A stretch of DNA of 64,000 bases from positions 131,286 through 195,285 of the forward strand of contig CAVUWG010000001.1 of NCBI GenBank assembly GCA_963745295.1. The letters run 5' to 3'. This document shows positions 1 through 64,000 of this stretch, one piece after another. Under the pieces are notes generated by a model. That model saw nothing but the letters and a program-made list of their open reading frames with translations, had not been told where the DNA came from and searched no databases. The position numbers were made by a program, and so were the translations under genes. Every line of letters begins with the position of its first letter. Position 1 is the stretch's first letter. Origin of the DNA: an uncultured Chloroflexia bacterium (lineage in GTDB: Bacteria > Chloroflexota > Limnocylindria > Limnocylindrales > CSP1-4).

Positions 1-807
1 GTTGCGCAGCCGCTCGTAGGCCGCGACGTCGGCGACCTTGAGGGTCGCGGTGAGCGTCGTCGTGTCGCGGTAGGCGACCGAGGTCGGCGAGGCCGCGAGG
101 GTCAACGTCGTGGAAACGTCGAGGCAGGTCGAGTACTTGGCGGTCGAGCTCGGCACGTCGTACTCGCGCTGGAGGGTGGCGACGTCGCAGGCCCCGAAGC
201 GATGCATGTTCCAGCCGGATTCGGGCTTCGCCCTCGAGACGGCCTGGACGACCGCGTCCCGGTAATCGCGCTCGTCCGCGTAGTTCACGTGGTGGTTGAG
301 GATCTCGATGTGCCCAAACTCGTCGAGCGCGATCGTCTCCGCGTCGAAGCAGCCGTTCGGGGGGCTCGCGTACGACTGGCACCACTTGAGCGTGCCCCAG
401 TCGAATCGATGGCCCTGCTCGCGGAGCCACATCGTGAATCCGTTGGGGGCGTTTCGGGTGAAGCAGGCGATCCCGTTCGGGCCGCACGTGGCGCCGACGC
501 CGTAGCCGATCGGGTTCGTGCCGGCCGCGTCGTAGGCGAACGTGGCCGCCTTCGAGGCCCGCGTGCCGGACGCGTCGGCAGCTGCGGCCCTGATCGCCGT
601 CTTGATCGCGGCCGGCGGAGCCGCTCCCGTGCGCCAGTCGAACAGGAGCGCCTGGTTCTGCCCGAACAGCGGTCCGCCGAAGACCGGGTCCGGGCCATGC
701 CCGGTTGCCGTCGACGCCAGGCTGGCCAGCAGGCTCAACGCCAGCCCGAGGGCCACCGTCCGGAGCGCCGCCCGACGATGCCGGAGAGCATGGGTCATGG
801 CGATCAT
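1..807 (-). CDS. secreted hypothetical protein (3' end lies outside the window)
   Basis: Manual minus-strand translation from ATG 807..805 gives 269 uninterrupted codons to position 1 (MIAMTHALRHRRAALRTVALGLALSLLASLASTATGHG...). The N-terminus looks like a signal peptide. The start overlaps the upstream stop as ATGA (804-807). It is absent from the ORF track because no stop lies in the window. Confidence 0.6.
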   Translation of the reverse strand, partial: MIAMTHALRHRRAALRTVALGLALSLLASLASTATGHGPDPVFGGPLFGQNQALLFDWRTGAAPPAAIKTAIRAAAADASGTRASKAATFAYDAAGTNPIGYGVGATCGPNGIACFTRNAPNGFTMWLREQGHRFDWGTLKWCQSYASPPNGCFDAETIALDEFGHIEILNHHVNYADERDYRDAVVQAVSRAKPESGWNMHRFGACDVATLQREYDVPSSTAKYSTCLDVSTTLTLAASPTSVAYRDTTTLTATLKVADVAAYERLRN

Positions 808-1978
808 CGGGTCACCTCATCGAGGAGGACGGAACGGCCGTCCGGGACGTGGCGGAGGGTCGGGCGGGCGTCGTCCGGTGCCGGTCCGGCCGGGAGCCGG
901 CCGTCCGGGGTGAGCAGGACCCAGTCCGGCGGCAGGCGGGTGGCGCTCTCCGACCGTGCGGCATCGGGCATGAGGCGCAGGCCGCTCGGGATCGCGCCAA
1001 GGTCGGTCACGGTGCGTCCGTCGGGTGAGACCGACCGCAGACTGCCGGCCGGCCGGACCGTCCCACTCGTGGACCACCCGGGCATCCGGACCGACGCCGG
1101 CGAGCGTGGCCAGGCCGGCGGCCTCGGCGAGCGGCACATGGTCGCCCGAGGCGGCATCCACCGACCAGATCGGGCAGGGGAGACCGCGGCAGGCCGCGTA
1201 GGCGATCAGCCGCTGCCCGGTCAGCCCGAGCAACGAGCCGAGCGACGGGTCGTCGACGAGGTGGACCGGCCGACCGACGGCCGCCGGCTCGAGGACGCGC
1301 GTGCGGCACGCCGTCTCGCCGCATGACTGGATCGCGAGACGGTCGCCTTCGAGCGACCAGGTGAACTCGGTCGACCACGTCCGTCCGAACCGCGCATCCG
1401 CCGGGATCGGGTCGACGACGCGCGTCGCGGGGCCGGATCGGTCGAGCGGGCGCTGCCAGACCCCGAGATCCGCCCGCGTCATCCGGTCGACGCGACTCTC
1501 GAAGAGCACGTCGCCAGCCGGATCGATCGTCGCGCGTCGGACGACATCGGTCTCCTCGGCGATGGCCGATGTGCAGCCGGTCGCCGCGTCGATCGCGAAC
1601 AGCCGAGTCACCGTGCCGTCGTCGGCGCCGACCAGGAGCAGGCGTCCGAACGGCCCGGCGGCGAACGACTCCGGTGGCAACGCCATGACCTTCTCCGATC
1701 CGCGACCGTGGATGCCGATCGCCAGGCGCTGGCCGATCAGGGCGCCGTCCGAATCCAGCGTCGGATCGAGGCGCATCCATGCGCCAGTTGCCGAGGTCGG
1801 CGAGGGTCACGCGACTCATGCCCCGAACGGCGGCCACCGTCGACCCGGCACTCCCGTCGCAGGCGAGCGGTAGCGAGGGGCGATCTCTCGCCGCTTGTGT
1901 CGATGAACCGATGGCGATCACCGCGACCAGCGCGATGACGCCGGGACCGATCGCCCGCAGCCATCGATGCTCCGCCAT
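804..1978 (-). pseudogene. secreted PD40/beta-propeller-like hypothetical protein, two apparent frameshifts
   Basis: The N-terminus MAEHRWLRAIGPGVIALVAVIAIGSS (ATG at 1978) is in the frame of ORF 1007..2470. The body is in ORF 817..1776 (repeated 'DG..' propeller-like motifs). The C-terminus ...SLRSVSPDGRTVTDLG...VPDGRSVLLDEVTR is in ORF 804..1157. Frame changes lie near 1777-1786 and in the ccggccggccgg run at 1044-1056. Confidence 0.5.
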
Positions 1979-2124
1979 GTCCTTGACCTCCCCCGGCGGT
2001 GGCAGACGGCGGGCGGAGGCGAGGCCGGCATGGTCGCAGGCGGCGCTTATCGGGCGCTTATCCGGGTTCGGCCGGCGGGCCGCGTCGAGGTGGGCCTGTG
2101 CTACGCTCCGCCGCGCAACCCAGA

Positions 2125-2285
2125 CCCACGCCGCGTGGTCGCGAAGCCGGTGCGATTCCGGCACAGTCCCGCTACGGTGACCGCCCTCTCGCGAGGGCGG
2201 AAGTCCGGTCGCCGACCCCACGGTGCTTTGCTCGAACCTTCGAGAGAAAGGTAGGCAGGACCGTGCGATCCACCGGATAGGCCCC
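2125..2285 (+). promoter_or_regulatory. cobalamin (B12) riboswitch
   Basis: The conserved core 'gtggtcgcgaagccggtgcgattccggcacagtcccgctacggtgac' (2135-2180) is followed by a B12-box-like 'ggaagtccggtcgccgacc' (about 2199-2217). It sits directly upstream of a B12-type ABC transporter and cob nucleotide-loop genes. The boundaries are approximate. Confidence 0.75.
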
Positions 2286-2364
2286 TCCCTTCGACGATGA
2301 AGCGAGGGGCTTCGCGATTCCTCGCGACCCTCGCGCTCCCTTCCACCATCCGGAGGCTCCCCGC

Positions 2365-3423
2365 GTGTCCACCCGATCCCCGTTCCGTCCGTTGCTCGCG
2401 CTCGTCGCGATGGCTGCGCTCCTGTTCGGCGCGTGCAGCAGTCCCGCCACGTCCCAGAGTCCCGTCCCATCGGCCAGCCCGAGCGCCGTGGTCGCCACCG
2501 CCGCGCCGACCTCCGTCTCGCCCTCCCCTGCGCCGACGTCCGCCGCGGTGTACCCGGCGAACGTCATCGACGACGAGGGCACCGCGGTCTGGATCCCCGC
2601 CGAACCCCAGAAGATCGTGTCGATCACCCCGGCCAACACGGAGATCCTCTACGCGATCGGCGCCGGCGACCGGGTCGTGGGGGTCGACGACGGCAGCGAC
2701 TACCCCGACGACCCGAAGCTGCAGGCGCTGCCCGACGTCGCCACCTTCGGGTCGGTCGATGTCGAGAAGATCGTCAGCCTGGGCACCGACCTCGTCGTGG
2801 CCGGCGGACTCGGTTTCAACCCGCCCGAGGCCATCAAGCAACTCCGTGACCTCGGCATCCCGGTCCTGGTGCTCTACGCGCCGTCGGTGGATGGCGTCTA
2901 CAAGGACATCGAGCTCGTCGGCGACGCGGTCGGCAACGCCGAGGAAGCCGAGGCCCTGACCGCCACGATGAAGACCGAGATGGACGCGATCGCCGCGGCT
3001 GCCTCGACCGCAGCGGCCGCTGCCGGCACCAAGCCGCGGGTCTTCTACGACGTCGGGTACACCGATGCCACCGGGGAGATCTTCGGTGCGGCCGAGGGAT
3101 CGTTCCTCGCCCAGATGGTCGGGCTGCTCGGGGTCGACGTCATCACGAGTGACCCGGTGACCTACGCGATCCCGCTCGAGACCCTCATCGAGAAGGATCC
3201 GCAGGTCATCCTCCTGGGCGTCAACGCCTTCTACACCCCGACGCCTGAGATCGTCGCGAAGCGCACCGGCTGGTCGGTCCTCACGGCGGTCAAGAACGGG
3301 GACATCCGACCGGTCCAGGACACGGAGATCACCCGCCCGGGACCGCGTCTGCCGACCGGCCTGCGGAACCTCACGTTGGCGATGTACCCCGACATCACGC
3401 TCCCCCCGGCAGCCCCGTCCTGA
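2365..3423 (+). CDS. ABC transporter substrate-binding lipoprotein, cobalamin/iron-siderophore (BtuF/FecB-like) family
   Basis: ORF 2365..3423 has a lipobox (LLFGAC). It shows a periplasmic-binding-protein type 2 pattern (IVSITPANTEILYAIGAGDRVVGVD, DLVVAG). The riboswitch lies upstream. Confidence 0.85.
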   Translation: MSTRSPFRPLLALVAMAALLFGACSSPATSQSPVPSASPSAVVATAAPTSVSPSPAPTSAAVYPANVIDDEGTAVWIPAEPQKIVSITPANTEILYAIGAGDRVVGVDDGSDYPDDPKLQALPDVATFGSVDVEKIVSLGTDLVVAGGLGFNPPEAIKQLRDLGIPVLVLYAPSVDGVYKDIELVGDAVGNAEEAEALTATMKTEMDAIAAAASTAAAAAGTKPRVFYDVGYTDATGEIFGAAEGSFLAQMVGLLGVDVITSDPVTYAIPLETLIEKDPQVILLGVNAFYTPTPEIVAKRTGWSVLTAVKNGDIRPVQDTEITRPGPRLPTGLRNLTLAMYPDITLPPAAPS

Positions 3424-3436
3424 GCCCGCGGCGTCC

Positions 3437-4507
3437 GTGACGGCGATCTCCACCGAACTCGGGGCGCTCGGCCTGGCCGAGCGCATCCGGTCGCGTCCGG
3501 GCCTGATCGCCGTCGCGGGACTCATCGCCCTCGGGGTGCTGCTCGTCGCGGGCGTCACGCTGGGGTCGGTCCGGATCGGCCCCGGCGACACGGTCGGCGT
3601 CATCCTCTGGCGGACGCTGGGCCTCGACGTCGGGCGGACCTGGTCGGAGGCAACGGAGACCATCGTGTGGGACCTGCGGGTCCCGCGCGTCCTGACCGCC
3701 ATGCTCGTGGGCGCCGGCCTGGCCGTGGCCGGCGCCACCCTCCAGGGCCTGATCCGCAATCCCCTCGCCGACCCCTACATCCTCGGCACCGCCACCGGCG
3801 CGGCCCTCGGAGCGGCGATCGCGGTGCTCATCCCGGTCCGGCTCGTCGTCGTCGAGTTCGGCCTGCTTCACGGACTCGCGTTCGGGGGCGCCCTTGCGAC
3901 GGCCTACCTCGTCCTTCGCGTCGGTGGATCCGGTGCGGCCGGGGGCCTCACGCGGCTCCTGCTCACCGGCTATGCGATCAGCTCGGTGCTGGCCGCCCTG
4001 CTGACGATGGCGATGTACGTCTCCGGGACGAACCTCCGCCAGATCTTCTCGTTCCTGCTTGGCGGTCTCGGCGGGTCGTCGTGGACGCGCCTCCTCGTCG
4101 CGGCGCCGCTGATCCTCGGCGCGTGCCTGGCGCTCACGATGCGCGCGAGGATCCTCGACGGGTTCCTGCTCGGCGACACGGCGGCGAGCCACCTGGGGCT
4201 GGACGTTCGGCGCGAGCGACGGATCCTCCTCGGGCTCGCGTCGTTGGCGACGGCCGCGGCGGTGGCCATCAGTGGGCTGATCGGCTTCGTCGGGCTCGTC
4301 GTGCCGCACGTCGTGCGCCTGCTCGTCGGACCGACCGCACGGCGGCTGGTGCCGCTCTCGGCCCTCTTCGGTGCCGTGCTGCTGTCGGCCGCGGACCTTG
4401 GGGCGCGGCTCCTCGGCGACATCCCCGTCGGAGTGATCATGGCCCTCATCGGCGCGCCGTTCTTCCTCATCCTCCTGGCTCGCACCCGATCCGGGTACGA
4501 GCTGTGA
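3437..4507 (+). CDS. FecCD-family ABC transporter permease (BtuC-like)
   Basis: ORF 3437..4507 is a polytopic membrane protein. It carries the typical FecCD C-terminal motif ...GVIMALIGAPFFLILLAR. Confidence 0.85.
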   Translation: MTAISTELGALGLAERIRSRPGLIAVAGLIALGVLLVAGVTLGSVRIGPGDTVGVILWRTLGLDVGRTWSEATETIVWDLRVPRVLTAMLVGAGLAVAGATLQGLIRNPLADPYILGTATGAALGAAIAVLIPVRLVVVEFGLLHGLAFGGALATAYLVLRVGGSGAAGGLTRLLLTGYAISSVLAALLTMAMYVSGTNLRQIFSFLLGGLGGSSWTRLLVAAPLILGACLALTMRARILDGFLLGDTAASHLGLDVRRERRILLGLASLATAAAVAISGLIGFVGLVVPHVVRLLVGPTARRLVPLSALFGAVLLSAADLGARLLGDIPVGVIMALIGAPFFLILLARTRSGYEL

Positions 4508-5268
4508 TCGCCGAGCCGATCCTGGCCGCTCGGGCGGTGACCATCGGCTACGGGGAGCGGACGATCGTGACCGAGGTGGACCTGTCGGTGGCGGCGGGCG
4601 AGCGGCTCGCCCTGGTCGGTCCCAACGGCGCCGGCAAGTCGACGCTCCTGCGCGCCCTGACCGGCGTCCTGATCCCCCGCTCCGGCGAGATCCTCCAGGG
4701 CGGCCTGCCGATGGCGTCGCTCGAGCGCAAGGCGGTGGCGCGGGCGATCGCCGTGGTCCCTGAACTCGCGCAGCTGCCGTTCGAGATGCGCGTCGACGAT
4801 GTCGTGGCGCTCGGACGGCTGCCGCATGAGCCGCCGCTCGCTGGTCCGCGACCGGCCGACCGGGCGGCCGTCACGGCCGCCATCGACCGGGTCGGCGTCG
4901 GCCACCTGCGCCACCGTGACGCCCGCGAGCTCTCGATGGGCGAGCGCCAGCTCGTCTTCATCGCGATCGCCCTGGCCCAGGCAGCGCCGATCCTGGTGCT
5001 CGACGAGCCCACCGCCCACCTCGACATCCGGCACCAGGTCGACGTGATGGAGCTGCTCGTGGACCTCAACGAACGCGACGGCACGACGATCATCGCCGTC
5101 CTCCACGACCTCGCCCTCGCGGCCCACTTCTTCCCGCGGATCGCGGTCATGAGCGGCGGCCGGATCGTCGCCGACGGCCCCGCCGCCGAGACGCTCGACG
5201 ACCGACACATCCGCGACGTCTTCGGCGTCGATCCGGCCCTCGTCCGTCTCCCGGTCGGGGCGACCTGA
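4504..5268 (+). CDS. ABC transporter ATP-binding protein (BtuD/FecE-like)
   Basis: This is the in-frame tail of ORF 3667..5268, starting at GTG 4504 (GTGA overlap with the permease stop). It has Walker A GPNGAGKST, signature LSMGERQ and Walker B ILVLDEP. Confidence 0.85.
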   Translation: MIAEPILAARAVTIGYGERTIVTEVDLSVAAGERLALVGPNGAGKSTLLRALTGVLIPRSGEILQGGLPMASLERKAVARAIAVVPELAQLPFEMRVDDVVALGRLPHEPPLAGPRPADRAAVTAAIDRVGVGHLRHRDARELSMGERQLVFIAIALAQAAPILVLDEPTAHLDIRHQVDVMELLVDLNERDGTTIIAVLHDLALAAHFFPRIAVMSGGRIVADGPAAETLDDRHIRDVFGVDPALVRLPVGAT

Positions 5269-6068
5269 TGGGCGACGCGACGAGCGCGGTCCGGGCCCGG
5301 GCGATCGGCCTGCCGGGGCGGATCGTGGCCGAGGTCAGCGCGGGCGTCGCGTTGCTGACCCGGCTGCCGGTGCGCACGGCCGGCCTCGACGCGACCGGGG
5401 CGCCGGCCTTCGCCGTCGTCGGTGCCGGCATCGGCGCCATCGGCGCGGTCCCGTTCGTCGTGCTCGGCCCCAGCGAGCCGCTGCTGGCGGCGATCGCCGC
5501 GATCGCGGTGATGGCACTCGCGTCCGGGGCGCTCCACCTCGACGGCCTCGCGGACACCGCCGACGCGCTGCTCGCCCCCGATCGTGCGCGCGCGGAGCAG
5601 GCCCGCAAGGACCCGGCGATCGGACCGGGCGGCGCGGTGGCGCTGGTCCTCGTGCTCGCCGCGCAGGTGGCCGCGTTGTCGGGCCTTGCCGCCGCCGGTC
5701 CCGTACTTGGCGCCGCCGTGTGCGTCGTGGCCGGGACCGTCTCGCGGCTCGTCCCGGTCGTCCTGGCGAGGCTGGTCACGAGCCGCCGCCCGCGGTCCGA
5801 CGGCCTCGGCGGATGGTTCATCGACCGGGTCAGCTCGCTCGACGCCGTCGTGGCGGTCGTCTCGGGCGTGGCCGTCGTCGCCCTGGCGGCGGTCGTCGCC
5901 GGTTCGGCGATCCCGGCCGTCGGAGCAGGGGGCGGCCTCGCCGTCGGCCTGCTTGCGGGCGCCGCGATCGCGGCCGGGCGCGGCCAGCTCGACGGGGACG
6001 GCCTCGGGGCGAGCGTCGAGCTGACACTGGCCACGACCCTCGCCGCCTGTGCGATCGCGACGCCGTGA
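5268..6068 (+). CDS. cobS: adenosylcobinamide-GDP ribazoletransferase (cobalamin synthase)
   Basis: ORF 5268..6068 is a CobS-type membrane protein (LLTRLPV, HLDGLADTAD). It shares a TGATG junction with the upstream gene. Confidence 0.85.
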   Translation: MGDATSAVRARAIGLPGRIVAEVSAGVALLTRLPVRTAGLDATGAPAFAVVGAGIGAIGAVPFVVLGPSEPLLAAIAAIAVMALASGALHLDGLADTADALLAPDRARAEQARKDPAIGPGGAVALVLVLAAQVAALSGLAAAGPVLGAAVCVVAGTVSRLVPVVLARLVTSRRPRSDGLGGWFIDRVSSLDAVVAVVSGVAVVALAAVVAGSAIPAVGAGGGLAVGLLAGAAIAAGRGQLDGDGLGASVELTLATTLAACAIATP

Positions 6069-6108
6069 CGCGGTCGAGCCTCGTCGCCGCGCCACCGGGG
6101 AGGGTCGC

Positions 6109-6639
6109 ATGGCGACGCCGCTGATCCTCGCCCTCGGCGGCACGCGCAGCGGGAAGAGCCGGTACGGTCTGGCGGCCGCCAAGCGGCTCGCCGGCGACGG
6201 GCGGGCGTGGTTCCTCGCGACGGCCTGGGCGGGCGACCCCGAGCTCGACGACCGGATCGCCCGACATCGCGCGGAGCGGCCGGCGGCGTGGCCGACGATC
6301 GAGGTCGGGGCGGACCTCGCCGGCGCGCTGCGCCGGACGGATCCGGCCGAACCCGTCCTCATCGACGGACTGACGCTCTGGCTCAGCACGATCCTCGGCG
6401 ACGAGCCGGGGCCGATCGACGCGATCCTCGACGGCCCGGTCGCCGAGGCGCTCGCCGCGATCACCGAGCGCCCGGGGCCGGTCATCGTCGTCAGCGACGA
6501 GGTCGGCTCGGGCATCGTGCCGATGCACGCGGGCGCCCGCGCCTACCGGGATCTCGTCGGGATCACGCACCAGCGCCTCGCCGCGCTCGCCGATGAGGCG
6601 GTCCTGATGGTGGCCGGCCTGCCGGTCCGACTGCGATGA
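6109..6639 (+). CDS. cobU: bifunctional adenosylcobinamide kinase / adenosylcobinamide-phosphate guanylyltransferase
   Basis: ORF 6049..6639. The likely start is ATG 6109 (MATPLILALGGTRSGKS P-loop). It shows CobU/CobP-family conservation to the C-terminus. Confidence 0.8.
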   Translation: MATPLILALGGTRSGKSRYGLAAAKRLAGDGRAWFLATAWAGDPELDDRIARHRAERPAAWPTIEVGADLAGALRRTDPAEPVLIDGLTLWLSTILGDEPGPIDAILDGPVAEALAAITERPGPVIVVSDEVGSGIVPMHAGARAYRDLVGITHQRLAALADEAVLMVAGLPVRLR

Positions 6640-7745
6640 CGACCCCCGAGGTCCAGGCAGCCCGGAACGGGGGGCGGTCGTCGCCCGGGGAACTGGCACT
6701 CGTCGCCCTCCTGGGCACGATCGGCCCGCTGGACGCGGCCGCGATGGCCAGCGCCGGATCCCGGCTCGACCGGCTGACGAAGCCACCAGGCAGCCTCGGC
6801 CGCCTCGAATCGCTCGTGATCGGGCTCGCCGGCATCACCGGTCGGACCGACGCACCGGTCGTCCGGCGGTCGATCGTGGTGGCGGTCGCGGATCACGGCG
6901 TGACCCGTCGCGGCGTGTCGGCCTATCCGGCTGACGTGACCGCGGGGATGGTCGCCAACTTCGTGGCCGGCGGCGCGGCGATCAACGTGCTCGCCGCCGA
7001 GGTCGGCGCCACGGTCACCGTCGTCGACGCAGGCGTCGCCGGCCCGATCCCGCCCGCGGTCCAGGACCCGTTGCGCGGTGGGCGGCTGGTCTCGGCGCGC
7101 ATCCGCGACGGCACGGCCGACATGACGGAGGGGCCGGCGATGTCACGGGCCGAAGCGCTCCGCGCGATCGAGGTCGGCCTGGACGTCGTGGCCGGGCTGC
7201 GCGCCGACGGCCTCGATCTCGTCGGACTCGGCGAGATGGGCATCGGCAATACGACGGCGGCGAGCGCCATCACGGCGGTCCTGACCGGACGACCCATCGA
7301 GCTGGTGACCGGTCGGGGCACGGGCATCGACATCGACGGCCGGCGGCGCAAGCTCGCGGCCATCGAGCGGGCGATCGAGGTCAACGAACCCGATGCGTCG
7401 GACCCGATCGGCGTCCTCGCGGCCGTCGGGGGGCTCGAGATCGGCGTCCTGGTCGGCCTCATCGCCGGCGCGACCGCGGCCGGGATCCCGGTCGTGCTCG
7501 ACGGTTTCATCACCGGCTCGGCCGCGCTGGTCGCCGCGGCCCTGCAGCCGGCGATCGTGCCGCGCTTGATCGCCGGCCACCGATCGCCCGAGCCTGGACA
7601 CGCCGTCATCCTCGACCACCTCGGCCTGGCACCCGTCCTGGACCTGGAGTTGCGCCTCGGCGAGGGGAGTGGCGCAGCGCTGGCGATGGGACTGGTGTCG
7701 GCCGCGGTGGCCATCCGTGACGGGATGGCGACCTTCGATTTCGGC
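6636..7745 (+). CDS. cobT: nicotinate-nucleotide--dimethylbenzimidazole phosphoribosyltransferase (3' end unresolved; no in-frame stop until 8369)
   Basis: The first ~365 aa of ORF 6636..8369 are typical CobT (KPPGSLGRLE, GEMGIGNTT, LGEGSGAALA...MATF). After MATFD the frame becomes Arg-rich nonsense, while the +1 frame carries cobC. The start has an ATGA overlap with cobU. Confidence 0.75.
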
Positions 7746-8331
7746 CGCGATCTCAGGGCCGACGGCCGAGCTGATCGTCGTTCGTCACGCGCCGACGGCG
7801 TGGTCCGGCCGACGCTATTGCGGTCGGAGCGATCCGCCCCTCGACGCGCCGGGCCGGGCCGCCGCCGCCCGGTTGGCGGCCGACCTCGGGCCGACACTGC
7901 CGGCCGGGATCCGGATCGTGTCGAGTCCGCTGCGCCGCGCGCTCGAGACCGCGACCGCCATCGCGGATGCCGCGGGTGCCGTGCCGGTCATCATCGACGA
8001 CCGGTGGCGCGAGGCCGACTTCGGGGTCGCCGAGGGAAAGACGTTCGACGAGCTCGCGACCAGCGAGCCGGCGCTCGCGGCCCGACTCGCGGCAGGCGAC
8101 ACGGCCGTCGACTGGCCCGGTGGGGAGTCGGCCGTCGCCTTCGAGCGTCGCATCCGGACGGCCTGGCGCGACCTGCTCGCGACCGGCGCCCCGACCGTGC
8201 TCGTGTCGCATGCAGGCCCGCTCCGCGTGGTCGTGGCCGCGGCGTTCGACTCGCCGTCGTCGGAGGTGGGGTTGCTCGAGCCGGCGACCTTCGTGCGCCT
8301 CGATCGCCCGACGGCCGCCGGGGCGCCCTGA
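7717..8331 (+). CDS. cobC: histidine phosphatase family protein (alpha-ribazole phosphatase-like)
   Basis: In ORF 7669..8331 the real sequence starts around ...AELIVVRHAPTAWSGRRYCGRSDPPLDAPG (RHG-type phosphatase motif). The first plausible start is GTG 7717. The gene may instead be fused to cobT (see findings). Confidence 0.65.
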   Translation: MTGWRPSISAAISGPTAELIVVRHAPTAWSGRRYCGRSDPPLDAPGRAAAARLAADLGPTLPAGIRIVSSPLRRALETATAIADAAGAVPVIIDDRWREADFGVAEGKTFDELATSEPALAARLAAGDTAVDWPGGESAVAFERRIRTAWRDLLATGAPTVLVSHAGPLRVVVAAAFDSPSSEVGLLEPATFVRLDRPTAAGAP

Positions 8332-8365
8332 CCTGTCCCGGGCCGGTGCGTGCTACCCTCGGGCG

Positions 8366-9094
8366 GTGACGCGACGTCGACCGACCGCGCCGGGACGCGA
8401 TCGTCCCGACCGACGCTGGGCCCTTCCGATCATCCTGCTCGTGGTGCTGGCCATGGTGGCTGCCTGCGGTGGGACGTCCGCGACCGGGACGCCAGGCGAT
8501 GGTTCCGCGGCACCCTCGAGCGCCTCGTCGGACGAGCCGACCGACAGTACCGAGCCGGGCGGATCCATCGAGCCGGACGACACCGACGAGCCCACCGAGT
8601 CCGACGAGCCCACCGACGATCCGACCGATGAACCCACCGACGAGCCCTCGGGCGAACCCTCGCCGGGCGGCGGTCCGTCGTCGGCCTGCAGCGGCACCGC
8701 CGAGAACCAGGACTTCTACGCCGACGCGGCCGCCGCGGTCGGCTGGACGGTCTACTGTCCGGTGCTGCCGAAGGGCTGGTTCGTCGTCACGGGTCGATAT
8801 CGTCTGGCCGGTGGCGGTCGCCTGGAGATCAGCTACCGCGGACCCGGCGGCGCGCGTTTCACCCTCCGCGAGGGCGCGTTCTGCGGCGACTCCGACGGCT
8901 GCGTCCCGGCCGGGACGGAGCTCGGCGCCGCGTCGTTCGGCAACCTCAGTGGCACGTTGATCTCCGCCGACGACGGGTCGTGGGCGATCGTCGTGGATGC
9001 CGGCGCGAACCCGTCATGGCTGCTGGTGGCCGAGGTGGCCTCGGAGGAGGCGGCGCGCGACCTCGGGGCGGCGCTCACGGCGGTCGAAGGCTAG
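8366..9094 (+). CDS. lipoprotein with an acidic D/E/P/T-rich linker, unknown function
   Basis: This is the tail of ORF 7967..9094 from GTG 8366. It has a signal and lipobox (LLVVLAMVAACGG), then a low-complexity DEPTD/EPT repeat region (about 8530-8660) and a globular C-terminal domain. Confidence 0.65.
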   Translation: MTRRRPTAPGRDRPDRRWALPIILLVVLAMVAACGGTSATGTPGDGSAAPSSASSDEPTDSTEPGGSIEPDDTDEPTESDEPTDDPTDEPTDEPSGEPSPGGGPSSACSGTAENQDFYADAAAAVGWTVYCPVLPKGWFVVTGRYRLAGGGRLEISYRGPGGARFTLREGAFCGDSDGCVPAGTELGAASFGNLSGTLISADDGSWAIVVDAGANPSWLLVAEVASEEAARDLGAALTAVEG

Positions 9095-9101
9095 ACCGAG
9101 G

Positions 9102-10028
9102 CTAGCCGAGCGCCGCTTCCGTCAGCGTCGCCACGGCCGCGACCGTCACCGGGATGTCCCCGTTGGCGAGCGTGATCCCGGTCGCCCCGAACCCGACGAC
9201 CGGCATGGCGTCGGCCAGGGCCCGGATCGACCCAACGGCCGTGTCGAGCGACAGGCCATCGGGTTCCGGCGTCGTCAGGGCCCAGCCACCGGATTCATCC
9301 AGGCTATCCATGTCGAACGCGATGTAGACGCCATCGACCCGGGCTGCGACCGCGGCGGCCCACCCGCGCAGGGCCGCCTGGCCGCCCTCGGTCGCCAGCA
9401 TGCCTGCCCCGAAGTGCGCGACGCGCGACGCCGCCAGCATCCGCGATTCGGTCTCATCGAGGACCTGGCCGCCGAGCAATGCGGCGTCCTCCTCCAGCAC
9501 GGTCGGGCCGTCCGCGGCGGCCACCAGGTCGGCGTCACCGCGGCCGCAGATCATCGCGAACGGCATGCCCCACACGTTCCCCGACGGCGTCGTGTCGGGC
9601 GTGTTGAAGTCCCCGTGTGCATCGAACCAGGCGAGCGCGATCCGGCCCTCCGGCCGGGCGCGTCGGAGCCCCGCGAGCGCGCCGGCGTGGGCCGTGCAGT
9701 CGCCGCCCAGGATCAGGAGCCGGGCCGGCTGGACGGGCTGCGTCGGGACGTCCAGGGCGGTCACGACGAGGTCCCGCGCCCGCGGCAGGAACTCGGCGAT
9801 CGCCGCCTGGTTCTTCGCGCGCGGGTCCGGATCGGGTTGGAAGCCGGGTTCGATGGCCAGGTCGCCGGCATCGAACAGGTCGGTGGTCCCGAGTCCGGGC
9901 CGAGCCCGCAACGCGGCGACCAGACCGGCCGCGCGCAGCCCGCCCGGCGTCAGCTCCATGCCGGAGAGGTGGCCGCCAAGGGCGGTCGGGACCCCGACGA
10001 TCGCGACGACGTCATGCATGCCCGGCAT
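9102..10028 (-). CDS. arginase/agmatinase/formiminoglutamase-family ureohydrolase
   Basis: ORF 9102..10028 carries the metal-binding motifs GGDCT, DAHGDFNTP and DMDSLD. Confidence 0.8.
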   Translation of the reverse strand: MPGMHDVVAIVGVPTALGGHLSGMELTPGGLRAAGLVAALRARPGLGTTDLFDAGDLAIEPGFQPDPDPRAKNQAAIAEFLPRARDLVVTALDVPTQPVQPARLLILGGDCTAHAGALAGLRRARPEGRIALAWFDAHGDFNTPDTTPSGNVWGMPFAMICGRGDADLVAAADGPTVLEEDAALLGGQVLDETESRMLAASRVAHFGAGMLATEGGQAALRGWAAAVAARVDGVYIAFDMDSLDESGGWALTTPEPDGLSLDTAVGSIRALADAMPVVGFGATGITLANGDIPVTVAAVATLTEAALG

Positions 10029-10047
10029 CGTGCCGCATCATTGACCG

Positions 10048-11173
10048 ATGCGTATCGCCGAGTTCGCACTGGAGCGCTATTTCGCCCGCTGGGAGTTCGC
10101 GGTCGAGCACGTCCTGTGCGCGTCGGACGTCCAGGGCGTGCCGATGGCCGAGCTCCTGGCCCTCGCCGACGACGAGACGCGCGACCTGTGGGACGGCCTG
10201 ACCCTCGGCTATACGGAGTCGACCGGCCATCCGCTCCTGCGCCGTGAGATCGCGGCCCTGTACGACGGCATCGAGCCCGACGAGGTCCTGACCTTCTCCG
10301 GCGCCGAGGAGGCCATCTACTGCCTCGTGAACGTCCTGCTCGGCCCGGGCGACCACGCGGTCGTGCCGTGGCCCGCTTACCAGAGCCTGTACGAGGTGGG
10401 CCGTGCGAACGGCGCCGACGTCACGCTCCACGAGCTGCACGAGACCGACGGCTGGTCGCTCGACGTGCCGCGCCTGCTCGGGGCACTGACCCCGGCGACC
10501 CGCCTCGTCGTCGTCAACGCGCCGCACAACCCGACCGGGATGATGCCGACGGCCGCGGAGTGGGCCGCGCTGACCGGCGAGCTCTCGTCGCGCGGCATCC
10601 ACCTCCTCGCCGACGAGGTCTACCGCTTCCTCGAGTTCGACGTGAGCCGACCGCCTCACCGCCGGTGCCGACGCGTTCGAGCGCGGCGTGTCGCTCGGGG
10701 TCATGTCCAAGTCGTTCGCGATGGCCGGCCTGCGGATCGGCTGGCTGGCGAGCCACGACCGCGACCTGCTCGCCCGGTGCATGGCCGCGAAGGACTACCT
10801 GACGATCTGCTCGTCGGCGCCGTCGGAGATCCTCGCGCTGATCGGGCTGCGTGCCCGCGACCGCATCCTGGCCCGGTCGCGCGGGATCGTGGCCGCGAAC
10901 ATGGAGCGACTCGACGAGTTCTTCGCCGACTGGGCGGACCGGTTCACGTGGGTCCGCCCGCGGGGCGGCTCGATCGGGTTCCCGCGCCTGACCGTGCCGG
11001 GGGTCCGCATCGACGACTGGGCGTCCGCGCTGGTCGAGGCCGAGGGCGTGCTGCTCGTGCCGGGCTCGGTCTTCGGGCACCCGGGCAACCACTTCCGCCT
11101 CGGGTTCGGCCGGACCGACCTGCCCGAGGGGCTGGGTCTCCTGGAGGGCTACGCCGCGCGGACCTTGCGCTAG
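10048..11173 (+). pseudogene. class I/II PLP-dependent aminotransferase, one apparent frameshift
   Basis: The N-terminal ~197 aa are in ORF 10048..11229 (…NAPHNPTGMM…ADEVYRFLEFD). The C-terminal part is in ORF 10688..11173 (SKSFAMAGLRIGW PLP-lysine motif). The frame change lies at about 10639-10646. Confidence 0.75.
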
Positions 11174-11279
11174 GGACACGTCGCAATGCCGTTGCGATGC
11201 GCGTCCCGCCCGCGTCGGTCCGTCGGTGATGCCCCGACGAGCAGACTCGGTTGCCCACCCGCACAACACGAGGTCCACC

Positions 11280-11879
11280 ATGGCCACCAAGACCCTGACC
11301 CGCCCGAGCCGCAACGGCCGCTCGGCGTCCTCGCCCGATCCGAAGCTCAGCGCCAGCGGGCCGGAGATCCAGCGCTTCGGTACCCTGCGCCAGCTGCCCA
11401 TCGGGCTGCCCGACGCGGCGAAGTCGAAGAGCTGCACGCTCCTCAACGAGATCCTCGCCGACTCGATGGTCCTGTACTCGATGTACAAGAAGCATCACTG
11501 GCTGGTCGCCGGGCCGACCTTTTACCAGCTGCACCTGTTGTTCGACAAGCACGCCGAGGAGCAGAACGAGCTCATCGACATGCTGGCCGAGCGCGTGCAG
11601 AGCCTGGGCGGCATCGCCGTCGGCGATCCGCGCCACGCGGCCGAACTGACGTCGATCCCGCGTCCCCCGGACGGCGCGGAGGACGTGGCGGTGATGATCG
11701 ACCGGACCCTCGCGGCCCACGAGATCGTCATCGGCAAGGCCCGCAAGGGCATCAAGGCCACCGAGACGTCCGAGGACTGGGGCACGAACGACCTGCTCAT
11801 GGGGGACGTCCTGCGCCGCCACGAGCTCCAGGTCTGGTTCCTCTCCGAGCACGTCGTGGACGTGCCGCTCATCGACTGA
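11280..11879 (+). CDS. dps: Dps-family DNA starvation/stationary-phase protection protein
   Basis: ORF 11226..11879. The likely start is ATG 11280, preceded by 'gagg'. It has the ferritin-like Dps pattern (YKKHHWLVAGPTFYQLHLLFDKHAEEQ...). Confidence 0.85.
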   Translation: MATKTLTRPSRNGRSASSPDPKLSASGPEIQRFGTLRQLPIGLPDAAKSKSCTLLNEILADSMVLYSMYKKHHWLVAGPTFYQLHLLFDKHAEEQNELIDMLAERVQSLGGIAVGDPRHAAELTSIPRPPDGAEDVAVMIDRTLAAHEIVIGKARKGIKATETSEDWGTNDLLMGDVLRRHELQVWFLSEHVVDVPLID

Positions 11880-11936
11880 CCGGGGGTCAGGGCGCGTTCT
11901 CGTCCGGGCCGGCTCAGTCGGCTCGGGGGGAACGGA

Positions 11937-12605
11937 TCAGAGCGCGCCGGCGGTGCGCGGTCGGGGCATCCCCGCACTCAACCCGCGCCAGCCACGCTTC
12001 AGCGGGTCGGCGAGCCAGTCGCGCAGGCTGGGTCGCCCGACCAGTCGCGGATCGATCGGCTGGGGGGCACGGCGGGTCGGCCTTGGCGTGAACGGCTCGC
12101 CATCGTCCCCGATCGTATCGCGGCGCGGCTCGACGATCGGCTTGGTCGGCGCCCCGGCCATGCGGGCGCTCAGCGGCAGCGTGCGGCCGTGCCAGCCGAG
12201 ATATCGGGCGGGCTCGATCCGGATGACCAGGGAATAGGTCGCGGCGTACTCGGCCGGCGTCAGGCCGATGGCGGCCATCCGGTCGGCGTACTTCTCGAGA
12301 TGCTCGAGCGGCATGACCTCGGCGGTCGGGCGGTCGAGGATCTCAGCGCGGCCCTCGAGCAGGCCGATGTCGAAGTCCTCGTCGGCGTCGCCGAGCGCGA
12401 GCATCGCCGACGGGCGGGCCCGCAGGTTGCGGACTTTCTGCGCATCGGGCTTGGAGAACACCAGCAGCGCCTCGCCGTCCCACCAGAACCAGATCGGGAC
12501 GATGTGGGGCGTGCCGTCGGGGCGGACGGACGACAGCCAGACGATCGGCTCCTGCTGCAGGAACCGCTCGATGCGACTGACGGCCAGGCTGGCGACGTGC
12601 TCCAT
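11937..12605 (-). CDS. PPOX-class (pyridoxamine 5'-phosphate oxidase-like) probable F420-dependent enzyme with a C-terminal extension
   Basis: ORF 11937..12605. The N-terminal ~135 aa match the PPOX split-barrel pattern (WLSSVRPDGTPHIVPIWFWWDGEALLVFS). The tail has no recognisable domain. Confidence 0.65.
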   Translation of the reverse strand: MEHVASLAVSRIERFLQQEPIVWLSSVRPDGTPHIVPIWFWWDGEALLVFSKPDAQKVRNLRARPSAMLALGDADEDFDIGLLEGRAEILDRPTAEVMPLEHLEKYADRMAAIGLTPAEYAATYSLVIRIEPARYLGWHGRTLPLSARMAGAPTKPIVEPRRDTIGDDGEPFTPRPTRRAPQPIDPRLVGRPSLRDWLADPLKRGWRGLSAGMPRPRTAGAL

Positions 12606-12733
12606 GGCCGCAGGATGCCGGCCCGGACCCGCCGGCGGCCACCCACCCGGGTCCGGTGTCGCATGGACGTCCGTCGATGGCGGATCGCCGTCGCCCGGCC
12701 GCGCAGGACCAGCCGCCCCGGCTGCCTCCGGCG

Positions 12734-13156
12734 TCAGCGGCCCTGGCTGCCGCCGAGCATCCCGCCGAGCAACCCGCCGAGATCCGGCAGCGACCCCGCG
12801 GCGCCGTTCAGGCCGCCGGCGGGCGTCTGGCCGTCCGGCGTCAACATGTCGACGATCTGGGGCAGGAACGCGGCCAGCATCGGCAGGAGGGCCGCGATGT
12901 CGATCCCGGAGCCCTGCGACAGTCGCCCGACCGTGTCCGGTCCCAGCGCCTGACCGAGCTGGTCAGGCCCGACGCCCTGGTTCTGCCCGGTCGAGATCCA
13001 GGAATCGACCTGGTCGCCGAGGCCGGCATCCTTGAGCTTGCCCAGGAGGCCGTCGATGCCGCCCTCGCCCTGGATCGCGTTCGCGAGGCCGCCGAGGGCG
13101 GCGCCCGGGTCGGTCCCGCCGGTGGCACCACCCAGCTGGTTGATGAGGTCGTCCAT
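12734..13156 (-). CDS. YidB/DUF937-family protein
   Basis: ORF 12734..13156 is a Gly-rich 140-aa protein. It has the motifs GLGDQVDSWISTGQNQ and LLPMLAAFLPQIVDMLTPDG, typical of DUF937. Confidence 0.7.
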   Translation of the reverse strand: MDDLINQLGGATGGTDPGAALGGLANAIQGEGGIDGLLGKLKDAGLGDQVDSWISTGQNQGVGPDQLGQALGPDTVGRLSQGSGIDIAALLPMLAAFLPQIVDMLTPDGQTPAGGLNGAAGSLPDLGGLLGGMLGGSQGR

Positions 13157-13217
13157 CCTCGTCTCCTCCGTCGCTGATCGACGCGCGACGCGCCCCGAAC
13201 GTCAGATGGTAGGTCGC

Positions 13218-14198
13218 TCAGGCCTCTTCGTCCGGCGCCTCGACCAATTCCGCCGCGACTGGCTCGTCCGGGGCGGGGCGGTCCGCGACGAGCTCGGCGT
13301 CGAGCGGCCACGACCACGTCCGGAGGCGCTTGAGCAGCCGTCGCCCGGTCAGGTCGAGGTGGATGGGCGTGACGGCGATCCGTCGGTTCACGACCGCATG
13401 GAAGTCCGTGCCGACGATGGCCTGGCCGGACGGTGGCGGTCCGCCGATCCAGAAGTAGGGGATCCCGCGTGGGTCGAGGCGCTCGATGAGCTGGTCCTGG
13501 TACACGCGCTTGCCGAGCCGCGTGACCTCGAAGCCTTCGCATTCCTCGATCGGGACCGCCGGCACGTTCACGTTGATGAGCTCGCCCTTCGACAGGCCGT
13601 GCTCAAGGAGGTTCCGGGCCACGGTCTTCGCGGCCACCGCCGCCAGCGCGAAATCGGGATGCTCGTAGTACTCCTGCGAGATCGCGAAGGCCGGGCAGTT
13701 GTTGATGACCGACTCCATCGCCGCGCTGACCGTGCCCGAGTACGTGATGTCGTCGCCGAGATTCGCGCCGTAGTTGATGCCGGCCGCGACCAGGTCGAAG
13801 CCGTGCCCGAAATAGCCGAGGAACGCGAGGCTGACCGCGTCGGTCGGTGAGCCGTCGACCGAGTAGGCGAGCGACCCATCGCCGAGGATCCGCTCGCGGA
13901 CGCGGAGCGGACGCATCAGCGTCTTCTGGTGACCGACGGCGCTCTGATTCGTGTCCGGCGCCACGACCGTCACGTCGCCGAACCCGTCGAGCGCCTGCTT
14001 GAGCGCGAGCAGGCCGCGCGACTCGACCCCGTCGTCGTTCGTGACGAGGATGCGCGGCCGACTGGTCCACTCGCCCAACGGCCGGACCGGCGACGTTCGG
14101 AGAGCGCGCGGCCCGCCCCGCGCGGTGCCACCGGCCACCGGCTCACCGCGTTCCTTGTCGAGATCGCGCCGCTCCGTCCGGGCCCGCTCCCGGGTCAT
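13218..14198 (-). CDS. surE: 5'/3'-nucleotidase SurE
   Basis: This is the tail of ORF 13218..14630 (ILVTNDDGVESRGLLAL...GINYGANLGDDITYSGTV). The start is ATG 14198, or GTG 14222, which makes a GTGA overlap with the upstream stop. Confidence 0.85.
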   Translation of the reverse strand: MTRERARTERRDLDKERGEPVAGGTARGGPRALRTSPVRPLGEWTSRPRILVTNDDGVESRGLLALKQALDGFGDVTVVAPDTNQSAVGHQKTLMRPLRVRERILGDGSLAYSVDGSPTDAVSLAFLGYFGHGFDLVAAGINYGANLGDDITYSGTVSAAMESVINNCPAFAISQEYYEHPDFALAAVAAKTVARNLLEHGLSKGELINVNVPAVPIEECEGFEVTRLGKRVYQDQLIERLDPRGIPYFWIGGPPPSGQAIVGTDFHAVVNRRIAVTPIHLDLTGRRLLKRLRTWSWPLDAELVADRPAPDEPVAAELVEAPDEEA

Positions 14199-14218
14199 GT
14201 CCGGCGGGTTGTCGTCGG

Positions 14219-15436
14219 TCACGCGATGTCGCCCTCCGGGTCGGCGTCCGCGACCTCGTCGATGTCGTCCACGCTGCCCGGCGACGGCTCTCGCGGGACG
14301 TGCACCGGTTTGCCGTCCCGTTCGCTCAGGCGGCGGGCCGCTCGGCCCGCCACGGTCCGATCGCCGGTCGAGCGATGCAGGAAGTGGAAGAAGAACGCGG
14401 ACACGACGGCCGCGACCGGGATGCCGAAGACCGCGCCGGCGACGCCCGCCAGCCGCGACCCGATCAGGACCGACCCGAGGACGACGATCGGGTGGATGCC
14501 GACGGCGCCCTGCATGATCCGTGGCTGCATGACGTTCATGACGAGGATCCAGCCGATGATCATCAGGATCAGGGTCGGGATCAGGGCATCGGGCTTGAAG
14601 AGCAGCGCCACGATGACCGGCGGCGCCCACGACAGGAACGGTCCGAAGAACGGGATCGCCTGCAGGATGCCGGACGCGGTGGACGTCAGGGCCGGGAGCG
14701 GCAGCCCCATCAGGAGACTCGTCCCCAGCGCGATGAAGAAGTAGACGAGGCCCATGAAGGCCTGGCCTCGGAGGAAGCCTCCGAACGAGCGCGATACCGA
14801 CGTCTGGAGCAGCCGCGCCTCTTCGGCGTAGGTCGGCGGCACGATCCGGAACAGGAACGCCATGATCTGGTCTCGGTCAACGACCATGTAGATCGACAGG
14901 AAGAAGACGATGAGCATCGTGCCGATGACGCTCACGCTCGCGACCGCGATCGACTGGAGCGGCTGGACGAGCACCCCGGCCAGGTCGTCGAGGTTGGCGA
15001 GGAGGGCCGAAGCCTGCGCGGCGAGATCGATCTGGCTCAAGCCCACCTGGTTCAGCCATTGCTGCCACGGCCGGAGGATCGAGGGCAGGTCCTGCTCGAT
15101 CTGCGGGATCCTGGCGACGAACTCCCCGATCGAGGTCGCGAGCGCGCCGGCCACCAGCACGATGATGAGCACGAGGACGAGCACGACCGCCGTGTAGACG
15201 ATGACCGTCGCGAAGGCTCGTGGCAGCCGCGGGACGATGCCCACGATCCGCGACACGACGGGGCTGATGATGAAGGCGAGGAGCCAGGCCAGGAAGAACG
15301 TCAGCAGGATGTCGGCGAAGAACGAGAAGAGGTTCGCGAGCTGGCCGATGACGATGAAGAAGAGTGCGAGGGCGCCCAGCACGAGGATGATGCGGATGAG
15401 TCGGGGGTCCCGTCCGACGCTCTGGACCTCCTGCAT
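14219..15436 (-). CDS. AI-2E family transporter (PerM/UPF0118)
   Basis: ORF 14219..15436 is a polytopic membrane protein with typical AI-2E family sequence. Confidence 0.8.
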   Translation of the reverse strand: MQEVQSVGRDPRLIRIILVLGALALFFIVIGQLANLFSFFADILLTFFLAWLLAFIISPVVSRIVGIVPRLPRAFATVIVYTAVVLVLVLIIVLVAGALATSIGEFVARIPQIEQDLPSILRPWQQWLNQVGLSQIDLAAQASALLANLDDLAGVLVQPLQSIAVASVSVIGTMLIVFFLSIYMVVDRDQIMAFLFRIVPPTYAEEARLLQTSVSRSFGGFLRGQAFMGLVYFFIALGTSLLMGLPLPALTSTASGILQAIPFFGPFLSWAPPVIVALLFKPDALIPTLILMIIGWILVMNVMQPRIMQGAVGIHPIVVLGSVLIGSRLAGVAGAVFGIPVAAVVSAFFFHFLHRSTGDRTVAGRAARRLSERDGKPVHVPREPSPGSVDDIDEVADADPEGDIA

Positions 15437-15472
15437 GGGCTCCTTCCTTCGTGGCTCCTGGTCCCGCGTTCG

Positions 15473-16492
15473 CTAGCGCAGGCCCATCTTCGTGCGGACC
15501 TCGGCCATGGTCGCCTCCGCGATCGGGCGGGCGCGTTCGGCGCCCTCCTCGACGATCCGCCCGACCTTCGCGGGATCGGCCATCAGCTCGAGGTAGCGTT
15601 CGCGGGCCGGGGCGTAGTGGGCGATGATCCGGTCCGCGAGCAACCGCTTCGTGTCGACGCAGCCCGTCCGGGCCGTCCGCTCGCCGTCCCAGATCTCCTC
15701 GAAGTCGTCACCGAAGAACCGGTGGAGCTGGCAGACGTTGCAGATCTCTGGTCGGCCCGGGTCGGTCCGCAGGATCCGCTTCGTGTCGGTGACCATGCTC
15801 ATCACCTGGCCGCGGATGACCTCGGGCGCGGCGAGGATCTCGATCGTGTTGTTGAGCGACTTGCTCATCTTCCTGACGCCGTCGGTGCCCAGCACGATCG
15901 GCGCCTCGGTATGGACCGCTTCCGGCTCGGGGAACGTGTCGCCGTACAGGCCGTTGAAGCGCCGCACGATCTCGCGCGACAGCTCGAGGTGTGCGGCCTG
16001 GTCCTTGCCGACCGGCACGAGCGAGGCCTTGTAGATGACGATGTCCGCGGCCTGCAGGACCGGGTAGGTGAGCAGGCCGTGGTTGACGTCGTCGGGCTGG
16101 TTGGCCTTCTTCTCCTTGTAGGTCGGGGTCCGCTCGAGCCAGCTCACCGGCGTGACCGTCGCGAGCAGCCAGGCGAGCTCGGTGTGCTCGGGCCGATGCG
16201 ACTGCACGAACAGCGTGCAGCGTTCCGGGTCGAGCCCGAGCGCGACGAGGGCCGCCGTCATCTCGCGCGTGCGCTGGCGGAGCAGTTCCGGATCGTGGAG
16301 GCTGGTCAGGGCGTGGTAGTCGACGATGCAGTAGATCGCCTCGTACTCGTACTGCAGTCGGACGTAGTTGCGGATCGCGCCGAGGTCGTTGCCGAGATGG
16401 GGTGCGCCCGACGGCTGGATCCCGGAGAAGATCCGGGGCCGTGGCGCCAGCGCGGGTGCCGCGGCGGGCGAGGGGGCCAACTCCGTCGTCAT
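15473..16492 (-). CDS. trpS: tryptophan--tRNA ligase
   Basis: This is the tail of ORF 15473..16906 from ATG 16492. It has class I motifs (GAPHLGN HIGH-like, KMSKS). Confidence 0.9.
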   Translation of the reverse strand: MTTELAPSPAAAPALAPRPRIFSGIQPSGAPHLGNDLGAIRNYVRLQYEYEAIYCIVDYHALTSLHDPELLRQRTREMTAALVALGLDPERCTLFVQSHRPEHTELAWLLATVTPVSWLERTPTYKEKKANQPDDVNHGLLTYPVLQAADIVIYKASLVPVGKDQAAHLELSREIVRRFNGLYGDTFPEPEAVHTEAPIVLGTDGVRKMSKSLNNTIEILAAPEVIRGQVMSMVTDTKRILRTDPGRPEICNVCQLHRFFGDDFEEIWDGERTARTGCVDTKRLLADRIIAHYAPARERYLELMADPAKVGRIVEEGAERARPIAEATMAEVRTKMGLR

Positions 16493-16585
16493 CGTCGGCG
16501 AGTGTAGCCGACGGGCCTCACCCATCGGCCCACGCCCGGCGTCGGCTACCATTCCGCCGATGTTGCGACCCGCCCGATCCCGGCC

Positions 16586-17711
16586 ATGAGCGGCGCTCCG
16601 CTGCGCGTCGCCGTGCTGGGTGCGGGGACCGTCGGCGCGCGAGGTCGTGTGCGCCCTGCTCGAGCGGGCGGGCACGCTGCACCCGTCCGATGGCGTCGCG
16701 CTCGTGCTCACCGGGATCGGCGTCCGTGACGTCGACCGGGCGGTGGAACGGGGCCTGCCGGCCGAGCTCCTGACCGATGCGCCGGCCCACCTCGTCGCCG
16801 ATGACGAGGCCGACGTCATCGTCGAGCTGATGGGCGGCGACGAGCCGGCCCACACCCTGATCGCGGCCGCGCTCTCGATGGGCAAGAGCGTCGTCACGGC
16901 CAACAAGCACGTGCTGGCACATCACGGCGCCGAGCTCGAGGCGACGGCCCGGCGCCACGACGCCACGCTCCGCTTCGAAGCCGCGGTCGGTGGCGGGATC
17001 CCGGTCCTCGGCCCGCTCGCGACGGACCTGGCCGCCAACCGGATCGAACGCGTGCGCGGCATCGTGAACGGCACGACCAACTACATCCTGAGCGCGATGA
17101 CCGACGAGGCAGCGCCGCAGGACTACGCCACCGCGCTCGCGGAGGCGCAGCGCCTCGGCTACGCCGAGGCCGACCCATCGGGCGATGTCGAAGGAGACGA
17201 CGCGGTCAACAAGCTCGTCATCCTCGCCCGACTCGCCTTCGATCGCTGGCTCGACCCGGGCGCGGTCCCGACCCGACCGGAGAGCGTCGGGGGAGCGGCC
17301 GGTCCCGGGATCACGACCGTCAGCCTCGCCGACCAGCGCGACGCCCGAGCGCAGGGCAGGATCATCCGGCTCCTGGCATCCGCCTCGATCGATCCCGACG
17401 GGTCCCTCTCGGCGTCCGTCCTGCCGACGGCGCTGCCGCTCGATTCGCCACTCGGCCGCACGGTCGGGGTCCGCAACCGGATCGAGGTCGACGGGCTGCC
17501 CGTCGGCCGTGTCGCGTTCGACGGTCCCGGTGCCGGCGGTGCCGCGACCTCGTCGGCGGTGCTCGGCGACCTCATGGCGGTCGCCCGCGGGACCGGTTCG
17601 ACGTGGGGCCCGCGACCATCGGCTGGTGGGCCGGACGGCGAGCCGCTCGCCGCGCGGTCCGGGGCGTTCCTGGAGACCGCGAGCGGGCGCCGGTATCCGA
17701 TCGATGACTGA
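16586..17711 (+). pseudogene. hom: homoserine dehydrogenase, one apparent frameshift near the 5' end
   Basis: ATG 16586 encodes MSGAPLRVAVLGAGTVG (the Rossmann GxGxxG motif) in one frame. The rest (REVVCALLERAG...) is ORF 16620..17711 in another frame. The break lies in the 'ggcgcgcgag' run at about 16634-16642. Confidence 0.8.
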
Positions 17712-18786
17712 CCTCGTGGGCGCCTCGGCGGTCCATCCGCGGCTCATGGAGCGTTACCGGCGCTACCTGCCGATCGGCGACGCGACACCGGCCCTGACGC
17801 TCGGCGAAGGCGGCACGCCGCTCGTCCACGCCCGACGCCTGGGGGCGACGATGGGCCTCTCCAGCCTGCATCTCAAGGTCGAGGGGCAGAACCCGACCGG
17901 ATCGTTCAAGGACCGCGGGATGGTGGTGGCGGTCGCCAAGGCGGCCGAGGCCGGTGCCCGGGCGATCGTCTGCGCCTCGACCGGCAACACGTCGGCGTCG
18001 GCCGCCGCGTATGGGGCGGCCGCCGGGATGGACGTCATCGTCGTCCTGCCGAAGGGCCAGATCGCGATCGGCAAGCTGCTCCAGGCCTTGGCCGCCGGCG
18101 CGCGGGTCGTGGCCATCGACGGCAACTTCGACCAGGCGCTCGCGATCGTCCGGGCGCTCGCGGAGCAGGACGACCACCCCGTGACCCTGGTCAACTCGGT
18201 CAACCCGTTCCGCCTCGACGGGCAGAAGACCGGGGCCTTCGAGATCTGCGACCAGCTCGGCCGGGCCCCGGACGTGCTGGCCATCCCGGTCGGCAACGCC
18301 GGCAACATCAGCGCCTACTGGGCCGGCTTCCGGGAGTACGCCGCGGCCGGCGTCACCGCGACCGTCCCCCGGATGTGGGGGTTCCAGGCGGCCGGCGCCG
18401 CGCCGATCGTCAACGGCCGCCGGGTGGACCATCCCGAGACCGTCGCGACCGCGATCCGGATCGGCGATCCCGCCTCGTGGACCCTCGCGGTCGAGGCCCG
18501 TGACGCATCGGGCGGCCGGATCGCGGCCGTGACCGACGACGAGATCCTCGCCGCGTACCGCGACCTCGCCCGCCTGGAGGGCATCTTCTGCGAGCCCGCG
18601 TCGGCGGCCGGCGTGGCCGGGGTCCGTCAGGCGGCCGCGGCCGGCGACCTCGACCCGGATGCGCTCGTGGTCGCGGTCCTCACCGGCCACGGCCTCAAGG
18701 ACCCGACCACGGCCGAGCGCGAGGTCGCACCGATCATCGACGCGGCCCCGACCGTTGGCGCGGTCGCCGTGGCGTTGGGCTGGTAG
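17704..18786 (+). CDS. thrC: threonine synthase
   Basis: This is the tail of ORF 17185..18786 from ATG 17704 (8-nt overlap with hom). It has the PLP motif [10 protein letters not shown]. Confidence 0.9.
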
Positions 18787-18791
18787 GGACG

Positions 18792-19754
18792 ATGGTCGCG
18801 CACTGGCTCGCCGAGCTCGACGGACGCAAGATCACGGTCGAGGTGCCCGCGTCCTCGGCCAACCTCGGCGCCGGCTACGACTGCCTGGGCGTCGCGCTCG
18901 CGCTCACCAACAGGGTCGAGCTCGAGGTTCGCGGCTGGAGCCGTGGCGAGATCGAGCTGACCGTCGAGGGCGAAGGCCGCGACGAGCTCACGGAGGATCG
19001 CGACAACCGGTTCGTCCGGGGCCTCGAGGCGGCGCTGACGGCCGCCCGTGGCGAGCTGCCGGCCGGCGTCGGCTGGCGGATCGTCATGCACAACCGGATC
19101 CCGCTCGATCGCGGGCTCGGCTCGTCGGCCGCGGCCACCGTGGCCGGCGTCGTCGCCGGCAACGCGCTGCTCGGCGAGCCGCTCTCGAGCACGGAGCAGC
19201 TCCGGCTCGCGTGCGCGATCGAGGGACACCCGGACAACGCCGCGGCGGCGCTCCTCGGTGGTTTCACGGTCAGCACCGCGACCCCCGAGGGCGTGGAGGC
19301 CATCCGCTTCGACACACCACGCGACCTGCGCGCGGTCCTCTTCATCCCCGAGCTCCGCCTTGAGACCGAGGCCATGCGCCGGGCCCTGCCCGAGCAGGTC
19401 CCACTCGTGGACGCCGTCGCGAACCTCGGCGCGGTGGCGCTCGGCGTGGCCGGGATCGCGACCGGCCGCTACGACCTGCTGCGCTTCCTCACCGTGGACC
19501 GGATCCACGAGCAGTACCGCGCCGCCGCGTATCCGCAGTTCCCCGCGATGATCGAGGCGGCCCGCGAGGCCGGGGCACTGGGCGCCTGCCTGTCGGGCGC
19601 CGGCTCCACGATCATCGCGTTCGTGGACTCGATGGCGGGCATCACCCGGGTCGAGGCGGCGTTCGGCGCCGCAGCGGCCAACGTCGACCTGCCCGGACGC
19701 GTGGCGGTCGTCGAGCCGCGCAACACCGGCGCGAAGGTCATCAACCGGTCCTGA
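18792..19754 (+). CDS. thrB: homoserine kinase
   Basis: ORF 18792..19754 has GHMP kinase motifs (PASSANLGAGYD, PLDRGLGSSAAA). Confidence 0.9.
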   Translation: MVAHWLAELDGRKITVEVPASSANLGAGYDCLGVALALTNRVELEVRGWSRGEIELTVEGEGRDELTEDRDNRFVRGLEAALTAARGELPAGVGWRIVMHNRIPLDRGLGSSAAATVAGVVAGNALLGEPLSSTEQLRLACAIEGHPDNAAAALLGGFTVSTATPEGVEAIRFDTPRDLRAVLFIPELRLETEAMRRALPEQVPLVDAVANLGAVALGVAGIATGRYDLLRFLTVDRIHEQYRAAAYPQFPAMIEAAREAGALGACLSGAGSTIIAFVDSMAGITRVEAAFGAAAANVDLPGRVAVVEPRNTGAKVINRS

Positions 19755-19764
19755 GCCGGCCGGG

Positions 19765-20538
19765 TCAGCCGCTCGTCGATCCGACGAACGCGATGACCCT
19801 CGACCAGGCGTCGGCGCTCGCGTCGGCGAACTCGGCGGCCTTGCGGTCGAAGAAGCTGTGCGGCGCGCCCGGGTAACTCACGACCTCGTGCACGACGTCG
19901 GCCGCGTCGAGGGCCTCCTCGAATGCGGCCACGTGGTCCGGCGGGATGCCAGCGTCGGCACCGCCGAAGATCGCGAGCACCGGCGTGTCGATCTGGCTTG
20001 CGACGTCGGTCGGCGCCGGGGCGTCGTTGCGCCATGGGCCGACGACCGTCCCGTAGAGCCCGATGACGCCCGCCAGCCCGAGGCCCAGGGTCCCGGCCAG
20101 GTATGACATCCGGCCGCCCATGCAGAATCCGATGGTGTAGATCGCGGACGCCGCAGCGCGATCGCCCTCCTCGGCCCGGAGCGCCGCGACGCCTGCCCCG
20201 ATGTCCGTGGCGATCCCGCCCCACGTCGTGGCGCTGACGTGGGGCGCGTAGTCGAAGTCCTCGCCCCGGCCGTCGTCGCCCGCGGTCCGGCCGAAGTAGT
20301 CGATGGCCAGGGCCTCGACGCCGCGCTCCGCGAAGCGCAGGGCCAGCTCCTCGTAGAACGGGTGGAGGCCGCGGACGTCGGGCAGGATCACGATGCCGGC
20401 GCCCGTCGGTTCGGCCGGTCGCGCCCGGAAGGCGGCCAGGCGGTTGCCGTCGGCGGCGGTCAGGGTCACCCGTTCGGCGTCGAGGGCGCCGCCCGCGATC
20501 GGTGGGATGGGCGGTCGGCTGTCGAGATCGAAGCACAT
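19765..20538 (-). CDS. dienelactone hydrolase family protein
   Basis: ORF 19765..20538 shows an alpha/beta-hydrolase DLH pattern (GIVILPDVRGLHPFYEELA, GFCMGG nucleophile elbow). Confidence 0.8.
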   Translation of the reverse strand: MCFDLDSRPPIPPIAGGALDAERVTLTAADGNRLAAFRARPAEPTGAGIVILPDVRGLHPFYEELALRFAERGVEALAIDYFGRTAGDDGRGEDFDYAPHVSATTWGGIATDIGAGVAALRAEEGDRAAASAIYTIGFCMGGRMSYLAGTLGLGLAGVIGLYGTVVGPWRNDAPAPTDVASQIDTPVLAIFGGADAGIPPDHVAAFEEALDAADVVHEVVSYPGAPHSFFDRKAAEFADASADAWSRVIAFVGSTSG

Positions 20539-20754
20539 CGGTCGAGGTCCCTCCGGTGTGGTCTTGGTCGGTGCGGCACGGTGCGGCGCCGCGCCAATCA
20601 GAAGTACCGCGTGCGGCTAGGGGTCGTTATGCACATTGTGGAGCGAACGGACCACTCCTAGCCTGCGGCGCAAGGGTGCTTGGAGCCTACTTCGCCTCCC
20701 GAGCGAAGGCACCCCATCTCGGGAGGCTTCGAATCACATCAAGGGGGGTCGCTC

Positions 20755-22183
20755 GTGCACGTCACCTCGCCCCGAAGGATGCGGATCGTCGCGCGCGGTC
20801 TGCCGATCTTCATCCTCGTCTTGCTCGCCACGCTCGCCGCGGCACCCGCCGCGGCCGCCCATCACGCCTCGGTCAAGGCCTCGGCCACGTGTGTCGACGG
20901 TCACTACGTCATCGACTGGCGCGCCCTCTCGTGGGTGGCCACTGACGGCACGACCGAGACCGGTGGATCCGCCGCTCCCTGGCGCGGCCTGAACCAGAAG
21001 CCGGGTATCACCGTCAGCTACCGACTCGGGTGGGGTCATGTCAAGCGGGTCCCGGGCGTCCACACGCTCACGGCCGCCGAGACGACGCCGGTCGTCGTCA
21101 AGGGCACGACCCGTCAGTTCCCATCGGCATCGGGCTCGTTCGACCTGCGTGGCAACGCGCGAGGCGAGCTGGTGCTGCGCATCAAGGCCGGGCCATGGGG
21201 CCCGAACCCGGCGAACGGCCGGTACACCTACCACCGCTGGAATGCCGGCGCCTACGCGGTCATCAAGCTCAAGGGCGATTGCGGGACGTCGACCCCGACG
21301 GATCCGCCCGCACCGACGCCTCCGCCGGCGATCCCCGGAGCGTCCGCGGCGTCCGTGTGCGTCGGCACGGCCGCGGTCATCCGCGTCGGCCTGGCCAACA
21401 CCAATGCCGCGGGCGGCAACGCCTTCGCCTTCACGGTCAGCGCGCCGGCCGCCGGTTCGAAGCCGAGCTTCAACCAGTCGGTGACGGTCGCGGCCAACGG
21501 CTCGAGCTCGCTCGACGTTCCGGTCGACGAGAACGGCAGCCGCACGGTCACGGTCGCCGGTACCGGGTTCTCGCAGTCCTTCACGCGGACGGCAAACTGC
21601 GTGGACGACCCGCAGCCGAACGCGTCCGCTGACCAGGTCTGCGCCGGTGACCAGGGGGCCATCCGGGTCACCCTGACCAACGCCAACGAGGCGGACGGCG
21701 AGTCGGTGACGTTCACCGTGACCTCGCCGGCCACCGGCTCACAGCCGGCGTTCTCGACGGCGACCATCGTCGAGGGCGGCGACGTCCGCAGCCTTGACGT
21801 GCCGGTCGACAAGGGAACCGAGCGGACCGTCACCGTGGGCGCTCCTGGCATGACCACGGCGTCGTTCACGCGGACGGTCGACTGCGTCGCACCGGCCCAG
21901 CCGAATGCCTCGGCAGTCGACGTTCTGCGATGGGACGGTCTTCCAGCTCGTCATGACCCTGTCCAACGAGAATGCCGTCGGGGGGGCCTCGGCCACCTTC
22001 ACGGTCGATGTCGTGGCCGCTGGGTCACAGCCGGCCCTGCACCAGACGTTCGTCGTCGCGGGTGGCGGCAGCCGAGAGGTGACGGTCACGGCCGACGAGG
22101 GCACGAGTCGCTCCGGCATGGTCAGCGCGCCGGGCATGTCGACCCTGACGTTCACGACGATGGTGGCCGACTGCGCTGAGTAG
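20755..22183 (+). pseudogene. secreted protein with three tandem Cys-bounded ~95-aa repeats, one apparent frameshift in repeat 3
   Basis: The start is GTG 20755, after 'aagggggg'. The signal peptide is MRIVARGLPIFILVLLATLAAAPAAAAHHA. ORF 20680..22179 carries the N-domain and repeats 1-2. Repeat 3 continues in ORF 21905..22183 (…FCDGTVFQLVMTLSNENAVGG…TTMVADCAE). The break lies at about 21913-21917. Confidence 0.65.
21340..22180 (+). repeat. three tandem ~285-bp coding repeats (protein-level repeats of about 95 aa)
   Basis: Three units align: ASAASVCVGTAAVIRVGLANTNAAGGNAFAFTVSAP...FTRTANCV, NASADQVCAGDQGAIRVTLTNANEADGESVTFTVTSP...FTRTVDCV and NASA-STFCDGTVFQLVMTLSNENAVGGASATFTVDVV...FTTMVADC. 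Confidence 0.7.
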
Positions 22184-22271
22184 CGGCCGCCACCCTGCCC
22201 GCCCGGCCGGTCCCACGACCGACCGGGCGGCTCGCTGTCCGGCTCCGTTTGGGACCGCCGATCTCGGGCGG

Positions 22272-22277
22272 TAGAAT
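22272..22277 (+). promoter_or_regulatory. candidate -10 element (TAGAAT) for aspartate kinase
   Basis: 'ggTAGAATgcccgccggATG': the hexamer ends 10 nt before ATG 22287. That implies a leaderless or near-leaderless transcript. The call rests on sequence inspection only. Confidence 0.3.
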
Positions 22278-22286
22278 GCCCGCCGG

Positions 22287-23540
22287 ATGCCTGCCCCCCT
22301 CGTCGTCCAGAAATACGGTGGCTCGTCGCTTGCCGACGCGGACCGGATCAAGCGTGTCGCCCGGCGGATCGCCCGCGAGCGCGCGGCCGGTCACGACCTC
22401 GTGGTGGCCGTGTCGGCGATGGGCGACACGACCGATGAGCTGCTCGGCCTCGCGGCGGCCATCACCGACGAGCCCGACCCGCGCGAGCTCGACGTCCTGC
22501 TCGCCACCGGCGAACACCAGGCGGCGACGCTGCTGTCGATGGCCCTGCACGGCCTCGACATCCCGGCCATCAGCCTGAGCGGGCCGCAGGCCGGCATCAC
22601 CACCGACGGCCGGTACGGCCGGGCCCGCATCGCGGGCGTCGAGCCGCGCCGGATCCGCGCGGAGATCGAGGCCGGCAAGGTCGTCATCGTGGCGGGCTTC
22701 CAGGGCCAGGGCACCGGCCAGGACGAGATCACGACGCTCGGCCGCGGCGGGACCGACACGACCGCGGTCGCCCTCGCCGTCGCCCTCAAGGCCGGCCGCT
22801 GCCAGATCTTCACCGACGTTCGCGGCATCTACACCGCGGATCCGCGGCTCGTGCCCGCCGCCCGGCAGTTGCCGGTCATCGGCTACGAGGAGATGCTCGA
22901 GCTCGCCCACCAGGGCGCCCAGGTCATGCAGGTCCGCGCCGTCGAGCTGGCCTGGGTCAACGACGTCATCATCGAGGTCCTCAGCTCGTTCGAGGACGCC
23001 CCCGGCACGCTCATCAGGGAGGATCCGCTCGTGGAGCAGCGCAACAAGGTCCGCGGCCTCGCCCACGACCGGAACGTCGCGAAGGTCACGATCGTGAACG
23101 TCCCCGACCGCCCGGGGGTCGCCCGGTCGATCTTCGAGCCGCTCGCCGAGGCGGGCGTGAACATCGACATGATCGTCCAGAACGTCGGTCACGGCGGCTC
23201 GACCGACATGTCGTTCACGGTCCCCCGGGTCGAGCTCGCCCGCTGCAAGAAGGTGCTCGAGCCACTCGTCCGCGAGCTGGGCGCCCGGGAGCTGACCACC
23301 GACGCATCGGTCGGCAAGGTGTCGATCGTGGGGGCCGGGTTGCACAACGCGCCCGGCTACGCCGCCCGGATGTTCGGGGTGCTCGCGGACGCGGGCGTCA
23401 ACATCGAGATGATCTCGACGTCCGAGGTGCGCATCACCTGCATCGTCGCCGAGGACGAGCTGGAGACGGCCCTTCGAGCGCTCCACGAGGCCTTCGAGCT
23501 CGAGCGGCCCGAGACCGTCGACGTCGCCGCGGCCGGCTGA
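22287..23540 (+). CDS. ask: aspartate kinase
   Basis: ORF 22287..23540 (VVQKYGGSSLADADRIKRVA...). It has two C-terminal ACT domains. Confidence 0.9.
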   Translation: MPAPLVVQKYGGSSLADADRIKRVARRIARERAAGHDLVVAVSAMGDTTDELLGLAAAITDEPDPRELDVLLATGEHQAATLLSMALHGLDIPAISLSGPQAGITTDGRYGRARIAGVEPRRIRAEIEAGKVVIVAGFQGQGTGQDEITTLGRGGTDTTAVALAVALKAGRCQIFTDVRGIYTADPRLVPAARQLPVIGYEEMLELAHQGAQVMQVRAVELAWVNDVIIEVLSSFEDAPGTLIREDPLVEQRNKVRGLAHDRNVAKVTIVNVPDRPGVARSIFEPLAEAGVNIDMIVQNVGHGGSTDMSFTVPRVELARCKKVLEPLVRELGARELTTDASVGKVSIVGAGLHNAPGYAARMFGVLADAGVNIEMISTSEVRITCIVAEDELETALRALHEAFELERPETVDVAAAG

Positions 23541-23561
23541 GCTGGCCATGCGCAGGTCGCG

Positions 23562-24374
23562 ATGAACCAATTCCTGGCCCGGTCGCAGCGATTCCCGAGC
23601 GTCGGCTCGACGAACGACGTCGTTCGCGACTGGCTGGCGGACGGGACGCCGGAGGTCTGCCTCGCCATCGCCGACGAGCAGACCGCCGGCCGTGGCCGCG
23701 AGGGCCGCTCGTGGGTCGCGCCGGCCGGCGCCTCGCTCCTGCTGTCGCTCGGCTTCCGGCCGACGTGGCTCGCGCCGGATCGGGCGTGGCAGCTCGCCGC
23801 GGTGGCCTCGCTCGCGATGGCCGACGCCGCCGAGTCGATGGCCGGCCTGGACGCCGGGAGCATCCGCCTGAAGTGGCCGAACGACCTCGTCGTGGAGGCG
23901 GGCACCGCGAGCGCGCGCAAGCTGGCCGGGGTGCTCGGCGAGACCAGCGGCCTCGGGACGCGCGATCCGCGGGTCATCATCGGGCTTGGAATCAACGCGG
24001 ACTGGCGGGCCGCCGACTTCCCGGTCGAGCTGGCCCCATCGATGACCTCGCTGCGTGAGGTGTCGCGCGGCCGGCCGGTCGACCGGATCGCGCTCGCGGC
24101 CGAGTTCGTGGCCGGCCTGCAGGGCCGCATCGGGTCGCTCCGTGGCGGCCGGTTCGATGCCGCCGGCTGGACCGGACGGCAACTCACGACCGGCCGGATC
24201 GTCCGCATCGACCGGCCCGACGGCAGCATCTGGACCGGGCCGGCGACCGGTGTCGACGCGACGAGCGGGGCCCTGCTGGTCGCGGACCCGGACGCGCCCG
24301 GCGGCGACCGACCGGTCCTCGTCGGCGAGGTCGTCCACGTCCGCCTGGCGGCCGCCGCCACGAGCGCGGTGTAA
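23562..24374 (+). CDS. birA: biotin--[acetyl-CoA-carboxylase] ligase
   Basis: ORF 23562..24374 has the BirA catalytic motif (QTAGRGREGRSWVAPAG, KWPNDL). No N-terminal HTH domain is evident. Confidence 0.85.
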   Translation: MNQFLARSQRFPSVGSTNDVVRDWLADGTPEVCLAIADEQTAGRGREGRSWVAPAGASLLLSLGFRPTWLAPDRAWQLAAVASLAMADAAESMAGLDAGSIRLKWPNDLVVEAGTASARKLAGVLGETSGLGTRDPRVIIGLGINADWRAADFPVELAPSMTSLREVSRGRPVDRIALAAEFVAGLQGRIGSLRGGRFDAAGWTGRQLTTGRIVRIDRPDGSIWTGPATGVDATSGALLVADPDAPGGDRPVLVGEVVHVRLAAAATSAV

Positions 24375-24378
24375 CGCG

Positions 24379-25008
24379 ATGGCCCGTCCGGCATTGTGGA
24401 GAGTAGGCCGACCGGATGAGGTCGGGCGCCGGCATGTCGTCCATCTCGATCGGGATCGCCCGCTCGTGGAGGCGGCGCAGGTCGACCCGACACGGTTCGA
24501 GGCCCTCTACCGGAAGTACGTCGCCCAGGTGTACAGCTACGCCGTCTACGAACTCCGCGACCGGCACGATGCCGAGGACGCCACCGAGCGCACGTTCCTG
24601 GCCGCCCTGACCCACCTCGGCCGGTTCGAGGAGCGCGCCCGGCCCGACGATGGCGAGGGCGCGTCCACGTTCCGCGTGTGGCTCTTCCAGATCGCCCGCA
24701 ACGTCGTCGCCGAACGGCGCCGCCAGGCCCGCCGCCGGCCCGAAGCCCCGCTCGAGGCGGCAGAGGGGGTCGCCGACGCGCTCGACCTCGAGGCCGATGT
24801 CACGCGCCGAGACGAGGCCCGGGCCGCCATGGGCGCCATCGGCCGACTCCGCGGCGACCGCCGCCAGGCCCTGGTGCTGCGGTTCGTCGAGGAGATGTCC
24901 ACCGCGGAGATCGCCGGTGTCCTCGGCAAGTCGGAGGGTGCCGTCCGCGTCCTCATCCATCGGGCCCTGCGGAGCGTCGCCCGCGACCTCGGCGAGGATG
25001 GCCGGTGA
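24379..25008 (+). CDS. ECF-type RNA polymerase sigma-70 family factor
   Basis: This is the tail of ORF 24055..25008 from ATG 24379. It has region 2 (FEALYRKYVAQVYSYAVYELRDRHDAEDATERTF) and region 4 (LRFVEEMSTAEIAGVLGKSEGAVRVLIHRA). Confidence 0.85.
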   Translation: MARPALWRVGRPDEVGRRHVVHLDRDRPLVEAAQVDPTRFEALYRKYVAQVYSYAVYELRDRHDAEDATERTFLAALTHLGRFEERARPDDGEGASTFRVWLFQIARNVVAERRRQARRRPEAPLEAAEGVADALDLEADVTRRDEARAAMGAIGRLRGDRRQALVLRFVEEMSTAEIAGVLGKSEGAVRVLIHRALRSVARDLGEDGR

Positions 25009-25511
25009 CCCTGCCGTCGGGCGGACGGGAGGGGAGCGAGATCGAGGCCCTCGTCACCGACCGCTATCTCGACACGCTCCTGGCCGCGCCCGCACCCACC
25101 GCCGCGACCCCCGAGGTCGGGCCCGCTGACGGCCTGCGCACGACGGCCGAGCGCCTGACCCGGCTGCCGCGGCTGCATCCGTCATTCCGCTTCGAGGAGG
25201 CCCTGTCGGCCAGGCTGACGGCGGCCGCGCTCGCCCGCCGCCTCCCGGTGGCCGCCGGCGCGGAAGGATCGGTCATCGCGCTGCGCGGCGACACCGTCCC
25301 TGAACCGATGGACACGGACCTGGCGGCCTACGTCGAGGGCCGCCCGATGGACGACGACGCAGACCTCCGGCCGTTGCTCATCGGCGGGGCGCTGACATCC
25401 GCGGCCCTCTCGCTCGCCGGGGCGGCGTATGTCGCGTGGCGTCTGCGCCGGCCGGTCGGGACGCCGATGGCGCGCGCGGTCCGGGCGGTCGCCCGGACGA
25501 GGCTGACCTGA
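25005..25511 (+). CDS. membrane-anchored hypothetical protein, anti-sigma-factor-like by position
   Basis: This is the tail of ORF 24678..25511 from GTG 25005 (GTGA overlap with the sigma gene). It has a single predicted TM helix ([22 protein letters not shown]). There is no zinc-finger motif. The functional call rests on context only. Confidence 0.45.
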
Positions 25512-27467
25512 TGCCGCTCAAACTGCCGTCCTTCCGCGCCCGGCGCGACGCGTACCCGACGGACCTCTGGACCAAGTGCCCGTCGTGCGAGACCCAGGTC
25601 TTCAACAAGCAGCTCGACAAGGCGCTCCGGGTCTGCCCGACGTGCGGCCATCACTTCCGCCTGTCCGCAGCCTCGCGGTTGGACCTGCTCCTCGACCCGG
25701 AGACCTGGCTCGAACGCGACGCCGGACTGCAATCGGTCGACGCACTCTCCTTCGTGGACCAGAAGGCCTACCCGGATCGCATCGTGGCGGCGCAGGCCGC
25801 GACCGGGATGCGCGACGCGGCCGTGTGGGGCACCGGCGCCATCGGCGGCCACGGGGTGGCCATCTGCGTCATGGACTTCGGGTTCATGGGCGGCTCGATG
25901 GGCGCGGTCGTCGGGGAGAAGGTGACCCGCGCCGCGGAGCATGCCCTCGCGAACCGTGTGCCGCTCGTGGTCGTGAGCGCCTCGGGCGGGGCGCGCATGC
26001 AGGAGGGCACGCTCGCCCTGATGCAGCTGGCCAAGACGCTCGCCGCGATCGAACGCCTGCGGGCGGCCGGCGTGCCGTTCATCTCGGTCCTCTCGGACCC
26101 GACGACTGGCGGCGTCTTCGCGTCCTTCGCCGCGGTCGGCGACGTCAACATCGCCGAGCCGAACGCGCTCATCGGGTTCGCCGGGGCGCGCGTCCAGGCG
26201 GGCACGATCTCGCAGGAACTGCCGGACGGTTTCCAGCGCGCCGAGTTCCTGTTCAGCCATGGCTTCATCGATCGCGTCGTCGCGCGATCCGCGCTGCGCG
26301 ATGAGCTGCTGGGCCTGCTCCGGCTGCTCCCCGTCGGCAACGGCGACGTGCCGGTCGAACCGGCCGAGGAGGACGTGCCGGCCTTCCGCCCGCTGTCCTT
26401 CCTCTCGACGCTCGCGGATCGGGTCGGCGAGCTGGCCGGCAGCGACGGCAGCACCCCGACGGACGGCACGATCACGAACGGGCCGTCGACCAACGGCGCG
26501 AGCCTCGGCGCCATCGCCGACGGACCCAGCGACGGTGCGTGGGCGCGGGTCCAGCTCGCCCGAAATCTGCGACGGCCGCGGACGCTCGAGTTCGTCGACG
26601 CCATGACCGACGAGTTCATCGAGCTCCACGGCGACCGCCTGTTCGGCGACGACGAGGCGATGGTCTCCGGGCTGGCCCGGCTCGACGGCCGGCCGGTGGC
26701 GGTCATCGGGCAGCAGAAGGGCGCCGACACCGACGAGAACATCCGGCGCAACTTCGGGATGCCCCACCCGGAGGGCTACCGCAAGGCGATGCGGATCATG
26801 GAGCTCGCCGAGCGCTTCGCATCTGCCGGTCGTCACGTTCGTGGACGTCCCGGGCGCCCATCCCGGCCCCGAATCCGAGGAACGCGGCATCGCCGAGGCG
26901 ATCGCCCGGTCCGTGGCCCTCATGACCCGCCTGCGCACCCCGATCGTGGCGGTCATCACCGGCGAAGGCGGCTCGGGCGGGGCACTCGCCATCGCCGTCG
27001 GCGACGTCGTCATCGCCCTCGAGAATGCCGTCTACTCGGTCATCAGCCCAGAGGGCTGCGCCGCGATCCTGTGGCGGACCTCCGACGAGGCACCCGCAGC
27101 CGCGGCCGCGATGCGCATGACGGCCGCTGAGCAGCACGAGCTCGGCGTCATCGACATCGTCGTCGCCGAACCGGCCGAGGGCGCACACACCGACCCGGCC
27201 GAGACGGCCCGTCGCCTGCGAGCGATCGTGGTCGACCGCCTGGAGGCTCTTTCGGCCATGACGATCGACGAACTCGTGGAGGCCAGGTACCGACGCTACC
27301 GGGCGCTGGGGTCCTACACTGAGGCCGAGCTGCCGGAGATGCCGCCAGCATCGGGTCGCGGGCTCGGGGACCGCCTGCGCGACCTGTTGGATCCTGGCCG
27401 GCGAACCGCCGGCGGCGCCGTCGGCTCGTGGACGCGCGACGAGCCACCCGCGCGCGAGGAGGTCTAG
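25511..27467 (+). pseudogene. accD: fused acetyl-CoA carboxylase carboxyltransferase beta-alpha (AccD-AccA), one apparent frameshift
   Basis: ATG 25511 shares a TGATG junction with the upstream gene. The AccD part has a Zn-ribbon (CPSCETQ...CPTCGHH). The AccA part runs to ...MELAERF in ORF 25436..27130. It then continues as [15 protein letters not shown]... in ORF 26841..27467. The break lies at about 26819-26823. Confidence 0.8.
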
Positions 27468-27470
27468 CGA

Positions 27471-28055
27471 GTGTCCGATCCGTCCCCGACCGAGCGCCGC
27501 GCCGTGCGAGGCGCCGCCGAGCGGGCGGCCGACCACGCGAGCATCGATCGCCTCGCGACCGAGCTGCTGCCCTCGCTGATGGCGAAGCTCTCGGCGACCG
27601 GCCTCGGCGAGCTCGAGGTCCGCGAAGGCGCCTGGAAGGTGCGGCTGCGCCGCCCGGCCGATGGCGCACCGGCTCGCGACCGGAAGGCCGAGCGATCGGG
27701 ACGCAGCGCGGGCGGCCATGGGCATGCGGGCGTCGGGACCGGCCTGACCCCGGTCGGGCCCGGTCGTGACGATCGCGACGGTCGGGATGGCCATGCCGGC
27801 GCGGACAGCCGGCGCGTCGTCGCGACCTCGCCGGCCGTCGGGATCTTCCAGCCGCGCCAGGAGACCAAGCCCGGCACGCGCGTTCGGGCCGGCGACCGGC
27901 TCGGCGGCATCGACGTGCTCGGCGTGTCGCAGGAGGTCGTGGCCCCGGTCGATGGCGTCGTCGGCGCCAGCCTGGCCGAATTGGGCGACGCCGTGGAGTA
28001 CGGCCAGGAGCTGATCGTCATCGAGCTGGCCACGGCGCCGGTCACGGACGGCTGA
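27471..28055 (+). CDS. BCCP-like biotin/lipoyl-attachment-domain protein lacking the biotinyl-lysine
   Basis: ORF 27471..28055 aligns end to end with BCCP, including the N-terminal helix region and the C-terminal barrel. However, the (E)AMKM position reads IDVLGVSQEV, with no Lys. Confidence 0.7.
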   Translation: MSDPSPTERRAVRGAAERAADHASIDRLATELLPSLMAKLSATGLGELEVREGAWKVRLRRPADGAPARDRKAERSGRSAGGHGHAGVGTGLTPVGPGRDDRDGRDGHAGADSRRVVATSPAVGIFQPRQETKPGTRVRAGDRLGGIDVLGVSQEVVAPVDGVVGASLAELGDAVEYGQELIVIELATAPVTDG

Positions 28056-28057
28056 CC

Positions 28058-29428
28058 GTGTTCCGAAAGGTCCTCATCGCCAACCGCGGCGAGATCGCGC
28101 TGCGGATCCTGCGCGGCTGCCGGGCCCTTGGGATCGAGGCGGTCGTCGCGTACAGCGAGGCCGATCGCGATTCGCTCCCGGTCCTGCTGGCCGATGAGGC
28201 CATCTGCATCGGACCGGCCGATGCGACGCGCTCGTACCTCTCGGCGCCGGCCGTCATCTCGGCCGCGCTGGTGACCGGCTCCGACGCCATCCATCCGGGC
28301 TACGGCTTCCTCTCGGAGGACGAGGCCTTCGCGGAGGTCGTCGCGGCACACGGGCTGACGTTCATCGGCCCGTCGGCCGGCGTCCTGGAGCGCTTCGCCA
28401 GCAAGGAGGGCACCCGCCGGCTGCTCGGGGAGCATGGCCTCCCGACGATCCCCGGCTCCGACGGCATGCTGCGCGACGAGATGCACGCGCTCGGCGAGGC
28501 CGAGCGGATCGGCTACCCGGTCCTCATCAAGCCCTCGGCCGGTGGTGGCGGCAAGGGCATGCGCATGGTCCGCACCCCGCGCGAGCTCGAATCGGTGCTG
28601 CGGGTCTGCCGGTCCGAGGCGAAGGCGGCGTTCGGCGACGACTCGCTCTATCTCGAGAAGTGGCTCGACGAGAACCGCCACGTCGAGGTCCAGGTGGCGG
28701 TCGATCGCTACGGCCACGGCGTCCACCTCGGCGAGCGCGACTGCTCGGTCCAGCGTCGTCACCAGAAGATCCTCGAGGAGGCGCCGACGCCGGCCCTGTC
28801 CGATGCGGCCCGCGCGGACCTCGCCGAGCGTGCCGTCAAGGCGGCCGTCTCGGCCGGCTACGAGAACGTCGGGACCCTCGAGTTCCTCGTCGACCGGACC
28901 GGGAACTTCTACTTCATCGAGATCAACTGCCGGATCCAGGTCGAGCACCCCGTGACGGAGATGCTCACCGGCATCGACCTCGTCACCACCCAGATCCGGA
29001 TCGCGGCCGGGGAGCCCCTCGGCTTCAGCCAGGCCGACGTCGTCTTCGACGGCCACGTCATCGAGTTCCGCATCAACGCGGAGGACCCGTCGGAGGAGTT
29101 CCGGCCGGGCGCCGGCGTCGTCGAGCGCTACCACGCCCCCGGCGGCCCGGGCGTGCGCATGGATTCCCACCTGTACACGGGCTACGAGGTGCCGCCCTAC
29201 TACGACTCCCTGCTCGGCAAGCTCCTCGTTTGGGGCCCGGACCGGGCGACCGCCATCGCCCGCGGGCGCGTGGCCCTCGACGAGCTGGTCGTGGACGGCC
29301 TGGTCACGAACGTGGCCATCCACCGCGCCCTCCTCGCCAACGAGAGCTTCCTCGAGGGGAAGTTCACGACGAACCTGCTGGACCGCGTCGGGGGTGCCGC
29401 GATCCTGGCGGCCGCCGCCCGAGCGTGA
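28058..29428 (+). CDS. accC: acetyl-CoA carboxylase biotin carboxylase subunit
   Basis: ORF 28058..29428 has ATP-grasp biotin carboxylase motifs throughout (KVLIANRGEIALRI..., EINCRIQVEHPVTE). Confidence 0.92.
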   Translation: MFRKVLIANRGEIALRILRGCRALGIEAVVAYSEADRDSLPVLLADEAICIGPADATRSYLSAPAVISAALVTGSDAIHPGYGFLSEDEAFAEVVAAHGLTFIGPSAGVLERFASKEGTRRLLGEHGLPTIPGSDGMLRDEMHALGEAERIGYPVLIKPSAGGGGKGMRMVRTPRELESVLRVCRSEAKAAFGDDSLYLEKWLDENRHVEVQVAVDRYGHGVHLGERDCSVQRRHQKILEEAPTPALSDAARADLAERAVKAAVSAGYENVGTLEFLVDRTGNFYFIEINCRIQVEHPVTEMLTGIDLVTTQIRIAAGEPLGFSQADVVFDGHVIEFRINAEDPSEEFRPGAGVVERYHAPGGPGVRMDSHLYTGYEVPPYYDSLLGKLLVWGPDRATAIARGRVALDELVVDGLVTNVAIHRALLANESFLEGKFTTNLLDRVGGAAILAAAARA

Positions 29429-29526
29429 CCGCCGATCCGGCCGCGCGATGCAGACCTGCACATACCTTGTCGCTCGACCCGGCGCCGAGCGGCCAGACTT
29501 GACCCGCACGTGACCTGGAGCCGCCC

Positions 29527-30042
29527 ATGACCGACGCACCGACCGACGCCCTGCCCGAGCCGTCCGCTGCCGCCCGCTCCGCGGCCGCGCCCACGACGAT
29601 CCACTCGTCCCGCGAGATCGAGGCCCTCATCCCGCATCGCTGGCCGTTCCTGCTCGTCGACCGGATCGTCGAGTACGACGCCGCCGCGCAGCGCATCGTC
29701 GGCCTCAAGGCCGTGACGGCCACCGAGTGGTTCTTCGGCGGGCATTTCCCGGGGCTACCGGTGATGCCAGGGGTCCTCCAGGTCGAGGCGCTCGCCCAGA
29801 CGATGGCCGTCTACGTCGCCAAGCAGCCGGGCTTCGGCGATCGGATCGGGCTGTTCGCCGGCATCGACGAGACGCGGTTCAAGCGGATCGTCGTGCCGGG
29901 CGATACGCTGCGCCTCGAGGTCACCATGGAGAAGCTCGGCGGCCGGTTCGGACGCGGGCGGGGGATCGCGAGCGTCGATGGCGAGGTTGCCTGCCAGACG
30001 ACCATCTCGTTCATCATCCCGGGCGAGGGAGCGCTGCGATGA
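29527..30042 (+). CDS. fabZ: 3-hydroxyacyl-ACP dehydratase
   Basis: ORF 29527..30042 has the hot-dog fold motif (LIPHRWPFLLVDRI...FFGGHFPGLPVMPGVLQVEALAQ). Confidence 0.9.
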   Translation: MTDAPTDALPEPSAAARSAAAPTTIHSSREIEALIPHRWPFLLVDRIVEYDAAAQRIVGLKAVTATEWFFGGHFPGLPVMPGVLQVEALAQTMAVYVAKQPGFGDRIGLFAGIDETRFKRIVVPGDTLRLEVTMEKLGGRFGRGRGIASVDGEVACQTTISFIIPGEGALR

Positions 30043-30785
30043 CCCGCATGGCGATCCTGTCCGACGTCCACGGGAACGCCGTGGCGCTCGACGCCGTCCG
30101 CAAGGCGATCCGTTCCGCCCGGCCGGACGTCGTCGCGATCGCCGGCGACCTGGTGCTCAACGGGCCGGACCCGGCAACCGTGGTCGACACGCTCCGCGAG
30201 ATGGAAACGGACGGCGCGATGGTCATCTCCGGGAACACGGACATCGCGGTCGCGGACTTCGACTACGCGGCTGCCTTCCCCTGGATGGTCGACGGCGTCC
30301 CCGAGGCGTTCCGCGCGGCGGCCGAATGGGCCCACGACGCGCTCGGCGACGAGCGGGTCGCGTGGCTCCGACGGCTCCCTGCCGAGCGGCGGGTGCACGC
30401 GGATGACGGCACGATGGTCCTCGTCTGCCACGCGTCACCCGGATCGCAGACGTCGGGCTTCGACCAGGTCCTCGACGCGACCGTGACCATCGAACGGGCT
30501 GCCCGCACAGATGCACGCGTCATCGCGTGCGGCCACACGCACATGCCCGAGGTGCGAGACCTCGGGTGGAAGATCATCGTCAACGACGGATCGGCCGGCT
30601 ACGTGTTCGACGGCGATCCGACGGCCTCCTGGGCACTCCTCGATATCGTCGACGGCGAGGTCACGACCGAGATCAAGCGGACCGAGTTCGACACGCTCAC
30701 CGTCGCGAATGCGATCTCGGCTCGCGGGCTGCCAGGCGACGTCTACCGCGCCGCCACCGTCCGCACGGGCAAGCTGGTCCGATGA
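30039..30785 (+). CDS. metallophosphoesterase family protein
   Basis: This is the tail of ORF 29727..30785 from ATG 30039 (ATGA overlap with fabZ). The motifs are DVHGN, GDLV, GNTD and GHTH. Confidence 0.8.
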   Translation: MTRMAILSDVHGNAVALDAVRKAIRSARPDVVAIAGDLVLNGPDPATVVDTLREMETDGAMVISGNTDIAVADFDYAAAFPWMVDGVPEAFRAAAEWAHDALGDERVAWLRRLPAERRVHADDGTMVLVCHASPGSQTSGFDQVLDATVTIERAARTDARVIACGHTHMPEVRDLGWKIIVNDGSAGYVFDGDPTASWALLDIVDGEVTTEIKRTEFDTLTVANAISARGLPGDVYRAATVRTGKLVR

Positions 30786-32038
30786 GCGACGGTCGTCGGG
30801 TCGTCGTGACCGGGATGGGTGCGCTGACAGCACTCGGCAACGACGTGGCCTCCACGTGGGACGGCCTGGTGGCCGGCCGCTCCGGGGTGCGGACCATCGA
30901 GTCCTTCGATCCGTCGCGCCTGAGCTCGCAGGTGGCGGCCGAGGTGCAAGATTTCGACGCCAGCCACGTGCTCGACCGCAAGGACCTGCGCCGGACCGAT
31001 CGCTACATCCAGTTCGGGCTCGTCGCGGCCCGCCAGGCGCTCGATGCGGCCGGCCTGCCGGACCGCTTCGAGGGTGACCTGGCCGAGCGGACCGGCGTCG
31101 TCCTCGGGACCGGTCTCGGCGGTGTCGGGACGCTGATCGAGGGATTCTCGACGAACGCCGTGCGCGGCCCCGACCGGATCAGCCCGTTCCTGATCCCGAT
31201 GGGCATCCCGAACATCGGGGCCGGCCAGATCGCCATCAATTTCGGCATGACCGGACCGAACTTCACGACCGTGTCCGCCTGCGCCACCGGCGGCCACGCG
31301 ATCGGCGAATCGTCGGAGATCATCCGGCGCGGGGACGCGGACATCATGGTCGCCGGCGGCGCCGAAGCGGGCATCTACGAGGCCCTCGTCGGCGGCTTCG
31401 CCTCGATGCGCGCCCTGTCCACGCGGAACGACGACCCGCCGGGCGCCTCGCGGCCGTTCGATGGCGGACGCGACGGTTTCGTCATCGGGGAGGGGGCTGG
31501 CGTCGTGATCCTCGAGGCGCTCGAGCATGCCGAGGCCCGCGGCGTGCCGATCCTGGCCGAGCTCGTCGGCTACGGGGCGACCGCCGACGCCTCGCACATC
31601 ACGTTGCCGGCTCCGGGCGGGATCGGCGCCGTGCGCGCGGCGCGACGCGCGCTCGAGAAGGCCGGACTGACGGCCGCCGACATCGATCACGTGAACGCCC
31701 ACGCGACCTCGACGCCGGAGGGCGACAAGGCGGAGCTCCAGGCGATGAAGACGATCCTCGGCGACGAGGCCAGCCGGATCTCGATCACCGCCAACAAGAG
31801 CATGCTCGGCCACACGCTCGGGGCGGCCGGCGCGATCGAGGCGATCGTGACCATCCTGACCATCCGCGAGGGCTGCGTGCCGCCGACCATCAACCTGGTC
31901 GACCCCGACCCCGAGGCCGAGGGCCTCGACCTCACCCCGAACCGGGCCGCCCGTCACGACGTCCGGACCGCGATCAGCAACTCGTTCGGGTTCGGGGGCC
32001 AGAACACGGCCCTCATCTTCCGGCGGTGGGATGCATGA
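30782..32038 (+). CDS. fabF: beta-ketoacyl-ACP synthase II
   Basis: This is the tail of ORF 30527..32038 from ATG 30782 (ATGA overlap). It has the active-site Cys context (VSACATG), the two His motifs and the C-terminal NSFGFGGQN. Confidence 0.92.
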   Translation: MSDGRRVVVTGMGALTALGNDVASTWDGLVAGRSGVRTIESFDPSRLSSQVAAEVQDFDASHVLDRKDLRRTDRYIQFGLVAARQALDAAGLPDRFEGDLAERTGVVLGTGLGGVGTLIEGFSTNAVRGPDRISPFLIPMGIPNIGAGQIAINFGMTGPNFTTVSACATGGHAIGESSEIIRRGDADIMVAGGAEAGIYEALVGGFASMRALSTRNDDPPGASRPFDGGRDGFVIGEGAGVVILEALEHAEARGVPILAELVGYGATADASHITLPAPGGIGAVRAARRALEKAGLTAADIDHVNAHATSTPEGDKAELQAMKTILGDEASRISITANKSMLGHTLGAAGAIEAIVTILTIREGCVPPTINLVDPDPEAEGLDLTPNRAARHDVRTAISNSFGFGGQNTALIFRRWDA

Positions 32039-32580
32039 CCGACGACGCGAGGGGGCCGTCCGTGCCGCCTGACGAGGCGACCGGCACGACCCCGGTCGAG
32101 CCCACGCCGCGCGACGATGCCGACGTGGAGCTGCTGGGCCTCATCGACCGCCTGGCCGACCTGCTCGAGCGCTCGGACCTCGCCGAGCTGGAGGTCGAGG
32201 CGGGCGGGACCGGGCTCGTGCTGCGCAAGCCATCGGCCGTCACCGTGGCCGCGAGCGCTGCCGCCGCGCCGGGCGGCGCACCGCAGGCGGGCATCCCCGG
32301 CGAACCGCAGACCGCCGGTCGCGACCCCGCCGCGCTGGCCCGCCCGTCGGTCAAGGCGCCCCTGACGGGCATCTTCTACGCCTCGCCGGCGCCGGGATCG
32401 GGGCCATACGTGCAGGCCGGAGGCGAGATCGCGGTCGGCCAGATCGTCGGCCTCATCGAGGCCATGAAGCTGTTCAACGAGATCAAGTCAGATCTCGCCG
32501 GCCGGGTCGTGCGGGTGATCCCCGAGAGCGGCACGCTGGTCAAGGCCAAGCAACCCCTCGTGGAGGTGGAGCCGCTGTGA
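32035..32580 (+). CDS. accB: acetyl-CoA carboxylase biotin carboxyl carrier protein
   Basis: ORF 32026..32580. ATG 32035 gives an ATGA overlap with fabF, and GTG 32026 is an alternative start. The canonical biotinylation motif GLIEAMKLFNEI is present. Confidence 0.88.
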   Translation: MTDDARGPSVPPDEATGTTPVEPTPRDDADVELLGLIDRLADLLERSDLAELEVEAGGTGLVLRKPSAVTVAASAAAAPGGAPQAGIPGEPQTAGRDPAALARPSVKAPLTGIFYASPAPGSGPYVQAGGEIAVGQIVGLIEAMKLFNEIKSDLAGRVVRVIPESGTLVKAKQPLVEVEPL

Positions 32581-33773
32581 GTCAGGTCCCGCGCTACGCC
32601 CACGTCACGGGCTGGGGCCGCTACGCCCCTTCGCAGGTGCTGACGAACCACGACCTCGAGCGGATGGTGGACACCTCCGACGAGTGGATCGCGAGCCGGA
32701 CCGGGATCCGGGAGCGGCGGGTCGCGGCCGCCCACGAGACCACGGCGTCGATGGCGGCGGTCGCCTCGATGCGCGCCATCCGCACCGCGGGCATCGACCC
32801 CGACGAGATCGACCTCATCCTGCTGGCGACGCTCACCCCCGACTACTGGATGCCGTCCACGGCCGCGCTGGTCAAGGAGGCGATCGGCAATAACCGCGCG
32901 GCGGCGATGGACGTCGCGGCCGCCTGCTCCGGGTTCGTCTACGCGTACTCGACCGCGCACGCCTACATCACGAGCGGGCTCGCCAAGCACGTGCTGGTCA
33001 TCGGGGCGGAGCTGCTGACCCGGTTCCTCGACTACACCGACCGCAACACCTGCATCCTGTTCGGCGACGGGGCCGGTGCCGTCGTGCTCTCGGCGTCGGA
33101 CCAGCCCGGCGGCGGGCTCGGCATCGAGCTCACGACCGAGCCCCAGGGCGCGTACATGATCTGGCTGCCGGCGGGTGGGGCGAAGAGCCCGCCATCGGCC
33201 GAGACCATCGCACGGGGCGAGCACTTCATCCGGATGGAGGGCAAGGAGACGTACCGGTTCGCCACGCGGACCCTCGCCTCGACCGCGCTGGCCGCGATCC
33301 AGCGGGCCGGTCTGCAGCCCGCCGACATCGACCTGTTCATCCCGCACCAGGCCAACATCCGGATCATCGAGGCCGTCGCGAAGGGCCTGGACCTGCCGAT
33401 GGAGCGGATGTTCGTCAACCTCGACAAGTACGGGAACACCTCGGCCGCGTCCGTGCCGATCGCCCTGGCCGAAGCCGTCAACGGCGGCCGGATCAAGATC
33501 GGCGACCGCATCATCCTCGTGGCGTTCGGTGCCGGCTTCACGTCCGGCGCGGTCGCCATCGAGTGGACGGCCGACCCGGCCCGCGGGATCGCCGGTGACG
33601 CCGCCGTCGAGGCCGACGACATCCACGTTCGGCTGCCCGTCGACTGGGATTCGGTCGATCCCATCCCCGACGCGCTCGCCGCGATCATGGCCCAGCCGGG
33701 GCCGGTCGACGTGCCGCTCGACGACGTCGTGCCGGGCGAACCGGAGCGAGCCCACGGGAAGGTGCACGCATGA
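32577..33773 (+). CDS. fabH: beta-ketoacyl-ACP synthase III with a ~65-aa C-terminal extension
   Basis: ORF 32577..33773 (GTGA overlap). It has the FabH catalytic context (AAACSGF, HQAN, GNTSAAS). The extra tail after ...AVAIEW has no recognisable domain. Confidence 0.88.
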   Translation: MSQVPRYAHVTGWGRYAPSQVLTNHDLERMVDTSDEWIASRTGIRERRVAAAHETTASMAAVASMRAIRTAGIDPDEIDLILLATLTPDYWMPSTAALVKEAIGNNRAAAMDVAAACSGFVYAYSTAHAYITSGLAKHVLVIGAELLTRFLDYTDRNTCILFGDGAGAVVLSASDQPGGGLGIELTTEPQGAYMIWLPAGGAKSPPSAETIARGEHFIRMEGKETYRFATRTLASTALAAIQRAGLQPADIDLFIPHQANIRIIEAVAKGLDLPMERMFVNLDKYGNTSAASVPIALAEAVNGGRIKIGDRIILVAFGAGFTSGAVAIEWTADPARGIAGDAAVEADDIHVRLPVDWDSVDPIPDALAAIMAQPGPVDVPLDDVVPGEPERAHGKVHA

Positions 33774-34519
33774 TCGATCTGAGCGGCAAGGCGGCGCTCG
33801 TGACCGGCGGATCGCGCGGGATCGGGCGGGGGATCGTGACCCGGCTCGCGAGCCAGGGCGCCGATGTGGCGTTCACGTACCGCGGCAACGAGTCGGCGGC
33901 GGCCGAGGCGGTCGCGATCGTCGAGGGTCTCGGCCATCAGGCCGTCGCCATCCAGGGCGACGTCCGCGATCCGGCGACCGCGGAGGCGGCCGTCAAGGCC
34001 GCCATCGATGCCTTCGGCCGGGTCGACATCCTCGTCAACAACGCGGGCATCACCCGCGACGACCTCATCATGCGGATGACCGAGGAAGCCTGGCGCGACG
34101 TCCTCGAGACGAACCTGTTCGGGGCGTTCTGGATGACGAAGGCCGTGACCCGGCCGATGCTCAAGGCACGGGCCGGGCGGATCGTCAACATCACCTCGGT
34201 CTCCGGCCAGGCCGGCCAGATGGGCCAGGCCAACTACAGCGCCGCGAAGGCCGGCCTGATCGGCCTGACCAAGGCGACGGCCCGCGAGCTCGCGTCACGC
34301 GGCATCACGGTCAACGCGGTCGCGCCGGGCTTCGTCCTGACCGAGCTGACCCAGGACCTGCCCGAGGCGCTCATGAACGAGATCACGAGCCGCACGCCGC
34401 TCGGCCGCTTCGGGACCGTCGAGGAGATCGCGAACGCCGTCGCGTTCCTGGCCTCCGACGAGGCCGCGTTCATCACGGGCCAGGTCCTGGCCGTCGACGG
34501 TGGCCTCGTCATGATGTAG
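33770..34519 (+). CDS. fabG: 3-oxoacyl-ACP reductase
   Basis: ORF 33770..34519 has SDR motifs (TGGSRGIG, NNAG, YSAAKAG). Confidence 0.9.
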   Translation: MIDLSGKAALVTGGSRGIGRGIVTRLASQGADVAFTYRGNESAAAEAVAIVEGLGHQAVAIQGDVRDPATAEAAVKAAIDAFGRVDILVNNAGITRDDLIMRMTEEAWRDVLETNLFGAFWMTKAVTRPMLKARAGRIVNITSVSGQAGQMGQANYSAAKAGLIGLTKATARELASRGITVNAVAPGFVLTELTQDLPEALMNEITSRTPLGRFGTVEEIANAVAFLASDEAAFITGQVLAVDGGLVMM

Positions 34520-34523
34520 TCGG

Positions 34524-34541
34524 GGAGGACCCTCCCCGAAC
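34524..34541 (+). terminator. short GC hairpin downstream of fabG (candidate terminator)
   Basis: 'cggggaggaccctccccg' has inverted arms cggggagg/cctccccg, immediately after the fabG stop. No clear U-tract follows. Confidence 0.35.
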
Positions 34542-34578
34542 GGGCCGAACGGGCATCGCATGCTAGACTCGCGCCGCT

Positions 34579-35991
34579 TTGCTTGACCGAGAAACGGGGG
34601 GTCGGCAACGCCGGTCCCCGACGTTCGCAACCTTCCTCTCCTTCCTGTGGCCCGGGCTCGGACAGTGGTATGCCGGGTCCGGACGGAGCGCCGTCATCTT
34701 CGCCTTGCCCGTCGTGGCCGTGGTGCTGGTGGCACTCGTCCAGGCGGCGGGCGGCGCGACCAGCATCTTCCTGAGCCTCATCGATGCCTCGACGGCACTG
34801 ACGATCCTGGTCCTGATCGGCCTGCTGGGGCTCTGGCGCCTCATCGCGATGGGCGACGCCCTGACCACGGCCGAGCGCGGCGCCTCGTGGCGCCGACCGC
34901 GGCCGATCGCCGCCTTCGCCGGCCTCGCGCTCGTCGTGGTCGTGACGCACGTCGCGGCCGCCGGCTGGGTCTACCGCTTCTACGACGCCGGCTCGCACAT
35001 CTTCGTCGCCCAGCAGGGGCCGGATGTCGGCGGTCCATCGCCCGATCCGAGCGCCACCAGCCCGACCTCGGGCTACGTCGCGAGCCCGGCGGCCACGCCC
35101 GAGACCCGCGAATCACGCATCAACTTCCTCCTGACCGGCGTCGACTCGTCGGAGACGCGCAACCACGCCCTGACCGACACGCTCATGGTCGTGAGCGTCG
35201 ATCCGGAGACCGGCAAGGTCGCCATGGTCAGCTTCCCGCGCGACATCGCACGCTTCCCGCTCTCGAACGGCAAGACCTTCGTCGGCAAGATCAACGGGCT
35301 GATGACGTACGCGAACAACCACAAGAAGGAGTTCCCCGACGGCGGGCTCCCGACCCTCGTCAAGGAACTGGGCTTCCTGCTGGGCATCCCCATCCACTAC
35401 TACGCGGCGGTGGACCTGGAGGGGTTCTCGAAGATGATCGACCGGGTCGGCGGGGTCACGATCGACAACCCGCGCGCCATCAACGATCCCGTCTACGGAG
35501 GCTGGACCAACAAGCGCGTCGGCTTCCACCTCTCCAAGGGCAAGCACAAGCTCGACGGCGAGACCGCGCTCGCGTATGTCCGCTCGCGCATGGGCGCCGG
35601 CGACAGCGACTTCTCGCGCGCCCGGCGGCAGCAACAGCTCCTGGTCGCCCTCCAGCAGAAGCTGACCGACCCCGGCATGCTCCCGAAGCTGCCCGACATC
35701 CTCGACGATGCCAAGGACGCGCTGGTCACGAACTTCCCGCCCGACCGGCTCGGCGACATGCTCGAGATCTCCCGGCGCGTCGATGACAAGAACATCACAC
35801 GCAAGGTCCTCAACTCGATCACGACCCGGCCGCCACTCAGCACCACCGGCGGCATCTACATCCTCAAGATGGACATGAAGAAGCTGGCCAAGCTGTCGGT
35901 GGACCTGTTCGGGGAGGACAGCCGCTACTACGTGCCGCCGGTCGCGACGAGCGCCTCACCGACGAGCGGCTCGCCGTCGTCCGCCCCCTAG
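34579..35991 (+). CDS. LytR-CpsA-Psr (LCP) family cell-envelope glycopolymer ligase, copy 1
   Basis: ORF 34579..35991 (TTG start) has N-terminal TM helices. It carries the LCP core (INFLLTGVDS...TDTLMVVSVDP...VSFPRD...RSRMGAGDSDFSRARRQQ). Confidence 0.85.
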   Translation: MLDRETGGRQRRSPTFATFLSFLWPGLGQWYAGSGRSAVIFALPVVAVVLVALVQAAGGATSIFLSLIDASTALTILVLIGLLGLWRLIAMGDALTTAERGASWRRPRPIAAFAGLALVVVVTHVAAAGWVYRFYDAGSHIFVAQQGPDVGGPSPDPSATSPTSGYVASPAATPETRESRINFLLTGVDSSETRNHALTDTLMVVSVDPETGKVAMVSFPRDIARFPLSNGKTFVGKINGLMTYANNHKKEFPDGGLPTLVKELGFLLGIPIHYYAAVDLEGFSKMIDRVGGVTIDNPRAINDPVYGGWTNKRVGFHLSKGKHKLDGETALAYVRSRMGAGDSDFSRARRQQQLLVALQQKLTDPGMLPKLPDILDDAKDALVTNFPPDRLGDMLEISRRVDDKNITRKVLNSITTRPPLSTTGGIYILKMDMKKLAKLSVDLFGEDSRYYVPPVATSASPTSGSPSSAP

Positions 35992-35999
35992 CAGATCGC

Positions 36000-37515
36000 T
36001 CAGCGACCCTCGCCGGCCAGGACGGCCGGGATGGTCCGGACCATGATCTTGAGGTCCAGCCAGAGCGACCAGCGGTCGATGTAGTCGAGGTCGAGGCGCA
36101 CCCACCGGTCGAAGTCGGCCTCCCGGCGAGCCGCGACCTGCCACAGGCCGGTGATGCCGGGCTGCATCGAGAGGCGCCGGCGGTGCCAGATGTCGTAGTC
36201 GAGGACCTCGCTCGGCAGTGGCGGCCGTGGTCCGACCAGGCTCATCTCGCCGCGCAGCACGTTCCACAGCTGGGGCAGCTCGTCGATGCTGGTCCGGCGG
36301 AGCCAACCGCCCGTCCGGGTGAGGCGCGGATCGTCGGTCAGCTTGAAGGCCGGACCGCGGATCTCGTTGCGGCCCTCGAGCTCGACCAGTTGCTCCTCGG
36401 CGTCCGGGACCATCGTGCGGAACTTGACGACCCGGAACGGTCGCCCGTGCAGGCCGACGCGCTCCTGGCGGAAGAAGACCGGCGCTCCGTCCCGGAGGCG
36501 GATGACCAGGGCCACGAGCAGCAGGACCGGGCTCAGGACCACCAGCCCGACCAGCGCCAGAAGGACGTCGATCGCGCGCTTGGCGATCATCCCGAGCGTT
36601 CGGTCCGGGCCGTAGACGAGCGACAGGACGGCCATCCCCTCGATCTCCTCGATGCGGCCGCCGGGCAGCATCAGGCCGGGACCGGTCATCGGGATCCGCA
36701 CGACCCGGCCCTCGTCCTCGCACAGGCGCGCGATCGGCTCGACCATCGCTCGGTCCGTTGACCGACAGGCAGATCGCGACCTCGTCGACCACGCTCCCGT
36801 GGAGGACGCCCTCGATCTCGTGGAGGTCGCCGAGGACCGGACGCTCGGACGCGCCCGTCGTCGCCGCTCGCGCGATCCGCGGGGCCGGCCAGGTAGCCGA
36901 TCGGCTCGAGGCCGAGCTCGATGTGCCGCGCCATCAGGTCGGCGAACGTCTCGGCGGCCGGGTTCGCGCCCACGATGAGCATGTACCGGGTGTTGCGGCC
37001 GGCGGCTCCCGCATGCTGAGGAAGAGCGACGCGGATCGATGTTCCGGCTCGGCGATCGTCAGCAGCGCCTGCGAGGGGAAGAGCAGGACCAGGAACAGGC
37101 GGCTGACATTCGGGAGCTTGAACAGGAAGAGCGCGGTGAACACGACGACCGCGAGCAGCAGCACCGCGAACAGGACGTCGAGCGCCTCGCGTCGCCTGGA
37201 CCAGCGGACGCGCAGGCGGTACAGCCCCTGGATCCACAGGACCGCGACGAGCGAGATGCCGTAGAGCAGTGCCGCGAGCCAGCCGTCGATCCCCGCCGTG
37301 GCCCAGGTCGCCTGCCAGGCGTCGGTCCCGAAGCGGATCATCGACAGGCCGATGAACAGCGCGATCGCGGTGATCGCGTCGGCGAGCATCAGGGCGAGAT
37401 GCAGGGCCGCGGCGTGACGGCGGATCAGGTCCGAGTCCTCCACGAGCGCGTGAGTCGCATCGGATTGTACCGCCCACTCGAGCCGGTCCCGTCGGGTATC
37501 CGGGCCGGGGACCAT
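36000..37515 (-). pseudogene. WbaP-like polyprenyl-phosphate sugar phosphotransferase (initiating transferase), three apparent frameshifts
   Basis: The TM N-terminus runs from ATG 37515 in ORF 36934..37806. RYMLIVGANPAAETFADLMARHIELGLEPIGYLAGP is in ORF 36686..37477. PVLGDLHEIEGVLHGSVVDEVAICLSV is in ORF 35956..36792. The catalytic C-terminus is in ORF 36000..36746 (RPFRVVKFRTM...ELPQLWNVLRGEMSLVGPRP). The breaks lie at about 37005-37045, 36850-36880 and 36746-36760. Confidence 0.8.
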
Positions 37516-37558
37516 CGTACGGGTGTCCGTTCCGGGGAGGTCTGGTAGGGTCAAGGGC

Positions 37559-38732
37559 ATGGGGAAGATCGCGGCTGCCTGGGCCGCCATGTCATCCGCC
37601 GCCCGGGCCGTGGCGATCGGCGGTCTCGCGCTGCCGCTCATCCTGGTCCTCGCGGTGACCGCCGTCGCGGTCGGCGCGGCGCCGTCGCCGAGGGTCGGAT
37701 CCCGGTCCGACGCCGGCCCCGGTGGCCGCCCTGCCGACCGACGCACCGCTGAGCCCATCGCCCTCGCCGCTCGCGTTGCCGAGCGTGGCACCGTTCGCGA
37801 GCCCATCGGCCCAGCCGTCAGCGGCCGCGGTCGCCGACCCGTTGCTCGGCACCGACGGTCGCCTGACCGTGCTCCTGCTGGGATCCGACTATCGGCCGGC
37901 CCACCCGGGCAACCGGACCGACGCGATGATGGTCGTCTCCGTCGACCCGACGACCGGCCGATCCGGGGCGTTCAGCGTGCCGCGCGACATCGTCGACTTC
38001 CCGCTCCCGGGCCGAGGCAGCTACGCACCCCGGGTCAACGGCCTGTACCAGTACCTCCAGGCACGGACGAACCGCGGCGCCGCCAACACGATGGCGGCCT
38101 TCGAGCGCGCGTTCGGCATCGAGATCGACAACTTCGTCTTCATCGGCTTCAACGGCGTGCAGGAACTGGTCAGCGCGGTCGGCGGCGTCGATGTCCGGTT
38201 GCAGAAGTCGTACTACGACCCCTATTACTGGGTGAACGGCCACACGCGTGGCTGGGGCCTGCCGGCCGGCAAGAGCCATCTCAACGCCCAGCGGGCCCTG
38301 ATCTTCGCCCGCAGCCGGAAGGGCGACAGCGACTTCGGTCGCGCCCGCCGCCAGCAGCTGCTCGTCATGGCCGCATTCGACAAGGTGCGCAAGCGCGGCC
38401 TGGACGATCTTCCGAAGCTCCTTCGGGCCGCGCGGGACAGCGTCCGGACCGACCTGCCGCTCTCGCGGGCGAACGACCTGTTCAAGCTCTATCGCGAGGT
38501 CGACCTCAAGAAGGCCAAGCGGGCCGTCTTCGGGCCGAAGACCTTCGCGGTGCGGGCGCACGGCTACACCTACCACCTGGTCTACGCCAAGTGCAAGGCG
38601 TGGATCGCGAAGAACTTCCCGAAGAAGCGGCCGTACGGGACGTGGCCGGCCAAGACCGTGCCGGCGAGCCCGGTCACGCCCAGCCAGGCTCCGGCTGCAC
38701 CCGTGCCGACGGTGCTGTCGCCAGACTCGTAA
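37559..38732 (+). pseudogene. LCP family protein, copy 2, one apparent frameshift after the membrane anchor
   Basis: ATG 37559 encodes MGKIAAAWAAMSSAARAVAIGGLALPLILVLAVTAVAVGAAP (TM anchor) in the frame of ORF 37523..39025. The LCP domain is in ORF 37722..38732 (LTVLLLGSDYRPAHPGNRTDAMMVVSVDP...SRKGDSDFGRARRQQ). The break lies at about 37685-37700. Confidence 0.7.
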
Positions 38733-38751
38733 GGCCGCCTCGGCCCGATCG

Positions 38752-40648
38752 TCAGCCGTGCCAGCGTTGGCCGGCCAGCCCTGCCTCGTACTCGCGCCGC
38801 CGCTCCTGGACCGCCGCCAGCCCCGAAGTCTCCGCCGAGGCGACATCCCACCACACCCCGGCCGGCGGCAGGTTCACGTCCGGATCGGTCGGGACCACGA
38901 TGACGCTCGGGCCGGGGTGGGTGCGCGCCTCGTCCAGGGCCGCCAGGATCGCCGCCGGCGTCGTGGCCCGCGTGGCGTTGGCGCCAAGCCCGCGGGCCAC
39001 CGCCACGAGGTCGAGTTCGAGGTAGTCGCCGTCGAGGGCCGCCTCGCCGAGGGGGCCGGTCCGTCGCCGGAACTCGTTGCCGAAGCCCTCCCCGTTGCGC
39101 ATCAGCTGCAGCCGGCGGATGACCTGGAAGCCGTGGTTCTCGGCGATGACCACGGTCACCGCGAGCCCCTCCTGGAGCGCGGTGACCAGTTCGCCTGGTT
39201 GCATGAGGAACGTCCCGTCGCCGATCAGCGCGATCACCGCGCCATCCGGCTGGGCGAGCCGCACGCCGAGGGTCGCCGGCAGCTCGTAGCCCATGCACGA
39301 GAACCCGAACTCGAGGTGGCACGTGCGCCCGCCGGTGGCGTCCCAGACCTTGAGGAGGTCGCCTGGGGGCCCGCCGGCCGCGGCGATGATCGTGTCGCCG
39401 GGTCGCGCCGCCTCCTGCAGCACGCCGATCAGCTGTCCCTGGGTCATCGGGCCCGGATCGGCACCGCCTGACGCGGGCGCCGCCAGCGCGGCGGCGCGCA
39501 TCGGCAGCCAGGCCTCCTTGACCGCACGGGCGCGGGTCTCCCATGCCGGTCGCGGCCGGACGCCGGCCTCGCGCCCGGCGCTCGACAGGGCCTGCAACGC
39601 GCGCCGGGCGTCCGCGACGATCGGCACGGCGCCCTGCTTGCGCGCGTCGTGGTCGGTGACGTTGATCGAGGCGAAGCGGACGTCGGGATCCGCGAAGATC
39701 GACTGCGAGGCCGTGGCGAAGTCCGTCAGCCGCGTCCCGACATGCAACACGAGGTCGGCCTCCCCCGCGAGGGCGTTCGTCGCCGGGTTGCCCTCGAGGC
39801 CGATGCCGCCCATGCCCCACCAGGCATCGGTCGCGACCGCACCCTTGCCCGCGAACGTCTCCGCGACCGGGATGCCGAACTCGGCGGCGAGCTCGGCCAG
39901 GGCCGCCCCGGCGTCCGCGTAGATGGACACCCCCACCCGCGACGATCAGCGGCCGCTCGGCGGCGGCGAGCATCCGCGCCACCTCGGCGACGACCTCGGG
40001 ATCGGCCGCCGGCCGGGCGATCGCCCAGTCACGTGGGTCGAAGAAGGCCGCGGGGTAGTCATGGGCCTCGGCCTGGACGTCCTGGGGCAGCGCGAGCACG
40101 ACCGCGCCCATCTCGGACGGATTCGTCAGGACCCGCATCGCCTCCGGCAGCGCGCTGAGGAGCTGCTCCGGGCGGGTGATCCGGTCGAAGTAGCGCGCGA
40201 CGGGCCGGAAGGCGTCGTTGACGCTGATGTCGCCGGCCGAGGGGTGTTCGAGCTGCTGGAGGACCGGTCCCTGGCGGCGTGTCGCGTAGGTGTCGCCAGG
40301 CAGGAGGAGGACCGGCAGGCGGTTGATCGTCGCGAGGGCGGCGCCGGTGACCATGTTGGCGGCGCCCGGTCCGATCGAGGCCGTCACCGCGAGCAGCGCC
40401 CGGCGCCGTGACGCCTTCGCGTACGCCGTCGCCACGTGGACCAACGACTGCTCGTTGCGGCCCTGGATGTACGGCATCTCCGCACGGAACTCGTCGAGCG
40501 CCTGGCCGAGCCCAGCCACGTTGCCGTGGCCGAAGATCCCGAGCATCGCGGGGATCGACCGGCGACGCTCGCCGTCGGCGACCGTGTGCTGCTGGCCGAG
40601 GTAACGAACGACGGCCTGCGCCATCGTGAGTCGCACGGTCGTCGACAT
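38752..40648 (-). pseudogene. iolD: 3D-(3,5/4)-trihydroxycyclohexane-1,2-dione acylhydrolase (IolD, ThDP enzyme), one apparent frameshift
   Basis: The N-terminal ~235 aa are in ORF 38582..40648 (TVRLTMAQAVVRYLGQQ...IFGHGNVAGLGQAL...RYFDRITRPEQL). The remainder is in ORF 38752..39936 (...WWDVASAETS...). The break lies in the C5 run at 39930-39934. Confidence 0.8.
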
Positions 40649-40730
40649 CTCGATGTGATCCCTCCTGCTCGCCGGGTCGATGGCACCGCCGCCCGCGACA
40701 TCATCATCCCATCGGCCGCGCGCGGGCGAA

Positions 40731-40765
40731 TTCGAAAACGCCGAGCGGGGAACCTGCTCGGCGTT
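40731..40765 (-). terminator. rho-independent terminator downstream of the 40792..41751 gene
   Basis: A perfect 10-bp stem (aacgccgagc / gctcggcgtt, 9-nt loop) is followed on the minus strand by TTTTCGAATT. Confidence 0.7.
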
Positions 40766-40791
40766 CGCGTTGGAAAGGCGGAGGGAGTCGT

Positions 40792-41751
40792 CTAGAACGT
40801 GCCGGCGTGCACCTGGTTGGCGATGGTGCGCATCCAGCCGACCATCTGCGGGTCGCGTCGCTGGTCGCTCTGGTAGTTGCTATTGGCAAAGCTGTGGAAC
40901 GCGATGCCGGACACCTTCGCGTACGTGAAGCCGTCACGGACCTGCTTGCGGAGCTGCGCCTCCGTCGGACGCTGCTTCTTGTGGCAGGTGGGCGCGAGGT
41001 ACTTGTGCGTCTGGACCATCAGCCAGATCGGCGTGCCCGGGGTCTTGGCGTTGACGACGGACCGGACATTCTTGAAGTGCTTCGGGCCGGTCGTCTGGAC
41101 GTCGTAGCCGGACCGCGAACAGCCGTTGTTGTTCGTCTCGACCGGATACCAGTCGATGATGAGCACGTCGGCCTTGCCGGTGCCCCACAGGTTGCCCGAC
41201 TTGTTGAAATGCGGGATGTCACCGTAGATCGCGAGCACCGGGTGGTTCGCGTCGGCCTTCTTGTACGCCTTGTACAGCGAGCGCACTTCGGCGGACGTGA
41301 CGTGGTTCCAGGACGGCTCCTTGACGCTCAGGTAGCCGAAGAGCGCCGGATGGTTCTTGGCGACGTTGACCCACTTCGCGATCCGGGAGGGGTAGACCTT
41401 GCCGCCCGCCGAGACCGTGTCCGGGAAGTAGAAGACGACCTTCACGCCGCATGTCTGGGCGGCGTTCAGGTAGTTCCGGACGTTGTTGAGGCTCGAGGCG
41501 TTCTTGATCAGGTGCGTGAAGCCGCCGTTGCAGATCCCGCGCTTGTTCGCGACCAGGTCTTCGAGCGACACGTTCTGGAGCACCATCGGGGCCGCCGGCA
41601 TGGCCGCCCGGGTGCCCGCGGTCCCGGAGCCGACCGACACGGCACCGGCGCTGGCGGTCGCTGACCCGAGGGTCGCGGCGACCAGCATGGCGAGGGCGGC
41701 GGGTGCCACGTATCGGGCGAGGCGGCGTGTTCGCTTGGCGGGAAGATTCAT
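40792..41751 (-). CDS. secreted hypothetical protein, weakly glycoside-hydrolase (TIM-barrel, clan GH-A)-like; compositionally atypical
   Basis: ORF 40792..41850. The likely start is ATG 41751 (MNLPAKRTRRLARYVAPAALAMLVAATLGSATASA signal peptide). It is K/N/Y-rich. A hand-counted 100-nt sample near 41200 gives about 64% GC. The motifs 'SVKEPSW' and 'DWYPVE' loosely recall the GH-A acid/base and nucleophile strands. Confidence 0.55.
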   Translation of the reverse strand: MNLPAKRTRRLARYVAPAALAMLVAATLGSATASAGAVSVGSGTAGTRAAMPAAPMVLQNVSLEDLVANKRGICNGGFTHLIKNASSLNNVRNYLNAAQTCGVKVVFYFPDTVSAGGKVYPSRIAKWVNVAKNHPALFGYLSVKEPSWNHVTSAEVRSLYKAYKKADANHPVLAIYGDIPHFNKSGNLWGTGKADVLIIDWYPVETNNNGCSRSGYDVQTTGPKHFKNVRSVVNAKTPGTPIWLMVQTHKYLAPTCHKKQRPTEAQLRKQVRDGFTYAKVSGIAFHSFANSNYQSDQRRDPQMVGWMRTIANQVHAGTF

Positions 41752-41948
41752 GCGATGTTCGTTACTCCGGAGTTCGTCGAGGGGTGCGTCACTCCAGAGG
41801 AGGATGCCAGCGCCGACGACGCTCCGGGTATGCCGCTGTTGGGCCATCACCGAGGGTACGGGGGTCAGGTGCAGGCTCGCACCATCAACCTCGGAACGTC
41901 AAACCGCAGCGGGCCTCCTGCCTCGCCCTGCGGAACACGTTCGATCCC

Positions 41949-43212
41949 TCAGGCGCGCCACGTCAGGGCCGCCCGGACGTCCCGCCAGAGGCCGCCGAGA
42001 TCCCCGGCAGCGAGCAGGCGCCACGCGACGACGAGCGCGAGCAGGACCGCCAGCCCGTTGACCCCGAGAGCGTGGGTCCGGGCCACGAAGACGATGGCGA
42101 GCGACCCGGCGACCACATCGCCGATCCCGCGTCGTCGCCGCGCGATGAGGGCGCCGAGCCGCTCGATCCCGACCCCGAGGAACGCGAAGAGGGCGACGCC
42201 GCCGGGCCCGAAGTTCGCCCACGCCTCGCCGATGATCCCGGGTGCCAGGTAGCCGGGCGGGTCCTGGTCGGGGAACACGCGGGGAAAGATCCAGTAGCCG
42301 AGATTCGGGATGTCGGGGCGCCCGACGATCGGGCCGAGGCGTCGCGCCCAGGTCAGGCCGCCGTAGTACGGCTGCTCGTCGGGGATGACGTCCTGGAGCG
42401 CCTCGAGCGTCCGTGGCTGGATGAGGGCGACACGATTGACCGTCCGCTCGATCGCGAACGCGAGCTCGCGCCCTTGCGCCTGGTCGTAGGCCCGCAGGAT
42501 CTGGACGCCGCCGAACAGGAGGACGCCGATCACGGCCAGCCCGGCGAGTCGGCGCCACGGCAACCGCCAGCCCGCCAGCCCGATGCCGACCAGCAGCACC
42601 GCGGCCAGCTCCGCCGCGAGGTAGCGACTGGCGAGAGCCAGCTCGAAGGCCAGCAGGCCGACGATGATCGCGAACGACCCGAGACGCCAGGCACGCGACC
42701 GCCGACCGGCCGTCAGGAGCAGCCCGAGCGCCAGGGCGGGGAGGGTCACGCGGAGCACCTGGACCGGGAGCCCGGTCAGTTCGCTCCGGGCGCCGGTGAT
42801 GTCGCCGACGAGGGCCGGCAGGCCCACCCGCGCGATGGTCGGCAGGATGAGCAACAGGGCGACGACCCCGAGACCGACCGCGACGGCGGGCCGCCACGAG
42901 CCCGGATCCTGGTCACTCGGAGTCGGCTCGATCGACCGCCGCCGCATCCCTCGCCCGCCCACGTGCGATCCGGTCGCTGACGGCGACGGCGAGCGCCAGG
43001 GCCAGCGTGCACGCCGCCACGTACAGCGCCGGGCCAGTCCGGTCGTCGAGGGCCAGCACCAGGCTGCCGACGCCGAAGAAGACCGCATCGAGCAGCAGCC
43101 ACGCGACGACCGGATGCCAGATACCCAGTGCCGTCCGGCGGACCGCCGGGAGCACGAGGGCCGCAGCCGCGCCGAAGGCGGCGACGACGGCCAGCGCGGC
43201 GAGGATGCTCAT
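41949..43212 (-). pseudogene. oligosaccharide repeat-unit (Wzy-like) polymerase, probably one frameshift (alternatively two overlapping genes)
   Basis: ORF 42913..43212 (99 aa, 3 TM) and ORF 41949..43088 together give a ~430-aa polytopic protein. The second carries YLAPGIIGEAWANFGPGGVALFAFLG, a Wzy-family-like motif. The frames switch near 42950. An ATG at 42947 would instead allow a separate gene overlapping by 35 nt. Confidence 0.5.
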
Positions 43213-44285
43213 GCCGGTCCCTCGGCCGGCTCGGCCGGTTCTGGCGGCTCGACCGGCCCGGCAGGCTCTTCGGGCCCGGCCTCGAGGGCTTGCTCCGCGA
43301 CGTGCGCCGCGGCGTCCGCGCCTCCGGCCGGCAGGCTCGCCGAGAGGTGTGCGTAGGCGGCCACGCCCAGCAGGCCGAGTGGCAACGTCGAGACGATCCG
43401 GTACCCGAAGACGATGGCCACGGCCTCAGCCGACGGCACCCCGGACGCGGTCAGCAGACCCGCCACCACCAGGTCCGTCGAGCCGAGGCCGAACGGCAGC
43501 AGCGAGACGACCCCGGCCACGATCCCGAGGCCGAGGGCCCCCCAGGCCACGGCCGGGTCCAGCGTGACACCGAAGGCCGCAGCGACCAACAGCAGCTGTG
43601 CGGTGTATGCCGCGAACACGACGGCCGTCCAGGAAGCGAACTCAAGCGCTCGCCCCCGGTCCCTGAGCAGCAGGGCGACGGTGTCGTCGACACGGGCGAG
43701 GGCGCCACCGGCCGCGAGCCATCGGTCGCGTCCCAGCAGGCGACCCATCGGCAGCCTCCGGATCAGCGCGGTCGGCCGTCCACCGGCACGGTAGAAGACG
43801 TTCGGCAGGACGACGATCGCGAACAGCCCCAGGATCGTCACGACGGGCCTCCAGTCCAGCCACCAGGCGGCCCACAGCAGGGCGGCGCTGGCGCCCAGGT
43901 AGGCGATCGCGACGACGCGCTCGATGAGGACGACGGCCGCACCGATCCGATAGTCGACGCCGTGGTGGGCGCGGAGCAGGTAGAGGCGCGCCAGCTCGCC
44001 CATCGATCCGGGCGTCACGTTGTTGATCGTGTTCGCGAATGCGGTCATCGGGATGAGCGGCCGGACCGGCACGGGCCGCCGCGCCGCCGCCAGCAGGCCA
44101 GCCGACCGGAACGCCCATCCCGCGACGATCACCACGTTCAGGCCAAGGGCGATGGCGATGGCCCGAACGTCGGCCGAGCCGAGGCGATCGCCCAGCTCCC
44201 ACGGCCGGGCGCGCCACGCCACGAGCGCCAGCAACGCGACCGAGATCGTGCCCCAGACCAACGGATGGCGAAGGGCGCGGATCAT
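43209..44285 (-). CDS. flippase-like / lysylphosphatidylglycerol-synthase-TM-region (UPF0104) family membrane protein
   Basis: ORF 43209..44300. ATG 44285 makes an ATGA overlap with the upstream stop. It shows the UPF0104 pattern (FANTINNVTPGSMGELARLYLL...GLGSTDLV). Confidence 0.7.
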   Translation of the reverse strand: MIRALRHPLVWGTISVALLALVAWRARPWELGDRLGSADVRAIAIALGLNVVIVAGWAFRSAGLLAAARRPVPVRPLIPMTAFANTINNVTPGSMGELARLYLLRAHHGVDYRIGAAVVLIERVVAIAYLGASAALLWAAWWLDWRPVVTILGLFAIVVLPNVFYRAGGRPTALIRRLPMGRLLGRDRWLAAGGALARVDDTVALLLRDRGRALEFASWTAVVFAAYTAQLLLVAAAFGVTLDPAVAWGALGLGIVAGVVSLLPFGLGSTDLVVAGLLTASGVPSAEAVAIVFGYRIVSTLPLGLLGVAAYAHLSASLPAGGADAAAHVAEQALEAGPEEPAGPVEPPEPAEPAEGPA

Positions 44286-46476
44286 CGAGCCCGACCCCAC
44301 ACGATCGCGTCCTCGGTGTCGGTCAGGGTCTGCCAGCCGGGTGGCGGGCCGTCGTCGGGAACGTAGCCCGTCACCGACTGGACCGCGATCCGGTCGGCAC
44401 CTTCGAGCACCAGGGGCTGTCCGGGCTCGAGGGTCACGGTCGATCGCACGACCACGAAATCGCTGCTGCCGGTGTACGGCACGCTGATCTCGTCCACGAG
44501 GCGATCGCCCGCGAGGACCCGGAGCCGTCGCGCCGCGGGCGTGCCTCCCGGGCCCAGCGAGCCGGCGGTCAAGGGGGCCGGCGCCACGACGCCGTCGCCC
44601 GATTCGCTGTCACCCGCGCCGGCCGGACCCGCCTCGCCTGCGATGGCGCCGATCCGCGGCAGGACCCGGATCTCGAGCTCGATCGGGACCTCCGTGCTCG
44701 CGAGCGGGAACGCCAGGCGCGATCCGGGCTCCAGCACGACCGCGTCCCAGCCATTGCCCTCCAGGACTCGTGTCGACCCGGTCGTGGCCCCGGGCGCTGC
44801 GGCGGCCAGCGCCGCGACGCGGCTGATGCGCCCCACCGCGTCACCACGGCGTCCGAGCACGATCCGGTCCGCCCCGAACGTGTCGGCGACCGCGGTCAGC
44901 GCGGCGACGTCGCCGGTCAGGGCGCTCGCCAGGGTCCGCCGACGCTCGTCCTGGCCGACATCGGTGAAGACCGCCGGGTCGAACGCCGAGTTTCGCGTAG
45001 CCCGGTGGCTTGACCGCCACGACCGAGGCGCCGGTCTCGTACCAGACCAGCGACGACCAATCCTCGTAGCTCAGGATCGTCGGCCGCGGCCCCGACACGG
45101 CCAGCAGGTCGGACATGTCCGGGACGCGGTCGGGGATGAGTTGGAGGTGGGCGTAGCGCGGGACCGTCCAGATGGTCCACAGCAGCCGCTCCGTGGCGAC
45201 CGTCGTGGGCACCGCGGCAACCAGTACCGTGGCCACGAGGCCGGCCGCGACGAACCGCTGGCGTTCGGGCCAGCGCCGTCGCGCCGACCTCCACCAGCGC
45301 CGCCAGGCCGATCGCCGCCAGGATCAGCCCCGGTTGGCTCGACACCATCCACATCCGCTGCGGTCGTAGGGCGTCCTCGAGCGGCCATGAGGGTTGGTAG
45401 AGGACCGCGAGCGTGAAGGGGATCGAGCCACCAGGGCACCAGCAGGAGCGGACCGACCAGCGGCCGTGGGGCCCAGCCTGCCGGGTCGTCGTCGGGTGCG
45501 GGTCCGCTCGGCCGGCGCAGGAAGGACAGGGCGACGCCGACGCCCACGACCGTCAGCGGCAGGATCAGGCCGAACTGGATCGGGTACTGCCAGAACCCGA
45601 TCCGCACCGGGAGCAGGTCCTCCGAGGAGTCGATGGACACGCCGCCGTTCGCCCGGATCGTCCCGGCGAGGTAGGCCAGCCACGGGGTGACGATGAGCGG
45701 CGGCGGTCGCCCCGGTCACGACCAGGGCCAGGAGGAGGCGACGCCATCGCCCGGGCTCGCGCAGTCCGATCACGCACGACCAGCACCGCCAGGCTGAGCG
45801 GGATCGGGATCAGCAACTGGATCTGGAACAGGCCGCAGACGCCGAGCATGGCGCCCGCGAGCACGGCCCAGGCGAGCGCGCGCGACTCGCCGTCGGTCGC
45901 CCGCAGGAACGCGAGCATCGCGAACGGCAGGAGCCCGAACACGAGGTCGCGCGGGATAGATCGGGTAGAACGCCTGCCCGACCATCGACATCGAGTTGAC
46001 CCACAGACGGTCGGCGGACAGGTCCAGCCCGCCGGCGAACGCGGTGAGGATCGCCGCGACCAGCGCCACGTCCCGCCGTCCGGTCAGCCGTCGGGTGAGG
46101 AGGTAGGCGCCGAGCGGGATGACCGGCAGCCAGAGCAGGCCGAGCAGGGCCGTCGCGGTCGGCGACGTCGGTCCCGAGCAGCCTGACGCACCCCGGCAAG
46201 CAGCAGATGGAACCCCGGCGGGTAGTAGGCCGGCAGACCGGCATACGGACCCTCGGCGGGGAACGTGCCGAGCAGGATGGTGTTCGTCAGGCCCCAGTGA
46301 TAGAGCAGGTCACCGCGAACGTAGAACGGCGCCAGGGCGCGGGCGCCATAGACGGCGATCGCGACCAGGAGCACGAGCCCGAGCCACCGTTCCACTCGAG
46401 GGATCGCGGCCAGGCGCTGGCGTACACTTCGGACCGATCCCCCGACGCGGCGGCCGATCGCCAGGTCGCTGGTCAC
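44282..46476 (-). pseudogene. large GT-C-fold (ArnT/PMT-like) membrane glycosyltransferase, at least 7 frameshifts
   Basis: The start is GTG 46476 (MTSDLAIG...ERWLGLVLLVAIAVYGA...YYPPGFHLLLAG). Plausible sequence then hops between ORFs 45770..46069, 45565..45942, 45324..45773, 45071..45640, 44917..45354, 44841..45236 and 44282..44860. The breaks lie near 46170-46195, 45950, 45773, 45695, 45421, 45280 and 44990. Confidence 0.65.
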
Positions 46477-46506
46477 GCGCCCTGTTCGAGGTAGGACCGA
46501 CGCTTC

Positions 46507-48612
46507 ATGGATCCCATCGCGCTCGTTGCGTCCGCCGTCTGGGCGACGATGGTATCCATCCTCCTGTTCCTGTTGCCCGGTGCCGCGCTCGGACCGATGG
46601 TCTTGCCGGGCGCCTCATCGCCGCTGGCTCGGGTGGGTCGCGCGGCCGGCGTCAGTCTACTGGCGACCCTGCTCCTGTGCACCATCCTGGCACGGCTCGG
46701 CTGGCTCACCGTCCCGGTGCTCCTGCTCTCGCTGGTCGGGGCTCACCCTGATCGGCGTCGCGTGGCGTCGGCCACGCCTGGGACGCCCGTCTGACCGACG
46801 CCGCCGGTGGTGGCTCGCGGCCGCGGCCGGCGTCCTGCTCGCCGGCGCGCTCGTCGTGGTGCCGTCGGCGGCCGCGCATGTGGCCCGACCTGCTGCCGAA
46901 GAGCTCGACGACCTGGTACTACGCGAACCTCGCCCAGTCGATGGCCGACCTCGGCGCCATCCCGGCGCAGCTCCCCGAGTGGGGGGCGCTTCGCCCGTTC
47001 CAGACCGATTACCTGCCCGTCACGGCGCACACCGCGGCCGCGCTGCTCCTGCTGCCCGGCGACCTGCTGCCGGACATGGAGATCTATCGCCTGGCCACGC
47101 TCGTGCTCGGCGTGCTGTTCGCCGTCCTGTTGTTCCGTCGCTGGGTGTCCGGCTGGGCGGCACTGCTCGGCGCGATCCTGCTGCTGGCGACCGTCCGGCT
47201 CGAGCAGAAGTTCGACGGGTATCGCCCCGAGACCGTCGCGCTGGTGCTGGCCCTGTTCACCCTGTGGGTCGCCGACCGGGCCTTCACCGAACGGAACCCA
47301 CGAGCGCTGGTGGTCGCACTCCTCGGCTCCGGGCTGGTCTTCCTCAGCCACGCCGAGGTGTTCCTGATCCTGGCGCCAGCTCTCGCTGGGCATCGCAGTC
47401 GCTCGGACGGTGGTCGCGCCGGGCGGACACGGCACGCGGCTGGGCCTGCGAACGGTCGCGTGGCGCCGAGCGCTCGCGACGCCGGCCCTGGCCTTCCTCG
47501 TGATCGTGGGCGGAGCGGTCCTCGGCGGGGCCGCGGGCTGGGCGCTGACCGGCGAGAGCCGTGTCCTCGGCTACGTGATCGGCGAGGCGACGCCCCCTGC
47601 CACCGACGTCGCGCGTGGCCGGCCGGGCGAGATCCCGGCCGGCTGGACCTTCACCGACGATCCGACGTGGGACTTCTACACCGCATCGGTGGCACCCGCG
47701 TTGAACGGGCTTCCGCCGCCGGACCAGTTCACCGATGCGCTGCTGCTGCCGCGTTCGCTGATCCACATCTGGCCCGGGCTCGACGGCCGTGTTCCATCCG
47801 GATTCGTGGTGTTGTTCGCGCTGACGATCGCGCCGGCGTTCGCCTGGCCATTCCTCGATGCGCGTCGACGCCGGTTCGTGCTCGGCTGGGCGCTGTTCGG
47901 GGTCGGCCTGATCGCCGGTTGCCTGCTGCTCTACGCGGTCGCCGGAACGTACGTCCCCGAACGGACGCCCGGGCGACGACTCATGCCATACCTGTTGCTC
48001 CTGCCCGTGGTCGCGATGACGGTCAGCCTGTGGGTGATCGGACGGTTGCTCGCCCCGGGCTGGCGGGCCCTGCTCCCCGGCCGAGGGCGCGCGCTGGCCG
48101 CCGGACTCGCGCTCGCACTGCTCACCGCGGGTGCCGTGTCCGCCTCGCCTCTCGCGGTCGCCGGCGCGGATGACGGCGATGCGGCCCTCAGCCAGGCCGG
48201 CTACGACGCCTACCAGTGGATCGATGCCAACCTGCCGCCCGATGCGCGGCTCCTGACCAACGCCTACACGGATGGCGCGGTCGCGGCCGTCGCCCATCGG
48301 GTCGGGATCGTCGACGGACGGGCGGTCTACCTGGAGAACCCGACCTTCCTCGCCGAATCGACGGCGCTCTGCCTCGGTGCGCGGGTGGTCTTCGGCACAC
48401 CGGCCGCGCCTGGGGCGGCGACCTACCTCGAGCGCGAGCGGGTCACGCACCTGCTGGTCTCGACCGTCGGTCCCAACGGCACCGATCTCGGCGGGTACCT
48501 CCTGTTCGAGACGGACGTTCCCGGTCTGCGGGCCGATCCGGCCCTCCGCCTCGTTCGCTCGTTCGCGGGCGACCGCCTGCTGCTGTTCGAGGTCACCGGG
48601 ACGGCGGCGTGA
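46507..48612 (+). pseudogene. second large polytopic GT-C-like membrane protein, three frameshifts
   Basis: Sequence runs through ORF 46507..46794, then the frame of 46526..47503 (LTLIGVAWRRPRLG...), then 46878..48173 (MWPDLLPKSSTTWYYANLAQ...), then 47410..48612. The breaks lie near 46742, 46875 and 47377. The family assignment is tentative. Confidence 0.55.
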
Positions 48613-48648
48613 TCTAGCCGGCCCCTCGGGCTGGCTAGACTGTCGCGG

Positions 48649-50338
48649 ATGGCTCAAGAGGACGTGGCGACGCTCGATCGCCGGATGGGCGGCATCCCAG
48701 CCTTCTACGGCGCCATCTGGTCGGAGGCGCGGGCCGCGGCGACCCGCTGGCATCTCGCGATCGTCATCGAGATCGCGATGATCGTGGCCTGGTTCGCCAT
48801 CCGCTCCACTGCGGGCGTCGACGGACGGGCCTATCTCCTGTGGGTGATCGCGGCCGGCGTCCTGGCGCTCGTCGCGCCGCTGTCCGGCCTCGTCGTGTTC
48901 GTCGCGACCTCGGTCTTCTTCGAGCCCGACACCATCGCCTCGCATCGTCCCGCTGCGCGTGTGGGTCCTGGTCCCGCTCGCTGCCGGCGTGCTGATCCGG
49001 ATCGCGGCCGACCGCCTCCGCTGGCGACCGGCGCTGGCCATCTGGCTCGCCCTGCTGCTCGTGCTCGGGACGGCGCTCGGCGTCGTGAACACGTTCGACC
49101 GCTTCCCCGACGAGATCGCGTGGCGCGCCGCCCGGTCCTGGTTCAACAACATGGCAGGTCCGGTCATCCTCCTGATCGCGGCCGCGTGGACGGCGCGCGG
49201 CGGATCCATGCGGGTGCTCGTCGTGGCGTGCGGGGTCGCCGTGGTCAGCGCGACGGTCGCGATCGCCGAGCACGCGTCGCCGGGGCTGTCTCGGGGGGCC
49301 GGCTCGATTGGGTCGGGTTCTGGAAGGACTTCGGGGCTCGCCTCGGCGGCACGATGCCCTCGCCGAATGCCCTGTCCGCCCAGCTGATCGTGCCGACCGC
49401 GGTGCTGGGTGGCCGCCCTGCTCCTTGCGCGCGACATCCGGATCAAGGCGCTCGCGCTCATCGGGCTCGTGCCGTTGGTCATCGCTCACTACCTGACGTT
49501 CAGCCGGGCGCCGCTGCTCGGGCCGTATGTGTTCGCCGTGGTGGTCGCGTGGCGGTTCCGACGGGCGCTCGGGATCGCGGTGCTCGTGGTGGGCTCGCGG
49601 CGGGAGCCGTGCTGCTGCCCGGCTACCTGCAACTCCGGGCACAGACCTCGGGCACGCCGACCATTCCCGGGACCGTCCTGGTCGCCTCGGACGAGTATCG
49701 CTTCCAGGCCTGGCGTTCGGCGATCGCGATGTGGCAGGACGAACCCCTCATCGGGCAGGGGTACCTCGCGTATCGGCAGCTCGGGCCGGAGTACGGCGAC
49801 CAGCTCCTGGGATCGCCCCACAACGAGTGGCTGCGCCTGTTCGCCGAGGAAGGCACCGTCGTCGGCCTGATCGGGATCGCCTTCGTGCTCGCGACGACCT
49901 GGACCCTCACCCGGGTCAAGGGCTGGCTCGGTACCGGGCTCCTGGCCGGGATTCCTCGCATATGTCGTGGCGGCAACGTTCAACAATCCGTTCCTCTTCA
50001 TCCGGGTCAGCGCCGTCGCGTTCGCGATGATCGGCGTCGGCCTGGCGTTGGCCGAGCGTGCCCGGGCATCGACCCTTGAAGAAGCGCCGCTGACCGAAGC
50101 GGTCGACTTCGAAGCGATTTCCGACACCGCCACCGAGCCGACCGAGGCCGCCCCCGAACCGACCCAGGCCGAAGCCGGGGCCGACGAACCGACCCAGACC
50201 GACGCCACCCCCGAACCGAACCAGGCCGAAGCTGCGCCCGAGTCGACCGACGAACCGACCCAGACCGAAGCCGTGACCGACGAACCGACCCAGGCCGAAG
50301 CCGGCGCCGCCGAGGAGCCTGGCGAACCGCCCGCCTAG
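48649..50338 (+). pseudogene. O-antigen ligase/polymerase-like (Wzy_C) membrane protein with an acidic repeat tail, five frameshifts
   Basis: Plausible sequence alternates between the frame of ORF 48649..50079 and the frame shared by ORFs 48959..49387, 49409..49870 and 49967..50338. The Wzy_C-like motif is SPHNEWLRLFAEEG. The breaks lie near 48940, 49293-49298 (a G6 run), 49405, 49595 and 49948. Confidence 0.65.
50131..50335 (+). repeat. degenerate tandem coding repeat (EPTQ[AT]EA acidic units)
   Basis: Repeated 'gacgaaccgacccag(a/g)ccga(a/c)gcc' units encode TEPTEAAPEPTQAEAGADEPTQTDATPEPNQAEAAPESTDEPTQTEAVTDEPTQAEAG. Confidence 0.7.
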
Positions 50339-50371
50339 CCGAGCCCTGCGTCGGCGCTACACTGGCCGAGC

Positions 50372-51432
50372 ATGCCGATCAGCCTCCTGCGCCTCGTCGG
50401 ACTGGTCTTCGCCATCGTGCTCGTGCTGGTGGCGATCGGGCGGCTCCGACGCCGCGGCGCCGGCAGCCGCGTCCCGGCGACCGGACTGCTCGCCGTCGGG
50501 CTCGGCCTCTTCGCGGTCGCGCTGTTCCCGGACCTGGTCCGTCCCATCCAGGACGTGCTCGGCCTGGCGGGCGAGCCGCTCGGGCGACTGGTCACCGTCC
50601 TCGTCGATCTCGGTCGTCGATCGCCTATGTCCTGCTGTTCTACGCCCTGGGCCGAGCCGATCGCGCCAACCAGCGGGTCAGCCGGCTCGTGCGGGCGCTG
50701 TCGGCCGCCCAGCTCGAGGCCGCCCGAGGCGAGACGATGGGGCGGCGTCCTCGTCTGCATCCCGGCGCTCGACGAGGCCGAGAGCCTGCCGGCCGTCCTC
50801 GCCGAGGTCCCGGCGGAGGTCGCCGGCCTCGTCGACCCACGTCCTGGTCATCGACGACGGCTCGCGCGACGGGACGGCCGACGTCGCCCGGGCGAAGGGC
50901 GCCCACGTCGTCAGCCACCCGGTCAACAGCGGCCAGGGCGCCGCGCTCCAGACCGGCTACCTGGTCGCCGAGCGGCTCGGCGTCGAGGTCGTCGTGACGC
51001 TCGACGCCGACGGCCAGCACGATCCGGCGCAGATGGAGCGCCTGGTCGAGCCGATCGTCCGCGACGAGGCGGACTTCGTGGTCGGCTCGCGACGGATGGC
51101 GCGAGGGCGAGAGCGCGGACGCGTCGAAGGCGCGCGACGCCGGGATCACGGTCTACACGCGGCTCATCAACCTGCATCGGCGGCACCGAGGTCAGCGACA
51201 TCGCCAACGGCTACCGCGCGATCCGGGCCTCGCGCCTGGCCGAGATCGCGTTCACCGAGGACCAGTTCCACAACCCGGAGCTGCTGCTGGGCGCGGCGCG
51301 CGCCGGCCTGCGGGTCGTCGACGTGCCGGTCACCATCCGCCGCCGGACGGCCGGCGATCATCGAAGAAGGGCACCGACCTGCGCTACGGGCTCGGGTTCC
51401 TGCGGGTGATGCTCAAGACCTGGCTGCGCTGA
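50372..51432 (+). pseudogene. DUF2304-like membrane segment followed by a family-2 glycosyltransferase (polyprenyl-phosphate sugar synthase-like), about six frameshifts
   Basis: The pieces are MPISLLRLVGLVFAIVLVLVAIGRL... (frame of 50372) and ...IAYVLLFYALGRADRANQRVSRLVRAL (frame of 50689). Then come VLVCIPALDEAESLPAVL (50372 frame) and VLVIDDGSRDGT...TLDADGQHDP (frame of 50994). The last three are ...GITVYTRLINL, IGGTEVSDIANGYRAIRASRL and SKKGTDLRYGLGFLRVMLKTWLR (stop 51430-51432). The breaks lie near 50610, 50740, 50830, 51100, 51173 and 51357. Whether DUF2304 and GT2 are one gene or two is unresolved. Confidence 0.6.
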
Positions 51433-51434
51433 AC

Positions 51435-52569
51435 GTGGCCGGACCAGCCGCCATCGCCCGGACACAGGAGGTGCCCGAGGCCCCGATCCCATTCCACCTC
51501 CCGGCGATGCCAGACGTTGAGGCGTTCCTCGAGGACGCACGGGCGATCGTGCGATCCGGGCGCTTGAGCGAAGGGCCCTACGTCCATCGTCTCGAGGAGC
51601 GCCTGGGATCGTGGCTCGGCGACCGTCCGGTCGTCGCGGTGTCGAACGCATCGGACGGTCTCGTCGCGGCCCTCGTCGTCCTCGCCAGGCCCGGCTGCGA
51701 GGTCATCATCCCGGGCTTCACGTTCTATGCCACGTGGCAGGCGGTCGTCTGGGCCGGGATGACGCCGGTCATCGTGGACGTCACCGACGACGGCCTGATC
51801 GATCCCGACGCTGTCGCGGCGGCCATCACGCCCCAGACCGGGGCGATCCTGGCGGTGCACCTTACTGGTTCACTTGCACCGATGCGACCTCTGCGGATGC
51901 TCGCCGACCGAAATGGCCTCGCCCTGATCGCTGACGCCGCCCACGCGATCGGGGCCCGCGACGGCGATCTCGCTACTGGTTCGATGGGCGATGCGGAGGT
52001 CGTCAGCATCGGTGCGACCAAGCAGGTCGCTGCGGGTGAAGGCGGCGCCGTCACCGTCCGCGACCCGGACAAGGTCTCCGGCATGCGGCGCTTCAAGCTC
52101 CAAGGTCGGCAAGCCGGCGCGATGGACGTCCTGGGAGCGGGGATGAACCTGCGCCTCGCGGAGCTCACCGCGGCGCTCGCCCTTCGCCAGCTCGACGGCC
52201 TCAGCGAGCAACTCGCGCGTCGTCGAGCGATCCACGAGCGCTACGCGACGGCCGTCGCGGACCTGCCGCTCAGGCTGTCCGGCACCCGATCCGGGACGAC
52301 TTCAGCGCATAAGGATCAGCTCGTCTGGCCGGACGACCCCGCCGACCGGGCGCGCCTGCGACGAGCGCTCGCCGAGGCCGGGATCGAGACCAAGCGCTAC
52401 TACGAGGTCGCGATCCCGGACCTCACGGCATTCTCGGGTCGGGTCGAATTCGGCGGACCGCAGCCGCGCGCTCGCCGCGCGCTCGTTCGCGATCCCGATC
52501 CACGCGCGACTGGAGGACGACGACGTCGAGCGGGTCATCACGGCCATCGTCGGCTTCTACCGGAACTAG
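51435..52569 (+). pseudogene. DegT/DnrJ/EryC1/StrS-family sugar aminotransferase, one frameshift near the 3' end
   Basis: This lies inside ORF 50994..53600 (start GTG 51435 or 51471), with ...IPFHLPAMPDVEAFLEDARAIVRSGRLSEGPYV.... The true C-terminus RSRALAARSFAIPIHARLEDDDVERVITAIVGFYRN* is in another frame (TAG 52567-52569). The break lies at about 52452-52462. Confidence 0.7.
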
Positions 52570-52574
52570 TCGCG

Positions 52575-53600
52575 GTGACCGTTCGCCTGGGACTGGCGCG
52601 TCGCGACCCGGACCCGCACACGGAGTCGCTGCTCGAGGCCATCGCACTGGCGGCGGAGTCGATCAACGTGCGCCCTGCGTGGCTGCGAAGGACCGAGGAC
52701 CAGGCTGAGTTCGACTTGGTTCTCGCCGTGGGAACCCCGCGCTACTACCCGTGGCTTCTCGACTCGCCTCCTGCCTCGACACGGATCTCGTGGTTCGGGG
52801 AGCCGCTGCCTCGAGGCTCGAAAGCCACTGCCCGATTCGGATACCGGCCGGGCCTAGGTCGGTCCGGGGGCATCAGCGGATCTCTCCTTCGAGCCACGAG
52901 ACGCGTGGCCGGACCCCTGAAGTGGACGCCCCTGCCTGGCCAGCTTGGCGCATGGCGGGAGGCCGCTGCCATCGAGCAGGAGCGTGTCGACAATCTGGCG
53001 CTGACCGCGAGATGCAGCAGTCGCGGAACACGCATCGTCGTGACGTCGTTCGATCGCGGCGCGGCCCTCGCGGCGGCCGGGATCCCGGCGTCGGTCGTGC
53101 CCTTCGGCTATCACGCCCGCCACGCTGGTCCGTTGACGCCACCCGACAGTGCACGGGACATCGAGGTCGTCATCATCGGTTCCGGGATGACCTCGACACG
53201 CCGTCGGCGCGGTCGCATCCTGTCCGCATTGCGTCCCGGGCTCGGACGCCTCGGACTCGTCGTCGAGATCGACGGCCGGTGGGGCGACGAACGCGACGCG
53301 ATCCTGCGTCGCGCGCGGGTCGTTCTGGATATCCAGAGGGTGCCGGGAAACTTCACGGGCTTGCGATGGCTTCTGGCGTCCGCGGCTGGGGCAGCGTACG
53401 TCGTCGAACCGATCGACGACCCCTCTCCGTTTCGAGTCGGCATCGACCATGTCGAGGCTCCGACCGAGTCATTGATCGACGAGGTCGCGCGACTGCTCGA
53501 GGATGAGCCACGTCGGCGATCGATCGCCGAGGAAGCGCAGCAACTGTTACGAGGTGACCTGGCGATGCATCGATCACTCGAGCGTGTCCTCGCCGGATGA
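52575..53600 (+). CDS. hypothetical protein, glycosyltransferase-like (GT-B C-terminal-half-like)
   Basis: This is the tail of ORF 50994..53600 from GTG 52575. The C-terminal half resembles Glyco_trans_1-type domains (IEVVIIGSG...RARVVLDIQR...AAGAAYVVEP). Confidence 0.45.
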   Translation: MTVRLGLARRDPDPHTESLLEAIALAAESINVRPAWLRRTEDQAEFDLVLAVGTPRYYPWLLDSPPASTRISWFGEPLPRGSKATARFGYRPGLGRSGGISGSLLRATRRVAGPLKWTPLPGQLGAWREAAAIEQERVDNLALTARCSSRGTRIVVTSFDRGAALAAAGIPASVVPFGYHARHAGPLTPPDSARDIEVVIIGSGMTSTRRRRGRILSALRPGLGRLGLVVEIDGRWGDERDAILRRARVVLDIQRVPGNFTGLRWLLASAAGAAYVVEPIDDPSPFRVGIDHVEAPTESLIDEVARLLEDEPRRRSIAEEAQQLLRGDLAMHRSLERVLAG

Positions 53601-54229
53601 GTACACAGCGACCACGGCTGATCCTCGCCGGGGCTGGGCGATTCGCGGAGGAGATCACGGATATCGCGGCGGACGCAGGGCTGGATGTCGCCGCCTGGAT
53701 CGAAGGGCTCGATCCGGAACGGGCCGACCCTGGGCATCAGCCCCCGATCGTCTGGGTAGCAGACCAAAGGTCGTTCGCCCCCGGAACGCCCGTCGTGCCG
53801 GCGATCGGTTCGCCACGACGTCGAGCGCTGATCGAACGGCTCGTGTCAGAGGGGCGAGAGCTGGCGACGCTCATCCATCCGTCGGCGGTCGTGGCGCGTT
53901 CCGCGAGCATCGGTCCTGGCTGTGTGCTGTTCGCCGGCGTCATCGTCGGGGCTCGGACCACGATCGGCCTCGGAACCATCATCAACCGCGGCGCTCTCAT
54001 CGGTCATCACACCGCCATCGGCTCGCATGTCTTCGTGGGTCCTGGGGCGAACATCGCGGGCGGCGTGACCATCGGCGACGAGTCGTACATCGCGATGGCT
54101 GCGGTCGTCCGCGACGATCGAACGGTCGGCGCTCGAGCGACGGTCGGAGCCGGAGCCGTCGTGGTCGGTGACGTTCCGGCAGACACGACCGTGGTCGGGC
54201 TTCCGGCCCGCCCTCTGGCTCTCACGTGA
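53597..54229 (+). CDS. NeuD/PglB/VioB-family hexapeptide-repeat sugar N/O-acetyltransferase
   Basis: ORF 53597..54229 (ATGA overlap) has an N-terminal Rossmann-like domain and a C-terminal left-handed beta-helix (GPGCVLFAGVIVGARTTIGLGTIINRGALIGHHTAIGSHVFVGPGANIAGGVTIG). Confidence 0.8.
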   Translation: MSTQRPRLILAGAGRFAEEITDIAADAGLDVAAWIEGLDPERADPGHQPPIVWVADQRSFAPGTPVVPAIGSPRRRALIERLVSEGRELATLIHPSAVVARSASIGPGCVLFAGVIVGARTTIGLGTIINRGALIGHHTAIGSHVFVGPGANIAGGVTIGDESYIAMAAVVRDDRTVGARATVGAGAVVVGDVPADTTVVGLPARPLALT

Positions 54230-54267
54230 TCGGCGGCTCTTGAAGTCGGGATCGTGGAACCCCAGCC

Positions 54268-55839
54268 TACTGATGACCCGTCCCGTGCGGGTCGGGCCGG
54301 TCAGGATCGTCGCCCTGGGTCAGCAATGCGCAGATCCGCTCTGCAGACCGCCCGTCGACGGGTCCCGTGACCGATTTCGAGGGTCGCCCGACGCCGACCG
54401 AAGTAGTCGGCACGCCGATCGGGTTCGAGGAGTTCTCTCGCTAGCGTCGCGAGCGCGGCTCCGTCGGCCACCCGTGGCAGCGCCAGCCCGAGCAGGTCGA
54501 GGTCGGCGATCGACCTTCCATCAAGATCAGCCGCAACGACCGGCGTTCCCGCAGCGAGGGCCTCGACCGCCACGGACGACCGATGGACGAGCACGAGATC
54601 GGCCCACCAGAGCAACGGGTCGATGGGCTCGCGATCGACCACGCGAACGCGGGCCTTGCTGTCACCGAGCCCATTCACGATCTCCTCGATGCGGGACCAG
54701 TCGCCGCCACCGGGATGGAGCTTGATCACGAGTGATGAATCGGCTAGCAGCCGTGTCGATTCGATCGCGATGCGCACGAGCGCCTCACTCGTCTCTGCCG
54801 ACGACCCACTCAGCGCCACGAGCAAACGGGGCCGACCGTCGAGGGACAACCGCTCTGACACGCTGGCACGGATCGCCGTTCGATCGGTCCGGACGGTCCG
54901 ATCGAGCCTCGGATTCCCGGTGACAGCAAGCCGATCCGGTTCGGTCCCGCCGGCGATGAACCAGTCACGCGACGCCTCGCTCCAGGTCGCGACCGTGTCG
55001 GCAACGACCGGGAGGAAGCCGAGCGTGTCCTGGGGAAGCCCATGCTGGAGGACGATGAGGCGCCAAGTCGCCGTCTTCCGGATCGTCGCCGCAAGCCGGC
55101 CGATCCGATGCTGGTCAGAAGCGACGACGACATGCCTCGGCTCGACCGTCGCCAGGACTCGCTCGATGGCTCGGCGCTCGACCGCCAGCCACGGAACCGA
55201 TTTCAGGACGAGCGGCCTGAGCGCTGCGAGGATCTCGGAGGTGACGTCACGCCCTCGGAATGACACCGAAGGCGGGCTGGCGGCGAATGCTTCCCAGACA
55301 CGCTTGGCTGAGCCGGAGGCTTCCGCGAGGAGCCGTCGTTCCTCGCGCATGGCGAGGAGCAGGGGGATCGGGGTCTGACCCTCGCGACGCCAGGCACGAT
55401 GCGCGCGCGGGTCGGAGGTGGCGACCCGATAGGCGTCGGATGGGAGGGACCGGGCGACGATCATCGACGGTTCGAGCGTGGACGGCGTCGCGAGCTCCGA
55501 GAGGAACAGCACCGGTGCCTGGGCCACGACGAGCGGCCGCGGCCGAGATCCCGTTGATCGCCCCAACGGCCACCCGCCGACGGTTCCGCGGAGGGCCCAG
55601 GTGCGAAGCGACCGATCGAGCCCTCTCCGTTTCATCGCCCGGTAGAGCGTTCGTCCCGGCGGGTCGGATTCGCCGCCGTTTCGGCGGGAGACATCGAGGA
55701 TCGCGTCGAATGCCTCGACGAGGATCGTCGGCCCGGTCTCGATGCCGTCGATGGCGAGCCGATCGCGACCTGCGTGGTCGAGATTCCAGGACCGAGCGAC
55801 CCGATCGGCCCACGTGTAGGCCGATTCGATCTCAGACAT
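54268..55839 (-). pseudogene. GT-B-fold glycosyltransferase-like / capsule-biosynthesis-like protein (candidate nonulosonic-acid transferase), one frameshift near the 3' end
   Basis: ORF 54301..56163. The likely start is ATG 55839 (MSEIESAYTW...). The C-terminal half is GT-B-like (LVLVHRSSVAVEALAAGTPVV). The last ~35 aa read better in another frame (VDGRSAERICALLTQGDDP..., stop 54268-54270). The break lies at about 54355-54365. Confidence 0.5.
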
Positions 55840-56935
55840 GCTGCGTGGCCGGCTGGAGATCTCCCCTTCGTGGGGCGACCGGTTCGAGTCCGACGAGCAA
55901 GTAGTATGGGGCGCTGTCCGATCTTGGCCACAGGTCCGAAGGCCCGATCGATTCACGCACCACATCGAGGCGGACGTCCGCTTGACAACGCTCACTGACA
56001 TCGTCGCCGTTCCGGAGGCGACGTCTTGCCCTGCGTGCGGCGGGGACCAGGTCTCCGTTTCGGTGTTGGGCGAACGCCGGTTCCCGATCGGACGTTGTAC
56101 GGCATGCGGGCTGCGCTGGCTCCTCGACCCCATCTCTGAAGGCGAGCTTGCCGCGCTGTACACGACGGGCTTCTATGAGCCGAAGCGCGCTCGCGGTGGC
56201 GCGCTGATCGACAGCCTCCATCGAATGAACAATGCGGTACGTCTCCGGGAGTTGTCGGGGTTGCGTCCTGGACGCTTGCTCGATGTCGGCTGCGGAAAGG
56301 GCCGATTCCTGGCAGCAGCTCGTGCGGCCGGGTGGGATGTCGCAGGCGTCGAGTTCGCTCCCGCTTCCGCCGAGGCTGCTCGCGCCGCGTACGGGATCGA
56401 CGTCGCCGTCGGGGACTTCGTGTCCTTGCCACTCGAGCCTGACTACGATGTGATCACGATGTGGCATGTGCTTGAGCACCTGCCGGATCCATTCGCTGCC
56501 GTTCGTCATGCCGCGGAACTGCTCCGACCCGGCGGGCGCCTCGTCATCTCCGTCCCGAACATCGCGAGCCTGCAGGCTCGAATCGGCGGAGATCGGTGGT
56601 TCCACCTCGATCTGCCGCGACATCGCATGCATTTCACTCCGCGGTCCCTGTCGGCGCTGGTCACCAGGTCCGGCATGAAGGTCGACAGGATCGGTCATTT
56701 CTATCCGGAGATGGAGGCGATCGGCCTCGTGCAGTCGATCCTGAACAAGACTGGCACCGAGACCGACCTCCTGTACCGCTTCGCGAAGCGCGATCCGAGC
56801 GCAGCGTTCGGGCCGCCGGTCGCCGCCTCGCTTGCCGTGGCCGTGGTCGTCGCACCGGCAGCGATCACGTGGACACTCGTGGCGCCGATGCTTCGCACCG
56901 GCGCGAGCATCCAGCTCGTCGCACACCGGCCGTGA
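55838..56935 (+). CDS. class I SAM-dependent methyltransferase with an N-terminal Cys4 zinc-ribbon
   Basis: ORF 55838..56935 carries CPACGG...CTACG, then the SAM motif LLDVGCGKGRF and MWHVLEHLPDP. The start codon is uncertain; the first ~45 codons may not be translated. Confidence 0.75.
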   Translation: MLRGRLEISPSWGDRFESDEQVVWGAVRSWPQVRRPDRFTHHIEADVRLTTLTDIVAVPEATSCPACGGDQVSVSVLGERRFPIGRCTACGLRWLLDPISEGELAALYTTGFYEPKRARGGALIDSLHRMNNAVRLRELSGLRPGRLLDVGCGKGRFLAAARAAGWDVAGVEFAPASAEAARAAYGIDVAVGDFVSLPLEPDYDVITMWHVLEHLPDPFAAVRHAAELLRPGGRLVISVPNIASLQARIGGDRWFHLDLPRHRMHFTPRSLSALVTRSGMKVDRIGHFYPEMEAIGLVQSILNKTGTETDLLYRFAKRDPSAAFGPPVAASLAVAVVVAPAAITWTLVAPMLRTGASIQLVAHRP

Positions 56936-56955
56936 CGGATCCGGTCAACGGGTCG

Positions 56956-58350
56956 TCAACCGACGGGGACCGGGGCCGGATCCGCATCGCTGGGTTGCTG
57001 TGACGCCCAGCCATATGTGGCGGCGACCGCGATCAAGAGCCAGCCGACGAGGCCCATCCGGACGTTGAAGAGGTTCGAATTCGTCAGGTCCGCGACCGCA
57101 TAGGCGAACGCCGCAGCCGAAATGGCGGCGACAGTCACGTCGATCGCGGGCCACGAGGACGGCCGGCGCGCCCCCAGGAGGACGATCGTCAGCGACGCGG
57201 CGAGCAGGATCAGATAGCCGATCGCCAGAGGCAACCCATACTCCGCCGCCGCTTGCAGGTAGGCGTTGTGGACATCGGCGACCAGGGGCTCGAACTGGGC
57301 GTGCCGATACCGCTGGACGTTCCATTGATACGGGCCAACCCCGGTCAGCGGGTTCTCCTGGGCCATCTGTATCGCCAGGCTCCAGAACTCCGCCCGAGAC
57401 CGGATCTCCGAGTAGACCGGCATGGAGCCTGGGTCCATGACGCCTTCGAGCGCTGCGCCGGGGGTCGTGAAGATCGACACCGTCCGGCTCCCCTCGGCGG
57501 TCAGCAACGTTGCTGAGCCGACGATCGCGACGGTGATGCCGAGGATCGCTCCGACTCGTGCGATACCGGCACGCGATCGCCACCCCCGGTTCAGCAGCAG
57601 CATCAGCAGTGCCGCTCCCGCGAGTGCGACAAGTGACATGCGAGTCCCTGTCGCGACGGCTCCGAAGAGGGTGGCGGCGCTGATCATCGCTGCACCGACC
57701 ACGAGAGCCGTGTCCACCGGGGAGGCGCGACGGCGGCCCCATCGGCTAAAGACGATGCTTGCCGTGAGGATGGTCACCACGACCAGGGCGATCGCGAATG
57801 TGTTCCGGCCGAATGTGGTTGCCGTGAACCGATCCTGGTTGAAGATCGTGGACGTGTAGAGGCCGTTTGCGAGAAGGATCGCGCCGCCGCCCGCCGCCCC
57901 CAGGGCAAGACGGAACGCATCCCCTGCCGTCCGAATGAGCGAACCCGCGAGCCACAGGACCGCTGCGAGCCCGGCGAAGACCACCACCCCACGAACAGCC
58001 GCCCCAGGTTCGACGCCTCGCGAGATCGCCACAGCGGCCGACACGCCGGCCAGCCCGACCAGGATCGCGGCCAGGCCGACGAGGACACGGGGCGTCCTCA
58101 CCTCCCGACCCTCGCGGATCGTCAACAGGAGAGCCCAAACGAGGAGAAGATCGACGACCGAGACGACCGGTGCGGTGCTGTCGGCGATGTCGTTCGGATC
58201 GAGCCGCATCTGCGGAAGCAGATCGTCGAGGTTGCCGGGGATGGCAAGCAATGCGAAGAGGAGAGCTGGAAGGCGCCATTCTCGCGAGAGCATCAGCACG
58301 GCCAGCACGATGGCGAGGCCGATACCCGCGAGGAGGATCGCGTTCGTCAA
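56956..58350 (-). CDS. O-antigen ligase family (Wzy_C) membrane protein
   Basis: ORF 56956..58350 is intact. It has about 11 TM segments and the Wzy_C loop motif (VHNAYLQAAAEYGLPL). Confidence 0.75.
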   Translation of the reverse strand: MTNAILLAGIGLAIVLAVLMLSREWRLPALLFALLAIPGNLDDLLPQMRLDPNDIADSTAPVVSVVDLLLVWALLLTIREGREVRTPRVLVGLAAILVGLAGVSAAVAISRGVEPGAAVRGVVVFAGLAAVLWLAGSLIRTAGDAFRLALGAAGGGAILLANGLYTSTIFNQDRFTATTFGRNTFAIALVVVTILTASIVFSRWGRRRASPVDTALVVGAAMISAATLFGAVATGTRMSLVALAGAALLMLLLNRGWRSRAGIARVGAILGITVAIVGSATLLTAEGSRTVSIFTTPGAALEGVMDPGSMPVYSEIRSRAEFWSLAIQMAQENPLTGVGPYQWNVQRYRHAQFEPLVADVHNAYLQAAAEYGLPLAIGYLILLAASLTIVLLGARRPSSWPAIDVTVAAISAAAFAYAVADLTNSNLFNVRMGLVGWLLIAVAATYGWASQQPSDADPAPVPVG

Positions 58351-58438
58351 CGACGGACCTATGCTGCTGCCTGGGGCCTGAGGAGTAGCCGGAACCCGGC
58401 GTGGGCGGACGACGGCCAGTTTACGTCACGCTCGGTGA

Positions 58439-59758
58439 TCAGCCTCCAGACCATTCGCCAGACTCGGTGGTTGGCGGCGTCATCATCTTTCGGATCAAGA
58501 GACGTCCGCTCGCGAACAACAAGACGGCGTAGATGGTCATGCTGACGGTCAGGGCGATCGCAACGCCGACCAGCTCAAGTCCCGACATCAAGAGGGCAAC
58601 GGACAGGGCGACGTCGATGGCCAGGACCAACGCCTGGATCGCCAGGTAGCGGCGTTGTGCGCCGATCGTGTTGAGGAGATCGCCGAACGCGGCACCAAGC
58701 CCGTAGATACCCAGCCCGATCAGCGTGATCAGGAGCGGCACCACCGCCTCCTGGTACTCGGGAAGGAATCTCGGGATGCCGAGTGTCGCGACGATCGCGG
58801 CGGCCAGCGCCGCGATGCACACGAGTCCTCCGGAGATAAGGCTCTGGCGCGACGCGAGAGCCAGGAGGGCCTCGCCACCCCGTCCGGCACCGTAGGCGAA
58901 CGCGAGCCGTGGGTAGTACTGCTGGCTGACGATGCCCGGCAACAGGAGGAGTCCGCTCACGGTGATGCCCACGATCCCGTAGTAGCCGACCTGGACTCGA
59001 TCGAGATAGATCAGGATCAGCCACCGGTCGATCGTCGTCAGCAGACCGAAGAGCAGGCCCGCGAGCATGATCGGCAGGCCCACGTACACCAGGCGTCGTG
59101 CGATATCGGGATCCCACATCGGCCGCGGGATGCCACCAAGGAGCCGCGCCGCCATCGCGAGAGCGACGACATACACCACGACCTGTGAAACCGCCAGGCC
59201 GATCAGGCCGAACGTCAGGAGCGGCAAGCCGATGAGGATCGTCGCCCCGCCGAGGACCGCCATCTGTGCGGCCGCGCTACGGAACCGAAACCGGGACCGG
59301 AGCAGGACCTGCTGCAACAGGTAGAACTGTTGAAGCAAGACGGCCACGCTCAGTGCCAGGACCAGGCTCAGGTCGGCTGTCTCGGGCCCGAGGATGATCG
59401 GCCCGACCACGAGCGCAAGAAGGGCGGCCGCGAGCCCAAAGGCGCAGGTGGCCAGGAGGGTCACGCCTTCGACCCGGCGGGCCGCGTCAGGTTGCGATGC
59501 GCCCAGGAGGTATGGGATCTCCCGTCCGGCCCCGTTCGTGATGCCCAGCGACGCAAAGTTCGAATACAGCACGACGAGCACGAAGAGCGTCCAGACCCCG
59601 AACACCTCGGGGCCGAGCACCGCCGCGGCGACGAGGCTCAGGAGAAGCCGGGCGCCTTGATAGACGAGCGTGCCTGTGGCGAACGCGGCGAAGTCCCCGG
59701 AGCCCGGTCCGGCGAATCGGGATCGGAACCGTCGGCGATCCTCCGACCCCGCCATCAC
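58439..59758 (-). CDS. polysaccharide flippase (Wzx, MOP superfamily)
   Basis: ORF 58439..59758 is intact. It is a 439-aa polytopic protein with the typical polysaccharide-biosynthesis-protein pattern. Confidence 0.75.
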   Translation of the reverse strand: MMAGSEDRRRFRSRFAGPGSGDFAAFATGTLVYQGARLLLSLVAAAVLGPEVFGVWTLFVLVVLYSNFASLGITNGAGREIPYLLGASQPDAARRVEGVTLLATCAFGLAAALLALVVGPIILGPETADLSLVLALSVAVLLQQFYLLQQVLLRSRFRFRSAAAQMAVLGGATILIGLPLLTFGLIGLAVSQVVVYVVALAMAARLLGGIPRPMWDPDIARRLVYVGLPIMLAGLLFGLLTTIDRWLILIYLDRVQVGYYGIVGITVSGLLLLPGIVSQQYYPRLAFAYGAGRGGEALLALASRQSLISGGLVCIAALAAAIVATLGIPRFLPEYQEAVVPLLITLIGLGIYGLGAAFGDLLNTIGAQRRYLAIQALVLAIDVALSVALLMSGLELVGVAIALTVSMTIYAVLLFASGRLLIRKMMTPPTTESGEWSGG

Positions 59759-59936
59759 GCCGGCGCGTTGAGCAGTTGTCCGGGGCGGTCACCGGTTGGA
59801 GACGAACGGCGCATCAAGGGTGGCGAGCGAGCCCTCCTGAACCGGAGCCGGTTCGGCCAGCTCGGCAGCGATCGCATGCCGTACCGCCCGCCGATCGACC
59901 CTGAGTATATCGGCGGCACGGCGGGGATCACGGACT

Positions 59937-60992
59937 TCAGAAGATGGCTCGAACACCCCGGATCCGCTGCCCGACGAGCACGATCAGAAAGCTCCCGACG
60001 ACCGCGAACACGTACGCGGGGATGCGACCTGACACCAGCGCGGCGGGAGAACCCGTCACGAAGGTCCCGGCGTACCAGTACAGCAACATCTCATGGATCA
60101 GAAACACCCCGTACGTCGCGGCGGCTAAGGCGGCGACCCACTGCCCGACCGCGTCTGACCGATGCTGACGCGGCGTCTCCTGAGCGCACAGAGCGTAGAT
60201 CAGGAGGGACGTGACGATGACGAATACCGACCAGTAGCTTTGCGGATAGAGCTGCCACGATCCGTCTCCGGACCCGGCCAGCACGAACACCGCGAGGATC
60301 TGCCCGCCGATGATGACCAGGACGGTTGCGGCAAGGACCAGTGTCACCGTTCGTGTGAGGCGCAGCCCGATCAATGCCCGGCCGGCGATGTAGAAGCCGA
60401 GGAATGGCACCCAGTACGTCAGCCCGTTGACCCTCGTGCCCGCGTCCAGTGCGTAGGACGATGCCGTATCGAGCGCCGCGACTCCAAGCAAGGCGCCTGC
60501 TGCCACCGAAAGTTGCCGTCGCGATGCGCGCTCGGTGAACGGGCGCAACAGCGGTGTCACGAGATAGAGGCCGATGATCACGTACACGAAGTACAGCTGT
60601 GTGAACGGTCGACCCATGGCGAGATCGGTTGCGACGATCGTGGGCGTCAGATCCTGCTGGAGGTACGTCGCGCGGAACACGAGGTACGCACCGATCCAGA
60701 ACAGGGCCGGAACGCCGACACGGACGAGTCGCCGGCGGTAGAACGTCCCTGCCGTCTCGCCCGGTCTTGGCCCCAGGAGAAAGCCACCGGAGATCATCAC
60801 GAAGACCGGGACGGCCCATCGCGTCGCGGACTCGATGGCGTCCACCGCCCACCATCGCGGAGTCCCGACCGACAGGACGTCGAGCAGCGACCAGTTGTGG
60901 ATGGCGATCACAGCGAGGATCGCCCCGATGCGTGCCCCGTCGACATAGAACTGCCGAGTCGGTCGCTCCGGGGATGAAAGCTGGCTCGTCAC
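59937..60992 (-). CDS. acyltransferase family 3 membrane protein (sugar O-acyltransferase)
   Basis: ORF 59937..60992 is intact. It has the Acyl_transf_3 pattern (FYVDGARIGAILAVIAIHN...). Confidence 0.75.
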   Translation of the reverse strand: MTSQLSSPERPTRQFYVDGARIGAILAVIAIHNWSLLDVLSVGTPRWWAVDAIESATRWAVPVFVMISGGFLLGPRPGETAGTFYRRRLVRVGVPALFWIGAYLVFRATYLQQDLTPTIVATDLAMGRPFTQLYFVYVIIGLYLVTPLLRPFTERASRRQLSVAAGALLGVAALDTASSYALDAGTRVNGLTYWVPFLGFYIAGRALIGLRLTRTVTLVLAATVLVIIGGQILAVFVLAGSGDGSWQLYPQSYWSVFVIVTSLLIYALCAQETPRQHRSDAVGQWVAALAAATYGVFLIHEMLLYWYAGTFVTGSPAALVSGRIPAYVFAVVGSFLIVLVGQRIRGVRAIF

Positions 60993-61043
60993 CTGCTGCG
61001 ACTCAACGCATCCTGTGATCGCCGCCGCGCCAGCGAGTCCGCG

Positions 61044-62105
61044 TCAGGCGTCGGTGAGCGGAGGCAGGACGTCTGCGGCTCGCACGCCATCTCCCGCAGC
61101 GATCGCGCGCGCGGCGTGACGGCCACGCAGAGCCTCGAGGTGTCGTGGGTGCATGCCGGCGGGCCGCTGGCCAGGTCGGAGGACATCGATGTTCTCGGCC
61201 TCGACGAGGGCCTCGCCGGCCGCGATGTCACGTGTGGTCTGGATGCTGCGAACCGCGAATCGCCGCAGCTCTTCCTCGTGAGGCCCGACGCCTTTCTGTC
61301 CGTCGCCACGCGTGCGTTCCGCGACGCGGATCGCCTGGATCATCGCCCTGAGTCCATCGGGCTCGATCGCAAACGCGTGGTCCGGGCCGGGCAGCCGTTG
61401 GTCGAGCGTGAAGTGTTTCTCGATGACAGTCGCCCCGAGTGCGACAGCAGCGACCGGCCCGACGATCGGGTCACTGCTGTGGTCCGAAAAGCCCGCGGGC
61501 ACGCCGAACCGCTGCTGCAACCAGGGGATGACCGTCAGGTTCAGGCTTTCGGGCGGGGCAGGGTAGCTCGAGGTGCACTGCAGGAGCGTGATGTCGCCGG
61601 AGCCCGCCTCCCGGACGGTCTCCAAGCAGAACTCGATGTCGTCCTCGGTGGCGGCACCCGTCGAGATGACGAGCGGCTTGCCGGTCGCGGCGAGCCACTG
61701 GAGCAGGCGCACATGGTTGATCTCGTAGCTGGCGACCTTGTGGCGCCGCACGTGGGGATCGACAGCTTCCGCATCGGCGACCGAAAACGGCGTTGACATG
61801 AACTCGATGCCCACCTGCTCGCAGTAGGCGGCGATGTCGCCGATCATCTCGTACGGCATTTCGAGATCCACGAAGATGTCGTTGATCGAGCTCGGTAGCC
61901 CCGATTCGGCCAGGTACTCGGTGGATCCAGCGTCGGCGACGTACGTGGAGTCCGCCCGATACGTCTGGAACTTGACTGCGTCGGCTCCGGCCTCGAAAGC
62001 GACGTCGACGAGGGCGCGGGCCATCTGCCGGTCGCGATCCGGCGTGCCCATCCGCCAGTTGCTGCCGGCCTCGGCAATCACGAAGACATGCTGAACGTGG
62101 GTCAT
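61044..62105 (-). CDS. pseI: NeuB-family nonulosonic acid synthase, pseudaminic acid synthase-like
   Basis: ORF 61044..62105 has a NeuB TIM barrel (FVIAEAGSNW, AVKFQT, GFSDHS, VIEKHFTLD) and a C-terminal SAF domain. Pse specificity is inferred from the adjacent PseG and PseC homologues. Confidence 0.8.
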   Translation of the reverse strand: MTHVQHVFVIAEAGSNWRMGTPDRDRQMARALVDVAFEAGADAVKFQTYRADSTYVADAGSTEYLAESGLPSSINDIFVDLEMPYEMIGDIAAYCEQVGIEFMSTPFSVADAEAVDPHVRRHKVASYEINHVRLLQWLAATGKPLVISTGAATEDDIEFCLETVREAGSGDITLLQCTSSYPAPPESLNLTVIPWLQQRFGVPAGFSDHSSDPIVGPVAAVALGATVIEKHFTLDQRLPGPDHAFAIEPDGLRAMIQAIRVAERTRGDGQKGVGPHEEELRRFAVRSIQTTRDIAAGEALVEAENIDVLRPGQRPAGMHPRHLEALRGRHAARAIAAGDGVRAADVLPPLTDA

Positions 62106-63610
62106 GGTCCTGCAGGCAAGTCCGTTGCTGGCGTCGCGTCAGCCGATGCGACGGCATGGTACAGGAGGATGCCCGCTCGATCGCCCACGAGACGGAACCC
62201 CGATCGCTCGAACAGTCGGCGCGAGGCTTCATTGTCGACCCGGACTCGGGCCGTCAGTTCGCCGCGCGGGGACCGCGAGCGGAACAGCCGAACGGCACGC
62301 TCCAACAGGAGGCCGCCGATCGTGCCGCGCAGCTCTGGCGCGACGGTTATCGAGACCTCGGCCCCGGTCTCATGACGGTCGAACCTGACTTGGCCGACTG
62401 GTCCGGCTCCGTTCTCGCCGATCAAGAGCACCCGGGCTGGATCGCCAAGGGCACCCCGAAGCCAGCTCCTGTGGGCAGGCAAGGGAATCTCCGCCTGCTC
62501 CAGTGACGCGGCACGTGTGGCGGGGTCGTTCCTCCACCGCAGCAACAGGTCGGCGTCCGCCATCGTGGCGCGGCGGATCCGGACCCCGTCGATGTGGTTT
62601 GCCAACCGCTCGACGCCTCGGCCGTCGACGAGATCCCGTCCCCGATCGCTCATCGCTTGACGTGTCGCGGCGTCGTCCGCCAATCGCCGGATCAGATTCG
62701 CCAGTCCGGTGACGTCCATTCCATCCAGCGGGCCAGCGTCGATCGCCGCGCCCGCCCGGGCCAGCCGCCGCGTACTCGTGTCCTGGTTCCGGGCGACACG
62801 CACGATCACCGTGGGCACGCCGAGGGCGCATCGCTCCCACGAGGTCGTGCCACCGGCGCCCACGGCCATGTCGGCGCTTCGCATCAGCCGAGCCATCGCC
62901 TCGTCCCCGATCGCTCGGTGCACGTTGGTGCGCGGTCCCTGAACAGGGTCCCCGTGGTGGAGGGCTCCGAGGACGACCTCGATTCTCGCCGCCGGCAAGG
63001 CAAGCCGGATGGCGTCGACCGCTGTCCGGGTCGCCCCGACGGTATCGCTACCACCCATCGTCACGAGGACGTTCGTCACGTCCGGAGCCGCAGGTAGCCG
63101 GCCGGCGACGCGAAAGGCCGGCCGCAGGGGGACGAATCGAGTGCCGAGCAGCAGGCGGGTCGCTGGATCGGCCAAGCCCGCGTAGTCGTCGGGCATCACC
63201 CCGAGATTCGGATTCACGAGGAGTTCGGACGGGAGGGGACGGTCGGCCAGGTCATCGATCACCACGCGTCGCTTCGTGAGTCTGCGGGCCCTCCCCAGCC
63301 ACTCCGTGCCGAGCCCGTAGTGGTCGACCAGGACAGCCTCGAATGGCCGTCCGCGGCCTTCGCGGCCGACAAAACGGCTGATCTCGGCGACTTCCTCCGT
63401 TGCGGAGCCGTCGACCGGGATGACCGAGTGACGCGTGGCGTCAAGAGCATCGAGCAGGGGGATGGCCCCAGGTCGCACGGCGAACGAGAGCTCCATCCCT
63501 CGCCGTGCAAGCTCCGTCGCGAGTGCGACGCATCGCACGAGGTGGCCCGTTCCGATCGACTGCGATGCGTCAACTCGGAAGAGCACCCTGCGTGGCCGCG
63601 AAGTGCCCAT
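62102..63610 (-). CDS. pseG: PseG-like UDP-2,4-diacetamido-2,4,6-trideoxy-hexose hydrolase fused to a C-terminal GNAT acetyltransferase (PseH-like)
   Basis: ORF 62102..63610. The N-terminal ~340 aa are PseG-like (VLFRVDASQSIGTGHLVRCVALA...MGGSD). The C-terminal ~160 aa form a GNAT domain (IRRATMADADLLLRWRNDP...VAPELRGTIGG...NEASRRLFERSGF). Confidence 0.75.
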   Translation of the reverse strand: MGTSRPRRVLFRVDASQSIGTGHLVRCVALATELARRGMELSFAVRPGAIPLLDALDATRHSVIPVDGSATEEVAEISRFVGREGRGRPFEAVLVDHYGLGTEWLGRARRLTKRRVVIDDLADRPLPSELLVNPNLGVMPDDYAGLADPATRLLLGTRFVPLRPAFRVAGRLPAAPDVTNVLVTMGGSDTVGATRTAVDAIRLALPAARIEVVLGALHHGDPVQGPRTNVHRAIGDEAMARLMRSADMAVGAGGTTSWERCALGVPTVIVRVARNQDTSTRRLARAGAAIDAGPLDGMDVTGLANLIRRLADDAATRQAMSDRGRDLVDGRGVERLANHIDGVRIRRATMADADLLLRWRNDPATRAASLEQAEIPLPAHRSWLRGALGDPARVLLIGENGAGPVGQVRFDRHETGAEVSITVAPELRGTIGGLLLERAVRLFRSRSPRGELTARVRVDNEASRRLFERSGFRLVGDRAGILLYHAVASADATPATDLPAGP

Positions 63611-63617
63611 CGATGGG

Positions 63618-64000
63618 CTACTCGAGCAGGTCGCGCGCGAGGGTGGTCACCGTCTCGACCACGCGGGACACGTCCTGATCCGAGAGTCCAGGAAAGATCG
63701 GGAGCGAGATCGCGCGGGCGTAGAACTCCTCCGCCGCCGGACAAGCACCTGCCGGATACCCGAGGTCCTGGTAGTACGGGTGGAGATAGACCGGCAGGTA
63801 GTGCACCTGGACGCCGATCCCGCACTCTCGGAGCGCCTCGAAGAACCGCCGGCGGACCGATGCGGGAACACGGACGACGTACAGGTGCCAGGCCGACTCC
63901 ACATCATCGCGACGGACCGGCAGGTCCAGTCCCGGGACCGACGCGAGATCGCGGTCGTAGACATCTGCGATGGACCGACGTCGAGCCAGGAACTCGGGAA
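63618..64000 (-). CDS. pseC: DegT-family aminotransferase, PseC-like (5' end outside the window)
   Basis: The frame of ORF 63618..63902 stays open to the window edge (PEFLARRRSIADVYDRDLASVPGLDLPVRRDDVESAWHLYVVRV...GIGVQVHYLPVYLHPYY...LPIFPGLSDQDV). Confidence 0.75.
   Translation of the reverse strand, partial: PEFLARRRSIADVYDRDLASVPGLDLPVRRDDVESAWHLYVVRVPASVRRRFFEALRECGIGVQVHYLPVYLHPYYQDLGYPAGACPAAEEFYARAISLPIFPGLSDQDVSRVVETVTTLARDLLE

What the first reader, a model, noticed from the sequence alone, without database searches (positions are those of the whole stretch)
36000..51432. Frameshift hot-zone: at least 27 frame breaks in 15 kb of envelope-glycan genes
I followed the frame that carries family-typical sequence through each gene and counted the frame changes needed:
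- WbaP-like transferase: 3
- LCP copy 2: 1
- iolD: 1
- Wzy-like polymerase: about 1
- GT-C-like gene 1: at least 7
- GT-C-like gene 2: 3
- O-antigen-ligase-like gene: 5
- DUF2304/GT2 module: about 6

That is at least 27 breaks in about 15.4 kb. The first 36 kb has about 7 and the last 12.6 kb has 2. Three genes inside the zone are intact: the 40792..41751 secreted protein, the UPF0104 protein, and LCP copy 1 just upstream.

Two readings are possible. (a) An ancestral high-GC glycan locus (initiating transferase, polyprenyl-P-sugar GT2, GT-C transferases, ligase) is decaying, perhaps after its function was replaced by the adjacent lower-GC locus. (b) The consensus is locally poor, for example low coverage or strain heterogeneity in a variable surface-glycan region, or unpolished long reads. 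Some breaks sit in homopolymer or simple runs (C5 at 39930, G6 at 49293, cccc near 45421), which fits either slippage or basecalling error.
Basis: partly seen in the sequence, partly recalled or inferred. Interest (0 to 1): 0.75.

Follow-up and report, generated by a model that had tools for sequence, protein, structure and literature searches.

The report
Assembly-error frameshifts in variable glycan locus
The cluster of broken reading frames is really in this sequence, but it is almost certainly a consensus error made where a long-read metagenome assembler merged reads from two or more co-occurring strains that differ in a variable cell-envelope sugar gene cluster, not a decaying set of genes.

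Summary
Against a near-identical contig from another sample (A, ERZ25039494 contig_16284), where every gene of the locus is intact, the window has 46 single-base indels in 36000-51432 (2.98/kb). The flanks have 0.17/kb and 0.08/kb (binomial p = 4e-19).

The cause is most likely technical:
- 40 of the 46 are +1 insertions, and none lies in a homopolymer.
- Half lie within 1 nt of a site where two sister strains differ.
- At 12 of 38 insertion columns the window carries both strain alleles side by side (p = 6e-9).
- Indels per inter-strain SNP are the same in flanks (0.049) and zone (0.058).
- With the indels removed, the five worst genes translate full length with no internal stop.
- Substitutions are mostly synonymous (145:85).
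- A third assembly (B) is even more broken over the same interval.

The close relatives are Nanopore-only Microflora Danica MAGs of an uncultured Chloroflexota lineage (Flye plus one Medaka round).

What is real is a strain-variable envelope-glycan cassette, 4-15% divergent between strains that are about 99.7% identical outside it. Interest is low, apart from the quality-control lesson.

The parts
36561..51358 (.). Strain-polymorphic block: the interval where sister contigs A and B differ by 4-15% (0-0.5% outside it). It holds 45 of the window's 46 zone indels; the other is A's own at 38943.
34714..35991 (+). LCP (LytR_cpsA_psr) copy 1, intact; 0 indels and 2 substitutions against A
36000..37515 (-). 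WbaP-like initiating phosphoglycosyl transferase (CoA_binding_3 + Bac_transf; 502 aa in A). It has 9 single-base indels (8 insertions, 1 deletion), all at 36755-37051, in the N-terminal and central part.
37559..38732 (+). LCP copy 2 (390 aa in A); 1 insertion at 37697, a C/G both-allele site
38755..40648 (-). TPP-dependent enzyme (iolD/acetolactate-synthase-like). One window-private insertion at 39923. At 38943 the window and B agree with the L004 protein, and A carries the extra base.
40792..41751 (-). Secreted 319-aa protein with no Pfam match; intact
41949..43218 (-). Membrane protein (331 aa as called in A, 422 aa in L004). Three insertions at 42915-42924 are net in frame, at a site where B has a longer insert. 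A frame change near 42980-43020 relative to L004 is shared by the window and A.
43209..44285 (-). UPF0104 / LPG_synthase_TM membrane protein, 358 aa; intact
44282..46476 (-). DUF6541 GT-C-like membrane protein (728 aa in A); 10 indels and 57 substitutions
46507..48612 (+). PMT_2 (GT-C fold) glycosyltransferase (700 aa in A); 3 insertions
48649..50338 (+). Wzy_C (O-antigen ligase/polymerase-like) protein (562 aa in A); 7 indels
50372..51432 (+). DUF2304 + GT2 polyprenyl-phosphate glycosyltransferase-like protein (350 aa in A). It has 8 insertions and 44 substitutions, 36 of them synonymous. Many of these alleles match neither A nor B, which points to a third haplotype.
51420..52569 (+). DegT aminotransferase (382 aa in A). 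One insertion at 52449 inside a GAATC site shifts its C-terminus into the frame of the next gene, producing the long 50994-53600 ORF.

Best explanation
The frameshift hot zone is a consensus artefact of a long-read (most likely Nanopore-only) metagenome assembly.

What is real: the interval 36.5-51.4 kb is a strain-variable cell-envelope glycan cassette. It encodes an initiating phosphoglycosyl transferase, LCP ligases, two GT-C-fold transferases, a Wzy_C protein, a DUF2304-GT2 protein and a UPF0104 membrane protein. At least two or three homologous alleles, 4-15% divergent, exist in strains that are otherwise about 99.6-99.9% identical.

What went wrong (inferred): in the sample that gave the window, reads from more than one allele were collapsed onto one contig. 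The consensus and polishing step then produced a fine mosaic of alleles. At many polymorphic sites it kept both alleles next to each other, which reads as a +1 insertion. Each such insertion breaks the reading frame. The underlying genes of each strain are intact and functional.

Shown here:
- The indels are clustered and private to this assembly.
- They are located at polymorphic sites.
- They show the both-allele signature.
- The same genes are intact in a near-identical contig.

Inferred:
- The window itself comes from a Nanopore Flye/Medaka assembly.
- The reads are a mixture of strains.
For: 1. Contig A is 99.39% identical over window 12286-63600, and every gene of the locus is called intact in it.
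2. 46 of 51 indels against A lie in 36000-51432, at 2.98/kb versus 0.17 and 0.08/kb in the flanks, p = 4e-19.
3. 40 are insertions and 6 are deletions. All are 1 nt and none extends a run of 2 or more bases.
4. At 12 of 38 insertion columns A and B differ by a SNP and the window carries both alleles in tandem. The chance rate is 3.6% per site, p = 6e-9. The flank insertion at 26819 shows the same pattern against L003.
5. 50% of zone indels lie within 1 nt of an A/B SNP, against 16% for random positions (p < 0.0005). The median distance to the nearest window-versus-A substitution is 8.5 nt against 46 nt.
6. Indels per A/B SNP are 0.049 in the flanks and 0.058 in the zone, so the hot zone is what the SNP density predicts.
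7. At informative sites the window is a fine mosaic: 822 A alleles, 155 B alleles, 72 private, in 179 runs over 15 kb.
8. Substitutions against A are 145 synonymous to 85 non-synonymous, where about 28% synonymous is expected at random. After the indels are deleted, the five worst genes are full-length ORFs with no internal stop and full-length Pfam matches.
9. Assembly B, from another sample, is even more fragmented over exactly the same interval (18 indels/kb against the window) and clean outside it.
10. Window-private indels in the flanks hit housekeeping genes: a CobT-like gene at 7739, an aminotransferase at 10645, homoserine dehydrogenase at 16637 and acetyl-CoA carboxylase carboxyltransferase at 26819. 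This shows a general low level of consensus error.
11. Related contigs are titled as Microflora Danica MAGs. That project assembled Nanopore reads with Flye --meta --nano-hq and one round of Medaka, without short-read polishing, and reports microdiversity as a limiting factor (PMC12313526).
12. Logan assemblies of three other public sequencing runs carry gene products identical to A's UPF0104 protein and to the GT1_2 protein shared by A and the window, next to a DegT call of A's length (382 aa).
Against: No reads were available, so the mixture of strains in the source sample is inferred and not observed.

The window's own provenance (Nanopore, Microflora Danica) is inferred from its near-identical relatives. 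No record for it was seen.

18 of 38 insertions show neither the both-allele signature with B nor sharing with B. They may involve alleles of strains not sampled here, or they may have another cause.

Eight insertions are shared by the window and B. This could reflect a recurrent artefact, or a real difference from A.

The corrected GT2 protein has 5 residues seen in no database relative, and no exact intact match was found. The window's allele there is therefore not independently confirmed as intact.

A itself has at least one break of its own (38943) and shares another with the window (about 43000), so A is not a perfect reference.
Confidence: 0.87

Rival explanations
1. Genuine pseudogenisation: the high-GC glycan cassette is being lost in this strain through accumulated frameshift mutations, perhaps because the adjacent lower-GC nonulosonic-acid/Wzy locus took over its role.
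For: Frameshifts are confined to one functional locus, and eight of its genes are hit. The same locus is also fragmented in assembly B and in some related MAGs. Surface-glycan loci are known to be inactivated by frameshifts in some lineages, for example the cryptic O-antigen cluster of Yersinia pestis (my own knowledge).
Against: - There is no internal stop codon in five genes covering about 8.5 kb once the 1-nt indels are removed.
- Substitutions are biased towards synonymous changes.
- The insertion:deletion ratio is 40:6, whereas bacterial mutation is generally thought to be biased towards deletion (my own knowledge).
- The indel:substitution ratio is about 1:5.
- Indels coincide with inter-strain SNPs and carry both alleles.
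- A 99.4%-identical contig has every gene intact.
- B is broken at different positions, so real decay would need parallel massive decay in two near-identical lineages.
- The same kind of indel hits essential genes in the flanks.
Confidence: 0.05
2. The artefact is real but has a different cause: locally low coverage or base-modification-dependent basecalling errors, without any mixture of strains.
For: Four indels (7739, 17442, 40731, 52449) add a T or A inside GAATC/GATTC (GANTC) sites, crude p about 0.004. This suggests modification-linked miscalls for a minority of sites. The Nanopore R10.4 study reports near-finished genomes at about 40-fold coverage without short-read polishing (PMC9262707).
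Against: Motif-linked errors should occur genome-wide and not in one 15-kb block. The window has 132 GANTC sites, and only 4 indels fit that pattern. Low coverage alone does not predict both alleles in tandem, the fine A/B mosaic, or the constant indel-per-SNP ratio.
Confidence: 0.06
3. A real recombinant mosaic: the window strain acquired many short tracts from a B-like allele by homologous recombination, and the indels arose biologically at the tract junctions.
For: B-type alleles in the window are more clustered than random (runs test z = -9.9). Indels lie near allele switches.
Against: This would need about 90 separate B-type patches in 15 kb and none in the 48 kb of flanks. To my knowledge, no recombination or repair process is known to leave both alleles of a mismatch in tandem. 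The resulting frameshifts would inactivate eight genes, yet the substitutions still show purifying selection.
Confidence: 0.02

Closest known systems
Frameshift errors in long-read (Nanopore) assemblies and MAGs, as measured by IDEEL-type truncated-protein tests (Sereika et al. 2022, PMC9262707)
   Same: Single-base indels in the consensus fragment the gene calls. The assemblies are Nanopore-only with no short-read polishing. The errors depend on coverage and microdiversity.
   Different: The classic errors are described as indels in homopolymers. Here none of the indels is in a homopolymer. 87% are insertions, and they sit at inter-strain SNPs, often with both alleles retained. They are also concentrated about 20- to 30-fold in one strain-variable locus instead of being spread over the genome.
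Hypervariable surface-polysaccharide loci flanked by conserved genes (O-antigen and capsule loci of Enterobacteria; my own knowledge)
   Same: There is a sharply bounded block of high divergence (4-15%) between strains that are nearly identical elsewhere. It encodes an initiating transferase, glycosyltransferases and Wzy-type proteins.
   Different: The alleles here keep the same gene content and order and differ by sequence only, whereas O-antigen loci often swap whole gene sets. The organism is an uncultured Chloroflexota lineage. The locus is LCP/GT-C-rich, more like actinobacterial wall-glycopolymer clusters.
Cryptic O-antigen cluster of Yersinia pestis, inactivated by several frameshifts (Skurnik et al. 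2000; my own knowledge)
   Same: Several genes of one glycan locus are interrupted by small frameshifting indels.
   Different: In Y. pestis the lesions are few, fixed and shared by all isolates. Here there are 45 lesions private to one assembly. They are absent from a 99.4%-identical contig, biased towards insertion and tied to polymorphic sites.

Membership tests
Decaying (pseudogenised) gene cluster | Relaxed selection: substitutions spread evenly over codon positions, and nonsense mutations present | tested here: not met
   145 synonymous to 85 non-synonymous substitutions, where about 28% synonymous is expected at random. No internal stop in five indel-corrected genes.
Decaying (pseudogenised) gene cluster | Lesions shared by close relatives of the same lineage | tested here: not met
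   Contig A (99.4% identical) has all genes intact. Only 8 insertions and 1 deletion are shared with B.
Decaying (pseudogenised) gene cluster | Mutation spectrum typical of bacteria: deletions at least as common as insertions, and indels far rarer than substitutions | tested here: not met
   40 insertions to 6 deletions. 46 indels to 220 substitutions.
Consensus artefact from collapsed strain haplotypes in a long-read metagenome assembly | Indels private to one assembly and absent from near-identical assemblies | tested here: met
Consensus artefact from collapsed strain haplotypes in a long-read metagenome assembly | Indels located at inter-strain polymorphic sites, with density proportional to SNP density | tested here: met
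   50% lie within 1 nt of an A/B SNP against 16% at random. Indel/SNP ratio is 0.049 in the flanks and 0.058 in the zone.
Consensus artefact from collapsed strain haplotypes in a long-read metagenome assembly | Both alleles of a SNP present in tandem at the insertion | tested here: met
   12 of 38 insertion columns, p = 6e-9. Examples: 37697, 41816, 44988, 45286, 45952.
Consensus artefact from collapsed strain haplotypes in a long-read metagenome assembly | Reads of the source sample form two or more haplotypes over the region | not testable with these tools
   No read data are available. DNA of the Logan contigs was not retrievable.
Phase-variable contingency locus (slipped-strand mispairing) | Indels occur in homopolymers or short tandem repeats | tested here: not met
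27 of 38 inserted bases are not adjacent to the same base, and the other 11 adjoin only one identical base, so none extends a run of 2 or more.
LCP-linked envelope glycopolymer / O-antigen-like biosynthesis cluster (gene content) | Initiating polyprenyl-phosphate sugar-phosphate transferase, LCP ligase(s), glycosyltransferases and a Wzy_C-type protein in one cluster | tested here: met
   Pfam matches to Bac_transf + CoA_binding_3, LytR_cpsA_psr (twice), PMT_2, DUF6541, Wzy_C, DUF2304 + Glycos_transf_2 and LPG_synthase_TM. The glycan product and its function were not tested.

The most novel reading that the evidence does not exclude
The frameshifts are real. On this reading a strain-variable envelope-glycan cassette in an uncultured Chloroflexota lineage is being inactivated independently and massively in two near-identical populations (the window and B). 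The mechanism would be an insertion-biased mutational process acting at sites of inter-strain mismatch, for example an error-prone resolution of heteroduplex DNA after recombination between divergent alleles.
Probability: 0.04. Interest if true: 0.6.

Novelty: not a real feature. Interest (0 to 1): 0.15.

Why it matters
As biology it matters little, because the genes are almost certainly intact in the living cells.

As quality control it is useful in three ways:
- Nanopore-only MAGs can carry 20- to 30-fold local excesses of frameshifts exactly where strains differ, which means in surface-glycan and other hypervariable loci.
- These errors are non-homopolymer insertions. Homopolymer-aware correction would not target them, and they could be mistaken for pseudogenes in studies of genome decay or glycan diversity.
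- The both-alleles-in-tandem signature, and a constant indel-per-SNP ratio, are simple read-free diagnostics when a sister assembly exists.

The real finding underneath is ordinary but worth noting. Co-occurring, nearly identical Chloroflexota strains carry 4-15% divergent alleles of one LCP/GT-C glycan cassette. It lies next to an almost invariant lower-GC nonulosonic-acid locus.

Tried and rejected
- Exact-product look-ups failed for four proteins: the secreted protein, the UPF0104 protein (as a window reference and as P0001) and FabG. The window's own contig is not retrievable from the position index. The zone of contig A was reached instead through FabH, a cluster member (P0121), GT1_2 and SurE.
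- I searched for an intact database protein identical to the indel-corrected GT2. None was found. The best match was A's protein with 8 differences, and 5 window residues are seen in no relative. This test was not decisive.
- A paper search for the run and analysis accessions found nothing.
- tblastn as a frameshift-aware counter undercounts, because gapped HSPs bridge short out-of-frame stretches and the two LCP paralogues cross-match. I used the DNA alignment to A for the counts instead.
- Homopolymer slippage is rejected.
- A GANTC-linked modification error is rejected as the main cause and kept as a minor component, with 4 sites.
- Phase variation and programmed frameshifting are rejected. 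There are no repeats at the sites, there are dozens of sites, and the sites are not conserved in relatives.
Full report
**What the window is**

The window is 72% GC with very high third-position GC. Exact-protein look-ups found near-identical contigs in three ENA metagenome assemblies. Two matter most:
- A is ERZ25039494 contig_16284, 1.03 Mb.
- B is ERZ25039591 contig_115692, 323 kb.

Overlapping loci from A cover window 3216-63600 (L010, L002, L006, L007, L009). A is 99.39% identical to the window over 12286-63600, and B is 97.87% identical.

More distant syntenic relatives are titled 'MAG: uncultured Chloroflexia bacterium isolate MFDxxxxx'. These are Microflora Danica long-read MAGs. That project used Nanopore reads, Flye --meta --nano-hq and one round of Medaka, with no short-read polishing (PMC12313526). 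That the window comes from the same kind of assembly is an inference. The only trace of its own record is a 196,834-bp contig held in NCBI and ENA.

**Checking the observation**

A GC3-based frame tracker shows many same-strand frame switches in 36.0-37.7, 44.3-46.2 and 48.7-51.4 kb. In A every gene of the locus is called intact:
- WbaP-like, 502 aa
- LCP2, 390 aa
- TPP enzyme, 688 aa
- secreted protein, 319 aa
- hypothetical membrane protein, 331 aa
- UPF0104, 358 aa
- DUF6541, 728 aa
- PMT_2, 700 aa
- Wzy_C, 562 aa
- DUF2304+GT2, 350 aa
- DegT, 382 aa

Aligned to A, window indel density is as follows:

| Interval | Indels | Per kb |
|---|---|---|
| 36000-51432 | 46 (40 insertions, 6 deletions) | 2.98 |
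| 12286-35999 | 4 | 0.17 |
| 3216-12285 | 2 | – |
| 51433-63600 | 1 | 0.08 |

The binomial p is 4e-19 for the 12.3-63.6 kb comparison. The one wrong detail is the homopolymer suggestion.

**What the zone is**

Substitutions rise along with the indels: 14.3/kb in the zone against 1.6 and 0.33/kb in the flanks. These substitutions are real allelic differences and not noise. 146 of 230 are at third codon positions. 145 are synonymous and 85 are not, where about 28% synonymous would be expected at random.

A and B differ by 4-15% between 36.56 and 51.36 kb and by 0-0.5% outside that interval. The zone is therefore a sharply bounded, strain-variable allele block. It encodes an envelope-glycan cassette: Bac_transf initiating transferase, two LCP proteins, two GT-C-like proteins, Wzy_C, DUF2304-GT2, UPF0104, a TPP enzyme and a secreted protein.

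**Why the indels are an artefact**

1. *Spectrum.* 40 insertions to 6 deletions, all 1 nt. 27 of 38 inserted bases are not even adjacent to an identical base.
2. *Location.* Half of the zone indels lie within 1 nt of an A/B SNP, against 16% for random positions (p < 0.0005). The median distance to the nearest window-versus-A substitution is 8.5 nt against 46 nt at random.
3. *Both alleles in tandem.* At 12 of 38 insertion columns A and B differ by a SNP and the window carries the A allele and the B allele side by side. One example is 41816, where A has GCCG-C-GACG, B has GCCG-A-GACG and the window has GCCG-AC-GACG. Other examples are 37697, 44988, 45286, 45425, 45773 and 45952. The chance rate is 3.6% per site, p = 6e-9. 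The flank insertion at 26819 shows the same pattern against L003.
4. *Dose.* Window indels per A/B SNP are 0.049 in the flanks and 0.058 in the zone. The hot zone is what a constant per-SNP error rate predicts.
5. *Mosaic.* At informative sites the window alternates between A alleles (822), B alleles (155) and private alleles (72), in 179 runs over 15 kb. This is far too fine for real recombination confined to this block.
6. *No decay signature.* With the 1-nt indels removed, WbaP, DUF6541, PMT_2, Wzy_C and GT2 translate full length without one internal stop and give full-length Pfam matches.
7. *Independent assemblies.* A is intact. B, from another sample, is even more fragmented (18 indels/kb against the window) over exactly the same interval and clean outside it.
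8. *Background errors.* Window-private indels in the flanks hit housekeeping genes: CobT-like at 7739, an aminotransferase at 10645, homoserine dehydrogenase at 16637 and acetyl-CoA carboxylase carboxyltransferase at 26819. The assembly therefore has a general low error level of the same kind.
9. *Other read sets.* Logan assemblies of three other public sequencing runs carry gene products identical to A's UPF0104 protein and to the GT1_2 protein shared by A and the window, next to a DegT call of A's length (382 aa).

**Most likely mechanism**

Reads from two or more alleles of the cassette were collapsed into one contig. The consensus and polishing step switched between alleles, and at some SNPs it emitted both bases. 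This is inference: no reads could be examined.

**Limits and loose ends**

- A is not perfect. At 38943 A has an extra G that the window, B and the L004 protein do not support, which explains A's 688-aa TPP call overlapping LCP2 by 150 nt. The flank differences at 17442 and 21917 are also A's.
- The window and A share a frame change near 42980-43020 relative to the 422-aa L004 orthologue. It could be real.
- Eighteen insertions have no explanation from B's alleles, and 8 are shared with B.
- In the GT2 gene the window carries many alleles that are neither A nor B (36 synonymous and 8 non-synonymous differences from A). No identical intact protein exists in the database. A third haplotype is likely but not shown.
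- Four indels add a T or A inside GAATC/GATTC sites. This hints at a small modification-linked Nanopore component.

**Comparison with known things**

This is the familiar problem of frameshifted genes in long-read MAGs. It differs in a way worth recording: the errors are non-homopolymer insertions tied to strain SNPs, concentrated in a hypervariable locus.

The real biology is a variable glycan cassette between conserved flanks. It resembles O-antigen and capsule loci in population structure, and actinobacterial LCP/GT-C wall-glycopolymer clusters in gene content. It is not a decaying locus of the Yersinia pestis O-antigen type (my own knowledge), because the defining features of decay were tested and not met.

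**Verdict**

Reading (b) is supported and reading (a) is rejected, with about 0.87 confidence in the strain-collapse artefact. Novelty: not a real feature. Interest is low (0.15) apart from the quality-control lesson.

Noticed in passing
window 51420-63610: The adjacent lower-GC (66-69%) locus is a nonulosonic-acid-type glycan cluster. It encodes DegT, a GT1-like protein, a hexapeptide transferase, a methyltransferase, Wzy_C, a Polysacc_synt_3 flippase, an acyltransferase, NeuB+SAF and a GNAT/GT28-like protein. It is almost invariant between the window, A and B (0.33 substitutions/kb against A), in sharp contrast to the hypervariable high-GC cassette next to it.
   Followed up: partly
window 38943 (contig A; L007 13632-15698): The 'clean' contig A has its own single-base insertion in the TPP-enzyme gene. 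This gives a 688-aa call that overlaps LCP2 by 150 nt. The window, B and the 650-aa L004 orthologue agree with each other there.
   Followed up: yes
window about 42980-43020, in the gene 41949-43218 (-): Relative to the 422-aa L004 orthologue, both the window and A change frame between residues 64 and 73. A's gene is called at only 331 aa. This shared break could be a real frameshift, a different start, or a recurrent error.
   Followed up: partly
window 7739, 17442, 40731, 52449: Four indels between assemblies add a T or A inside GAATC/GATTC (GANTC) sites, three of them creating GAATTC. In each case one assembly is the odd one out. Crude enrichment p is about 0.004. This suggests modification-linked Nanopore miscalls at GANTC.
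   Followed up: partly
L012, L018, L021 versus L016 (loci around the UPF0104 orthologue): Other Microflora Danica Nanopore MAGs of related species also show several frame changes in the same glycan genes (for example DUF6541 5, Wzy_C 4 and GT2 2 in L021). A short-read co-assembly MAG (L016, k141 contig) shows none. Whether those MAGs are equally noisy elsewhere was not tested.
   Followed up: partly
L004 12285-14120, compared with window 41752-41948: The relative L004 has an extra 611-aa PMT_2 (GT-C) gene between the 422-aa membrane protein and the secreted protein. The window and A have only about 200 nt of intergenic DNA there.
   Followed up: no
window 7739, 10645, 16637, 26819: Window-private single-base insertions break housekeeping genes outside the zone: a CobT-like DBI_PRT/His_Phos_1 gene, a class I/II aminotransferase, homoserine dehydrogenase and acetyl-CoA carboxylase carboxyltransferase. 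At 26819 the window carries both the A allele and the L003 allele.
   Followed up: yes
window 1-1777 (- strand): The GC3 frame tracker switches frame twice (at 813 and 1060) inside what looks like one minus-strand gene. No sister contig was fetched for 1-3215, so this was not checked.
   Followed up: no
window 50500-51400: In the DUF2304+GT2 gene most window differences from A are alleles found in neither A nor B. They include residues A66, A117, V145 and D327, which differ from all eight close database proteins compared. This suggests a third haplotype, or local mis-consensus near the indels.
   Followed up: partly

Follow-up and report, generated by a model that had tools for sequence, protein, structure and literature searches.

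Results

Pseudaminic-acid-type genes at the end of the window

The window, a 64,000-nt stretch, comes from a metagenome-assembled genome of an uncultured soil bacterium. The host is a Limnocylindria-like member of the Chloroflexota, not an actinobacterium, and its earlier description as a high-GC monoderm is acceptable. A surface-glycan block had been predicted from the sequence at the right-hand end of the window, and profile searches found all eleven genes named in that original prediction. A public contig 99.7% identical to the window carries the locus on past 64000, with genes for PseB, PseC, a Pse-associated methylase, a CTP_transf_3 cytidylyltransferase and WbuX/HisH/HisF amidotransferases. 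In window-equivalent coordinates the locus begins at about 51.4 kb and reaches 72 kb or beyond. Its left boundary gene, on the plus strand at 50372-51433, encodes a PpgS-like (polyprenyl-phosphate sugar synthase) fusion of the Pfam domains DUF2304 and Glycos_transf_2, which has a backbone-like GC3 of 0.93 and scored 85 bits, below the cut-off, on the PpgS model NF058614.

The pathway genes lie on the minus strand. The 126 C-terminal residues of PseC (63618-64000; TIGR03588, 112.8 bits, profile positions 260-378 of 380) belong to a gene that runs past the window end, and full-length PseC on contig L001 reached 452.8 bits against the NCBIfam cut-off of 423.5. The gene at 62102-63610 encodes PseG fused to a C-terminal, PseH-like GNAT N-acetyltransferase. 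The PseG domain (TIGR03590, 206.5 bits; cut-off 153.55) is of the UDP-sugar hydrolase type and matched the Campylobacter jejuni PseG structure 3hbm (E = 1.2e-8); the GNAT domain scored 37.1 bits on the PseH model TIGR03585, far under the cut-off of 93.1. Past 64000, PseB scored 504.2 bits (cut-off 407.75) and aligned to Helicobacter pylori FlaA1/PseB (2gn4) with 372 bits, the STDKA and YGATK motifs consisting of identical residues. The Pse-associated methylase also exceeded its cut-off (162.3 versus 112.05 bits), and the WbuX/HisH/HisF genes were frame-broken on L001. The cytidylyltransferase scored 105.8 bits on CTP_transf_3 but 36 bits on the PseF model, far under its cut-off. The expectation that pseB and pseF would lie just past 64000 was thus borne out fully for PseB and at family level only for PseF. 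Furthermore, domain fusions tie these enzymes together: PseG-GNAT in the window, NeuB-GNAT in homologues that share about 62% identity, and CTP_transf_3-Glyco_tran_28_C in L092. Because PseB, PseC and PseG all exceeded NCBIfam equivalog cut-offs, the pathway was read as pseudaminic acid (Pse) type, as first proposed.

The nonulosonic acid synthase at 61044-62105 (minus strand) has NeuB and SAF domains (Pfam NeuB, 273 bits). With model scores calibrated against homologues of known context, it passed neither the NeuB model TIGR03569 (295.6 bits; cut-off 399.65) nor the PseI model TIGR03586 (252.6 bits; cut-off 340.25). It belongs to a separate, non-canonical clade outside the canonical PseI clade; bootstrap support was 200/200 for its own clade and 92/200 for the placement relative to PseI. 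Clade-mates in Parachlamydia had no visible PseB or PseG neighbors. The original prediction had counted a non-Pse clade without pseB or pseF nearby as evidence against the pathway. The clade is indeed non-canonical, but this does not refute Pse synthesis, because pseB, pseC and pseG are adjacent.

Two observations raise the alternative that the product is legionaminic acid (Leg) or another non-Pse nonulosonic acid: the synthase scores less on PseI than on the NeuB/Leg-type model, and its best PDB sequence match is the legionaminic acid synthase SpsE of Bacillus subtilis (250 bits, ahead of PseI with 186 bits). The model for this route is the UDP-linked B. subtilis sps pathway, a precedent for Leg synthesis by Pse-like gene sets (PMC7439481). 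Two further proteins of the block, a second DegT protein and a NeuD/PglD-type acetyltransferase, would also fit it. The dehydratase, however, is clearly PseB, at 504 bits versus 231 bits on FnlA and 61 bits on LegB, and its TDK and Y-x3-K residues align as identical with those of H. pylori PseB. The B. subtilis Leg pathway needs a PglF-type, non-inverting dehydratase, SpsM, which pseB does not complement (PMC7439481). PseC and PseG speak against Leg through their equivalog scores as well, and the NeuB homologues of L050 and L065 fail the PseI model yet are located with PseB and PseG. Moreover, the second DegT gene is missing from two related species that keep the remaining block. We therefore consider a non-Pse product quite unlikely and retain the Pse series.

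Glycosyltransferase, decoration and export genes

Two genes at lower coordinates than the pathway genes encode glycosyltransferase-type proteins. GT341 (52575-53600, plus strand; 341 aa) is glycosyltransferase-like, with 28.4-28.7 bits on Glyco_trans_1_2 (cut-off 25); no NCBIfam match and no useful PDB sequence match were found for it, and its counterpart in L013 is 96% identical. U566 (54301-55839, minus strand; about 512 aa) is a GT-B-fold protein of an unannotated family. Its AlphaFold2 model had a pLDDT of 89.6, and the Foldseek matches were UDP-GlcNAc 2-epimerases and GT4 enzymes, that is, generic GT-B folds. NCBIfam matches were far under cut-off (TIGR04396, 28.8 bits; BFO_1060 family, 27.6 bits). 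K-L-H-P-G, DQHR and QHG were invariant across 52 aligned sequences, and an HP motif is described in Pse/Leg transferases of Tannerella forsythia (PMC5420450). A U566-family member has a NeuB gene within 10 kb in the window, L092 and L093; the homologue in L094 has none within that distance. The uncharacterized U566 is the strongest candidate for a transferase acting on the CMP-nonulosonate.

The block has three further plus-strand genes. The second DegT-family sugar aminotransferase (51421-52569; Pfam DegT_DnrJ_EryC1, 259.6 bits), whose start may be a GTG at 51434, falls short of the DesI, PseC and LegC model cut-offs in its intact 382-aa form on L001 and L086; in L013 and L091 it is wholly absent, with a junction at 51443|52559. 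A NeuD/PglB/VioB-family left-handed beta-helix sugar N-acetyltransferase (53597-54229) matched TIGR03570 over its full length (1-202 of 202; 174.7 bits, cut-off 160.8), and the exact protein occurs on three further contigs. The class I SAM methyltransferase at 55838-56935 (Methyltransf_23, 102 bits) has an N-terminal zinc-ribbon-like segment (zf-ChsH2, 16.3 bits, below cut-off). Its start is uncertain, since its ATG shares a CATG with the divergent ATG of U566, and the L013 protein is 86-88% identical over residues 13-365.

On the minus strand follow a 464-aa Wzy_C-domain membrane protein (56956-58350; Pfam Wzy_C, 63.3 bits), called alike on L001, L004 and L086, which may be a polymerase, ligase or O-oligosaccharyltransferase; a Wzx-type flippase (58439-59758; Polysacc_synt_3, 34.7 bits); and an Acyl_transf_3 membrane O-acyltransferase (59937-60992; 132.7 bits), 97% identical in L013. 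The suggestion that the glycan may be methylated and acylated is in keeping with the two methyltransferases, the Acyl_transf_3 protein and the WbuX/HisH/HisF genes.

The two LCP genes reported at 34.6-38.7 kb are present on the plus strand (34567-35991 and 37659-38732; LytR_cpsA_psr, 124.4 and 102.7 bits), with a priming Bac_transf phosphoglycosyl transferase between them (36000-37058, minus strand; 239.6 bits). In relatives, Bac_transf and LCP genes immediately adjoin NeuB and U566-family genes. It is therefore plausible that the LCP ligases and the priming transferase are linked to the locus. Alternatively, the glycan could be an oligosaccharide placed on S-layer, pilin or flagellin proteins by a Wzy_C-domain O-oligosaccharyltransferase. 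Two Wzy_C proteins are encoded, one within the block (464 aa) and one in the flank (562 aa). The Pfam label of this domain is 'O-Antigen ligase', and the domain also occurs in PglL-type O-oligosaccharyltransferases. Flagellar, Maf and FlmG genes, however, were absent from all gene lists, no S-layer gene was identified, and LCP and Bac_transf genes recur beside such loci in several relatives. Protein glycosylation thus appears rather unlikely, and a wall polymer is preferred.

Frame breaks and the neighboring region

The original prediction noted two frame breaks, near 52457 and near 54360. The first is present in the window only: one extra T at 52449 (GAATTC, against GAATC in other assemblies) interrupts the DegT gene and is missing from two near-identical long assemblies. 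Overall, DegT is intact in three other assemblies, and on a separate Logan contig the gene call covers all 382 aa. No break exists near 54360, where the plus-strand NeuD gene stops at 54229 and the minus-strand U566 gene at 54301; the alignments of about 60 U566 homologues, each roughly 500 aa long, stop no more than about 20 residues short of the U566 C terminus. The DUF2304-GT2 frame is likewise broken in the window only, by private indels at 50616, 50735, 51102 and 51359-60, and is intact (350 aa) on L086.

The neighboring region had been described as a decaying native locus. Its genes, however, are intact in a sister assembly, on contig_16284 (728, 700, 562 and 350 aa), the indels there are private to the window, and substitutions between strains fall mostly at codon position 3. 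The description thus did not hold; the region is hypervariable and under purifying selection, made up of functional, diverging alleles with consensus errors and not of pseudogenes.

If the DegT frameshift and the broken neighbors were real, the locus would be inactive or degenerating in this strain. In favor of this, private indels occupy 17 positions of the window between 44.9 and 63.7 kb, about 10 times the density of gaps between the housekeeping backbone and contig_16284 (4 in 21 kb). The indels, however, cluster where co-occurring strains differ most, that is, where mixed-strain long-read consensus fails, and sister assemblies have different private indels of their own, some in housekeeping genes (KAS II and ThrC on L087). 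A long-read project is indicated by the 'MFD...' name of a related MAG and by Flye-style contig names. Because private indels occur per assembly, genes are intact on contig_16284 and substitutions favor codon position 3, the breaks are almost certainly assembly (long-read consensus) errors, and degeneration is highly improbable.

Composition and inheritance

The GC values hand-counted from 100-nt samples were reproduced within about 1%, and the predicted lower-GC block was confirmed by GC, GC3 and tetranucleotide usage. GC is 0.721 over 1-51800 and 0.676 over 51800-64000, and all 12.2-kb windows inside 1-51800 lie between 0.707 and 0.734. Mean GC3 of intact gene models is 0.923 for 16 backbone genes, 0.895 for 4 flank genes and 0.807 for 14 block genes, with no overlap between backbone and block ranges (Mann-Whitney p = 3.6e-6). 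In tetranucleotide usage the block lies at a distance of 0.22-0.27 from the backbone, compared with 0.11-0.20 for other regions, and the low GC persists past 64000 for at least 8 kb.

Such a shift would fit a recent horizontal island inserted beside a decaying native glycan locus. So would a transposase fragment adjoining pseB in L002, and the near identity of three same-species assemblies over 51.45-63.6 kb, with both flanks differing by 1-10%, could reflect a recent sweep of the segment. Two related species (L013 and L091), however, also have the block, with junction and gene order unchanged. In L091 the flank and the block are 83.7% and 84.5% identical to the window, respectively, with the GC drop at the same position. 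The integrase or tRNA boundary that had been sought did not appear: no tRNA gene, flanking repeat or, among the called genes, integrase-family match was found. NeuB homologues named Limnocylindrales are 63-65% identical, the supposedly decaying neighbors are intact, and surface-glycan loci usually have a lower GC. Recent acquisition is thus unsupported, because two species share the junction and block and flank are equally diverged; we regard an island as very unlikely. Sequence comparison indicates instead that the block was inherited within the lineage and not recently imported, and the reduced GC of the locus is both old and conserved.

Discussion

Taken together, the locus is an ordinary, intact cluster that makes and exports a surface polymer with a pseudaminic-acid-type nine-carbon acid sugar. 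As a whole, we consider it likely that the block forms the middle of a cell-surface glycan locus that is conserved and vertically inherited, with a sugar of the Pse series and with breaks that are errors. Gene identities (to family or equivalog level), synteny, composition and the comparison of assemblies are shown by the data, whereas the exact stereochemistry of the sugar, its transferase and its acceptor, be it wall or protein, are inferred from them.

A single minus-strand operon, pseB-pseC-pseG/GNAT-neuB-acyl3-wzx-wzy, is proposed. Its first genes, with the divergent set past the window end (Pse-associated methylase, CTP_transf_3 cytidylyltransferase and WbuX/HisH/HisF), would yield a nonulosonic acid of the pseudaminic series in CMP-activated form. 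PseB, an inverting 4,6-dehydratase, would act on UDP-GlcNAc, PseC would add the 4-amino group, the GNAT domain would acetylate it and the PseG domain would remove UDP. The NeuB homologue would then condense the 6-deoxy-L-altrose derivative with PEP, and the CTP_transf_3 enzyme would make the CMP-sugar; the methylase and amidotransferase genes probably serve sugar methylation or conversion of an acetamido to an acetamidino group. Assembly of the repeat unit may take place on undecaprenyl phosphate and start with priming by the Bac_transf enzyme at 36 kb. GT341 and U566 would extend the unit, the Acyl_transf_3 O-acyltransferase and the zinc-ribbon methyltransferase would decorate it, and the DegT/NeuD pair could supply a second 4-acetamido-4,6-dideoxyhexose. 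Wzx would flip the unit, the Wzy_C protein would polymerize or transfer it, and LCP enzymes would most likely attach it to peptidoglycan.

Two known systems serve as models for the alternatives. The B. subtilis sps pathway also combines a PseG-like protein with the acetyltransferase SpsD and a synthase of the SpsE type. The protein-linked alternative recalls the general O-glycosylation system of T. forsythia, and U566 has weak similarity to the BFO_1060 Pse/Leg transferase family of that species (PMC5420450).

Gene content of the glycan block and of its continuation

Each gene of the set named in the original prediction was recovered by Pfam and NCBIfam. On the minus strand, these are the C-terminal part of PseC (63618-64000; TIGR03588, 112.8 bits on 126 residues), a PseG fused to a GNAT domain (62102-63610; TIGR03590, 206.5 bits; Acetyltransf_3, 40.7 bits), a NeuB synthase with a SAF domain (61044-62105; Pfam NeuB, 273 bits), an Acyl_transf_3 protein (59937-60992), Wzx (58439-59758; Polysacc_synt_3, 34.7 bits), Wzy_C (56956-58350; 63.3 bits) and a GT-B-like protein, here called U566 (54301-55839). 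The plus strand carries a DegT aminotransferase (51421-52569), the 341-aa GT-like protein GT341 (52575-53600), a NeuD/PglB/VioB acetyltransferase (53597-54229; 174.7 bits, above the cut-off) and a Zn-ribbon methyltransferase (55838-56935). A PDB sequence search found no solved relative of GT341. Minus-strand ORFs at 51725-54319 gave no meaningful Pfam match, only one sub-threshold DUF5828; the coding strand there is the plus strand. An 868-aa ORF at 50994-53600 (+), considered as a GT2-DegT-GT fusion, was rejected because its parts are separate genes in the sister assemblies and the window carries a private T at 52449. The divergent start codons of U566 and the Zn-ribbon methyltransferase share a palindromic CATG (55837-55840); this overlap leaves no room for a promoter between the two genes, so that one or both true starts probably lie further downstream.

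The exact window NeuB protein is also encoded on contig_16284 (ENA ERZ25039494; 1.03 Mb), a sister assembly of the same species that is 99.73% identical to window positions 51039-64000. Homologues of PseB and PseF had been expected just past 64000. A PseB gene indeed lies there, upstream of PseC, on the same-species stretch L001 (L001:6326-7348; TIGR03589, 504.2 bits against a cut-off of 407.75), and L001 also holds the full-length PseC (TIGR03588, 452.8 bits against 423.5). The expected PseF was found only at the level of the CTP_transf_3 family, as a cytidylyltransferase on contig_16284 (Pfam, 105.8 bits), which gave 36 bits against 205.7 on the PseF model TIGR03584. Homologues of this cytidylyltransferase adjoin NeuB in five other contigs (L008, L009, L011, L031 and L065). 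Furthermore, contig_16284 carries a Pse-associated methylase on the divergent strand (TIGR03587, 162 bits against 112), a GDP-mannose dehydratase upstream of PseC, and fragments of WbuX, HisH and HisF, an acetamidino-forming trio that is frame-broken there.

Pseudaminic versus legionaminic acid

The PseB protein scored 372 bits to the H. pylori FlaA1/PseB structure 2gn4, with the STDKA and YGATK motifs aligning identically; on other dehydratase models it gave 231 bits (FnlA) and 60.9 bits against a cut-off of 475 (LegB, TIGR04180). PseC reached 234 bits against 420 on the LegC model TIGR04181. PseG exceeded its own cut-off (TIGR03590, 206.5 bits against 153.55; 62102-63646) and matched C. jejuni PseG 3hbm with E = 1.2e-8. 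The GNAT domain fused to it scored 37.1 bits against 93.1 on the PseH model TIGR03585. Fusions of these enzymes vary in the lineage: GNAT is joined to PseG in the window and to NeuB in homologues of about 62% identity (P0096, P0102 and P0113), and a CTP_transf_3-Glyco_tran_28_C fusion, PseF-PseG-like, occurs at L092:13933-15600. The NeuB-GNAT fusions may indirectly support a PseH role of the GNAT domain.

The synthase, predicted as NeuB/PseI-like, held its place in the NeuB family but not in PseI, since it falls below the cut-offs (252.6 bits against 340.25 on TIGR03586, and 295.6 against 399.65 on TIGR03569) and into a separate clade. For calibration, homologues of known gene context from other genomes were scored on the PseI and NeuB models. 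Canonical synthases adjoining PseB/PseG gave 484-512 bits on TIGR03586 (PseI), and synthases in Leg-like contexts about 503 bits on the NeuB model. Neither model was passed by the window NeuB, its 80%-identical relative, or the Parachlamydia and Nitrosotenuis homologues. In a neighbor-joining tree, these below-cut-off homologues grouped as one clade in 200 of 200 bootstraps, and a sister relation of the window clade to canonical PseI appeared in only 92 of 200. Relatives named Limnocylindrales were 63-65% identical to the window NeuB, and a genome-collection scan, which retrieves by exact peptide words and is not usable as a taxonomic survey, returned mostly distant matches (36-57% identity) together with one related MAG. 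Judged from these scores and this tree, the window protein is a NeuB-family synthase outside the curated PseI family.

A legionaminic acid product would agree with the nearest solved structure by sequence, which is B. subtilis SpsE (250 bits; a PseI gave 186 bits). SpsE makes legionaminic acid, and the sps pathway is superficially Pse-like (PMC7439481). That pathway, however, relies on a non-inverting dehydratase of the PglF type, for which pseB cannot substitute (PMC7439481). Among the locus genes, no LegB/PglF-type dehydratase was found, and the best Epimerase_2 match, the family expected of a NeuC-type hydrolysing 2-epimerase, reached 15.4 bits against a cut-off of 30.6. Because PseB is plainly identified and PseC and PseG exceed their cut-offs, a sugar of the pseudaminic series has the best support as the product, and is very probably the true one.

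U566 as a candidate nonulosonate transferase

U566 belongs to a family of proteins of about 500 aa that are annotated as hypothetical or as generic glycosyltransferases, the named members all coming from Chloroflexi/Chloroflexota. The DQHR, QHG and K-L-H-P-G motifs were invariant across 52 aligned members. Its AlphaFold model (pLDDT 89.6) predicts a GT-B fold, the nearest structures being UDP-GlcNAc 2-epimerases and GT4 enzymes; PDB sequence and fold searches gave generic GT-B matches only, including the 2-epimerase fold. On NCBIfam, U566 matched weakly to a "surface carbohydrate biosynthesis protein" family and to the BFO_1060 family, with 27.6 bits against a cut-off of 200 on the BFO_1060/Tanf_01245 model NF046086. 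U566 carries an HP motif, which is invariant; a D/E-D/E-G motif was not clearly recognizable in the protein, and a TagB-like domain was not detected. The BFO_1060 family includes T. forsythia Pse/Leg transferases that are genetically implicated and carry an HP motif (PMC5420450).

Gene neighborhoods were compared for the window and three further contigs with U566-family members (L092, L093 and L094). NeuB and CTP_transf_3 genes lay within 10 kb of the U566-family gene in the window, L092 and L093, and neither did in L094; in all four, the U566-family gene lay beside Wzx and shared its locus with Bac_transf and Wzy_C. These data make U566 a reasonable, though unproven, candidate CMP-nonulosonate transferase. 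A frame break predicted at about 54360, next to the end of its gene, is absent: the U566 gene, convergent with that of NeuD, runs to 54301, and the break was rejected in view of some 60 homologues of about 500 aa that align to within about 20 residues of the U566 end.

Frame breaks and the left flank

Across a housekeeping backbone of 21 kb, the window, contig_16284 and contig_115692, a second long sister assembly, shared 99.6-99.85% identity, and three-way alignment revealed private single-base indels in every one of them. The other break proposed for the block, near 52457, exists in the window, where an extra T at 52449 splits DegT, but not elsewhere, this T being private to the window: an intact 382-aa DegT was called on both other long assemblies and on one separate Logan contig. 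Similarly, the region at 44-51.4 kb, which had been read as a decaying native locus, is not decaying, as its genes are intact on contig_16284 (DUF6541, 728 aa; PMT_2-like, 700 aa; Wzy_C, 562 aa; DUF2304-GT2, 350 aa). The window Wzy_C ORF at 48649-50079 is a frame-broken version. Strain divergence in this flank reached 5-10%, and between-strain substitutions fell at codon position 3 in 37 of 45 cases for GT2 and in 13 of 19 for PMT_2. Based on the intact reading frames and these substitutions, the flank genes at 44-51.4 kb are functional alleles.

Window-private indels were counted at 17 positions in 44988-52449 plus 63669, and the backbone showed 4 gaps in 21 kb against contig_16284. Housekeeping genes are hit as well, KAS II and ThrC being broken on the related assembly L087, and other assemblies of the same and of related populations carry private indels of their own. 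Both the "MFD" MAG name and the contig names, which are in the style of Flye, suggest a project of long-read metagenomics. Most simply, the frame breaks can be read as consensus errors where co-occurring strains differ. Frame breaks in long-read metagenomes gather in strain-variable glycan loci and can mimic gene decay, and apparent pseudogenes in this data set are not trustworthy without polishing.

Two other features of the flank were observed. At 50139-50330, the 3' end of the 562-aa Wzy_C gene contains two imperfect 96-nt tandem copies (73% identical) that probably encode a low-complexity tail. The following gene fuses a DUF2304 membrane domain to a GT2 (window 50372-51433; intact on the same-species stretch L086:6785-7837), the GT2 resembling PpgS, the polyprenyl-phospho-N-acetylgalactosaminyl synthase, and it adjoins two large GT-C-like membrane proteins (DUF6541 and PMT_2). 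In mycobacteria, PpgS and a small stimulatory membrane protein are encoded as separate genes. The DUF2304-GT2/GT-C arrangement suggests an extracytoplasmic decoration of a wall polymer from a polyprenyl-phosphate sugar.

Composition and inheritance of the block

The lower GC of the block was borne out by computation, with GC, GC3 and tetranucleotide usage all shifted, and the 100-nt hand counts on which the claim had been based were correct to about 1%. GC was 0.721 at 1-51800 and 0.676 at 51800-64000, the lowest 12.2-kb window within the first 51.8 kb being at least 0.707. Mean GC3, taken from the intact gene models of a sister assembly, was 0.923 for the backbone (16 housekeeping genes), 0.895 for the left flank (4 genes) and 0.807 for the block (14 genes), with zero overlap between the backbone and block ranges (Mann-Whitney p = 3.6e-6). 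Tetranucleotide usage was atypical over the same interval as the GC3 drop. The step falls at about 51.4 kb, where GC3 changes from 0.93 in DUF2304-GT2 to 0.85 in DegT and 0.75 in GT341.

The suggested recent horizontal acquisition is not supported, because two related species (L013 and L091) hold the same gene order and the same junction, and in L091 flank and block are equally diverged from the window (left flank 83.7%, block 84.5% identity), with the GC drop at the same place. The L013 block is 87% identical to the window at the nucleotide level, and the genome scan returned a syntenic related MAG, "uncultured Chloroflexia bacterium MFD10043.bin.2.10". No integrase-family match was found among the called genes, and tRNA, repeat and Rfam scans yielded no tRNA gene, flanking repeat or other signal bounding the block. 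A genomic island would account for the atypical composition, but no mobility gene and no tRNA or repeat boundary was found, and the block is carried by relatives. Given the shared order and junction in L013 and L091 and the equal divergence in L091, any acquisition of the block would predate the window species and these two. Lower GC is common in surface-glycan loci, and here it is an old, stable feature of the locus. In a more distant relative, whose NeuB is 80% identical (L002), the pseB-pseC-pseG/GNAT-neuB core is kept beside HisH/HisF, Bac_transf and LCP; the genes flanking this core are rearranged there, and a Transposase_mut fragment lies directly upstream of pseB (L002:6007-6222).

Within the species, the three strains show almost no variation across 51.45-63.6 kb. 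The same strains, 99.6-99.85% identical in housekeeping genes, are up to 5-10% apart in the GT-C-like, Wzy_C and GT2 genes (43600-51430), and beyond 63600 (L001:2500-8500 versus L004, both same-species stretches) pseB, pseC, the cytidylyltransferase and the wbu genes are 4-8% apart. This pattern resembles a mosaic produced by recombination within a surface-glycan locus, and a mixed-strain consensus artefact could also produce it. The second DegT is a clean gene-sized indel (51444-52558): the window carries it, as do the two long same-species assemblies and one short Logan contig, and it is missing in L013 and L091 at an identical junction (51443|52559), with a short CCGGA(A/C)C repeat at each end. 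The NeuD-type acetyltransferase next to it is retained in L013 and L091.

Locus model and chromosomal site

We interpret everything from about 34.5 kb to past 72 kb as one cell-envelope glycan superlocus, in which the block would supply a sugar of CMP-Pse type, probably with amidation, methylation and O-acylation added, as well as a second acetamido-dideoxyhexose and the Wzx/Wzy machinery. Matches for assembly by this route were Polysacc_synt_3 (34.7 bits), Wzy_C (63.3 bits) and Bac_transf (239.6 bits; 36000-37058), and we infer the Wzx, Wzy and priming functions from family membership. The product is most likely attached to peptidoglycan in the end, by the LCP enzymes. The main alternative is protein O-glycosylation instead of wall attachment.

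The superlocus adjoins a fatty-acid synthesis operon, and at this site relatives likewise have LCP, Bac_transf and variable glycan genes. The site is fixed in several Limnocylindria-like contigs (L092, L094 and window 30400-38700), lying beside KAS II, KAS III and biotin carboxylase and starting with LCP and Bac_transf. Such a fixed-site, variable-content layout resembles, by analogy, O-antigen and capsule loci. Elsewhere in the window, an AdoCbl (B12) riboswitch (2116-2261; Rfam RF01482, 53.8 bits against a gathering score of 50) directly precedes a gene for a Peripla_BP_2 substrate-binding protein (2281-3423).

Discussion

Pse loci are common in pathogens and well understood there, and the pathway itself is not new; the modest value of the present locus lies in its host, as a complete syntenic Pse-type glycan locus in an uncultured soil Limnocylindria. 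The window aspartokinase is 94-99% identical to relatives from metagenomes and 85-86% to those named "Candidatus Limnocylindrales bacterium", a member of the Chloroflexota; together with the syntenic MAG and the Limnocylindrales NeuB relatives, this identifies the host as a soil Chloroflexota MAG and not as an actinobacterium. A full-text literature search pairing Chloroflexi/Chloroflex* with pseudaminic or nonulosonic acid returned incidental mentions and no report of such a pathway. Two modestly novel leads emerge, a synthase clade outside the curated PseI/NeuB models and an unannotated GT-B family. The former would represent a third NeuB clade, which Limnocylindria share with Parachlamydia and Nitrosopumilaceae and which is recognized by neither the PseI nor the NeuB/LegI model; the latter could be a missing nonulosonic-acid transferase, few such enzymes having been characterized. 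We propose, tentatively and with more doubt than confidence, that Limnocylindria-like Chloroflexota have a partly non-canonical pseudaminic-acid system, with a third-clade NeuB synthase and with U566 installing the nonulosonate on an LCP-anchored wall polymer. If this is true, U566 represents a new CMP-nonulosonate glycosyltransferase family, essentially unannotated and named so far only in Chloroflexota. The product could be a 5,7-diamino nonulosonate that bears acetamidino, methyl or O-acyl modifications, or one of distinct stereochemistry.

As in the CMP-pseudaminic acid pathway of C. jejuni and H. pylori, PseB, PseC and PseG score above the NCBIfam equivalog cut-offs, and a GNAT, a NeuB-family synthase and a CTP_transf_3 protein fill the other three steps; the locus also has the TIGR03587 Pse-associated methylase and WbuX of the N-acetyl sugar amidotransferase family. 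Unlike in those bacteria, PseG and GNAT are fused, the synthase, GNAT and cytidylyltransferase fall below the PseI, PseH and PseF cut-offs, and the sugar would enter Wzx/Wzy assembly instead of the Maf-dependent glycosylation of flagellin. In B. subtilis, SpsG is PseG-like. The sps system (SpsM, C, D, G, E and F; PMC7439481) shares with the present locus a UDP-linked route, a monoderm host, an acetyltransferase (SpsD there) and an SpsE-type synthase. However, SpsM is functionally PglF-type (non-inverting), with a catalytic Met146/Lys150 pair (PMC7439481), whereas the dehydratase here is a bona fide PseB type, its Tyr/Lys aligned to H. pylori PseB.

The T. forsythia Tanf_01245/BFO_1060 proteins are of GT-B type, carry the HP motif and are encoded beside nonulosonic acid genes (PMC5420450). 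U566 recalls these S-layer O-glycan transferases in its invariant K-L-H-P-G and its weak match to the BFO_1060 model, but is not a member of that family (27.6 against 200 bits), and in a monoderm host, LCP-linked attachment is likelier than protein O-glycosylation.

Gram-positive Wzx/Wzy wall polysaccharide and capsule loci, such as pneumococcal cps, whose products are attached by LCP enzymes, encode a phosphoglycosyl transferase for priming along with glycosyltransferases, Wzx and Wzy, and they include O-acetyltransferase and LCP ligase genes as well. They are lower in GC than the genome, and their content is strain-variable at a fixed chromosomal site. The present locus shares this gene combination, the lower GC and the strain-variable content at a fixed site. 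It differs in its site, which in Limnocylindria-like genomes adjoins a fatty-acid synthesis operon. In addition, a tyrosine-kinase chain-length regulator was not observed in it, and it encodes a fused polyprenyl-phosphate sugar synthase as well as GT-C-like membrane proteins. The teichulosonic acids and the Pse-containing wall polymers of actinomycetes are nonulosonic-acid glycopolymers in the walls of high-GC monoderms; the Limnocylindria locus, in another phylum, may encode a comparable polymer.
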